This document shows positions 1 to 32,000 of a stretch of DNA of 32,000 bases, piece after piece. Source of the DNA: Acaryochloris marina MBIC11017 (GTDB taxonomy: Bacteria; Cyanobacteriota; Cyanobacteriia; Thermosynechococcales; Thermosynechococcaceae); the NCBI RefSeq assembly GCF_000018105.1, contig NC_009925.1:6120001-6152000 (forward strand). Reading direction: 5' to 3'. Both the position numbers and the translations under genes were made by a program. The notes below the pieces were generated by a model. It was not told where the DNA came from and made no database searches. It saw only the letters and a program-made list of their open reading frames with translations. How positions within the stretch are numbered: the first letter of the stretch is position 1; each line of letters begins with the position of its first letter.

Positions 1-770
<770 letters not shown>

Positions 771-1049
771 TCATCCTTGCCAGATGCGGGTTCTATGACC
801 CAGGCGATTGTTCGAGTTAGATGGAGAGCCGAAGAGTGTGGCGGCCCAAGCTTTTTTACGGTTTGCTCAACCAAGGGGGAGACGGCCTACCACACCTTCC
901 ACAATACAAGGGGGACTAATAATAGTGCTCCTCCTGTATCCATGAATCAAGACCACCTGGGATCGTCCTCACACTGCTTGAGTACCTGGATCACAAATTA
1001 TTCTGCTCAGGATGATTAAGATCACCCTACGGAATGGTTTGAGATCAAT

Positions 1050-2003
1050 ATGTCCGCTGAAATAGCAGTACGCACCCAGGGATTGACGAAGCGATTTGGT
1101 CGTCACGTTGCGGTCAACGACTTAGACTTAGAAATTGGTTCAGGGGAAGTTTTTGGGCTTATTGGTCCTAATGGAGCCGGTAAGACCACCCTGATTCGGA
1201 TGTTGGCGACGGCAGAACAGCCCACCCTTGGCCATATCTATATTCGAGGCCAGTTGTTAGAGCGCAATCAAACCAATGCTCATCTTAAGCGCCTGATCGG
1301 TTATCTCCCCGATGATTTTCCCCTCTACGAAGATCTGACGGTGTGGGAATATCTCAATTACTTTGCCCGTTTGTATGAGTTACGCCAGCCTCGCCGCCGT
1401 CAACGTCTGTTTGATGTTTTGGAGCTGGTGCAGTTGACCCATAAGCGACGGAGTTCCGTTGCCAGTCTATCGCGGGGCATGAAGCAGCGACTGGGCCTCG
1501 CTAGGACAATCATCCATGAGCCTGTTTTGCTGCTGTTAGACGAACCCGTCTCTGGCTTAGATCCCCTTGCTAGAGTTCAGTTTCGGGAATTGATTAATGT
1601 GCTGCGAGAGGCAGGCATGACTATTGTCATTTCCTCCCATATTCTCAGTGACCTCGCCGAACTTTGCACCTCAGTGGGGATTATGGAATTGGGCTATTTG
1701 GTGGAAAAGACTTCACTCCAGCAGCTTTACCAAGCCTTAAGCCAACAGCAAATTCAGATTGCCACCCTGGGGGACTTGCCGCCCGTGGAACAACTGTTGG
1801 GGCAATGCCCTCATATAGAGAGTTGGCGTGTAGATCCAGCGACCCAACAGATCAAAGCTCAATTTCAAGGGAATCAAGCAGATGCCGCTGCCTTATTGCG
1901 ATCTCTCCTAGCAGCTGATATTCCCATCTATAACTTTCAGTGCATTCAAGAAGATTTAGAAACCATCTTTCTCGATAAACTAGATCATAAGCAGGTGTCA
2001 TAA
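1050..2003 (+). CDS. ABC transporter ATP-binding protein (ABC-2/NatA-like)
   Basis: Walker A GPNGAGKTT, signature LSRGMKQRL and Walker B LLLLDEP are present. The stop TAA directly abuts the ATG of the next ORF (2001-2006 taaatg). Confidence 0.9.
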   Translation: MSAEIAVRTQGLTKRFGRHVAVNDLDLEIGSGEVFGLIGPNGAGKTTLIRMLATAEQPTLGHIYIRGQLLERNQTNAHLKRLIGYLPDDFPLYEDLTVWEYLNYFARLYELRQPRRRQRLFDVLELVQLTHKRRSSVASLSRGMKQRLGLARTIIHEPVLLLLDEPVSGLDPLARVQFRELINVLREAGMTIVISSHILSDLAELCTSVGIMELGYLVEKTSLQQLYQALSQQQIQIATLGDLPPVEQLLGQCPHIESWRVDPATQQIKAQFQGNQADAAALLRSLLAADIPIYNFQCIQEDLETIFLDKLDHKQVS

Positions 2004-3692
2004 ATGGGCAAGGCTCAATTTTCCCTTGTAAACAGAGGGATCGAAACCCTGGGCGACTGGAATCCGCAACTGATGCGGGAGATCCAAGGTCGATTGAAAT
2101 TACGTAGTGTGCTTTTGACAGTATTCTTGTCTTTGATCGCTCAAGGACTGTTTCTTTTCTGGCAATATCGGACGTTAGATTATCGGTGGGGGAATTGCCA
2201 AACAGCTGAATATCGAGAAACAGGCTTGGACTGTTTCCAAGTCAGCAAAGAACAATATCTGTTAGTGAACTGGCAAGGGTGGTGGCTGCAGGTCTTTTCC
2301 TGGAGCTGTATATTCTTAATGTTTGGCCTGATTGTAGGCGGCACCTTTTTGCTAATTAGTGATCTCTCGAAAGAGGATCGCCAGGGAACCCTGACATTTA
2401 TTAGTCTTAGCCCCCAAACGGCCCGCACCATCCTGCTGGGTAAGATGTTGGGTGCTCCCTTCCTAATTTATTTGGCTGTTCTTCTCGCTTTACCGCTCCA
2501 TTATCTGACGGGTTTAGCCGCTGAAATTTCGGTCATCAGAATATTGGGTTTTGATGTCTTACTCTTGGCAAGCTGTTGTTTCTACTACAGCCTGGCTTTA
2601 TTACTTGGTCTTGCCAGCAACTGGCTCAATGGCTTTCAAGCTTGGATCAGTAGTGCAGGTATTTTGTTGCTCCTGCTATTGCTCTCCCAAAATGCTTTAA
2701 CCTCCAGTTCTATCGACTGGCTCTATACCTTATCGCCATCAGCAGTATTGCCTTACCTTTATGAAGATATTGTTCCCAGTCTTATTGGGGTGAATCTCCC
2801 GTTTAATGCTTACGGGTTATCGGACTGGCAGTGGTTCTTTGTTCCGCTTGGGAGAAGTGGGGGTCTGATAGGGGTTTTTGCCTTAGCTCATTTCGGATTA
2901 TGGGCGTGGTGGCTCTGGCGTCCCCTGCAACGACGCTTTCGCAACCCAACGGTCTCGCTTCTCAGTAAAAAGCAAAGCTATTGGGCAACCGCCTGCTTCT
3001 TCGTCTGTTTCTTGGGATTTTCATTCAATGCAGGAAACAACACACCATCCAATATGATTAAAGCCATTATCCTCACTCATCTGTTGTGGTTCCTGTTGAT
3101 GGTTGTATTATTACTCCCTCACCATCAAGATCTAGAGGATTGGGCTCGGTTTCGAGGAAATTATCCTTCTACAAAGGGTAAAACACAGCGCTTTAGAGAT
3201 TTATTGTGGGCCGATAACAGTCCGACTTGGATTGCGATCGCAATCAATCTGGGCATTGCCAGTCTTCCGATTATGTTTTGGATGCTGTCTTTACCCGAAG
3301 ATGACTCTGGAGTCGGCATTGCCGCACTCTTGTTCAATTCCACCTTGATATTGATTTTTACCTTATTTAATCAAGTGATGATGTTGCGGCCCATCTCCAA
3401 TCGCAATTTGTGGGTGGTGGCAACATTGTTGGGACCCACCATCGTACCCGCTGTTGTACTTGCTATTTTAGGGATTAGTCCTGGACAAGCCTGGGGTAGT
3501 TTGATCTTACTTACCCCCTTTGCGATGGTTAGTATCAAAGAAATATCAGTCTTCAGTGCTTTGCTGATGTTTGGAATCCACTTAGGTCTGATCGCAGCTT
3601 TGAGCTGGCTACAGGACCGAAAGCTTATACAATTCGGGGAGTCTACTTCCCAGCAACTCCTTCGAGGTGATGTGTCTGTTGAGCAAGGCTAA
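2004..3692 (+). CDS. Large multi-pass membrane protein, putative permease partner of the ABC ATPase
   Basis: The 562-aa ORF has many hydrophobic segments and abuts the ATPase gene, which suggests translational coupling. I recognise no specific family. Confidence 0.6.
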   Translation: MGKAQFSLVNRGIETLGDWNPQLMREIQGRLKLRSVLLTVFLSLIAQGLFLFWQYRTLDYRWGNCQTAEYRETGLDCFQVSKEQYLLVNWQGWWLQVFSWSCIFLMFGLIVGGTFLLISDLSKEDRQGTLTFISLSPQTARTILLGKMLGAPFLIYLAVLLALPLHYLTGLAAEISVIRILGFDVLLLASCCFYYSLALLLGLASNWLNGFQAWISSAGILLLLLLLSQNALTSSSIDWLYTLSPSAVLPYLYEDIVPSLIGVNLPFNAYGLSDWQWFFVPLGRSGGLIGVFALAHFGLWAWWLWRPLQRRFRNPTVSLLSKKQSYWATACFFVCFLGFSFNAGNNTPSNMIKAIILTHLLWFLLMVVLLLPHHQDLEDWARFRGNYPSTKGKTQRFRDLLWADNSPTWIAIAINLGIASLPIMFWMLSLPEDDSGVGIAALLFNSTLILIFTLFNQVMMLRPISNRNLWVVATLLGPTIVPAVVLAILGISPGQAWGSLILLTPFAMVSIKEISVFSALLMFGIHLGLIAALSWLQDRKLIQFGESTSQQLLRGDVSVEQG

Positions 3693-3723
3693 TTTCGTAC
3701 CCAGTCTATAGGATGGATATACC

Positions 3724-4698
3724 TCAATTTGTTGGGAGTCTCTCGTTCGTTTTGGTTTGAGAATCTTGTTGTTCGGCCAAAGCTAATAAGGTGACCTCCC
3801 ACACTAATCGAGGTTGAGCATAGTGACGCAGCTGTTCCTTCGCTTTCTCAAACTGATGGAGCAAGACAGAATTGCCATAGGTACGCCAGTATAGCTGTTG
3901 ATAATAATCTAGGAGCCACAGTTGAGAGGGGAGGTCCAGAGCTTGATCAATTTTCTGAGCCAGCTCAAGACAGGCGAGGGGCGTGTTTAGATCGTCCAAA
4001 TTGGCCTGCAAGAGATCGGGTGAAATGGAGTCTTGCTGATGCCAATGTGCGATCGCACATCCAGGACTCCCCTGAGCCATCTCGATCAATTGAGGATACT
4101 CCAAAATCTCTCCATATCCCGCCTGATCCAACACCTGAGCCATTTGAGCAGCATTCAGTCGACTAAACGGGATACGCTGACACCGCGATACCAACGTTGG
4201 TATCAAAGCGTCAATATTTGGTGCCAATAAAATCAATGTGGCATTTCCAGGCTCTTCTAAACTTTTGAGTAGCGCATTGGCGGCAGCTTCATTCATGGTT
4301 TCCGCCCCCTCGATCACCACAGCCAATCGGGATGCCTCCAAAGGGGATTGGCTGAGGAACTGGGTCATGTCTCGAATTTGGGCCAAGCGTATTTGAGGAT
4401 GGCTCCTCGGCAGGGCAATCTCCTGTGCCTGCATTTGAGCCACCGTCATCAGTTTGTTCTTATGTTTATAGGTCGGGGCAATCCATAGGCTATCAGGATG
4501 GTTTCTCAGGCTGCGCTGCTCCGTTTGTTCTGGATCTAGCAGCAAACTGAGAAACTGTTCGGCAACCCGACTTCGCCCAATGCCTTCAGGGCCAGCAAAG
4601 AGATAGGCAGGGGCAATGCGTTGGGTTGAGATGGCCCGCTGCAAATACTCAATTGCTGCCGATTGACCAATAATCCCCTTAAACATTAGGGATACCAT
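3724..4698 (-). CDS. holB: DNA polymerase III delta-prime subunit
   Basis: It has an AAA+ clamp-loader fold: FAGPEGIGR P-loop region, VVIEGAE Walker B-like box and the LVSRCQRIPF SRC motif. It overlaps the upstream tmk by 13 nt (4686-4698), the common tmk-holB arrangement. Confidence 0.85.
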   Translation of the reverse strand: MVSLMFKGIIGQSAAIEYLQRAISTQRIAPAYLFAGPEGIGRSRVAEQFLSLLLDPEQTEQRSLRNHPDSLWIAPTYKHKNKLMTVAQMQAQEIALPRSHPQIRLAQIRDMTQFLSQSPLEASRLAVVIEGAETMNEAAANALLKSLEEPGNATLILLAPNIDALIPTLVSRCQRIPFSRLNAAQMAQVLDQAGYGEILEYPQLIEMAQGSPGCAIAHWHQQDSISPDLLQANLDDLNTPLACLELAQKIDQALDLPSQLWLLDYYQQLYWRTYGNSVLLHQFEKAKEQLRHYAQPRLVWEVTLLALAEQQDSQTKTNERLPTN

Positions 4699-5381
4699 TC
4701 CTGAAGTCGCGATTCTAGAATGCCTTGAATTTGCTGGGCAACCACGTCATCCGATTGATGAGCCTCTATACGAAAAATCCGCTCTGGATGTTGACGAGCT
4801 AAATCTGCGAACCCTTGTCGTAACCTTTGATGAAAGGCTATCTCATTGGCCTCCATACGATCGGTCTCAATCTCTGGATCCTGCTCCCGATCGTGGGTCC
4901 TAGCCAGACCAAATTCAGGATCGATATCTAACCAAAAGGTGAGGTCACTGACTAATCCTTGGGTTGCAATCTGATTGAGCTGATGGATTAAGGTTAGGTC
5001 TAGTTCTCGACCATATCCCTGATAAGCGATAGTGGAATCCGTATAGCGATCGCATAAAACTAATGCCCCCTGCTGTAGATGCGGTAGCAGGCAACTCGAA
5101 ACATGTTGAGCCCGATCGGCCGCAAACAGTAATAACTCCGCCCGTTCATCGATCGATTCATTCCCCGTTGCGGTCACATCCAACAACAACTTACGAATGC
5201 TCTTACCTAAAGCCGTTCCACCGGGTTCTCGGGTTGTCAGGACTGAGGGATAATCACCCTGTATATATCCCTTAATTCGGTTTGTCCAGCCGCTCCCTGT
5301 TAACCATTCAAATACCAAGTTGAGTTGAGTGGTTTTACCCGCTCCTTCGCCACCTTCAAAAACAATAAATTTGCCAAGCAT
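4686..5381 (-). CDS. tmk: Thymidylate kinase
   Basis: FIVFEGGEGAGKTTQ P-loop, TREPGGT and DRY motifs are present, and the length is typical (231 aa). Confidence 0.9.
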   Translation of the reverse strand: MLGKFIVFEGGEGAGKTTQLNLVFEWLTGSGWTNRIKGYIQGDYPSVLTTREPGGTALGKSIRKLLLDVTATGNESIDERAELLLFAADRAQHVSSCLLPHLQQGALVLCDRYTDSTIAYQGYGRELDLTLIHQLNQIATQGLVSDLTFWLDIDPEFGLARTHDREQDPEIETDRMEANEIAFHQRLRQGFADLARQHPERIFRIEAHQSDDVVAQQIQGILESRLQEWYP

Positions 5382-5430
5382 GAATCAGCCATGAAAGTCA
5401 TGCTCTCTATCTTGCCCTGGAAGTTGACTT

Positions 5431-5676
5431 TTAAGCATCCAATTCTGGGCGACGATTCTGAAAATAGAGCTGGCGCGTCAGTTGTTGTCTTGCTTGAACA
5501 TACTCAGATGAGTTTTCGACTCTGCTACCACTCTGCTCAGTAATACAGGCATCTAGCTCGTCATTCAGTTTGTCAATCAGGTTCAGGGCGACTTCATCTT
5601 CTAAATAGGTTTGCAAAAATAACACAGCAATGATGTTATTGATATCTCGATTGGTCAAATTGACCCTACAATCCAT
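5431..5676 (-). CDS. Small hypothetical protein (81 aa) upstream of tmk
   Basis: This is the ORF-track entry 5431..5712. I prefer the internal ATG at 5676..5674 because GGAGAAG (complement of 5681-5687) sits about 5 nt upstream. It is co-directional with tmk-holB. I recognise no domain. Confidence 0.45.
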   Translation of the reverse strand: MDCRVNLTNRDINNIIAVLFLQTYLEDEVALNLIDKLNDELDACITEQSGSRVENSSEYVQARQQLTRQLYFQNRRPELDA

Positions 5677-6317
5677 GTAGCTTCTCCTACGATGCGGTAA
5701 AGTTCCCCCCACACCATTAGGTCAACACTCAAATTTGAGAAGGACATGGAAATCCCAGTCAATCCTCACTCCAGATTGAAAAACAATCGGAGAATGACCT
5801 ATGTATCCGTTGAAATTTGTATTGAGTGACAGCAGCCTACGCCTCTCTTAGGGTTAGCGATGGTTAATGGCTAAACATAGAGAGAATTGGCGATAAGATG
5901 CATTTCCCCGCGACAGCTCAAAACAGTGGATAAATATATTCGTTCATCCAAGATAGCTCATTAAATCTCTACCGTCACTATTTAAAGAATGGGAGATGCA
6001 TTGATGTCCCGTCCCATCGCTAGCATAGTCTTCTTACTTTCATTGAAGGGTTAACCCTAGGAGATTGAGCGGGACAGTATGCACCCGCAGGTTATTACCG
6101 AATTCGGATAAACAACTCTTCTGGTGTACACTCATTTAATAATTTTTAAAATGGAATATTGTCAGGATCGTTTTGAAAGATCGGTGTTGGGCATCGGATA
6201 AGGAATGGCATTTGACTGGCCCAATCTCTAGGAACCAAGTCTTCTCGATTTTATCGGTTGCCTAGCTTGCTGAAGTGAGAGCAAGAGCATCTATCACATC
6301 TAAGAGTGTCACAATAA

Positions 6318-6626
6318 GTGAGTACACTCAACTTGAACGCCCTAATGGCCATCAATAAAGTTCAAATACGGCGTCTACATGCTCGAATTGCACCGATATG
6401 GTTTCTGCCGCTTATCCTGACCTCCCTTTCAGGTTCCCTTTATCAAGTCGCCAGTCTTATGAAAGCCAATAGTGATTTCTTTTGGTTGCTCGACATCCAT
6501 AAAGGCAACTTTGGCCCCCTCAAGCTAGAAGTCATTTATCCTTTTATCAATACCTTTGCCCTGCTGATGCTGGCGGTAACCGGCATCACGATGTGGCTGC
6601 AAACACCTCGCAGAAAACGTTCATAG
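6318..6626 (+). CDS. Small PepSY-associated-TM-like membrane protein
   Basis: A pattern of two TM helices is visible: RRLHARIAPIWFLPLILTSLSGSLYQ .. DIHKGNFGP .. IYPFINTFALLMLAVTGITMWLQ. This resembles small cyanobacterial PepSY-TM proteins. The ORF-track start is GTG at 6318; the ATG at 6345 is an alternative. The stop TAG abuts the next ATG at 6627. Confidence 0.55.
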   Translation: MSTLNLNALMAINKVQIRRLHARIAPIWFLPLILTSLSGSLYQVASLMKANSDFFWLLDIHKGNFGPLKLEVIYPFINTFALLMLAVTGITMWLQTPRRKRS

Positions 6627-7331
6627 ATGCTACCTACTGTCATATTGCCGGGGTATCTGGCTCCGGCGAAAGACTATCTAGACCTCCAACAACAACTGAA
6701 TGCCTTAGGCACAAAAACGACCATCGTTCCTCTCCAGCGCAAAGACTGGTTTGTCACCTTAGGGGGACGTCCCATTACCCCTATTCTTGAACAGCTCGAT
6801 CACACCGTTCAGCAGGTTCTGGAACGCACCCAAGCCCCTCAAGTCAACATTGTCGGCCATTCTGCTGGTGGATGGATCTCCCGGATTTATATGGGAGCAG
6901 AGCCCTACTGTGATCAGGTTTGGCAAGCTCAGCCCAAAATTCACACCCTGGTTAGCCTAGGGACCCCCCACACCAGTAAAGAAGCATGGACCCAGCGCAA
7001 CCTCAATTTCGTCAACAATAATTATCCCGGAGCGTTCCATCCTGAAGTTAAATATGTATGTGTTGCCGGGAAAGCCCTCTATGGACAGCGCAGTTGGCGG
7101 TTGGGACAGTGGTTTACCTACAGCAGTTATAAGGTCACTTGTGGTGAAGGCGAATGCTGGGGCGATGGTGTTACTCCGGTGATGTCTGCCCATCTGTCTG
7201 GTGCGCTCAATCTCACCATTGATCAGGTTTGGCATTCCCCCCATCCCACCCAAGCCGTTCCTAAAAATACGGATTATCTGTGGTATGGCTCCCCAGCAGC
7301 GATTAAACAGTGGAGCACTTATTTGGCATAA
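6627..7331 (+). CDS. Alpha/beta hydrolase, lipase/PGAP1-like
   Basis: The nucleophile elbow VGHSAGG (GxSxG) sits in a 234-aa ORF that is start-stop coupled to the preceding gene. Confidence 0.7.
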   Translation: MLPTVILPGYLAPAKDYLDLQQQLNALGTKTTIVPLQRKDWFVTLGGRPITPILEQLDHTVQQVLERTQAPQVNIVGHSAGGWISRIYMGAEPYCDQVWQAQPKIHTLVSLGTPHTSKEAWTQRNLNFVNNNYPGAFHPEVKYVCVAGKALYGQRSWRLGQWFTYSSYKVTCGEGECWGDGVTPVMSAHLSGALNLTIDQVWHSPHPTQAVPKNTDYLWYGSPAAIKQWSTYLA

Positions 7332-7425
7332 CGGGTAGCTGAGGGGTTCCTCCTGCCCAGGTTGTCATTAAGAAATCTGGGGTCTTCCCTCAGCCAATCT
7401 GTCAATACCTCAGATCTTCCAAAAG

Positions 7426-7458
7426 AAAAGAGGTAAGTTTATACGTCTTACCTCTTTT
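7426..7458. terminator. Bidirectional intrinsic terminator between the hydrolase gene (+) and psbD (-)
   Basis: A perfect 9-bp stem AGAGGTAAG (7429-7437) / CTTACCTCT (7447-7455) encloses a 9-nt loop. It can extend to 12 bp using the flanking A and T runs. On the minus strand the stem is followed by UUUCUUUU; on the plus strand by UUU. Confidence 0.7.
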
Positions 7459-7479
7459 GTAGATAGCAGCTTTTTGCCG

Positions 7480-8535
7480 TTACAACGCATTGCCTCTAGG
7501 TAAAACCTCTTCAGGGAAGACAAAATTTTCGTGAATTTGATCCTGAGGAGCCATCCAAGCTCTAAGACCCTCATTGAGCAGGATGTTTTTGGTATAAAAC
7601 GTTTCAAATTCTGGATCTTCTGCTGCACGGATCTCTTGGCTAACAAAATCATAGGCTCTCATGTTGAGGGCAATGCCGACTAGCCCAATCGCCGAAGCCC
7701 ACAGCCCAGTCACGGGAACAAATAACATAAAGAAGTGCAGCCAGCGCTTGTTCGAAAAGGCTATTCCAAAGATCTGAGACCAGAAGCGATTGGCCGTTAC
7801 CATGGAATAGGTTTCTTCTGACTGGGTGGGACTAAAACCACTAAAGGTGTTGGCATCTTTAGTGTCCTCAAATAAAGTGTTTTCTACCGTTGCCCCATGG
7901 ATGGCGCAGAGCAGTGCCCCACCTAAGATACCCGCCACCCCCATCATATGAAAGGGATTAAGGGTCAGGTTATGAAACCCTTGGACAAATAGTAAAAAGC
8001 GGAAAATACTGGCTACGCCCCAACTGGGAGCAAAGAACCAACTGGATTGCCCTAAGGGATACATTAAAAAAACAGAAACAAAAACGGCAATGGGACCACT
8101 AAAAGCAACTGCGTTATAAGGTCGCACATTTACTAGCCGAGCAATTTCAAATTGCCGCAGCATAAAACCAATCAGCCCAAAGGCACCATGTAAAGTCACA
8201 AAGTTCCACATGCCCCCAAGTTGGCACCATCGAGTAAAATCTCCTCTAGCCTCTGGTCCCCACAGCAAGAGTAAGGAATGTCCCATACTATCCGCAGGGG
8301 TAGAGACGGCTGCAGTTAGAAAATTGCACCCTTCGAGATAAGAACTCGCGAGGCCGTGGGTATACCACGAGGTGACAAAAGTCGTTCCCGTAAACCATCC
8401 GCCAATGGACAAGAACGCACAGGGGAATAGTAATAACCCTGACCAGCCTATAAAGACAAAGCGATCGCGTTTCAACCAATCGTCGAGGACATCGAACCAG
8501 CCTCGCTCTTGGACACGTCCAAGTGCAACTGTCAT
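7480..8535 (-). CDS. psbD: Photosystem II D2 reaction-centre protein, stand-alone copy with no overlapping psbC
   Basis: The 351-aa product [26 protein letters not shown]...[12 protein letters not shown] is near-identical along its length to canonical D2. The start is set at ATG 8535..8533, preceded by GGAGGTT (complement of 8541-8547). The ORF-track TTG at 8553 would add 6 residues that are not conserved. Confidence 0.95.
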
Positions 8536-8824
8536 AGAATAACCTCCAGACAAGTGATGAGTAATCTTGATTTGTGGATGCAGTTATAACTCAGTTCCTA
8601 ACTGCATGAGCAGCCCACCAGGAAACATCGCAGATGAAGATCCGGTGTTGTGCTGTGTCACTCCATGTGGCTGCAGGCAAGTTTAGAATATTCCACCCAT
8701 CTCTTACGAATTGCTGCTTGAGCAATCAGATAGGTTAACGGAATTATCTGCCGGTAGAAGCTTTATCTGACAAAAAACAGAAGGCTTAATGCGCTAAATG
8801 TGCCCTTAAAATTTCAAAAAAGAC

Positions 8825-9043
8825 TTAGCTGGTAAAACTCAATCTTTTAGGGCTACGCAAATGGTGCTTTGACAACATCACAGGCCGATAAAATATTCGT
8901 TGTTTAGGGTGCTTTTTGGATGCCTGATAAGTGTCTGATAGCTTAGAAGGGACTTCTATCCAGCAATGGGGACAAAACCAGCTTACTCTCTCAAAGCGGA
9001 TTTGTCGTAGCAATGGATTCGAGCAGCAAGGACAGTCAGTCAT
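8825..9043 (-). CDS. Small zinc-ribbon-like protein (CPCC...CPHC)
   Basis: The 72-aa ORF starts MTDCPCCSNPLLRQIRFERVSWFCPHCWIEVP, with two CxxC pairs. It resembles a small Cys-rich family conserved in cyanobacteria. The basic C-terminal tail is less convincing. Confidence 0.4.
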   Translation of the reverse strand: MTDCPCCSNPLLRQIRFERVSWFCPHCWIEVPSKLSDTYQASKKHPKQRIFYRPVMLSKHHLRSPKRLSFTS

Positions 9044-9255
9044 AAGCTTTGTAGAAACGATTGCCGGGGAAAATGATTCTGTTCGGTATTAACCTTAGTT
9101 TGCAATCATGAGGAAGTTGTGAGGATAGACTTAAAGATCTCCGGTTAAGCCGAGAGGGAAGCGTCACTATCCCTCTCTTTGCAAAGGTTTTATACCTTCT
9201 GGAAGATGGGCTAATGGGTATGTAATAATCATCGCAATCTGAAACCTTCAAGTCT

Positions 9256-11370
9256 ATGCGCCGTTGGCTGAAAAAACTATACGACCACCCATTTTTGCCT
9301 GCGGTAGCTTCTCTGGGAAATACCCCACAAGATCGGCAGGTTGCTGAGCAATGGTCAACCTGGATGAAACAGCAGTGGTATGACCATGGCCTCAAGGAGC
9401 TGAAGCAGCAGCGCAATTTAATGACTGAGGTGCGACAGGCGTTGAAGAAGCAGTTGGGTGAGGAACATGTGGTCGTGGAGACCATGAATTTTTCACGGGA
9501 TGAGTGGATTCAAATTAATTTGTCGATCAATGATCGAGTCGCAGCCCGTAATGAACAGCAAGGGCTGATAGAGCAACCAGATGCCATTGTTGATCGCGCC
9601 AAGATGCTCTTGGATAGCCGAGACTGGTCAGAAGTTGCCGCTGGATTAGCAGTGGTCACTGGACGTCGCTGCACAGAGCTATTACAAACGGCTGAATTTA
9701 ATTATTCCTCTCCCTATAGTGTGTGGTTCAATGGAGCCTTGAAGCGTCGGAAAGAAGCGATGGAATTACGCTTTGAAATTCCCACCCTTGCACCGGCTAA
9801 ACATGCGATCGCAGCCCTAGATCTCCTCCGGCAGCGAGTCAATACCGTGGGGTTGGAACTGGAAACCATCAATCGAAAGTACAGTCCTCCCGTGGCTAAA
9901 GCGTGCGATCGCTATTTTGCTGAACTGATTCCTCAACGAGCTGGGCGGGGCAATCTCTATACTCATCTATTTCGGACGATCTATGCTCGGATCGCTACCC
10001 ATTGGTATGCTCCACCCACTGTGGCGGATGTTGAGTATATGGCAGCGATCCAAGGTCATTTTTTGATCCAAAATGAGCAAGATACGACGCTTCGCCGGTC
10101 CCTTGCCTCCACTCGACACTACAATGACTACAAAATTGGGGACGGCGAGGGAAATATAGATGGCCGTCAAGGCATCCGACTACGGGATCCAGGAGTACAG
10201 GTCCTGCAAGTCTTCCAAAGTGCCGCCCCTCAACTTGAACCAGACCCCCTCACTGAATGGGAAGAACAACCAATGATCCGACCAGTTAAACGTCAACGCC
10301 AACGCCCCAAGCGGGAAATTTCGACCCTAAGGCTTTATCAAGATGAACGGGATCGCTGGCTTCAAGTGCTCGACCAGTTTGAACCTCGGGGTACCCAGCA
10401 AGAAAAGATGTCCGTGTTGCTGGAATGGCTGGAGCAATCCTTAAAAGACGGTACCTCTGTTCATGAAACCCCGGACGATTTAGAACAGCTGGCTCACCTC
10501 TTTATTGAGCCACTGCAACCCCTCAGAGATCCTGAGGCCATCCGCACTTTGTGTCAGCAGGAAATTGCTGACCTAGAGCAGGACTACTATCTAGAAGATT
10601 ACTTGCCGCTGTATAAACGGGCGATCGCAGAAGCCATTCGCTCGGGACAGCTGCCTTTATTAGACGGAAAAACAGCAGAACGAACCAGCTATACCAAAGA
10701 GGGCGTCAATTACGAGCAGCGCACCCATTATGCCCTATTATTTCTAGACAATTTGGATCATGAATTGGAAGCTCCCAAATCTGATCCGCCGCAGCGAGTT
10801 ACACCTATAAAATCGGACATTACACCTACAAATGATTCAACGCTTGATCAAACAACCCCACCATCCGCAACCGATCAAAAATTAGATACCCTGACCACGG
10901 TGCTGACACAGCTTGTCCAAGTGATGCAGGGGGAGCAGGCCGCTCCACACCCCACTCCAGAGCTGGATACTGCTCAGAATGAAAGCGCCCAAAATAATGG
11001 CCACGCTCATCCGGCTGAATCTCCTGAACTTTCTACTGCAGATCCAGACCCTTCTTCTCCTAAAAAGAGAGGAAGGCGGGCAGGGAAGACGTCTGCCGCT
11101 GCAGAGGCCAAAATCTCCCAGGCCATTAATGCAATCATGGACTACAACAATGTTTCCACTCGGACCTTTGATGAAAAATGGATGATTAGCTCATCTATCC
11201 TCAAACGGCTCACTAAGTCCTACCAAGGCGTGATTCAGCGAGTCCTAGATGCCCGCAAAGATGAAATTAAGCTTCACCATCAGGCCCATGGATTGAAAGG
11301 CCGTCATAATACTCGCCACGGTCGAGCTGGGGTCACCATTGATCAAGTGATTCAGCTGGACTTTGATTAA
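9256..11370 (+). CDS. Tyrosine-recombinase-fold protein resembling protelomerase/telomere resolvase (TelK/TelN/ResT-like), with a long acidic Pro/Thr-rich linker and a basic C-terminal domain
   Basis: The N-terminal ~320 aa carry a candidate catalytic set: R137/R138 (VTGRRCTELL), K163 (GALKRRK; the R-to-K spacing of ~25 matches ResT and TelK as I recall them), H237-x-x-R240 (THLFRTIYA), H268 (IQGH) and Y289 or Y292 (TRHYNDY). Residues ~500-610 are low-complexity (TPTNDSTLDQTTPPSATDQ..PDPSSPKKRGRRAGK). A ~90-aa C-terminal domain follows. Confidence 0.5.
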   Translation: MRRWLKKLYDHPFLPAVASLGNTPQDRQVAEQWSTWMKQQWYDHGLKELKQQRNLMTEVRQALKKQLGEEHVVVETMNFSRDEWIQINLSINDRVAARNEQQGLIEQPDAIVDRAKMLLDSRDWSEVAAGLAVVTGRRCTELLQTAEFNYSSPYSVWFNGALKRRKEAMELRFEIPTLAPAKHAIAALDLLRQRVNTVGLELETINRKYSPPVAKACDRYFAELIPQRAGRGNLYTHLFRTIYARIATHWYAPPTVADVEYMAAIQGHFLIQNEQDTTLRRSLASTRHYNDYKIGDGEGNIDGRQGIRLRDPGVQVLQVFQSAAPQLEPDPLTEWEEQPMIRPVKRQRQRPKREISTLRLYQDERDRWLQVLDQFEPRGTQQEKMSVLLEWLEQSLKDGTSVHETPDDLEQLAHLFIEPLQPLRDPEAIRTLCQQEIADLEQDYYLEDYLPLYKRAIAEAIRSGQLPLLDGKTAERTSYTKEGVNYEQRTHYALLFLDNLDHELEAPKSDPPQRVTPIKSDITPTNDSTLDQTTPPSATDQKLDTLTTVLTQLVQVMQGEQAAPHPTPELDTAQNESAQNNGHAHPAESPELSTADPDPSSPKKRGRRAGKTSAAAEAKISQAINAIMDYNNVSTRTFDEKWMISSSILKRLTKSYQGVIQRVLDARKDEIKLHHQAHGLKGRHNTRHGRAGVTIDQVIQLDFD

Positions 11371-11710
11371 GTGTTTGACAATGGCAGATTAACTCGCTAT
11401 TCTGTTCCCTCAAAACATCAATGGTTGGAGGGAATGGTCGTCTATTACAACTCTAGTAAATAGGCATCTAACGACAGAAGCTGCGTTTGGAGGCAGGTTA
11501 CGCTTATAAGCTATGAATAGTAATAGTTTTAGGCCCTTTCAATAAATATTGCTTGTTGAGAATTCAATCGGCTTGCAAATGCTGTAAGACCAAAATGGGT
11601 TCATCACCATCGTGCATTTATACAAAATCGCCTTGTATCACAGCTATGGTCGTTTGAGGCCAAATAGGGAGAGAGCTACTTTTTGGGTGAAATGAAATTC
11701 TACCCTTTGT

Positions 11711-14134
11711 TCAGGAATCCATATGTTTAGCCAAGAGCTTTTTCGCCATGGGTTTGTATAGCAGGTAGAAGATAGTCTCGATATACCGGAGCATATCTTC
11801 CCTTTTTTCCCTAGAAGTGTAGTTCCAAAAACCGTATATTTTAGCGAGGGAAAGTAATCGACTGGTGTGAATTTTCCAAGTGTAGGTAGTGTAGACCCGC
11901 TCTATCGCTTGTTCTGAAATTTGTTGCCAATAGTCTGGATTGGTTGCACATTCTTTGGCAAACTCTAGCAATTTAGTCGCAATTTCTTCATTATGGGTGG
12001 GGTTGATATAAAAGCCATCGATGCCATCTCGAATGATTTCTAGTGGTCCCCCAAACCGAGTTGCAAAAGTGGGGAGCCCAGAAATCATGGCTTCTAAAAC
12101 CGTTAACCCAAAGGCTTCAAATAGGGCGGGTTGAACAAAAATACCTTTGTGATCGGCAACAACTCGATAGATTTCACCTGAATCTTGCTTGGGAAAGCGT
12201 ACCCCTAACCAACGGATTTTGCCATGCAAATTGTATTGATCAATTATTCGGTATAGTCGCTCGATTTCGTTGATTTCTTCGTGATCCACTGAATCACTGG
12301 TTCTCAGCTTTCCAGCCACTAGAATGAGGTTGTAGTGGTCTTGGAGTTGAGGATGTTGGCCAAAGCATTCTGCTAAACCCGTCAAATTTTTAATCCGATC
12401 CAAACGAGCCATGGAAAACAGTGGCGGTTTTCCTGGATTGTCTAAATGGCCAAAGACATGTTCAGGGTCTTCGAGGGTAAACAGCAATTCTTCCAGTCGG
12501 TCTATATCCCCGGGTGTTCTCTCCTGATGCCGTGTGAAGGGAAAATAGACACTTTCGTTGACGCCAGGGGGAACAACATTAAATTTAGGACTGAACAATT
12601 CGGCTCCATAAACAACATGGTACAGATCGGGCATTGTAAAGGAGCGATAGCTTTCATACTGACCAATGGTATCGGGGCGACCCGCGATTTCTTGATAGGT
12701 ACTAGTGACAATAAAATTCGCCGCATTCATGGCAATTAGATCGGCGGTAAACTGCATGGAGAAGTGATACTGCTCCTCTAAATCCTGCCAATACAGATTA
12801 CTGAACAGATACTTCGACTTTTCAAGAGCATGGGCAACGTTGCACTGGGTTACTCCTAACCGACGGGAGAGGAGAAAGGCGACTAAGTTACCGTCTGTAT
12901 AGTTACCCACGATCAAATCCGGTAAGCCCCGAAACTCGGCCAGTAGTTCCCGCTCAGCATCGATGGCGTAGGTCTCTAGGTAGGGCCATATCTCAAATCG
13001 GGAAATCCAGTTCTGGGTGTATTTGGGATTTAGCTCTCGGAAGGGAACGCGCAAAATCCATACATTGTCGGTGGCATGAACCTTTTCTAGCCGCTGATTG
13101 CAGAGGGTTCCTTCACTATTGGGAATCAATCGAGACAAAATAATAAGCTTTGGCTGAACTTCTAAGGTATCTAGCCCTGCAAACTGAAGATCTTCTTGCA
13201 GCTGCTTCTCTAGGCTTTTTGCTTGATCAAGGACATAAACAACCTGCCCACCCGTATCGGGTCTGCCCAAAACCCCTTCTTGACCAAAGTAGCCGTGAAT
13301 TGAAACCAGCACGATCTTAAAGATCATGGGAATGCGAGAGATAAAGGCTTCCAACACCTGATCGTCAGGAGAATCGATTAGCTCATCCAGCATTTCTAAA
13401 GTTTCTAGAACTCTGGCCGCGGTATTCCCCCAACCTGGTTCAAAACCCAACTCTTGGAAGTTAAATCTAAATTCCGGATAGGGCTGTTCTGGGGGGAGTC
13501 CCCCCACTAAGCTAATGGCTTGCTTTACGCACTCAGATAGATGTTCGGGGCTTTGGATCCTTTGATTAATCAGAAGTTGAGTGCCGTTATAGGAATGAAG
13601 TTTGAGGAATGAAAAGAGAGAGAAGAGCCATTGTTGAGGTCCCTCAAACATCTTGCTCGATAAGTATCGGTTGAGATATTGAACGCCTCGACCAATATTC
13701 TTGGGATCTCGGATGACGGGAGAATAGTCATAGAAAGGACGGAAATCAATTTCGAGGATGTCGCCCTCTTGGGGATGATAGTGCCCTACAAATCGATCGC
13801 GCAGATCCAATAGCTCATCAATCTGGATTTGCTCATAGACTAATTCTCGAGGATCTAAGCGGTAAGCTTCTTCAGATGCGATTTTGGGTCGAATAATCAG
13901 ATAGAGGTTTTCATCCTCGACCAGGATTTCCTGGGTGTAGTAAATCAGCTTTTGCAATCGTGATGAGAGTTGAAATGCAGGAGTCTTCTCATATTTCTCG
14001 CAGAAGGTGTCAAATACGCTCAGAATGTCGTTGCGGAGTAAATAGCGTTCGGGTTGATTATGAACTTCACTGGCAAACTGTCGCAAATCCGTTTTTTCAT
14101 CGCTATTTAAGACCGCTTGAATCAACTGAGACAT
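11711..14134 (-). CDS. susA: Sucrose synthase
   Basis: The 807-aa product has a sucrose-synthase N-terminal region followed by a GT-B glycosyltransferase domain (SIHGYFGQEGVLGRPDTGGQVVYVLDQ ... FVQPALFEAFGLTVLEAMISGLPTFATRFGGPLEII). Length and motifs match plant and cyanobacterial SuS. Confidence 0.9.
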   Translation of the reverse strand: MSQLIQAVLNSDEKTDLRQFASEVHNQPERYLLRNDILSVFDTFCEKYEKTPAFQLSSRLQKLIYYTQEILVEDENLYLIIRPKIASEEAYRLDPRELVYEQIQIDELLDLRDRFVGHYHPQEGDILEIDFRPFYDYSPVIRDPKNIGRGVQYLNRYLSSKMFEGPQQWLFSLFSFLKLHSYNGTQLLINQRIQSPEHLSECVKQAISLVGGLPPEQPYPEFRFNFQELGFEPGWGNTAARVLETLEMLDELIDSPDDQVLEAFISRIPMIFKIVLVSIHGYFGQEGVLGRPDTGGQVVYVLDQAKSLEKQLQEDLQFAGLDTLEVQPKLIILSRLIPNSEGTLCNQRLEKVHATDNVWILRVPFRELNPKYTQNWISRFEIWPYLETYAIDAERELLAEFRGLPDLIVGNYTDGNLVAFLLSRRLGVTQCNVAHALEKSKYLFSNLYWQDLEEQYHFSMQFTADLIAMNAANFIVTSTYQEIAGRPDTIGQYESYRSFTMPDLYHVVYGAELFSPKFNVVPPGVNESVYFPFTRHQERTPGDIDRLEELLFTLEDPEHVFGHLDNPGKPPLFSMARLDRIKNLTGLAECFGQHPQLQDHYNLILVAGKLRTSDSVDHEEINEIERLYRIIDQYNLHGKIRWLGVRFPKQDSGEIYRVVADHKGIFVQPALFEAFGLTVLEAMISGLPTFATRFGGPLEIIRDGIDGFYINPTHNEEIATKLLEFAKECATNPDYWQQISEQAIERVYTTYTWKIHTSRLLSLAKIYGFWNYTSREKREDMLRYIETIFYLLYKPMAKKLLAKHMDS

Positions 14135-14236
14135 AAAGATGCTCCGGACATGGGACCTAGGAATATATTAAGTCTGATAGCAACAGACGTATCAATAGTG
14201 TTGTAAGGGGTTACGAATGTTAAACATTGCAGGCAT

Positions 14237-14262
14237 AAAAAAAGCTGACCCTGAGGCCAGCT
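14237..14262 (-). terminator. Rho-independent terminator after ycf35
   Basis: The minus-strand RNA reads AGCUGGCC-UCAG-GGUCAGCU: an 8-bp stem with one G-U pair and a tetraloop, followed by UUUUUUU (complement of the A-run 14237-14243). It lies 29 nt downstream of the ycf35 stop. Confidence 0.75.
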
Positions 14263-14290
14263 ATTAGGATTTTGGGAACGCGCAGAGAAA

Positions 14291-14644
14291 TTAGCGATGG
14301 AGAACCAACTTGACATTGGCGTTCTGGAGCTCAGGTCGCTTAATTTCTGACAATGTTTTGGTGACGGCGTACTTTTGATTAATAGAGTTAATGAGTTCGG
14401 TTTGATTATGCTTTTTGGCAACGCCCCATAGATCAGCAATCAGATCAAAGGAGCCATCAGTATTATGGGACCAACCCAAATCATATTCACCGTCTAAAAC
14501 TGCAACGATGTCTGCCCGAACACGTTGGCCGTTATAGCCCCGCACATCGGCATTTGTTTTAACTTCAATACCGAGATCCTTCAGGGAAGACTTAAGAATT
14601 TCAGCTTCCGTGATCTTGGTGCGGAGAGTGCTAAAGTGTGACAT
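14291..14644 (-). CDS. ycf35: DUF1257 / Ycf35-family protein
   Basis: MSHFSTLRTKITEAEILKSSLKDLGIEVKTNADVRGYNGQRVRADIVAVLDGEYDLGWSHNTDGSFDLIADLWGVAKKHNQTELINSINQKYAV matches the conserved Ycf35/DUF1257 pattern. The start is set at ATG 14644 with GGAGGAA upstream. The ORF-track start at 14674 would add 10 residues. Confidence 0.8.
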   Translation of the reverse strand: MSHFSTLRTKITEAEILKSSLKDLGIEVKTNADVRGYNGQRVRADIVAVLDGEYDLGWSHNTDGSFDLIADLWGVAKKHNQTELINSINQKYAVTKTLSEIKRPELQNANVKLVLHR

Positions 14645-14770
14645 TGGATGTTCCTCCAGGAATTGAGATAACAACGTTTGGTTGGGATAAACCGCAACGC
14701 TGACAGAATTGCGGTTGGATGGACTAGCGTATAGCTAGTGGTTCCTCCTGTTGGGAACAGGAGAAAGCTT

Positions 14771-16273
14771 TTAGAACTCAAGTCGCTGATATTCTGCGAC
14801 TGAGGCTGCTGCAGGGCGGGCTCTTTGGCGAGCCCAGTCCCGTAAGGCCATTACCTGCTCGGTCATTGTCTTGGAGAGGGGTAAGGTGGAGCGGCTGGCG
14901 GCAATAATATCGAGTTGCGTGAATTCGCGATTTTGGGAAAAAGCTTCGTACATGGCGGCGATGACGACCTGTTCAATTTCTGCTCCCGAAAAGCCTTCGC
15001 AAACGTTTGCGAGTTCAGCTAAGTTAAAACGGGAAATATCTCGACGACGCTGGGAGAGATGAATATTAAAAATTTGCTGGCGCTCTTGGGGGTTGGGCAA
15101 ATCGACAAAGAAAATTTCGTCAAAACGGCCTTTACGCAGAAATTCTCCAGGTAAGCGTTCAACCCGGTTAGCGGTAGCCATCACAAAGACGGGAGAAGTC
15201 TTTTCCTGCATCCAGGTTAAAAACGACCCGAAAATTCGGCTGGAGGTGCCGCCGTCTGAATCTGCCGATCCGGCACCACCCGCAAAGGCCTTGTCCATCT
15301 CATCAATAAATAAGATAGCTGGAGAAATAGACTCAGCGGTTTTGAGGGCACTTCGTAAATTGGCTTCTGACCGTCCTACGGTGGAGCCGTCATAGACACG
15401 TCCCATATCTAAGCGGAGGAGGGGTAAGCCCCATAACCGTGAAGTGGTTTTGGCAATCAGGGACTTTCCGCATCCAGGAACCCCCAAAATTAACATGCCT
15501 TTGGGTTGGGGTAAGCCATATTCCCGTGCCCGTTCAGTAAAGGCTTCCGACCGCTGGGTCAGCCAATGCTTCAATTCTTCTAAACCACCGACGGCATCAA
15601 TGGTGTGATCACTTTCGATATAGTCTAGAATGCCATTGCGGCGAATAAGCTGCTTCTTTTCGGAGAGCACAACTTCAACTTCGGCTTCTGTGAGTTGACC
15701 CGCTGTTACTTTGGCTTTGCGATAAACTTTTTCAGCTTCATCTTTGGTCAATCCGAGGGCTGCTTTTAGCAGTTTTTCCCGTGCTGGAGTGCCTAGGGAC
15801 CGCCCTGTAAACTGCAACTGCTGATCCAGAACATCTTGGAGTTCAGCCAGGTTAGGGAAGGGATAGTCGAGAACGACCATTTCCGTCTCCAACTCATGGG
15901 GAACCTGATGAACAGGAGACATCAAGATGATGGTTTTTCGGGTGTTTTTAAAGCTTGCGATCGCATCTCGTAACCATCGCATCACTTCAGCATTATCTAG
16001 AAACGGATGCAGATCCTTAAAAATAAAGATGGCGTCTTGACGTTCCCCAATGGCTGATTGGATCGCCATCTGGGGAGAAACAGTACTATGTTGGGTGGAA
16101 CTGCGGGGCTGTCCATGCTCAACGGTTCCCCGAGTCAACGTCCAAACAAAAACCTTTCGTTCCTGCCTTTGAGCAATGGCAGCAATCGCTTCCTCTGCCC
16201 GTTCTTCCTCGGGGGTAACGAGGTAGATCAAAGGATATTGAGCTTGAATAAGAATACTTAGCTCTTCTTTCAT
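14771..16273 (-). CDS. ycf46: AAA+ ATPase, Ycf46-type
   Basis: The 500-aa product has the N-terminal QAQYPLIYLVTPEEERAE region typical of Ycf46. The C-terminal AAA module has Walker A GVPGCGKS, Walker B ILFIDEMDK and second-region-of-homology-like MATANRVERLPGEFLRKGRFDEIFFVDLP. Confidence 0.85.
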   Translation of the reverse strand: MKEELSILIQAQYPLIYLVTPEEERAEEAIAAIAQRQERKVFVWTLTRGTVEHGQPRSSTQHSTVSPQMAIQSAIGERQDAIFIFKDLHPFLDNAEVMRWLRDAIASFKNTRKTIILMSPVHQVPHELETEMVVLDYPFPNLAELQDVLDQQLQFTGRSLGTPAREKLLKAALGLTKDEAEKVYRKAKVTAGQLTEAEVEVVLSEKKQLIRRNGILDYIESDHTIDAVGGLEELKHWLTQRSEAFTERAREYGLPQPKGMLILGVPGCGKSLIAKTTSRLWGLPLLRLDMGRVYDGSTVGRSEANLRSALKTAESISPAILFIDEMDKAFAGGAGSADSDGGTSSRIFGSFLTWMQEKTSPVFVMATANRVERLPGEFLRKGRFDEIFFVDLPNPQERQQIFNIHLSQRRRDISRFNLAELANVCEGFSGAEIEQVVIAAMYEAFSQNREFTQLDIIAASRSTLPLSKTMTEQVMALRDWARQRARPAAASVAEYQRLEF

Positions 16274-16354
16274 GACCTTTGTCTCCCAATGCAGGGTTGA
16301 CTACAGAGGATGCATGAAGTTGGACAGACAGCTATTAAAGAATAGGCCGAAAAA

Positions 16355-16681
16355 TCAGACGCCCGCTCCCACGAGTTCTTCAGCTGCAGGTTGAACCTTC
16401 AGTCCATCATCACTTAACATGGCAGGCTGCTCTTTCATTGAAACCAACTCACCCGCACGCAAAACGACAGTCGTCGTACATTCGGGACAGGCATATACTT
16501 GATGGGTCGCCCCATAAGCAGATACTTCTGTTTGCTCCACCACCTCAGGATGACCCAGGTAGAAATCAATGGCCCGTTCAGCAATGGCTGACATGGGCTC
16601 TGCATCAACGGCAGCTCGAATTTTGAGTTGACGATGCAGGTCGGGTGGTAGGTAAAGAGTAACCTTTTGTTTGTCTTGCAT
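16355..16681 (-). CDS. Ribbon-helix-helix (CopG/Arc-like) protein with an internal CPEC motif
   Basis: KVTLYLPPDLHRQLKIRAAVDAEPMSAIAERAIDFYL is a classic RHH beta-alpha-alpha pattern. It is followed by YACPECTTTVV. It lies directly upstream of ycf46 and is co-directional with it. Confidence 0.65.
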   Translation of the reverse strand: MQDKQKVTLYLPPDLHRQLKIRAAVDAEPMSAIAERAIDFYLGHPEVVEQTEVSAYGATHQVYACPECTTTVVLRAGELVSMKEQPAMLSDDGLKVQPAAEELVGAGV

Positions 16682-16724
16682 ATGGCTTAGTAAATGGATA
16701 CCCGGGTATTAAGGAACAGCTTAA

Positions 16725-16754
16725 AGATTAGACACATTGCTGTCAAGCTGTCAA
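16725..16754 (-). promoter_or_regulatory. Candidate sigma-70-type promoter for the RHH-ycf46-ycf35 operon
   Basis: On the minus strand there are tandem TTGACA hexamers (complements of 16749-16754 and 16741-16746). The distal one lies 18 nt upstream of TAATCT (complement of 16725-16730), about 45 nt upstream of the RHH start codon. Confidence 0.4.
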
Positions 16755-16800
16755 ACCGTTATGACGTCAATTTCTTCATATAAGTACATAAAGTATGGGC

Positions 16801-17505
16801 TCATACTTGAATCTGAGTGACGGCAATATTGCCCTGAAAACAAATATCCACATCACTACCCAGTTCGCGATCTCGGCCATGATAATTGCCTACATACACT
16901 AAACCTGCTTCTTCTTGGCGATAGGCGACGGGTAAAGGTTGTCTGGACAGTGGACATTGAATAATTTCAGGATCGGGGGCCCCTGGAGGCAGATGGGGGA
17001 AGTTTACATTCCAAAATGCTTGTGAAGGTAGGGGCTGGTCCTGTAAGTGCTGGATGACCCGTTTGGCCCAGCGAGTTGAGCGGGACCAGTCGATGGGGCG
17101 GTCTCGGCGATGATATTGAGAAAGGGCTATACCGGGAATACGATGCAAGGCAGCTTCTCGGACGGCGGCAACCGTTCCCGAAACATAGATATCTGAGCCT
17201 AAGTTACCGCCCATATTGATGCCGGAAAAAACCCAAGTCAGCTTGGGACAGAGATGCTGGAGGGCTACCCGAACGCAATCGACTGGCGTTCCGCCAATAC
17301 CATAGCTGGCAAGCAGATTAGACCCCGCTGGCCGCTGGTCGATGGTAATGGGGGCAGAAGTTGTGACTTGATGTCCACAACCAGAATGGTGGGTTTGGGG
17401 TGCAATCAACAAAGCTGGCTGCTCCATCGCCTGTGCTAAGGCTGCAATGCCTGGGGCATCAATGCCGTCATCGTTGGTGAGAATCCAAGTCATGCCAAAA
17501 GGCAC
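16801..17505 (-). CDS. surE: 5'/3'-nucleotidase SurE
   Basis: The N-terminal (M)TWILTNDDGIDAPGI is the SurE signature, and GINMGGNLG and SGTVAAVREAA are also conserved. The start is ambiguous between GTG 17505 (the AGGAAA box 17516-17521 lies closer to this start) and ATG 17493. Confidence 0.85.
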   Translation of the reverse strand: MPFGMTWILTNDDGIDAPGIAALAQAMEQPALLIAPQTHHSGCGHQVTTSAPITIDQRPAGSNLLASYGIGGTPVDCVRVALQHLCPKLTWVFSGINMGGNLGSDIYVSGTVAAVREAALHRIPGIALSQYHRRDRPIDWSRSTRWAKRVIQHLQDQPLPSQAFWNVNFPHLPPGAPDPEIIQCPLSRQPLPVAYRQEEAGLVYVGNYHGRDRELGSDVDICFQGNIAVTQIQV

Positions 17506-17553
17506 ATCATAGTATTTCCTCAGACGATGTGGGAAAGTCCGAGACGATAGAGA

Positions 17554-18438
17554 TTAAAGATTGGCGTGGTGGGTTGAGCAATTGCGGCCGGATTGTTTGG
17601 AATAGTACAAGGCCTGATCGGCTTCATTGATGAGTTCTTTGGCTGTTTTATAGGTAGAGTCTTGATCTGCGATCGCAGTGGCAACTCCCACACTGATTGT
17701 AATTTCTTGAATGGGCCAGCCATAATTATCTACCGCCTGCCGTAACGACTCGGCTACAGTAAATGAACCCTGCTGGTCACTGTCTGGCAAACACACCACA
17801 AATTCTTCCCCACCATAGCGACCGGCCAAGTCGCTTCTGCGTAAGTTGGTTTTGAGGATACCTGAAATTAAGACAAGGGCTTGGTCCCCAGCTGAGTGAC
17901 CATAGGAATCATTAAAGGTTTTGAAGTAATCTACATCCAGCAATAGGATTGACAAAGGGCGTTGAGTGCGGGCGGCAAAAGACTGATATTGCTGGAGTTG
18001 AGTTAAAAACCCCCTCCGATTCATCAACTCCGTTAAAGAATCGGTATAAGCTAGTTCGGTGAGTCGAAAATTCTCTTGCAGAATCCCCTCTTGAAATCGT
18101 TTGAGGGCCTCACTCTCTCGGGCAATACCCAAGATAGAGTTTGAGCTGGAGTCAAAGCTAAAGGACCAAGTTAAATAAGCCTGATTTCCGTCTGCTTTGC
18201 AGTGTAAGGTTTCAAAGTTAGGAATACTTTGGTTGATCGTCGATTGGAGAACCTGCTGAGTTTGCTGTATCCATTCAGCATGGACAAAATCAAGAAATGA
18301 TCGCCCGTGGACTCGGCTCGTATCCCAGCCAAATAGCTGAGTAAATGAGGTGTTTACTCGGTGAATGGTGTAATTGGGCTTCAATATGCAGATAATCTCT
18401 GGGCAAATATTGAAGAGTTGGTCCAGATTTGGTTCCAA
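17554..18438 (-). CDS. PAS-domain diguanylate cyclase (GGDEF)
   Basis: The C-terminal GGDEF domain has the active site GGEEF and an RxxD I-site (RRSD) five residues upstream. The N-terminal ~110 aa are PAS-like. Confidence 0.85.
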   Translation of the reverse strand: MEPNLDQLFNICPEIICILKPNYTIHRVNTSFTQLFGWDTSRVHGRSFLDFVHAEWIQQTQQVLQSTINQSIPNFETLHCKADGNQAYLTWSFSFDSSSNSILGIARESEALKRFQEGILQENFRLTELAYTDSLTELMNRRGFLTQLQQYQSFAARTQRPLSILLLDVDYFKTFNDSYGHSAGDQALVLISGILKTNLRRSDLAGRYGGEEFVVCLPDSDQQGSFTVAESLRQAVDNYGWPIQEITISVGVATAIADQDSTYKTAKELINEADQALYYSKQSGRNCSTHHANL

Positions 18439-18709
18439 GGTAAGTTTCGACTGAAGAGGGACTTGTTGTTCGGCTAAGAGATTAATCTTGATATTCCTGA
18501 AAAAACGGTTTTTGGGGCCGAATTACGAGATCAATATAGTGTCAGTGACTCATTTGGCTAACGACAGAAGTGACTTAAATAGAGAAATGCTATAGATTCT
18601 ATTCTGTCTTAAGATACCCGAAAAGAACTGGCTTGATACCTGAGAACTTTTGATGTGTTGAGAGTTAAATTGAGCCGTTTATGCATCTACTTTTTAGACA
18701 CTCGCTGAT

Positions 18710-20428
18710 TTAATACCCTGACGCAGTCCCTTCGCCTCGGGGGTCAGCTGCACCAAACAATTTATCTTGGGGGGTCACTTCAATTAAGTTGGCATTGCCC
18801 CATTGAGTTCTCATCTGAATGTCATGTCCGCGCTGTTTTAGTGCTTCCACAGTGGTTGGGGGAAATTTCACCCGTTCTTCAATGCGTAAGGGCAGAGGCC
18901 GCCATTGATGGTGAACTTTAGGGGCGTTAATGGCGGTGGCGACGTCCTGTTCAAACACCAACACATTCATCACTAACTGCAATACGGTGGTGATAATCGT
19001 GCTGCCCCCGGCGGCACCCACGACAAGTCTTAGTTTTCCTGCCTCGGTGACGATGGTCGGCGTCATGCTGGAGAGAGGCTTTTTGGCGGGTGCGATCGCA
19101 TTTTGAGTATTGCCAACTAATCCAAAGGCATTGGGAATCCCCGGTGCAGTTGCAAAATCATCCATCTCATTATTAAGAAGGATGCCAGTTCCGGGGACGA
19201 CGACCCCAGCCCCAAAGCCTAAATTGAGGGTAAATGTGAGGCTAACGGCATTGCGATCGCGATCCACTACATTTAAGTGACTGGTATCATTCGATTCTTT
19301 TTGTAGCCACTTCAAGGTTCGAGCATCCATGGCCTTGACCTGGTCTGCTGGACGAGCTTGATTGGGATCAATCTCCTGAAAGCGACGTTGGGCATATTGG
19401 GGACTGATCAGTTCCTGGACGGGAACCTCAACAAAATCAGCATCTCCAAGATATTCGGCACGATCGGCATAGGCAATTTTCATCGCCTCTACCAGGGCAT
19501 GTACATAGTCGGGATGATCGGACTTGGCTGGAAATGGCAGGCCGAGGGTGAGTAGATTGAGGATTTGGTTGAGATGAACTCCCCCCGAAGAAGGCGGAGG
19601 CATGGAGCAGACCTGCATTTGTTGGAACTCGCCACATAAGGGCTCTCGCCAAGTGGGGGCATAGGTCCTTAAATCCCAAAGGGAAACAAGGCCATCGTTA
19701 TTGCGCATATCCTTGGCTATGGCTAGGGCAATAGAGCCAGAGTAAAAGTCCTGCGGATCCTGAGCGAGACGTTTTAGGGTTTTAGCTAAGTCGGTTTGGA
19801 TCAGGCGACTGCCAACCGTCAAGGGTTGACCCTTAGTCAGAAAAATCTCCCGAGCAGCGGGATTTGCTGCCAGGGCCTTTTGACGCAGGCGGATGATACG
19901 GTGGGTGCGATCGCTGACCACAAATCCCTCTTCAGCCAGTTTGATCGCAGGATTTAGTAACGTTTGCCAAGGCAATCGACCATGTTTTTGGTGAATAGCT
20001 TGCAACCCCGCAATAGTTCCCGGTACGGCGACGGCTCGATGGCCGTCAATACTGGCTCGGGGAATCACCTGACCCTCTGCATCAAGGTAGAGTCGAGAAT
20101 CTGCTTTGAGGGGAGCCCGCTCGCGAAAATCCAGAGCGATCATCTGATCGGTCTCCTCCAGTCGCAGAAGCAAGAACCCCCCTCCTCCAATCCCTGCTGA
20201 GAAGGGTTCCGCTACTGAGATGGCCATCGCTGTGGCCACGGCAGCATCCACCGCATTACCACCTTGTTTGAGGATCTCTAAGCCAACCCTCGTTGCGTCG
20301 GGATGAGTAGAGGTGACGAGGCCAGTTCGGCCTTGAACAAGAGGTGGAGCGGCTATACCAGGCCCTGCTAAGGAGCTGATTGTCAAACATATGCTAGAGT
20401 AGGCAGCCCAAAATTTTAGTAGCACCAT
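18710..20428 (-). CDS. ggt: Gamma-glutamyltranspeptidase precursor
   Basis: The 572-aa product has an N-terminal signal-like segment, the autoprocessing/nucleophile region NDTSHLNVVD, and conserved GGGGFLL and SSMTPTIV motifs. Confidence 0.9.
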   Translation of the reverse strand: MVLLKFWAAYSSICLTISSLAGPGIAAPPLVQGRTGLVTSTHPDATRVGLEILKQGGNAVDAAVATAMAISVAEPFSAGIGGGGFLLLRLEETDQMIALDFRERAPLKADSRLYLDAEGQVIPRASIDGHRAVAVPGTIAGLQAIHQKHGRLPWQTLLNPAIKLAEEGFVVSDRTHRIIRLRQKALAANPAAREIFLTKGQPLTVGSRLIQTDLAKTLKRLAQDPQDFYSGSIALAIAKDMRNNDGLVSLWDLRTYAPTWREPLCGEFQQMQVCSMPPPSSGGVHLNQILNLLTLGLPFPAKSDHPDYVHALVEAMKIAYADRAEYLGDADFVEVPVQELISPQYAQRRFQEIDPNQARPADQVKAMDARTLKWLQKESNDTSHLNVVDRDRNAVSLTFTLNLGFGAGVVVPGTGILLNNEMDDFATAPGIPNAFGLVGNTQNAIAPAKKPLSSMTPTIVTEAGKLRLVVGAAGGSTIITTVLQLVMNVLVFEQDVATAINAPKVHHQWRPLPLRIEERVKFPPTTVEALKQRGHDIQMRTQWGNANLIEVTPQDKLFGAADPRGEGTASGY

Positions 20429-20569
20429 GGTTGTTTATTGATAGCCGAACGAGGAGACTTTATAAATGCAAAATCCAATCAGCAATTAGCTTAGCGTGGA
20501 ATAGGGAGACTAACTGGATTTCACCGCCATTGGGCTCACTGCAATCAATTTTGAGCTTTCTACCCGCCC

Positions 20570-23197
20570 TTATGCATCAGCAACTAATATTTGGGATTCA
20601 ATATTGTCCCAAACTGATTGTGAGAATGATAATGCAGACTTCTGACAGTGAATGATAACAATCATTGCTTTGAGATAATGATTGAGGGAATCCAATTCTT
20701 CCAAGGAAAAGCTGACCAAATCGAACTTGACTTTAAACGCATTAATCCAGATCTGCTGGGCTCGCTTAGCGAACACTAAATTCTCCTCAAAAGGCGCTGA
20801 GTCACTGGGGATATCACCTTTTAGTGATTCAAGATCGTTCACTAATTTATTAAAGTCGACAGAGTTGAATATTTTTGCTTCTTTGAACTTTTTGGCGCTA
20901 ATGATTGAAATTTTAATAGCACGTAAAAATGCATTTTTATGGGTGCTTTCTATGCCGCAATACATCACTGTATCGGTTGTTCTATTGCGATCTAAAGCCA
21001 GAGTTAGTAGTCGTTTGTGCGTTAGGGTGCCTGTAAGCTCACGAGCTAAATCATAGGTATAGTACAGTTTCTTTTTGAGATTGGCATCCTCTGGATTTGC
21101 GAAACGGGTAATAGCATAGAGAGGATGTACACCAGGGAAAAAGAGTCCAATTGCAGTCGCTCTTTTGGCTGCTACCTTGAAATCACCTTCCGTATTTTGA
21201 GTCATTAGATCCGCACATCGAAGTAACTTCTGGAGTGCTGAAGAATTTTCCACATAGCTATGGGCATGCTTTGCCATGATTTGTAAAATTTTGTCAGCCT
21301 TACTCATACCTGATAGCAATAAGAAAATTTCTTGCCACCGATCATCCGTTAGATATTCTCCAATCAACTCCTGTAAAAGTGAGTCATCATGTTTAGACTG
21401 AGCAAAAATGTACTGGGCAGCTAGAAATTCTTGAATGGTTAAGTGTGAGAAGGAGTACACTGCCTCGACCCGCTCAACCAATAGTCCATGCTGTAATTCA
21501 ATTGATTTCAAGACTTTCTTGCCATCAATTAACGCAACATCCGGCAGCATTTCACTCAATAGATCTTCAAGCTGCTGGGTTAGGGTTCGTCTTGTGATAA
21601 ATAGTTCATCTCTTTGAAAGGCATCAAACGCAATTTTTGAAAGAATAATCTCTTTGCGTTTGATGGCTAGTCCTTTATAAATACTTTCTCTGGGCACATC
21701 TTTTTCAGCATCCCACTCTTCTAAGAGCACCCACAGAGACTTTTCATACAAGGTTGCTCTATGTTTCGGGAACTGTCCTTCCCTTTGAAAAACGAGACAA
21801 AGCATGGTGAGCAGTAATGGTGTTCGAGTCAGCTCTTTGGCGGCTGTATTACTGTCAGTATTCAGTTGCTCCCAACATTTTCGACCCTGTTGGGGCTGCT
21901 TATGAAACCATTTTTCTATAAATTGCCCGATCTGATGGTCATCAAATTCAGCAATGACAACATCTGTAAAGTTGCGGAGATTATATTTATAGGCCGCAGG
22001 TCTACAGGTAATGATGAACCGATTTTGGTGAAATCGATTGGCAAAATCTTGAATTTTTGATATTGCCTCGCTCATTTGTTCTATCGGTACTTCATCTAGC
22101 CCATCTAGCAATAACAGCAAATTCCCTTGAACCAGAGCCTTCTCTAAAAAATGTTGAGGTTTAGGAAATCCACAAATTTTGAATTCTTCAATAATTGCGG
22201 ATTCCAGATCAACTTCTGTAAAACTAAATTTTTTAAGCTCAATAAAGACGGGAATGCAGTTATGCTGATAGCCACCTTGATCCTTATGATTTAGAGTTTC
22301 TAGGCCTATTTTCCGTAAGAAGGTGGATTTGCCTGTACCAGGACCGCCTAATACCATTAGATATTGATATGTATTGGCTATCTCTAAGCCAGACTGTCGT
22401 TTAGCCCGCTTTTCTTCTCGCAAAAAAACTTTTCGCTGCCGGTAGTTCTCTTCCAGCCAATTAATGGACGCAGAGCTAAGAACGGAATCTTCATTGAGTA
22501 AGTGCATCGTGGTATAGAGGGAGTCCAGCTGGGCTGGCCCTCTCATCCCCAATACCTTCAAAATGCCATGACGTTCCGAATACCGTTTCAAATACTCTTC
22601 CGTAGAAAAATAGCATTGCTGATGGCTATGGGGACCAGATTGATAGTTGAGTGAAGCGTTTAGTGTTCTATTTCTTTCGGCAACGCTATAAGTAACACCT
22701 TGTAAAGTGGGAATTGATTGGCTTGTGTTATAACCATAGTCAGTGACTTGTTTAGATTTAGAGGGTCTAAGACGCTCCCATTCGTCGTGAAACTTTGCTA
22801 AATTCTCTGCAGTACTGTACCGATTAAACCAAAGCTTAATTGTAAAATTCCACTTGTGCGATCCTCTTGGCTGAGACCGGTTATCTACAAGGATATTTAG
22901 GAACTTTTCTAATAGTTTGAGTGAATTTTTGACTTGATTGTTATTAAGCTGACCATGATAGGTATCAGTCTGGGTTAGGCTCACTAAAGCCTGAACCGTT
23001 GTCTCGACCACTAGTTGATAGTCTGTCTGCCAATTGACTCTGATTTTTGATCGGAGTTGCTCACTAATTTCGAATTCATCATTGGCATAGGCAATTAATC
23101 CTTCAAGCAGACGCTTTGTCCTTCGTCTAGGGACTGGACCATAGGTTAAATGATTTCTCCCATTCTCATGATCGGGATATTGGCCAGAGTCAAACAT
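20570..23197 (-). CDS. NACHT-domain STAND NTPase (875 aa) with uncharacterised N- and C-terminal regions
   Basis: Walker A is GGPGTGKST (residues 284-292, nt 22322-22348). Walker B is LLLLLDGLDEV (nt 22088-22120). FIITCRP and TRTPLLLTMLC are NACHT hallmarks. The N-terminal ~270 aa contain a block (LNNNQVKNSLKLLEKFLNILVDNRSQPRGSHKWNFTIKLWFNR..FHDEWERLRPSKS) that I recall from the N-termini of other cyanobacterial STAND/WD40 proteins. The C-terminal ~400 aa look helical, with no obvious WD40/TPR/LRR periodicity. Confidence 0.85.
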   Translation of the reverse strand: MFDSGQYPDHENGRNHLTYGPVPRRRTKRLLEGLIAYANDEFEISEQLRSKIRVNWQTDYQLVVETTVQALVSLTQTDTYHGQLNNNQVKNSLKLLEKFLNILVDNRSQPRGSHKWNFTIKLWFNRYSTAENLAKFHDEWERLRPSKSKQVTDYGYNTSQSIPTLQGVTYSVAERNRTLNASLNYQSGPHSHQQCYFSTEEYLKRYSERHGILKVLGMRGPAQLDSLYTTMHLLNEDSVLSSASINWLEENYRQRKVFLREEKRAKRQSGLEIANTYQYLMVLGGPGTGKSTFLRKIGLETLNHKDQGGYQHNCIPVFIELKKFSFTEVDLESAIIEEFKICGFPKPQHFLEKALVQGNLLLLLDGLDEVPIEQMSEAISKIQDFANRFHQNRFIITCRPAAYKYNLRNFTDVVIAEFDDHQIGQFIEKWFHKQPQQGRKCWEQLNTDSNTAAKELTRTPLLLTMLCLVFQREGQFPKHRATLYEKSLWVLLEEWDAEKDVPRESIYKGLAIKRKEIILSKIAFDAFQRDELFITRRTLTQQLEDLLSEMLPDVALIDGKKVLKSIELQHGLLVERVEAVYSFSHLTIQEFLAAQYIFAQSKHDDSLLQELIGEYLTDDRWQEIFLLLSGMSKADKILQIMAKHAHSYVENSSALQKLLRCADLMTQNTEGDFKVAAKRATAIGLFFPGVHPLYAITRFANPEDANLKKKLYYTYDLARELTGTLTHKRLLTLALDRNRTTDTVMYCGIESTHKNAFLRAIKISIISAKKFKEAKIFNSVDFNKLVNDLESLKGDIPSDSAPFEENLVFAKRAQQIWINAFKVKFDLVSFSLEELDSLNHYLKAMIVIIHCQKSALSFSQSVWDNIESQILVADA

Positions 23198-23605
23198 GGG
23201 CCGAGGTCGAATGTATTACAGGATATGTACAGTAGATACAACATGCAAACCTAATCATAGATCTAGATGCTGTCGGTTCTGGTTATTACACCGCGAATAA
23301 AGTTAATAGCAATTGATAGGTTGGGCAACTGTTCTTAACTCTAGAATCTTTTATTGGTATAGCTTCTTGCGATTATAAAGTACCTGTTGCTTGTTGTTAC
23401 TAGCATCAAGTTATCAGTGGTTATATGGACTAGTCGCAACGTTGTTGTTTGGTCTGGTGAGACTTTGTTGTTGTTTGAGGGGTAAGTCTCCTCATTAGCT
23501 CAAAGGGTTTCAGTGTGTTTGTCAAAGATGGATTTTTTACGGGGGATTAAGTTGTAAAAAACGAATGGTTTTCGACTTTGCTATTCTCTAGACGATGCAA
23601 GACAT

Positions 23606-24286
23606 ATGAATATCACTGATCGAGATTCAAATCCAATAGATGCAGAAGTTCTTCCATTATTGCTGGAGGCTCGTCAATATCCCCCAGGTCATCATAAGAG
23701 GAAGCAATGTTTATCGAAAATAATTAGGATTATCCAAAAATCGAAAAAGCTTTGGTACGAACATACCCCATACTATGAAGATGCTCTACAGCTGACCTGG
23801 CTTTATTTTTGCCAGAATATTTGTGAAGAAGGTACCGGTAAGCAATTTGACCCAGATCGCAGTAGCATCATCACTTGGTTAAATCAGTATCTCAAATGGC
23901 GTTTGCGAGACTTCCAGATCAGCAAGGCTCAGTATCATGCCAGATTTTGTTTTCCTATCTCTTCAACTGGGGCAAATCAAGCTTGTGATGCCATGGCAAA
24001 CCTTGCCGCTCCACCAGATATCCCTCCAATTTTAGAAGTGACCCGTCATTGGGTAGAAACAGATCCGACTGGAGAATTGCGTGGGTTGCATATCCTCAAT
24101 CGTCCTGATGTGAATTGCCAAGTCTTGTTATTGAAGCGCATCTTCTCAGATATGCAATGGGACCAAATTTCTCAGGAGTTCGATTTGCCTATTTCTACAC
24201 TGAGTAGTTTTTTTCAGCGACGATGTATGCCGGTGGTCAAGAAGTTTGGCGAACAGCAGGGCTTTCTTGATCATAAGCACCCTTGA
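23606..24286 (+). CDS. Sigma-70-family (ECF-like) protein of the cyanobacteria-specific type
   Basis: The N-terminal LLLEARQYPPGHHKRKQCLSKIIRII...YEDALQLTWLYFCQNI...FDPDRSSIITWLNQYLKWRL matches the pattern I recall for short cyanobacterial sigma-like proteins (..HPPGS.ER..AL..L...YE.A.Q.L.LY.C.NI..YDPERG..M.W.N..L). The C-terminal WDQISQEFDLPISTLSSFFQRR looks like a region-4 helix-turn-helix. Confidence 0.65.
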   Translation: MNITDRDSNPIDAEVLPLLLEARQYPPGHHKRKQCLSKIIRIIQKSKKLWYEHTPYYEDALQLTWLYFCQNICEEGTGKQFDPDRSSIITWLNQYLKWRLRDFQISKAQYHARFCFPISSTGANQACDAMANLAAPPDIPPILEVTRHWVETDPTGELRGLHILNRPDVNCQVLLLKRIFSDMQWDQISQEFDLPISTLSSFFQRRCMPVVKKFGEQQGFLDHKHP

Positions 24287-24322
24287 GACGTTATACCTGC
24301 ATGGATTGGTAACAGTTCCTAC

Positions 24323-25828
24323 CTGACTTTTCACGGTAACTCCTGGAGTTATTTTCCCATAGAGGTTCTAGAAAATCTTTCTCCATACAACTACGATGAC
24401 TAAACCCCGAGTATGGAGATGATTAGGATGCAGACATGGTGGAAGAAAAACTTTGCTGAGTGTCAATTCAGTGATCAGCGCTTGACCCATCGAGCCTTAA
24501 AGATTGGTCAAGCAATTTGCGAAGGCTTCGGCCAAGCCCTGTCGAGCATTTTCAAGACTGCAACAGAGCTCAAACGCTCTTATGAATTTTCGCCAATGGG
24601 AAAACTAGCTTTGCTCTTGTGATTACGCCTCATTGTCGTGCAACCGCCCGAGCCATTGCTGAGGAAGAGATTACCTTGTGCGTGGGTGATACGAGCTTTT
24701 TAGATTACGGAGGCATCAAGAAGAAGCGTCAAGGCTATGGTCCTCAAGGCAATGGGGGAAATGGCTTATTGCTCCACAGTGCCTTAGCTGTTGACCCGGC
24801 GCAGGGTCAGCCGTTGGGGTTGCTATGGCAAAAGGTATGGAATCGTCAGCATCGACCCCAGCCTCCGAAAAAGGAAACCCCGCGACAAAAGAAGAAGCGT
24901 CAGGCAAAGGCGCGAAAAGCTTCTCGGAATCGACCGTTTGAGCAAAAGGAATCCTATCGTTGGGTGGAGGCCATGCAAGCCGTAGAGAAAATAGTGAGTC
25001 CGTCAACCCGCACCATCCATGTGTTCGACCGAGAAGGAGACATCGCCGAAGTGTTCGAGCAGCTCAACCATCTTCGCAACACAGGGGTTGTGGTCAGAGC
25101 CTCACATAATCGTCGACTTGAGCAAGACCCTAATCGGCTGTGGGAAAAGCTGGAAGCCCAAAGGGTTCAATTGGAGTATGAAATTGACTTACCCAAAACG
25201 AAAGACCGGAGTGCACATACAGCCAAGCTAGTGGTGCGCTGTTGTCTTGTCCAACTGCAGCGACCCACCCGTCTAGCTGATAGTCACCCCCTCCAAGTCT
25301 ATGCCGTTTATGCCACAGAAGTAGATCCCCCAGAGGATGAAGACCCTGTCTCATGGATGTTGCTCACGAGTGAAGCGGTCACCACGGTGGAGATGGCCCA
25401 GACCATTTTGCGCTGGTACACATACCGATGGAGAGTGGAGGAATATCACAAAATTCTCAAATCAGGGACTCAGGCGGAGCGGTATCGTTTGGCGGCTGAG
25501 GGGATGAAAACCTTATTGGGATTCCTATGTGTCACTGCTGTAGAGCTATTGCGTCTGACCTACTTAGAACGCACATCTCCGCAACGTCCTGCTCAAGATG
25601 TCGTCACACCTTTGCAACTCAAGGTTCTTATTTCTAAGACACCGAAAGTTCCCAAACCCCTCACTGTTTCTTGGGCAGTGAAGGCGGTTGCACGACTCGG
25701 AGGATACTTGGAGCATCGTCGCAATACACCGATTGGGATTCAAGTCCTTTGGAAAGGATGGGCTAAGTTAAATCTCCTGATGGAGGGCTGGCAGTTAGCA
25801 ACCCAGGAGACTTACCGTGAAAAGTCAG
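24323..25828 (+). mobile_element. IS4-family, IS50/Tn5-like insertion sequence (1506 bp) with an 8-bp target-site duplication
   Basis: Perfect 17-bp terminal inverted repeats CTGACTTTTCACGGTAA lie at 24323-24339 and, as the reverse complement, at 25812-25828. They start with CTGAC like the Tn5 outside end. Direct repeats GTTCCTAC flank the element at 24315-24322 and 25829-25836. Confidence 0.9.
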
Positions 25829-25962
25829 GTTCCTACACCCAAAAAGTAGGGCTTGATCAAAGTGTCTCTATCAAGGTGCTGATTCAATTCAGGGCAGCAC
25901 TGGGATGTTTTTTAGCCCTTTGTAAAGTAATCTACCAACCGATTTCTACTACCCTTCTATAG
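24413..25962 (+). pseudogene. Tn5-like DDE transposase split by a 1-nt frameshift, with the reading frame running out through the right IS end
   Basis: ORF 24413..24622 encodes the Tn5-type N-terminal DNA-binding region. ORF 24619..25962 encodes the DDE core (VGDTSF, VFDREGD, YRWRVEEYHKILKSG) and the C-terminal WAVKAVARLGGYLEHRR. The frames join as ..KRSYEFFANGKTSFALVITPHC.. if the T4 run at 24587-24590 were T5. No in-frame stop occurs before the IS end at 25828, and the ORF terminates 134 nt into flanking DNA. Confidence 0.8.
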
Positions 25963-26207
25963 GATGTAGAAGTAAGCTGCTAACGGAAGTGAATGGTATA
26001 GCTGTTGTGAGTTGTGGCCTCCTAGTTCCACTATCTATGAGCCCCTTCATGTGATTTTTCTGCCAAACTCAATGGTCCTGGTGCTTCGCTCCAATCTAAT
26101 AGGGGAAGGCTATATTTGGTGTATAACGCTCCCATGTATAGGGGTTAGGATCTGGGTTGACAATAAAGATCCTCGGTTCTGTGATGGGTGTTGAATGGGG
26201 AACATCT

Positions 26208-27872
26208 ATGAAATCACAATGGCTTTCCAAGTATTCGTTATCGTCTGCAGATGCAGAGCGATTAGACCAATTTTTTGACGACATTCAGAAAGAATCGAAG
26301 CTGTTTTTAGGGTATCCCTGTAACGGCATTTTTGATTACTCCCCTCTGTATCGATTTCTGCAATTCCCCCTCAACAATGTGGGGGATCCTTTTCTTGCCA
26401 GTAACTATCACCTCAATACCCACGCTTTTGAATGTGAACTACTGGAAATTTTTCAAGACTTAACCCAAGCTCCTCCGGGAAGTACTTGGGGCTATATTAC
26501 CAATGGTGGAACTGAGGGGAACCATTATGGTTTATTTCTTGCGCGGGAGTTAATGCCAGGGGGCATCGTTTACTATTCTCAAGATGCCCATTACTCCATC
26601 GATAAAATTCTGCGCTGTCTGAATTTAGATAGCATTATGATTCGGAGTCAGCCGGATGGCTCGATGGATTTAGACGATCTGCGAGAGACCTTACGGATTC
26701 ACCGGGATGTGCCGGCGATTGTGTGTGCCACGATTGGAACCACTATGAAAGGGGCCGTTGATGATATTGCTGGAATTCAAGGGATTTTTCAGGATCTAGC
26801 TTTGAAGCGTCATTATCTCCATGCTGATGCAGCTTTGGGGGGGATGGTTCTTCCGTTTATTGATACTGCGCCTCCATGGAACTTTGCGGATGGCATTGAT
26901 AGTATTGCCATTAGTGGCCATAAAATGATTGGTTCGCCGATTCCCTGCGGTGTGGTCTTGGCGAAAAAAGGTAATGTTGATCGAATTGCTCAAAGTGTGG
27001 AATATATCGGCACCTTGGATACCACTCTCAGTGGATCTCGAAATGGCTTTACACCGTTGTTTCTTTGGTATGCATTTCATACGATTGGTGTGGACGGATT
27101 TAAGCAGATCGTGCCGAACTGCTTAAAGATGGCAGACTATGCTATTGCCCAGCTGAATCAACTTGACCGCAATGCTTGGCGACATCCCTATTCCAATATT
27201 GTGGTGTTTGATCGCCCTTCCCCTGTGGTAACCCAGCGATGGCAGTTGGCTTGTAATGGTTCTTTGACTCATCTGATTGCTATGCCCCATGTGGTAAAAG
27301 AGCAAGTTGATCAATTGGTGGCTGATATTCAGTCCTTGGAGTCACCACCAGAACCATCTTTAACCGATCTGCCGGTCTGTGAAACGACTTTAGGGGAAAC
27401 CAACGAAGAAATTACCCTGGTCGGTTCATCTGAAGAGTATTTGCTGACTCAGATATCTGTGGCTTTGGCGTCAGCGGGAATTTCCATTGAAGATATTACG
27501 GCGGTCCAGGCCGCAGGGGGGAGCATCATCCAGCTGAAGGTGAATGACCGGGCTCGGGCATTACAGATTTTGAATGAGCATTTAGATATCGGTCGTTGTC
27601 ATGGTCAGTATCGGCCCTTTAATACAGAATCCGCGACCCAAATGCTGACTCAGGCAGATTATCAGACGGTTAGCCAAGATGCCCTGTTAGTGAAGCTGAA
27701 TGATAAGCCTGGGGCTTTGGCAGAGTTGATGAAGAAATGTCGAGAACATGCGATCTCGATCCGTAGTGTCCGCCTTGTATGGCGAGGACAAGGCAGTGCC
27801 CTGGTTGAAATCGCCTCGGATCAACATCAAACCTTGCAGAGTCTCTTGGTTGATCAGGTTGTTGTGCAATAG
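26208..27872 (+). CDS. hdc: PLP-dependent histidine decarboxylase (group II) fused to two C-terminal ACT domains
   Basis: The sequence is collinear with enterobacterial HDC as I recall it: FLGYPCN, WGYITNGGTEGN, HADAALGGMVLPF and the PLP-lysine motif ISGHKMIGSPIPCG (Lys codon 26922-26924). After ~residue 400 come two beta-alpha-beta-beta-alpha-beta-like ACT modules (ITLVGSSEEYLLTQISVALASAGISIEDITAV.. and LLVKLNDKPGALAELMKKCREHAISIRSVRLV..). The start is set at ATG 26208 (MKSQWLSKYS..); the ORF-track start at 26157 is an upstream alternative. Confidence 0.8.
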   Translation: MKSQWLSKYSLSSADAERLDQFFDDIQKESKLFLGYPCNGIFDYSPLYRFLQFPLNNVGDPFLASNYHLNTHAFECELLEIFQDLTQAPPGSTWGYITNGGTEGNHYGLFLARELMPGGIVYYSQDAHYSIDKILRCLNLDSIMIRSQPDGSMDLDDLRETLRIHRDVPAIVCATIGTTMKGAVDDIAGIQGIFQDLALKRHYLHADAALGGMVLPFIDTAPPWNFADGIDSIAISGHKMIGSPIPCGVVLAKKGNVDRIAQSVEYIGTLDTTLSGSRNGFTPLFLWYAFHTIGVDGFKQIVPNCLKMADYAIAQLNQLDRNAWRHPYSNIVVFDRPSPVVTQRWQLACNGSLTHLIAMPHVVKEQVDQLVADIQSLESPPEPSLTDLPVCETTLGETNEEITLVGSSEEYLLTQISVALASAGISIEDITAVQAAGGSIIQLKVNDRARALQILNEHLDIGRCHGQYRPFNTESATQMLTQADYQTVSQDALLVKLNDKPGALAELMKKCREHAISIRSVRLVWRGQGSALVEIASDQHQTLQSLLVDQVVVQ

Positions 27873-28013
27873 CTGTAAATCGCAAAGTCTTTATTGTCAC
27901 CAGCTAGGTTGTTCTCATTAAACACTGCAAAGATTGTTCCAACCCTATCAATACATTGGGGAAATTAAGAGTACTGAACAGACTAAATACTGATTCACCA
28001 AAGCCTAAAATTA

Positions 28014-28421
28014 ATGATGCCTGATATTTTTGACTATATTTTGGGAGATAGATATATCCTTCCTCTCCTTGCCTTAACTGTGGTTAGTTTTTTACTTTCA
28101 GTTCAGCATTTTTATAACACCAATACTGATAATTCCGAATATCAGTCTAGTCATTCAAGTCAAGCTGCATCCGAAACTAAAACGCAATCCAAGGGAGGCT
28201 GGAAAATTAACTTATTGTTTATCGCTGGTGGCTTGTTTTACCTCAGAGTAGTCGGTAATTTAGTGGGTTTTTCTCGTGCAGACTTTTACCTGGACGAAGA
28301 CGGTTTGAGTGGGAAAGCTGGCCTTCTATTGATTAGTGGTTACTACGTAGTTATATTCTTTATTATTCTCGCTAGAAGAGCTGGTGAATGGCTTAGCAAA
28401 AGATTAAACAATCAAACATAA
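28014..28421 (+). CDS. Hypothetical membrane protein (135 aa, about three TM segments)
   Basis: The ORF has hydrophobic helices (ILPLLALTVVSFLLSV, INLLFIAGGLFYLRVVGNLVGF, LLLISGYYVVIFFIILA). I recognise no family. Confidence 0.5.
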   Translation: MMPDIFDYILGDRYILPLLALTVVSFLLSVQHFYNTNTDNSEYQSSHSSQAASETKTQSKGGWKINLLFIAGGLFYLRVVGNLVGFSRADFYLDEDGLSGKAGLLLISGYYVVIFFIILARRAGEWLSKRLNNQT

Positions 28422-28439
28422 TGTTGCTCTTCTAAATGC

Positions 28440-28617
28440 CTTTGTTGCATGAATCGAGTAAAGGTTACATGCACTACCTCTGCCCTGTATCCTTAAATCA
28501 ACCCAAACAGTATCAGGTTTGGCAATCTGAATCAGTCGATTGAGTACTGCACACTGCAGCAATAACTCAGTGGCTTTAGCTCACGCCTTATCCGCAGCAC
28601 CTATTCATGCAACAAAG
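28440..28617. repeat. 178-bp segment bounded by 15-bp perfect inverted repeats (MITE-like element or long stem structure)
   Basis: CTTTGTTGCATGAAT at 28440-28454 is the exact reverse complement of ATTCATGCAACAAAG at 28603-28617. The segment lies between two convergent genes. An internal palindrome CTGCA-CAC-TGCAG is also present. Confidence 0.5.
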
Positions 28618-28625
28618 CCCAAGTG

Positions 28626-29234
28626 CTATTCAGTTCCACCTTCTGGGACTGGAACCATTGGCGGTGTCGTTGGTGTCCCTTGAGGGTCGTTTGGGGACAT
28701 GGGTTCAACCGGCGTAGTATTATCTGGTGTCATGGTTTCTGGAGGATTAGGGACTTCTTCTGGGGCGGTCATTGTTCCATCGGGTTGTGCCGCCCCTCCT
28801 TCTGTCGGTTCATCCATATCATCTGTGGATGAACTGTCTACTGGAGCCTCTTCTGACTCGGTATCAGAAGAATCCATCTCAGGAACAGTGGAATCCTCAG
28901 GTTCTGAATTTTCGGGCTCGACACTTTCAGGTGTATCTGCAGCCCCTTCTAAGTCGGATGTATCGTCAGATGGTGGAACAGTATCGGATTGACTAGTTCC
29001 TGAGCAACGAGAGTTGAGCGGGAAGTTTTTACAGAGGATTTTCATTACCTCAGGAGAAAGTTCCTCTTCCTGGGTTTCGCTCTCATCGACTTGTGCAACA
29101 TGGGTATTCGCACTGGCTAAACCTGTGGTTGAAGAAGGTGTGTCAGCTAGTGCAGGTAAACTTGCCATCAGACTAGACATACCAACAACTGTTGAAACCA
29201 GCTGAATGGGAAATTGAGATTTAAAATATTTCAC
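28626..29234 (-). CDS. Secreted acidic Ser/Thr/Pro/Glu/Asp-rich low-complexity protein
   Basis: I prefer the GTG start at 29234..29232, preceded by GAAGGA. This gives (M)KYFKSQFPIQLVSTVVGMSSLMASLPALA|DT, which is signal-peptide-like. The mature part has a Cys pair (ILCKNFPLNSRC) followed by ~150 aa of acidic, Pro-rich sequence. The ORF-track TTG at 29315 would add 27 residues with no signal character. Confidence 0.6.
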   Translation of the reverse strand: MKYFKSQFPIQLVSTVVGMSSLMASLPALADTPSSTTGLASANTHVAQVDESETQEEELSPEVMKILCKNFPLNSRCSGTSQSDTVPPSDDTSDLEGAADTPESVEPENSEPEDSTVPEMDSSDTESEEAPVDSSSTDDMDEPTEGGAAQPDGTMTAPEEVPNPPETMTPDNTTPVEPMSPNDPQGTPTTPPMVPVPEGGTE

Positions 29235-29494
29235 AAGAATTCCTTCGCCTTCGTAGGCAGAACAATAGTTGGGGCGTAGGATGCTGTCCCTTATTGGTAG
29301 GACGATAGAGGACAAATACGATCCAGGTTGTGATGGATTATTGCTGGTAAATCAAATGGGGATATTGATTTGCACAGTATTCAATTACCAAAGTAGGTTA
29401 AGGGTTATGGATGGCTTCTCCTACGATGGCGCAGCAAGTTAGGCTGGTCACCAGACTAATGCCACGTCAGTTGAAAGTTGGCTAATGAGGGTTC

Positions 29495-29752
29495 CTAAGG
29501 AGATGGTTCGTCAGAATTTTCAGGCGAGTTTTCTCCACCATCAGGAGAAAGTGGTACATCAGAAGCAGGTGTTTCCTCTTGAATAGAGGGGGATGCCTCA
29601 TCTTCTGATTGATTAAGTTCTGCCCCCCCTTGAGGAGACTCACCTTGGTTGACAGGGGGGGCAGGGATCTCTCGATTAGCCGTTTCACATGCACCTAAAA
29701 CAGATGCCAATACCATCATCAAAAAAAGAGGGATAAGTCTAAGTTTCATCAT
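29495..29752 (-). CDS. Small acidic lipoprotein (85 aa)
   Basis: AGGAGG lies 6 nt upstream of the ATG. The signal peptide MMKLRLIPLFLMMVLASVLGAC has the lipobox L-G-A-C. The mature part is Glu/Pro/Ser-rich, like the neighbouring 28626..29234 product. Confidence 0.65.
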   Translation of the reverse strand: MMKLRLIPLFLMMVLASVLGACETANREIPAPPVNQGESPQGGAELNQSEDEASPSIQEETPASDVPLSPDGGENSPENSDEPSP

Positions 29753-29901
29753 GGATACCTCCTGACAAAACTACTGGATAGCAGTCTTGGTATATGGGCT
29801 ATATCTCAGAGCCTACGAGGCAAAGGTGAATAATGTGAGAATTTATTTTGAACTCTTAAATTTGTTCAACGGAACCCATACCAAAACTACAGTGGTTTTC
29901 G

Positions 29902-30110
29902 CTATCTAGAGTGACGTTTGATGACCTGAAAGCCGCAGTTTTCGTACAAACGATTTGCGCTATTTAGGTTTCCGTTATTGACTTCTACGATAGACTCAAC
30001 CAGGCCTACTCCTTTGAATACTTCAACTTAAAGAAGAACAAAGCTATCGCCAGCCTAAGTCGGCATCAAAGGCGACGAACACTTAAAAATTCCGTGAAGT
30101 TGCGTGGTGA
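29902..30110 (-). pseudogene. Decayed GNAT-family N-acetyltransferase fragment
   Basis: The minus-strand frame 30027..29905 reads VEVFKGVGLVESIVEVNNGNLNSANRLYENCGFQVIKRHSR, then a stop at 29904..29902. This is the typical GNAT C-terminal motif (V..N..A..LYE..GF). Immediately upstream the frame is broken by TAA (complement of 30028-30030). Only shifted fragments such as LRLAIALFFF remain, with further stops. Confidence 0.45.
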
Positions 30111-30177
30111 TCATATGTTGTGTTCGAGGCTGATGAACTAATCTGGTCTACCATTGGGTCGATGGCTAGCTATAGTT

Positions 30178-31660
30178 CAATGGCACTGACTTAAGAAGTC
30201 AGGAAAAAGCTACAAGTCTTGATAGATATAGGATCAAGACTTGCACGCCATAAACTTCTGCCTTTCACTATGTCTGAGTCAGCCGAAATTCTCAAGCAGC
30301 AATTTTCCCAAAGCCTGGGTTTACCGTGGACAGATATCCTTCCAGCCTCAAGGTTAGAGGAACTCCTGAAAGAAGAAGCATTCTCCTATCGCAACCGGAT
30401 ATATAGCCCCATCGTTACGCTGTGGGCCATGCTTTACCAAGTGCTATCAGCCGATAAAAGCCTTCGTAACACAGTCAAATGCATCACGACTTGGCTCACA
30501 GCGGCTGGCATCCAACCGCCCTCATCTGATACCGGAGCCTACAGCAAAGCCAGAAGTCGCTTTCCAGAGTCACTGTTGCAACGTTTAATTCCCGAAAGCG
30601 CTGAGTGCTTAGCGCAACCCCTCTCCCCAGAGCACCTCTGGTGTGGTCGGCCCGTCAAGGTCTACGACGGAACCACCGTGTTGATGGCTGATAGTGCGGC
30701 CAACCAAGCATCATATCCACAACATGGCAATCAAACAGCAGGCTGTGGTTTTCCCATCGCTCGCTTGGTAGTGTTCTTCTGTTTGGTTACCGGTGCAGTG
30801 GCGTCAGCTTGTATTGCCTCCTGGGACACCAGTGAAATTGTCATGAGTCGTTTGCTCTATCAAGACCTTGAGGTCGGTGATGTGGTCATGGCGGACCAAG
30901 CTTATGGCAGCTATGTTGATCTAGCCATCATTCAACAACACAGGGCTGATGGAGTGTTGCGTAAACATCATGCTCGCAAGACTGATTTCCGCAAAGGCAA
31001 CAAGCATGGCATTGGTGATCATCAGGTGACATGGCATAAGCCAGCCCAACGGCCTGAGCACATGAGTGAGCAAGATTTTGCCCTGATTCCTCAAACATTG
31101 GTCGTTAGAGAGGTGTGTTTGCGCTTATCCCTTAAGGGCTTTCGCGACCAGCACATTATTGTGGTGACGACGCTGCTGGATGCTCAACGCTACAGCGCTG
31201 GGCAACTGACTCGCTTGTATGGCTGGCGTTGGCCAGTGGCGGAAGTCAATCTGCGCCATCTCAAAACCACCTTAAAAATGGAGATGCTCAGTGCCAAAAC
31301 TCCGGATATGGTGCGCAAGGACATTTGGGTACATTTGTTGGGCTATAACCTACTCAGAAGTCTCATGGAACTTGCGGCACCGCTAGCAGATAATGCTAGA
31401 ACTCAACTGTCTGTGCAAGGAGCACGACAACACTTCAATCAGATGCTTGCTTTGTTGGCGACAGCCAACCGTGCGACCAGAAAGCGGTTGTTTACTCATC
31501 TACTTGAGACCATGGCAGCCGATCTATTACCCTCTCGACCGAATCGGCACGAACCGAGAGTCGTCAAACGCAGACCCAAATCTTTCCCGCGAATGCGACA
31601 ACCTCGCTCTGCTCTCAAAGCTAAGCTAGCTGTTTGATTGAGCTTAAGTCAGTGCCATTG
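30178..31660 (+). mobile_element. IS4-family insertion sequence (1483 bp) with a 10-bp target-site duplication
   Basis: Perfect 18-bp terminal inverted repeats CAATGGCACTGACTTAAG lie at 30178-30195 and, as the reverse complement, at 31643-31660. Direct repeats AGCTATAGTT flank the element at 30168-30177 and 31661-31670. Confidence 0.9.
30219..31637 (+). CDS. IS4-family DDE transposase, apparently intact
   Basis: The 472-aa ORF fills the IS. Its motifs are VYDGTTVLMAD, VVMADQAYGSY and YGWRWPVAEVNLRHLKTTLKM (the Y-(2)-R-(3)-E-(6)-K block of the IS4 family). Confidence 0.85.
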   Translation: MIDIGSRLARHKLLPFTMSESAEILKQQFSQSLGLPWTDILPASRLEELLKEEAFSYRNRIYSPIVTLWAMLYQVLSADKSLRNTVKCITTWLTAAGIQPPSSDTGAYSKARSRFPESLLQRLIPESAECLAQPLSPEHLWCGRPVKVYDGTTVLMADSAANQASYPQHGNQTAGCGFPIARLVVFFCLVTGAVASACIASWDTSEIVMSRLLYQDLEVGDVVMADQAYGSYVDLAIIQQHRADGVLRKHHARKTDFRKGNKHGIGDHQVTWHKPAQRPEHMSEQDFALIPQTLVVREVCLRLSLKGFRDQHIIVVTTLLDAQRYSAGQLTRLYGWRWPVAEVNLRHLKTTLKMEMLSAKTPDMVRKDIWVHLLGYNLLRSLMELAAPLADNARTQLSVQGARQHFNQMLALLATANRATRKRLFTHLLETMAADLLPSRPNRHEPRVVKRRPKSFPRMRQPRSALKAKLAV

Positions 31661-31662
31661 AG

Positions 31663-32000
31663 CTATAGTTTATTCGCTCTTTCTAGCCAGTCTTTGGCAC
31701 TGGAGGAATCGCCCTGCTGTTGGTAAAGCTTTGCCACCTGACGATAATCCGCTTTTGCTCCTGCACGTTGCCCTGCTTTTTCTCTGGCGCTGCCGCGCAT
31801 GATAAACCAAGACGTTTGAAAGGGCTGTAATTCGATCATCTTGGTATAGTCCGCAATGGCTTCAACATAGCGTTTCTGCTTCTCATACAGTTGCCCACGA
31901 CTCATATAAACCGACGTATCGTTCGGTTTAAGGGTTTGCAGCTGACCATAGGCCGCAATCGCCCCCTCAAGATCATTCTGGTCTTCACTCAGGGACGCAA
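31663..32000 (-). CDS. TPR-repeat protein, C-terminal part; the 5' end lies beyond the window
   Basis: The minus-strand frame is open from position 32000 (..ASLSEDQNDLEGAIAAYGQLQTLKPNDTSVYMSRGQLYEKQKRYVEAIADYTKMIELQP..AKADYRQVAKLYQQQGD..). It shows the 34-residue TPR periodicity (A..Y......P). The ORF-track start at M 31905 is an internal Met. The stop TAG is the complement of 31663-31665. Confidence 0.75.
   Translation of the reverse strand, partial: ASLSEDQNDLEGAIAAYGQLQTLKPNDTSVYMSRGQLYEKQKRYVEAIADYTKMIELQPFQTSWFIMRGSAREKAGQRAGAKADYRQVAKLYQQQGDSSSAKDWLERANKL

Follow-up and report, generated by a model that had tools for sequence, protein, structure and literature searches.

Hairpin-telomere resolvases (protelomerases) define one of the two modes by which bacteria keep up linear DNA, and some of them, such as TelN, are used as biotechnology tools. 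Among the described enzymes, the best match to the protein considered here, in both sequence and structure, is TelA of Agrobacterium tumefaciens (PDB 4dwp and 4e0g; profile E=1.3e-20, TM ~0.7). A significant match is also found to the catalytic core of TelK and TelN (phiKO2 and N15; PDB 2v6e), and ResT of Borrelia (PDB 8vs5) has the same catalytic domain family. The original prediction for this locus named phage-plasmids, Borrelia, and Agrobacterium as the hosts of such enzymes, a list that is incomplete, as cyanobacterial protelomerases have already been described and one of them, TelT, has been assayed. TelT of Leptolyngbya ohadii (LoPAST) is an 81.7 kDa protein that resolves a 2 x 28 bp palindrome in vitro, and the outer segments of the DNA are predicted to be bound by its C-terminal extension (bioRxiv 10.1101/2024.11.13.623437). 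A cyanobacterial host, a similar size, and a C-terminal extension are common to TelT and the protein described below, and the relatives of the latter resemble TelT-type elements in being sub-telomeric with palindromic ends. The likeness is one of description, and none of the retrieved proteins contained the C-terminal peptide of TelT (LIINHFE, deduced from a primer).

The window analysed here is a stretch of 32,000 nucleotides from Acaryochloris marina MBIC11017. The ORF listing confirmed the predicted gene as an ATG ORF on the + strand encoding 704 amino acids, and a 99%-identical protein carries the NCBI name 'telomere resolvase [Acaryochloris marina]'. All of the motifs on which the prediction was built are present, namely TGRRCTE (aa 135-141), ALKRRK (161-166), HLFRTIYA (237-244), IQGH (265-268), TRHYNDY (286-292), and KKRGRRAGK (603-611), and the gene indeed sits between photosynthesis and sugar-metabolism genes, with psbD on one side and sucrose synthase on the other:

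9256..11370, + strand: telomere resolvase (protelomerase) gene, an ATG ORF of 704 aa plus stop codon, with a Pfam PF16684 match and a named relative
7480-8553, - strand: psbD, monocistronic (PF00124), neighbour of the resolvase gene
11711-14134, - strand: sucrose synthase (PF00862), neighbour of the resolvase gene

The gene is more than 9 kb from both ends of the window, and the 99%-identical orthologue is found at 2.94 Mb in a 6.4 Mb chromosome, placing the gene mid-chromosome, in agreement with the predicted chromosomal location. In the Acaryochloris contigs where the distance is measurable, the 5' side lies at least 3.9 kb from the contig end, and in every Acaryochloris species examined the gene is flanked by core genes (psbD; dnaB and recA; ruvB). 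The window gene is therefore not in a sub-telomeric position, about 2 kb from an end and reading inward from a terminal palindrome, and whereas TelT is telomere-adjacent and transposon-borne, no transposition genes were found beside the Acaryochloris gene. Likewise, no phage genes were found around it, and unlike TelK and TelN it has neither a phage context nor an adjacent telRL or tos palindrome. IS elements are seen near the resolvase gene in some Acaryochloris species.

The protein was assigned to its family by profile and structure comparison. In the Pfam scan, PF16684 (curated cut-off 27 bits) matched aa 108-292 with 105.7 bits (E=2.8e-30), covering model positions 7-181 of 181, and this family was present in 120/120 among the homologues listed. 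When the family profile was compared with the PDB, TelA (1.3e-20) was followed by TelK (1.8e-15) and ResT (5e-3). The AlphaFold2 (AF2) model superposes on TelA, with TelK and ResT next; these three alone gave significant Foldseek matches (E<1e-3), and no Xer protein or integrase did. TelA entries 4e10/4f41 matched the core model with E ~1e-10 and TM 0.69/0.73 over 313 columns, the whole TelA core, and the ResT catalytic domain matched with E=1e-5, although ResT is much more distant in sequence and has different accessory domains. Identity to TelA is ~20%, the N-terminal ~100 aa of TelA are missing, and the TelA equivalog NCBIfam NF052462 scored 53.4 bits against a cut-off of 800; judged by sequence, the Acaryochloris protein is thus a relative of TelA and not an orthologue. 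It belongs to a large TelA-like family that was met only in cyanobacteria in this analysis.

An ordinary tyrosine integrase or Xer-type recombinase mistaken for a protelomerase might account for the H-x-x-R motif at H237, which is that of classical tyrosine recombinases, whereas TelA and ResT have Y-x-x-R. Phage-integrase families, however, were absent from the Pfam results even with E-values up to 10 allowed, topoisomerase IB and Flp appeared as the next Foldseek matches only at E >0.1, and the N-terminal helical bundle agrees with that of TelA in Foldseek. We consider the probability of a mistaken identity to be practically nil, this reading being ruled out by the Pfam scan, the family profile against the PDB, and Foldseek. 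No placement in an integrase or Xer clade, no lack of a recombinase fold, and no misaligned catalytic residue was found, and the prediction of a telomere-resolvase-type recombinase is thereby upheld by PF16684, by the family profile against TelA and TelK, and by Foldseek. By profile, fold, and active site, the protein is a genuine member of the telomere resolvase family, with catalysis predicted.

The core and its catalytic residues are encoded as follows:

9256..10215, + strand: TelA-like core, aa 1-320 (AF2 pLDDT 83; Foldseek against TelA)
9667..9669, + strand: codon of R138, equivalent to the catalytic R255 of TelA (profile alignment; invariant)
9742..9744, + strand: codon of K163, equivalent to TelA K286 (profile alignment; invariant)
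9964..9975, + strand: H237-L-F-R240, an H-x-x-R motif in which R240 is equivalent to TelA R366 and H237 is at the TelA Y363 position
10057..10059, + strand: codon of H268, equivalent to TelA H394 (profile alignment; invariant)
10120..10122, + strand: codon of Y289, the probable nucleophile, equivalent to TelA Y405 (alignment A4)
10129-10131, + strand: codon of Y292, likewise invariant across the family

The core consists of an N-terminal alpha-helical bundle (aa ~1-105), the catalytic domain (108-292), and a conserved tail to F320, and contains 40 invariant columns in an alignment of 75 sequences. Residue equivalences were taken from the profile alignment to TelA chains, in which chain numbering is native + 20. 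The predicted catalytic constellation is present and intact: R138, K163, H237, R240, H268, and Y289 are invariant in 75/75 relatives and align with TelA R255, K286, Y363, R366, H394, and Y405, five of these residues being shared with TelA. The exception, H237, corresponds to a Tyr in TelA and ResT and to a His in tyrosine recombinases (PMC3558466). The original prediction left the nucleophile between Y289 and Y292. Y289 is invariant across the family, in the Xanthobacter TelA-like protein ('DLETSFAY'), and in a divergent Gloeocapsopsis resolvase (alignment A4), and because the alignment via the Xanthobacter protein puts Phe at the Y292 position, Y289 is the probable nucleophile, an assignment made from alignment and not from model coordinates. 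In the same alignment, the H268-to-Y289 spacing is ~10 residues longer than in the TelA-like protein, and the model has a low pLDDT at aa 272-281. A near-invariant W84 and an invariant N88 occupy the positions of TelA Tyr201 and of the hairpin-stabilising Arg205, respectively, where the profile alignment is less certain, and with N88 in place of R205 the hairpin-refolding chemistry may differ from that of TelA. Compared with 60 non-Acaryochloris members, the Acaryochloris core carries seven clade-specific substitutions, all conservative, and by this alignment its constraints are equal to those of the telomere-proximal relatives.

Relative to TelA, the protein has an added 380-aa C-terminal extension, the parts of which are listed below:

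10288..10785, + strand: connector helices and middle domain (AF2; alignment A1)
10786..11085, + strand: flexible acidic Pro/Thr/Ser-rich linker, aa 511-610 (composition; pLDDT)
11062-11088, + strand: basic patch KKRGRRAGK, aa 603-611, at the end of the linker
11086..11367, + strand: all-helical C-terminal domain, aa 611-704 (AF2 pLDDT 92-98)

The basic patch and the terminal domain of the predicted ~380-aa extension were recovered, and the single long disordered linker was not, as aa ~355-510 are folded in the AF2 model. This region has pLDDT mostly >90 and is made up of helices and a beta-hairpin; the connector helices (aa ~345-400) are family-wide and are followed by a folded domain to aa ~510. 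The middle domain is specific to Acaryochloridaceae, with a coiled coil at the same place in other lineages (alignment A1), and a search for its relatives gave no Pfam, PDB, or BFVD match. Disorder is limited to aa ~519-535 and 562-608, where pLDDT is <50, and the linker contains one predicted helix (aa 538-559). In the C-terminal domain, N631, W642, H674, H684, and N685 are conserved (alignment A1). A word-indexed homology search with this domain returned three candidates; an exhaustive search was more informative and found it in 250 representative proteins, nearly always at the C-terminus, and those carriers that are long enough likewise match PF16684. The domain is found too in the divergent Gloeocapsopsis resolvase and matches phrog_34828, and from its distribution in sequence searches it is apparently specific to cyanobacterial protelomerases. 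The C-terminal half matched no Pfam family and gave no fold match (best E=1.1 in the PDB and 0.2 in BFVD). The C-terminal domain is probably DNA-binding; as a putative extra DNA-binding module it would be conceptually analogous to the 'stirrup' of TelK, with no fold match.

The resolvase gene is single-copy in Acaryochloris, with a full-length ORF in every species, and the Acaryochloris sequences group in one clade, with the other Acaryochloridaceae as its sister, so that the gene looks vertically inherited. With dS >1, dN/dS is 0.03-0.065 in the core, 0.04-0.09 in the middle domain, and 0.09-0.13 in the C-terminal domain, indicating that the folded domains are under strong purifying selection; the linker has the highest value in the gene (0.2-0.27). 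These results bear on whether the gene is a decaying remnant, with no present function, of a linear plasmid or prophage that once integrated. The family is otherwise tied to plasmid or telomere ends, and some species have IS elements nearby, as such a relic might. Yet every species keeps the full-length ORF, all folded domains show dN/dS of 0.03-0.13 although dS exceeds 1, the active-site residues do not vary, and core genes form the flanks, with phage genes lacking and the family absent from IMG/VR. A search for a phage origin found no family members in IMG/VR and only weak matches among Vibrio phage protelomerases. A relic is therefore very improbable and is effectively ruled out by the selection analysis, and the prophage option of the original prediction is rejected on the strength of this purifying selection.

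Outside Acaryochloris, the family has a different genomic setting. Among the non-Acaryochloris contigs of at least 8 kb (n=28), the 5' end of the gene is <2.1 kb from the contig end in 13/28 (3.7 expected, P ~6e-6), and contig ends near the 3' side are seen in only 2/28. Family genes outside Acaryochloris usually lie 0.2-2 kb from contig ends, and some of these ends consist of a perfect palindrome, which is what hairpin telomeres would give (53 bp in L045, 45 bp in L033, 23 bp in L036, and 28 bp in L043). Several family copies per genome are found in Leptolyngbyales, and internal copies occur elsewhere on a 94.7 kb contig, on L. boryana pLBX, and on Chondrocystis plasmid3. The GenBank 'linear' flags of L. 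boryana pLBX and pLBY and of Chondrocystis plasmid3 were treated as weak evidence because A. marina S15 plasmids are also flagged linear and the ends read, both of unnamed15 and the left one of unnamed8, show neither palindromes nor inverted repeats at the terminus; for the same reason, the S15 flag is probably a default.

A further alternative is that the enzyme is a weapon against, or an incompatibility factor for, incoming hairpin-telomere plasmids, the host either interfering with linear plasmids or adopting those that have no resolvase of their own. Telomere-bearing linear replicons with enzymes of this type are common in other cyanobacteria, their telomere modules are exchanged by transposons (bioRxiv 10.1101/2024.11.13.623437), and Acaryochloris is rich in plasmids. 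This proposal, which is pure inference, is nevertheless improbable: no PADLOC defence model fits the enzyme or the neighbouring zinc-ribbon ORF described below, the neighbours are housekeeping and not defence genes, and protelomerase sites co-vary with their enzymes, making broad action on foreign telomeres unlikely.

The predicted lack of an adjacent palindrome was borne out, as inverted-repeat scans found no protelomerase-size palindrome in either flank or in the whole 32 kb. The best inverted repeat in the flanks has 14-nt arms that are 86% complementary (11405-11434), and the best in the whole window have 17-18 nt arms, 78-82% complementary, both within coding regions. The telomere-tip and subtelomeric motifs of the relatives (GTTCTGAAC and ATCTTATCT) are no commoner in the window than expected by chance. 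In Agrobacterium, telA sits on the circular chromosome with its target elsewhere, and in Borrelia, resT is carried by the circular plasmid cp26, so that both enzymes act in trans; a missing adjacent target is not in itself unusual for a cellular resolvase.

The hosts of TelA-type systems differ from Acaryochloris in that published Acaryochloris genomes are reported as circular and no linear replicon is documented in the genus. Acaryochloris plasmids were located with a RecA-based search, an IS-based search having given nothing, and no family member was found to be encoded on an Acaryochloris plasmid; pREC1 and pREC4 of MBIC10699 and pMB09 and pMB10 of Acaryochloris 'Moss Beach' are recorded as circular. 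A candidate site in the genus is a perfect palindrome of 40 bp on pMB09, centred on GAATTC as the TelT site is, which is present in two copies within a 470-bp duplication spanning the start and end of the record that is probably an untrimmed assembly overlap. This palindrome was absent from the other plasmids and from JGI metagenomes; it is strain-specific and therefore does not explain genus-wide conservation.

Conserved elements were also found upstream of the gene:

8825..9043, - strand: divergent zinc-ribbon ORF of 72 aa, M-x-x-CPCCSN-x-LLRQ...WFCPHCW, a conserved neighbour
9218..9241, + strand: near-invariant 24-nt upstream element GTATGTAATAATCATCGCAATCTG, at -38 to -15 from the ATG, in seven species
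9102..9197, + strand: conserved upstream blocks GCAATCATGAGGAAGTTGTGAGGAT (9102-9126) and CTTTGCAAAGGTTTTATACCT (9177-9197) (alignment A5)

The zinc-ribbon ORF keeps the same divergent position by the gene in 6/7 Acaryochloris species despite differing wider synteny and was absent beside family genes outside Acaryochloris; searches of Pfam, PADLOC, and PHROG left it unmatched, and the word-indexed search turned up no homologue. The 24-nt element, which occurs once in the window, contains an extended -10-like TGTAATAAT and an ATG-TAA start-stop. It shows at most two substitutions across the seven species while the synonymous sites of the gene are saturated, and GTATG.AATAATCATCGCAA is identical in all seven (nt 9218-9237 bar one base). 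Rfam gave no match in 8000-12000, the element included, and a promoter and terminator scan was uninformative. TTGCAAA and GCAATC motifs are found upstream of Leptolyngbyales paralogues too.

Several of these features could reflect exaptation, in which a protelomerase that has lost telomere upkeep serves a host function on circular replicons. An ancestral telomere-associated enzyme would have entered the chromosome, exchanged the coiled coil for a new middle domain in Acaryochloridaceae, and gained a zinc-ribbon partner in Acaryochloris, its new job being, for example, to bind DNA or regulate in a site-specific way, to process palindromes or cruciforms, or to break and reseal DNA under control. 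Consistent with this history, published Acaryochloris genomes are all reported circular, the single-copy gene forms one clade and has core-gene neighbours in every species examined, a persistence that one would not expect if only an accessory plasmid needed the gene, and both the clade-specific middle domain and the zinc-ribbon ORF (6/7 species) mark the lineage; the near-invariant 24-nt element could be an autoregulatory operator. On the other hand, the core is under the constraints of telomere-proximal relatives and keeps its active site with only seven conservative changes, so a purely DNA-binding role is unlikely; moreover, no alternative substrate was found and other lineages have internal copies too. 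We know of no precedent for a non-telomeric protelomerase function. Exaptation is accordingly possible but rather unlikely. Its fuller version is somewhat more doubtful: in an all-circular Acaryochloris, a domesticated protelomerase with its zinc-ribbon partner and middle domain would handle circular DNA for a non-telomeric purpose, for instance by making a controlled hairpin-forming break, by processing palindromes or cruciforms, or by site-specific regulation via the near-invariant upstream element.

The reading that we favour, with roughly even confidence, is that of a catalytically intact resolvase acting in trans, whose likeliest role is making or maintaining hairpin-ended linear DNA. As the gene is single-copy, chromosomal, and apparently vertically inherited, its product would have to act in trans outside the window. 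The analysis shows the family membership, the intactness of the active site, the selection, and a window devoid of targets, whereas we infer activity, action in trans, and the nature of the substrate, with TelA, TelK, and TelT as precedents for the mechanism. A dimer would bind an inverted-repeat site, and Tyr289 of each subunit would attack the DNA a few bases to either side of the dyad, with R138, K163, H237, R240, and H268 assisting and 3'-phosphotyrosyl links being formed; the short overhangs would then fold back and be resealed, yielding a pair of covalently closed hairpins. Outer parts of the site are probably gripped by the helical C-terminal domain on its linker, together with the basic patch. 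The substrate may be some replicon, plasmid or otherwise, or a plasmid-borne telRL-type site, that is hidden from current assemblies.

One genus of cyanobacteria thus keeps a single chromosomal copy of a telomere resolvase under strong selection though its finished genomes are reported circular, and the enzyme carries an accessory C-terminal domain for which no fold relatives could be recognised. Should the ordinary reading be correct, it is one more trans-acting resolvase. If hairpin-ended DNA is hidden in Acaryochloris, this would matter for the finishing and interpretation of cyanobacterial genomes, and if the enzyme has instead been domesticated, it would be the first of the protelomerases to serve a purpose other than resolving telomeres.

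The ORF, the quoted motifs and their spacing were all recovered in the translated resolvase protein, and both neighbours named in the original prediction are present. The locus comprises the following (window coordinates, strand; protein positions in aa):

7480-8553 (-), psbD, monocistronic
8825-9043 (-), 72-aa zinc-ribbon ORF, divergent from the resolvase gene
9218-9241, 24-nt upstream element
9256-11370 (+), resolvase gene, confirmed in the ORF listing of the window, product 704 aa
aa 135-141, motif TGRRCTE
aa 161-166, motif ALKRRK
aa 237-244, motif HLFRTIYA
aa 265-268, motif IQGH
aa 286-292, motif TRHYNDY
aa 603-611, basic patch KKRGRRAGK
11711-14134 (-), sucrose synthase

The psbD copy has no overlapping psbC and is thus the monocistronic second one; only the closest relatives (loci L001 and L002) also have it next to the resolvase gene. 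An opposite-strand 149-aa ORF overlapping the resolvase gene start (9036-9485, -) is probably spurious, as related assemblies call no gene there. A repeat element of ~300 bp (11391-11690), with a 14-nt imperfect palindrome at its edge (11405-11434), separates the stop codon of the resolvase gene from that of sucrose synthase. Strain MBIC10699 lacks the element and has the two stop codons 40 bp apart, and copies of ~76% identity on plasmids of several Acaryochloris strains make it look like a small mobile element. The window also holds a large gene for a NACHT/EAD4 STAND-type NTPase (20570-23197, -) and, at its left edge, an IS110-family transposase (L053:529-1479), neither evidently linked to the resolvase gene. 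Exact matches to the resolvase protein came only from short contigs built from sequencing runs. A 99%-identical protein of A. marina MBIC10699, named 'telomere resolvase [Acaryochloris marina]' in the database, is encoded at 2.93-2.96 Mb on the 6,415,507-bp chromosome AP026075.1, placing the gene deep within the chromosome.

The protein matched the Pfam model for the ResT/TelK catalytic domain (PF16684; E=2.8e-30, 105.7 bits, cut-off 27 bits), and no phage-integrase family was matched in the same scan. Its score against the NCBIfam TelA equivalog (53 bits, cut-off 800) is that of a TelA relative rather than an orthologue. A profile built from 75 family members and searched against solved structures retrieved TelA (1.3e-20), TelK (1.8e-15) and the ResT catalytic domain (5e-3). 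An AlphaFold2 model of aa 1-335 (pLDDT 83) superposed on TelA over 313 columns (TM 0.69/0.73), spanning the entire TelA core of helical bundle and catalytic domain. Foldseek ranked TelK (2e-8) and then ResT (1e-5) after TelA; topoisomerase IB and Flp followed, both with E >0.1, and Xer or integrase structures were not among the matches. With TelA, TelK and ResT as the matches, neither comparison placed the protein in an integrase or Xer clade, and the predicted telomere-resolvase-type identity holds. That the protein is an ordinary integrase is ruled out, for practical purposes, by the Pfam scan and Foldseek results.

The active site was aligned with that of TelA, for which PDB chain numbering is native numbering +20, an offset confirmed by the Y201A and R205A mutant chains:

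R138, TelA R255, catalytic
K163, TelA K286, catalytic
R240, TelA R366, catalytic
H268, TelA H394, catalytic
H237, TelA Y363, invariant His, giving H-x-x-R like classical tyrosine recombinases
Y289, TelA Y405, probable nucleophile

The position of H237 is Tyr in TelA and ResT (PMC3558466). The original prediction had left the nucleophile between Y289 and Y292. When the alignment is bridged by a TelA-like protein of Xanthobacter ('DLETSFAY'), Y289 falls in the TelA-type nucleophile column and Y292 pairs with Phe, making Y289 the probable nucleophile on sequence grounds. In this alignment the H268-Y289 interval is ~10 residues longer than in the TelA-like protein; in the model, aa 272-281 have low confidence (pLDDT). 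At the positions of Tyr201 and Arg205, which drive hairpin refolding in TelA, the profile alignment, less certain here, places the near-invariant W84 and the invariant N88. The protein is very probably a catalytically competent protelomerase.

The C-terminal 380 aa had been described as containing a long disordered acidic linker. AlphaFold2 limits disorder to aa ~519-535 and 562-608; aa ~355-510, by contrast, are confidently folded (helical with a beta-hairpin, pLDDT mostly >90), and aa 611-704 form an all-helical domain (pLDDT 92-98). The first part beyond the core (aa ~345-400) is conserved across the whole family, and the remainder of the middle domain is peculiar to Acaryochloridaceae, with a coiled coil in its place in other lineages, whose members give coiled-coil Pfam matches. 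A total of 250 representative proteins carry the C-terminal domain, almost invariably at their C-terminal end, and all of those of sufficient length also have PF16684; a very divergent Gloeocapsopsis resolvase shares it. It matches phrog_34828, has no Pfam family and gave no fold match in PDB or BFVD. By analogy, it probably has the role predicted for the C-terminal extension of TelT, binding of outer DNA segments (bioRxiv 10.1101/2024.11.13.623437).

Each Acaryochloris genome has one family copy, and these proteins form a single clade whose sister in the tree is the other Acaryochloridaceae. Core genes flank the resolvase gene, but not the same ones in each species: A. marina and its closest relatives have psbD; a 75%-identical orthologue lies among LysR, RuvB, RtcB and urease genes; and a 64%-identical one has DnaB, ribosomal protein L9 and an IS element to one side, with NIF3 and RecA opposite. 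In comparisons with dS >1, dN/dS was 0.03-0.065 in the core, 0.04-0.09 in the middle domain, 0.09-0.13 in the C-terminal domain and 0.2-0.27 in the linker, and the gene is under strong purifying selection. This selection rejects the suggestion of a prophage relic, which we regard as highly improbable. Only 7 clade-specific core changes, all conservative, occur at positions conserved in 60 other members; together with the low dN/dS, this indicates a functional gene with a core constrained as in its telomeric relatives. MBIC11017 and MBIC10699 (locus L050) differ at synonymous sites by 0.14 over the first 330 codons (9256-10245) and by ~0.01 beyond, suggesting a recombination tract over the catalytic region.

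The zinc-ribbon ORF lies beside the resolvase gene in 6/7 Acaryochloris species despite altered synteny, and is absent beside family genes outside Acaryochloris. The 24-nt upstream element has at most 2 substitutions over the 7 species. Within it, an ATG directly followed by TAA (9220-9225) lies in frame with the resolvase start codon, 36 nt before it, and overlaps an extended -10-like TGTAATAAT.

All 49 taxon-named family loci in species-representative genomes are cyanobacterial, and no member was found among IMG/VR viral contigs. Outside Acaryochloris, a contig end typically lies 0.2-2 kb from the 5' end of the gene, as in the 1.53-Mb scaffold L020 and the 149.6-kb contig L061. Among these non-Acaryochloris contigs of at least 8 kb, the 5' end is less than 2.1 kb from a contig end in 13/28 versus 3.7 expected (exact P ~6e-6), and the 3' side is near one in only 2. 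On Acaryochloris contigs long enough to measure, 3.9 kb or more separates the 5' side of the gene from a contig end. Perfect palindromes, the expected signature of hairpin read-through, were found at four contig ends:

L045, 1-53, terminal, 53 bp
L033, 1-45, terminal, 45 bp
L036, 1-23, terminal, 23 bp
L043, 11-38, at contig end, 28 bp

L045, L033 and L036 are unrelated cyanobacterial contigs, and their palindromes, like that of L043, share the centre GTTC-T-GAAC. This odd-numbered centre is unexpected if a protelomerase site is cut with an even stagger and could stem from misassembly at the hairpin tip or reflect flip/flop telomere tips. Leptolyngbyales contig ends adjoining family genes carry repeated CTTATCT-type motifs such as AAATATCTTATCTAACTTA (first ~100 nt of L010, L011, L037 and L061; also L042:177-330), and AAGCAATTTGTAT motifs are repeated between telomere and gene in L045; both may be subtelomeric protein-binding repeats. 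Several genomes have 3-5 family copies, and internal copies occur on a 94.7-kb contig beside phycobilisome genes, on L. boryana pLBX and on Chondrocystis plasmid3.

In agreement with the reported lack of an adjacent palindrome, none of target size was found in the 32-kb window, where the telomere motifs of relatives are no more frequent than by chance. No linear replicon appears among the published and recorded Acaryochloris topologies: the published Moss Beach genome has a circular chromosome and 10 plasmids, verified by end overlaps, and plasmids pREC1 and pREC4 (MBIC10699) and pMB09 and pMB10 (Moss Beach) are recorded as circular. 'Complete' plasmid records of strain S15 are flagged linear (NZ_CP064924.1, NZ_CP064927.1; L072-L074). 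Neither end of NZ_CP064927.1 (unnamed15) nor the left end of NZ_CP064924.1 (unnamed8) has a terminal palindrome or inverted repeat; the linear flag was thus probably set by default, and public topology flags are unreliable evidence of linear replicons. No family member was found encoded on Acaryochloris plasmids. A 40-bp perfect palindrome, GTGTAGTGCTCTAGAAAGAA|TTCTTTCTAGAGCACTACAC, occurs in pMB09 (L070, NZ_CP071726.1) at 173-212 and 27575-27614, and its centre GAATTC is the 6-bp centre of the TelT site. It lies inside a 470-bp direct duplication (99.6% identical) that runs across the two ends of the record and is probably assembly overlap left untrimmed. The palindrome may be a protelomerase site, or it may show that the assembly was joined at a palindrome; being strain-specific, it does not explain genus-wide conservation of the resolvase. 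Separately, a ~115-nt element with an inverted repeat (GACCTCTT...TCATGAT / ATCATGAAAGAGGTC) is shared by 11 plasmid records of three Acaryochloris strains, with 72-88% identity between plasmids (L070:572-690, L070:14939-14993, L069:2391-2452, search matches H62-H71) and may be a replication site, a partition site or a plasmid RNA.

The reportedly all-circular genomes, persistence of the gene in the chromosome, and the clade-specific zinc-ribbon partner and domain would fit an enzyme exapted for a non-telomeric role on circular DNA; the catalytic core is unchanged, however, and this main rival seems unlikely. Action against, or for, incoming linear plasmids is more doubtful still, PADLOC having given no match.

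The protein already bore the annotation telomere resolvase, and protelomerases of cyanobacteria have been described, TelT resolving a 2 x 28-bp palindrome into hairpins (bioRxiv 10.1101/2024.11.13.623437). In the searched literature, we found no description of a mid-chromosome copy kept under selection throughout a genus with an apparently all-circular genome, of its zinc-ribbon partner, of the near-invariant 24-nt upstream element, or of the C-terminal domain, apparently specific to cyanobacterial protelomerases. The best explanation as a whole, to which we give roughly an even chance, is a trans-acting telomere resolvase with its substrate outside the window. In Agrobacterium the circular chromosome carries telA, and in Borrelia cp26 carries resT; both act in trans, as proposed for the Acaryochloris resolvase. 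The enzyme would act in trans on a substrate beyond the 32 kb and probably maintains hairpin-ended DNA missing from assemblies.

What the first reader, a model, noticed from the sequence alone, without database searches (positions are those of the whole stretch)
20570..24286. Divergent NACHT STAND NTPase plus sigma-70-like gene in an AT-rich, HIP1-free, IS-bounded island: candidate two-gene conflict or signalling system
An 875-aa NACHT NTPase (minus strand) and a 226-aa cyanobacteria-type sigma-70-like protein (plus strand) are transcribed divergently from a shared 408-bp intergenic region.

The NACHT gene is visibly AT-richer than its core neighbour. My hand counts on 60-nt lines give 16, 19, 24 and 27 G+C (lines 20881, 22201, 21661, 22081), against 34 and 28 in ggt (lines 19021, 19741). 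The block contains none of the GCGATCGC octamers that pepper the core genes. A Tn5-like IS sits 36 bp beyond the sigma-like stop codon. Together this points to a horizontally acquired module.

Bacterial NACHT/STAND proteins are established antiphage or conflict sensors, and they normally carry an N-terminal effector domain. Here I see no nuclease, TIR, protease or similar motif. A dedicated sigma-like partner suggests instead that the output may be transcriptional.

I am not aware of a described defence or signalling system defined as NACHT plus sigma-like factor.
Basis: partly seen in the sequence, partly recalled or inferred. Interest (0 to 1): 0.8.

Follow-up and report, generated by a model that had tools for sequence, protein, structure and literature searches.

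The report
EAD4-NACHT gene beside orphan ECF-like sigma
Two real, conserved genes of already-described cyanobacterial "conflict system" families sit back to back in Acaryochloris, but comparative evidence suggests they are neighbours by descent and not a new NACHT-plus-sigma defence system.

Summary
The sequence facts hold: an 875-aa NACHT gene (20570-23197, minus), a 226-aa sigma-like gene (23606-24286, plus), a 408-bp gap, low GC, no HIP1, and an IS 36 bp after the sigma stop.

The interpretation mostly does not hold.
- The NACHT N-terminus is a full-length EAD4 adaptor domain (Pfam, 6e-40). EAD4-STAND is a catalogued architecture.
- The sigma-like protein has an ECF-like fold. Its family normally heads the operon sigma > DUF1822 > CHAT-CHASE2 > DUF928: DUF1822 follows in 49 of 80 genome loci, and Kaur et al. 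2021 described this neighbourhood.
- The NACHT-sigma pairing occurs only in Acaryochloris, always as SurE-GGDEF-ggt-NACHT<>sigma. It includes the type strain (AM1_6056/AM1_6057).
- Both genes are under purifying selection, and among close lineages their dS matches that of ggt, so inheritance looks vertical.
- The IS is a strain-specific insertion with a target duplication. It is absent from a 98%-identical contig.
- A paralogous EAD4-NACHT and two distant NACHT-NCH2 homologues have no sigma neighbour.
- No EAD4-sigma fusion was found, and there is no second EAD4 copy nearby.
- The conserved intergenic blocks travel with the NACHT gene, even in the paralogue that lacks a sigma neighbour.

Residual interest: the linked sigma is a diverged paralogue (invariant PPE replaced) that has been kept beside the NACHT gene, and one unrelated locus also places this sigma family near an EAD4-NTPase.

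The parts
20570..23197 (-). Gene for an 875-aa STAND NTPase with the architecture EAD4 - NACHT - helical region - NCH2. It is the orthologue of A. marina MBIC11017 AM1_6056.
   Evidence: ORF. Pfam: EAD4 6e-40, NACHT 3e-12, NCH2 1e-8. 98% identical to the CCMEE 5410 protein; the 90% cluster includes MBIC11017 AM1_6056. dN/dS 0.10-0.12.
22772..23140 (-). EAD4 adaptor domain (residues 20-142)
   Evidence: PF19959, positions 1-123 of 123, 137 bits. AF2 model pLDDT 87, mixed alpha/beta, with only weak winged-helix-like fold matches.
21899..22363 (-). NACHT NTPase core (residues 279-433). Walker A GGPGTGKS at 22325-22348; Walker B with the NACHT signature LLLLDGLDE at 22091-22117; TCRP motif at 21998-22009.
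   Evidence: Pfam NACHT 47 bits against a 26.7-bit cut-off. Motif positions. The D[GAS]hDE signature is as defined in Kibby et al..
20582..20845 (-). NCH2 C-terminal helical domain (residues 785-872), the presumed sensor or regulatory end. It has no repeat arrays.
   Evidence: PF22727, 35.4 bits against a 27-bit cut-off. Shared with about 700-aa NACHT-NCH2 homologues across cyanobacteria.
23198..23605 (.). Divergent intergenic region.
- NACHT-associated conserved blocks at 23296-23322, 23337-23346 and 23386-23418.
- A sigma-70-like promoter match facing the NACHT gene (GTAACA, 17-nt spacer, TATAAT; 23400 to 23372).
- A sigma-associated TTGCTATTC motif at 23578-23586.
   Evidence: Alignment of five lineages. 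The central blocks are also kept upstream of the NACHT paralogue L093, which has no sigma neighbour. Promoter scan. A TATTC motif lies 22-48 nt before the start of many family members. Coordinates. No Rfam match.
23606..24286 (+). Gene for a 226-aa ECF-like sigma-family protein, with a sigma2-like region at about aa 50-115 and a sigma4-like HTH region at about aa 141-218. It is the orthologue of AM1_6057 and an orphan paralogue of the sigma gene that heads the DUF1822/CHAT-CHASE2/DUF928 operon.
   Evidence: ORF. AF2 pLDDT 80; the top Foldseek hits are almost all ECF sigmas. 141 cyanobacterial homologues. Neighbourhood analysis. Phylogeny. dN/dS about 0.05. PPE replaced by FSD.
24323..25828 (+). 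Strain-specific IS4-family (Tn5-like) insertion sequence, 1506 bp. Inverted repeats CTGACTTTTCACGGTAA; 8-bp target duplication GTTCCTAC (24315-24322 and 25829-25836). The transposase is split over two frames. It is not part of the NACHT/sigma unit.
   Evidence: Pfam Tnp_DNA_bind, DDE_Tnp_1 and Dimer_Tnp_Tn5; NCBIfam IS4 family 1e-95. Absent from L001, which has one copy of the target site.

Best explanation
The locus holds two separately classifiable components of cyanobacterial conflict or signalling systems. They are neighbours by vertical descent in Acaryochloris and are not an obligate two-gene system.

(1) The 875-aa protein is an EAD4-NACHT-NCH2 STAND NTPase.
- Inferred from how STAND/NLR proteins work: the C-terminal helical region holds the NTPase off until a ligand, such as a phage or stress signal, is sensed. 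NTP-dependent oligomerisation then clusters the N-terminal EAD4 domains.
- EAD4 is an adaptor. The clustered domains are predicted to recruit or activate partner proteins by homotypic EAD4 contacts.
- No such partner lies nearby, so it must act in trans. One candidate is the second EAD4-NACHT paralogue seen in the genus.

(2) The 226-aa protein is an ECF-like sigma-family protein.
- It arose by a genus-level duplication of the sigma gene that normally heads the operon sigma > DUF1822 > (EACC2)CHAT-CHASE2 > DUF928.
- It lost those partners at this locus. One lineage, L007, still has a CHASE2 histidine kinase and a DUF928 gene beside it.
- It diverged (invariant PPE replaced by FSD) but stays under strong purifying selection. 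It probably still directs transcription of some regulon.

Each gene brings its own family-typical upstream elements into the shared 408-bp region.

Shown here: domain content, fold, phylogeny, synteny, selection, and the status of the IS.
Inferred: the activation mechanism, recruitment through EAD4, and sigma activity.
For: - Domain architecture, with the Walker A, Walker B (DGLDE) and TCRP motifs intact.
- EAD4 is described as a homotypic coupling adaptor (PMC7159879). In 129 representative EAD4 proteins scanned, it is fused mostly to STAND NTPases (NB-ARC 35, NACHT 33, nSTAND5 15, AAA_35, VMAP-C).
- The sigma-like protein has an ECF fold.
- In 49 of 80 genome loci the sigma gene is followed by DUF1822; 45 have CHAT/CHASE2 and 37 have DUF928. 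This matches the ECF-sigma + DUF1822 + EACC2-caspase neighbourhood of PMC8195603.
- The NACHT-linked sigma copies are monophyletic (200/200 bootstraps) and group next to the canonical Acaryochloris copies, with 108/200 support for that grouping.
- One MAG has both a linked copy (L007) and a canonical operon (L012).
- The block ggt-NACHT<>sigma is present in all five lineages and in MBIC11017 and CCMEE 5410. Among the close lineages, dS is 0.54-0.76 for both genes and 0.57-0.63 for ggt.
- The EAD4-NACHT paralogue L093 and the NACHT-NCH2 homologues L096 and L097 lack a sigma neighbour.
- The conserved intergenic blocks persist upstream of the L093 paralogue, which has no sigma neighbour.
- No sigma-profile hit in 148 EAD4 proteins, and hhalign probability 0.2 between the two families.
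Against: - The pair has never been separated in any Acaryochloris lineage sampled, although the flank just beyond the sigma gene differs in at least four ways: decarboxylase, ResT/TelK-like gene, DUF3370, and CHASE2 kinase.
- The linked sigma clade carries clade-specific replacements of family-invariant residues. This fits a new partner or role.
- An unrelated Coleofasciculaceae locus (L052) also places an orphan copy of this sigma family directly after EAD4-AAA_35 and AAA_35-WD40 NTPase genes. L049 has an nSTAND1-WD40 gene upstream.
- No EAD4-bearing effector was identified, so the output of the NACHT protein remains open.
- All comparative data for the pair come from one genus. General synteny there is high, so adjacency argues neither way.
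Confidence: 0.6

Rival explanations
1. First reader's model. The NACHT protein and the sigma-like protein form a dedicated two-gene system with a transcriptional output. In the resting state the NACHT protein holds or ignores the sigma. After sensing a signal it oligomerises and releases or activates the sigma, which then switches on a defence or dormancy regulon.
For: - The divergent pair is conserved in five lineages, with strong purifying selection on both genes.
- The region beyond the sigma gene is rearranged repeatedly, but the pair stays intact.
- Clade-specific PPE to FSD change in the sigma4-like region.
- A second, independent juxtaposition of this sigma family with an EAD4-NTPase in L052.
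- ECF-like HTH modules occupy the same N-terminal slot as EAD4 in TRADD-N proteins, so transcriptional outputs exist in this class of systems (PMC8195603).
Against: - Only one orthologous group out of 80 sigma loci has the NACHT partner; the family norm is DUF1822/CHAT-CHASE2/DUF928.
- The EAD4-NACHT paralogue and more distant NACHT-NCH2 homologues have no sigma neighbour.
- No EAD4 in the sigma protein and no sigma domain in 148 EAD4 proteins.
- The EAD4 fold shows no resemblance to anti-sigma domains.
- The conserved intergenic blocks belong to the NACHT gene and also occur where no sigma gene is present.
- Three of 80 loci with an upstream STAND gene is near what a genome with about 1% STAND genes and defence-island clustering would give. 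This is my rough estimate, not a computed control.
Confidence: 0.15
2. Regulatory coupling only. The sigma-like factor, alone or with the canonical CHAT-CHASE2 pathway, drives or boosts transcription of the adjacent NACHT gene from the shared divergent region. The NACHT gene would then be a regulon member and not a signalling partner.
For: - A shared 408-bp divergent region with strongly conserved blocks.
- ECF sigmas commonly control adjacent genes (general knowledge of ECF sigma factors).
- The conserved block contains AAC-rich elements (GATAACTT, TAGTAAC) loosely reminiscent of ECF -35 motifs. This is my reading and is not a test.
Against: - The best promoter match facing the NACHT gene is of the housekeeping sigma-70 type: GTAACA, 17-nt spacer, TATAAT.
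- The motif enriched upstream of family sigma genes (GCAATACT...TATTCTTGC) differs from the NACHT-side blocks.
- The NACHT-side blocks are also kept upstream of the L093 paralogue, which has no sigma next to it. A trans-acting sigma is not excluded.
Confidence: 0.15
3. A recently acquired mobile island delimited by IS elements and carrying both genes as cargo.
For: - Low GC (0.40-0.43 against 0.50-0.53 for ggt) and no HIP1 in the block.
- IS elements nearby.
Against: - Both IS copies are strain-specific insertions with target duplications and are absent from a 98%-identical contig. They flank the decarboxylase region, not the pair.
- There is no IS between ggt and the NACHT gene.
- The pair sits at the same chromosomal position in all lineages, and among the close lineages its dS equals that of ggt.
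- The low GC is shared by all lineages, so any transfer predates their divergence.
Confidence: 0.03

Closest known systems
EAD-coupled STAND / adaptor-type bacterial NACHT proteins (Kaur et al. 2020, eLife, PMC7159879; Kibby et al., bioRxiv 10.1101/2022.07.19.500537)
   Same: - N-terminal EAD4 in the position where EADs sit on core NTPases.
- A NACHT module with an intact Walker A and the D[GAS]hDE Walker B signature.
- A short helical C-terminus (NCH2).
- Found in a cyanobacterium, the phylum richest in such paralogues.
   Different: - No second EAD4-bearing gene in the 32-kb window or in any orthologous locus.
- No vWA-MoxR/VMAP context at this locus.
- No experimental antiphage data.
- No match to PADLOC models, and far below the cut-off of NCBIfam EruA (48 bits against 1000).
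ECF-sigma + DUF1822 + EACC2-caspase(CHAT)-CHASE2 (+DUF928) neighbourhood of cyanobacteria (Kaur et al. 2021, eLife, PMC8195603)
   Same: - The 226-aa protein is 57-61% identical to sigma genes that head this operon in other Acaryochloris.
- It groups next to them in the tree.
- L007 retains a CHASE2 protein and a DUF928 gene beside the linked copy.
   Different: - In the window there is no DUF1822, CHAT, CHASE2 or DUF928 gene.
- The family-invariant PPE motif is replaced.
- The upstream neighbour is a NACHT gene.
Classical ECF (group 4) sigma factors with anti-sigma partners (E. coli sigmaE/RseA, P. aeruginosa AlgU/MucA, B. subtilis SigW/RsiW)
   Same: - A predicted two-domain sigma2/sigma4 fold without sigma3.
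- EDALQ.TW and TWLN.YLKWRL motifs that resemble regions 2.1-2.4.
- A C-terminal HTH.
   Different: - Sequence profiles do not recognise it (no Pfam hit; TIGR02937 14 bits against 42.9).
- An extra N-terminal helical hairpin.
- No recognisable adjacent anti-sigma gene.
- RNA polymerase binding is untested.
STAND-family transcription regulators (MalT, AfsR, GutR) and mammalian CIITA
   Same: They are precedents for a STAND or NACHT switch with a transcriptional output.
   Different: In those proteins the DNA-binding or activation module is fused to the NTPase. Here the candidate transcription component is a separate sigma-like protein, and no evidence of coupling was found.

Membership tests
NACHT clade of STAND NTPases | Match to the NACHT profile above the curated threshold | tested here: met
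   PF05729, 47 bits against a 26.7-bit cut-off, residues 279-433
NACHT clade of STAND NTPases | Walker A P-loop, and Walker B with the D[GAS]hDE signature | tested here: met
   GGPGTGKS (aa 284-291) and LLLLDGLDE (aa 361-369). Signature as stated in Kibby et al..
NACHT clade of STAND NTPases | C-terminal winged-helix or helical extension of the NTPase | tested here: inconclusive
   NLRC4_HD2 scores 21 bits, below its 33.1-bit cut-off. NCH2 scores 35.4 bits, above its 27-bit cut-off. No structure of the full protein was predicted.
NACHT clade of STAND NTPases | Antiphage or cell-death activity dependent on NTP binding | not testable with these tools
   Needs expression and phage challenge. There are no PADLOC matches beyond a P-loop fragment.
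EAD-coupled conflict systems (Kaur et al. 2020) | An EAD at the terminus of the core NTPase component | tested here: met
   EAD4 PF19959, full length, E 6e-40, residues 20-142
EAD-coupled conflict systems (Kaur et al. 2020) | [quoted passage not shown] | tested here: not met
   An EAD4 profile search of the six-frame translation of the window and of the loci held at that point (L001-L095) finds only the NACHT genes themselves, L052 and L094. The rest of the genome could not be searched. Another EAD4-NACHT paralogue exists in the genus (L093).
EAD-coupled conflict systems (Kaur et al. 2020) | Embedding in a vWA-MoxR/VMAP, iSTAND or GAP1 ternary system | tested here: not met
   No such genes in the window. 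L087 has iSTAND/AAA/vWA genes 5.4 kb away, but without EAD4.
ECF (group 4) sigma-70 family | Sequence-profile match to the sigma-70 region 2 and region 4 families | tested here: not met
   No Pfam family even at E up to 10. TIGR02937 scores 14.1 bits against a 42.9-bit cut-off. A profile search of PDB sequences gives RpoE at only E 0.42.
ECF (group 4) sigma-70 family | Two-domain sigma2 + sigma4 fold | tested here: inconclusive
   AF2 pLDDT 80. The top Foldseek hits are almost all ECF sigmas (1or7 probability 0.99), but the best E is 7e-3 and the TM-score 0.3-0.4 because of the domain arrangement.
ECF (group 4) sigma-70 family | Binds core RNA polymerase and directs promoter-specific initiation; usually has a cognate anti-sigma | not testable with these tools
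   No adjacent anti-sigma-like gene was recognised. Biochemistry is required.
Sigma > DUF1822 > CHAT-CHASE2 > DUF928 system (Kaur et al. 2021) | The sigma component is homologous to the one that heads the operon | tested here: met
   57-61% identity to the operon-linked copies L008-L012, L002 and L090. The tree groups the two clades together.
Sigma > DUF1822 > CHAT-CHASE2 > DUF928 system (Kaur et al. 2021) | Adjacent DUF1822, CHAT/caspase-CHASE2 and DUF928 genes | tested here: not met
   None in the window. The downstream genes are the IS and then a PLP decarboxylase. Only L007 keeps a CHASE2 kinase and a DUF928 gene.

The most novel reading that the evidence does not exclude
After duplication of the canonical operon's sigma gene in an Acaryochloris ancestor, the orphan copie was co-opted as the transcriptional arm of the neighbouring EAD4-NACHT sensor. 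Oligomerised NACHT would then control an ECF-like sigma, a bacterial analogue of NLR-driven transcription such as CIITA. A similar capture may have happened independently next to EAD4-AAA_35 NTPases in Coleofasciculaceae (L052).
Probability: 0.15. Interest if true: 0.65.

Novelty: new member of a known kind. Interest (0 to 1): 0.3.

Why it matters
If the two genes are independent, as the evidence suggests, the finding adds one more EAD4-NACHT protein and one more paralogue of a described ECF-like sigma family. Its main use is as a caution that adjacency within a single genus is weak evidence for a system.

It still points to two open questions:
- What EAD4 recruits. No enzymatic effector showed up among the common EAD4 fusions.
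- What the uncharacterised cyanobacterial ECF-like sigma family regulates.

If the minority reading were true, it would be the first case of a bacterial NLR-like sensor signalling through a separate sigma factor. It could be tested in a sequenced type strain (AM1_6056/AM1_6057).

Tried and rejected
- **Cryptic EAD4 in the sigma protein.** BLASTP, Pfam at E up to 10 and hhalign of the two family alignments (probability 0.2) found nothing.
- **Word-indexed search with the EAD4 domain alone.** Only 3 hits.
- **Metagenome scan with an EAD4 alignment.** Only two short fragments.
- **Context for the closest non-Acaryochloris EAD4 protein (P0245).** It turned out to be the L052 locus again, so it gave no independent replicate.
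- **Shared ECF-type promoter motif.** The motif enriched upstream of family sigma genes lies 22-48 nt before the start codon and looks like a 5'-UTR or operator element. It is not found on the NACHT side.
- **Rfam scan of 20000-26500.** No match.
- **PADLOC.** Only a P-loop fragment hit.
- **EAD4 fold search.** No significant hit and no anti-sigma-like fold; only weak winged-helix resemblance.
- **First tree script.** It timed out and was rerun with my own NJ code.
- **dN/dS between the two deep subclades.** Not usable for the sigma gene, where NG86 returned no dS (saturated). For NACHT the dS values of 2.2-3.8 are close to saturation and one pair failed.

Full report
**Observation**

The window has an 875-aa ORF on the minus strand (20570-23197) and a 226-aa ORF on the plus strand (23606-24286), separated by 408 bp. 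GC is 0.403 and 0.427, against 0.525 for the adjacent ggt gene and 0.466 for the window.

The HIP1 octamer GCGATCGC occurs 12 times, against 0.26 expected by chance. All 12 copies lie at or before 19914. The block is therefore HIP1-free, but so is the whole right-hand 12 kb. For the 3.7-kb block alone, P(0) is about 0.1. The same absence is seen in four other lineages, each with P(0) of 0.09-0.32.

An IS4-family, Tn5-like element starts 36 bp after the sigma stop codon.

**What the NACHT protein is**

Pfam gives a full-length EAD4 domain (PF19959, residues 20-142, E 6e-40), a NACHT module (279-433), a weak NLRC4_HD2-like helical region, and NCH2 (785-872). Walker A (GGPGTGKS), the NACHT-type Walker B (LLLLDGLDE) and a TCRP motif are intact.

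Kaur et al. 2020 define EADs as small non-enzymatic adaptors. One copy sits on a core NTPase and another on an effector, and they are proposed to couple by homotypic contacts. EAD4 is listed among the effector-recruiting types (PMC7159879). Kibby et al. list EADs among the 'adaptor' N-termini of bacterial NACHT proteins.

An exhaustive HMMER search found 303 representative EAD4 proteins, with the domain almost always at the extreme N-terminus. Among 129 of them scanned with Pfam, the fused domains are mainly STAND NTPases (NB-ARC 35, NACHT 33, nSTAND5 15, AAA_35, VMAP-C) plus HEAT, TPR and WD40 repeats. EAD4-NACHT is therefore the ordinary architecture of this domain.

PADLOC gives nothing meaningful, and NCBIfam EruA is far below its cut-off.

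The AF2 model of EAD4 is confident (pLDDT 87). It has only weak winged-helix-like fold matches and nothing resembling an anti-sigma domain.

**What the sigma-like protein is**

Pfam finds nothing even at E up to 10, and TIGR02937 reaches only 14 bits. An AF2 model built on 20 homologues has pLDDT 80. Of its 17 best PDB fold matches, all but three (ranks 4, 10 and 14) are ECF sigma factors, including sigmaE, AlgU, SigL, SigH and SigK. The best probability is 0.99, but the best E is only 7e-3.

The family is purely cyanobacterial: 141 clusters in the protein search and 431 loci in species-representative genomes.

In the 80 best genome loci:
- 49 have a DUF1822 gene downstream. In most of these it follows the sigma gene directly; in about eight it lies 3-6 kb away.
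- 45 have a CHAT(-cyclase)-CHASE2 or CHASE2 protein.
- 37 have a DUF928 gene.

This is the 'ECF sigma + DUF1822 + EACC2-caspase' neighbourhood already described by Kaur et al. 2021 (PMC8195603). A Nostocales variant has RnfD-like and DUF2330 genes upstream and TPR-CHAT downstream.

**Is the pair a system?**

From the sigma side, only one locus of the 80, L007 from another Acaryochloris species, has the orthologous EAD4-NACHT partner.

Targeted look-ups added more Acaryochloris lineages (L087, L091, L092, L001). All show SurE-GGDEF-ggt-NACHT<>sigma. Cluster membership shows the genes are AM1_6056 and AM1_6057 of A. marina MBIC11017; both are also present in CCMEE 5410, and the sigma-like protein is also recorded from 'Moss Beach' and NIES-2412. 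No paper mentions these locus tags.

Amino-acid identities relative to the window:

| Gene | L091/L092 | L087/L007 |
|---|---|---|
| sigma | 92-93% | 65-67% |
| NACHT | 87-88% | 72-74% |
| ggt | 90-91% | 84-86% |

Among the close lineages, dS is 0.54-0.76 for NACHT and sigma and 0.57-0.63 for ggt. dN/dS is about 0.05 (sigma), 0.10-0.12 (NACHT) and 0.07-0.08 (ggt). Both genes are thus functional and were inherited vertically with the core flank. The low GC is shared by all lineages, so any foreign origin predates their divergence.

The flank beyond the sigma gene varies:
- decarboxylase in the window, L001 and L092;
- a ResT/TelK-like gene directly adjacent in L091;
- DUF3370 in L087;
- a CHASE2 histidine kinase plus DUF928 in L007.

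From the NACHT side, a 57-59% identical EAD4-NACHT-NCH2 paralogue (L093) has a different small ORF upstream and no sigma gene. Two NACHT-NCH2 homologues from other cyanobacteria sit among housekeeping genes, also without a sigma-like gene.

No second EAD4 copy exists in the window or in any flank. No EAD4 protein matches the sigma profile. The two families show no remote similarity.

**Origin of the linked sigma**

In a neighbour-joining tree of 86 family members, the NACHT-linked copies form a clade in 200 of 200 bootstraps. The operon-linked Acaryochloris copies form a clade in 197 of 200, and the two clades group together in 108 of 200. One MAG carries both kinds (L007 and L012).

The simplest history is a duplication of the operon's sigma gene in an Acaryochloris ancestor. 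L007 may retain remnants of that duplication (a CHASE2 protein and a DUF928 gene). The linked clade has replaced the family-invariant PPE at positions 180-182 by FSD, FAQ or FSQ, and R210 by V, L or T. It is therefore a diverged but constrained paralogue.

**Intergenic region**

Alignment of five lineages shows conserved blocks at 23296-23322, 23337-23346 and 23386-23418, and a TTGCTATTC motif 24 nt before the sigma start codon.

The central blocks are also conserved upstream of the L093 NACHT paralogue, which has no sigma neighbour. They overlap a housekeeping-type promoter match that faces the NACHT gene. The TATTC element recurs 22-48 nt upstream of many other family sigma genes.

Each gene thus seems to carry its own upstream elements, which argues for two juxtaposed units. 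These are consensus matches and footprints, not mapped promoters.

**The IS and the 'island'**

Comparison with the 98%-identical contig L001 shows two complete, strain-specific IS insertions with target duplications. The first is at 24323-25828, with an 8-bp duplication. The second is at 30178-31660. Together they flank the decarboxylase region, not the pair. 'IS-bounded island' is refuted.

**Points that keep the minority reading alive**

- The pair has not been separated in any sampled lineage, despite repeated rearrangement next to it.
- The linked sigma copy has clade-specific changes.
- In one unrelated MAG (L052, Coleofasciculaceae, which also has a canonical operon at L033), an orphan sigma copy lies directly after EAD4-AAA_35 and AAA_35-WD40 genes, near a sigma70_r4/GerE-TIR-AAA_35 gene.
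- L049 has an nSTAND1-WD40 gene upstream.

Three of 80 loci with an upstream STAND gene is close to what I would expect from the abundance and clustering of such genes in these genomes. That is an estimate, not a computed control.

**Verdict**

The domain reading is incomplete, and the island and system interpretations are mostly unsupported. The locus is best described as an EAD4-NACHT-NCH2 STAND NTPase next to an orphan paralogue of the DUF1822/CHAT-system ECF-like sigma. Both belong to computationally described but experimentally untested families. Novelty: new member of a known kind. Interest: 0.3.

Noticed in passing
window 24323-25828 and 30178-31660: Two complete IS elements that are absent from the 98%-identical contig L001.
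- IS1: IS4/Tn5-like, 1506 bp, inverted repeats CTGACTTTTCACGGTAA, 8-bp target duplication GTTCCTAC. Its transposase is split into two frames (24413-24622 and 24619-25962).
- IS2: 1483 bp, DDE_Tnp_1 ORF at 30219-31637, inverted repeats CAATGGCACTGACTTAAG, about 10-bp duplication AGCTATAGTT.
   Followed up: yes
window about 11400-27900; gene at 9256-11370: The segment from sucrose synthase through ggt-NACHT-sigma to the decarboxylase is inverted relative to the related contigs L091 and L092. A 704-aa protein with a ResT/TelK telomere-resolvase catalytic domain (PF16684, 3e-30) sits at one breakpoint. A protelomerase-like gene in a cyanobacterial chromosome is unusual.
   Followed up: partly
window 7480-8553 (minus): A psbA-like ORF (Photo_RC, 3e-71) lies in a stretch (about 7330-8820) that does not align to L091 or L092 at the corresponding position. 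It may be a strain-specific extra copy or insertion.
   Followed up: no
window 26157-27872 (plus): A 571-aa PLP-dependent decarboxylase with C-terminal ACT domains. It is present next to the sigma gene in the window, L001 and L092 but absent in L091, so it is a variable gene in this region.
   Followed up: partly
L007 8726-11107 (minus) and 11683-12654 (plus): In Acaryochloris sp. IP29b_bin.137, the NACHT-linked sigma gene is followed by a CHASE2-HisKA-HATPase kinase and a DUF928 gene. These may be remnants or a variant of the canonical sigma/DUF1822/CHAT-CHASE2/DUF928 operon.
   Followed up: partly
L052 1395-13898 (same as L098-L100): A Coleofasciculaceae conflict-gene cluster: EAD4-AAA_35 (509 aa), then AAA_35-WD40 (1452 aa), then a sigma-like gene (228 aa), then a pentapeptide-repeat protein, plus a sigma70_r4/GerE-TIR-AAA_35 protein on the opposite strand. 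This is the only independent co-occurrence of EAD4 with this sigma family that I found.
   Followed up: partly
upstream of the sigma-like genes in L036, L055, L058, L061, L070, L077, L080, L083 and others; window 23578-23586: A conserved element, GCAATACTAAGATATTCTTGC(TTT), lies about 17-40 nt before the start codon of many Nostocales family members. A related TTG(C/T)TATTC motif lies 24-25 nt before the Acaryochloris linked copies. It may be a 5'-UTR or operator element of this sigma family.
   Followed up: partly
sigma-like protein residues 180-182 and 210 (window 24143-24151 and 24233-24235): The family-invariant PPE (100%, 99% and 95% of 81 other members) is replaced by FSD, FAQ or FSQ, and R210 by V, L or T, only in the NACHT-linked clade. 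These copies nevertheless have dN/dS of about 0.05.
   Followed up: yes
L087 11062-13624: An iSTAND gene, a MoxR-like AAA gene and a vWA (CoxE-like) gene lie 5.4 kb beyond the sigma gene in one Acaryochloris lineage. This is a Kaur-2020-type ternary system, and no EAD4 was detected in it.
   Followed up: no
window 2004-3692 (plus) and 28014-29315: A 562-aa ORF next to an ABC ATPase gene, and two ORFs of 135 and 229 aa after the decarboxylase, have no Pfam match. The stretch 27874-28613 does not align to L001.
   Followed up: no
window 19915-32000: There is no HIP1 octamer in the last 12 kb of the window, although all 12 copies lie in the first 19.9 kb. L001 has a HIP1 inside the decarboxylase gene, so at least one absence is due to a point difference.
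   Followed up: partly
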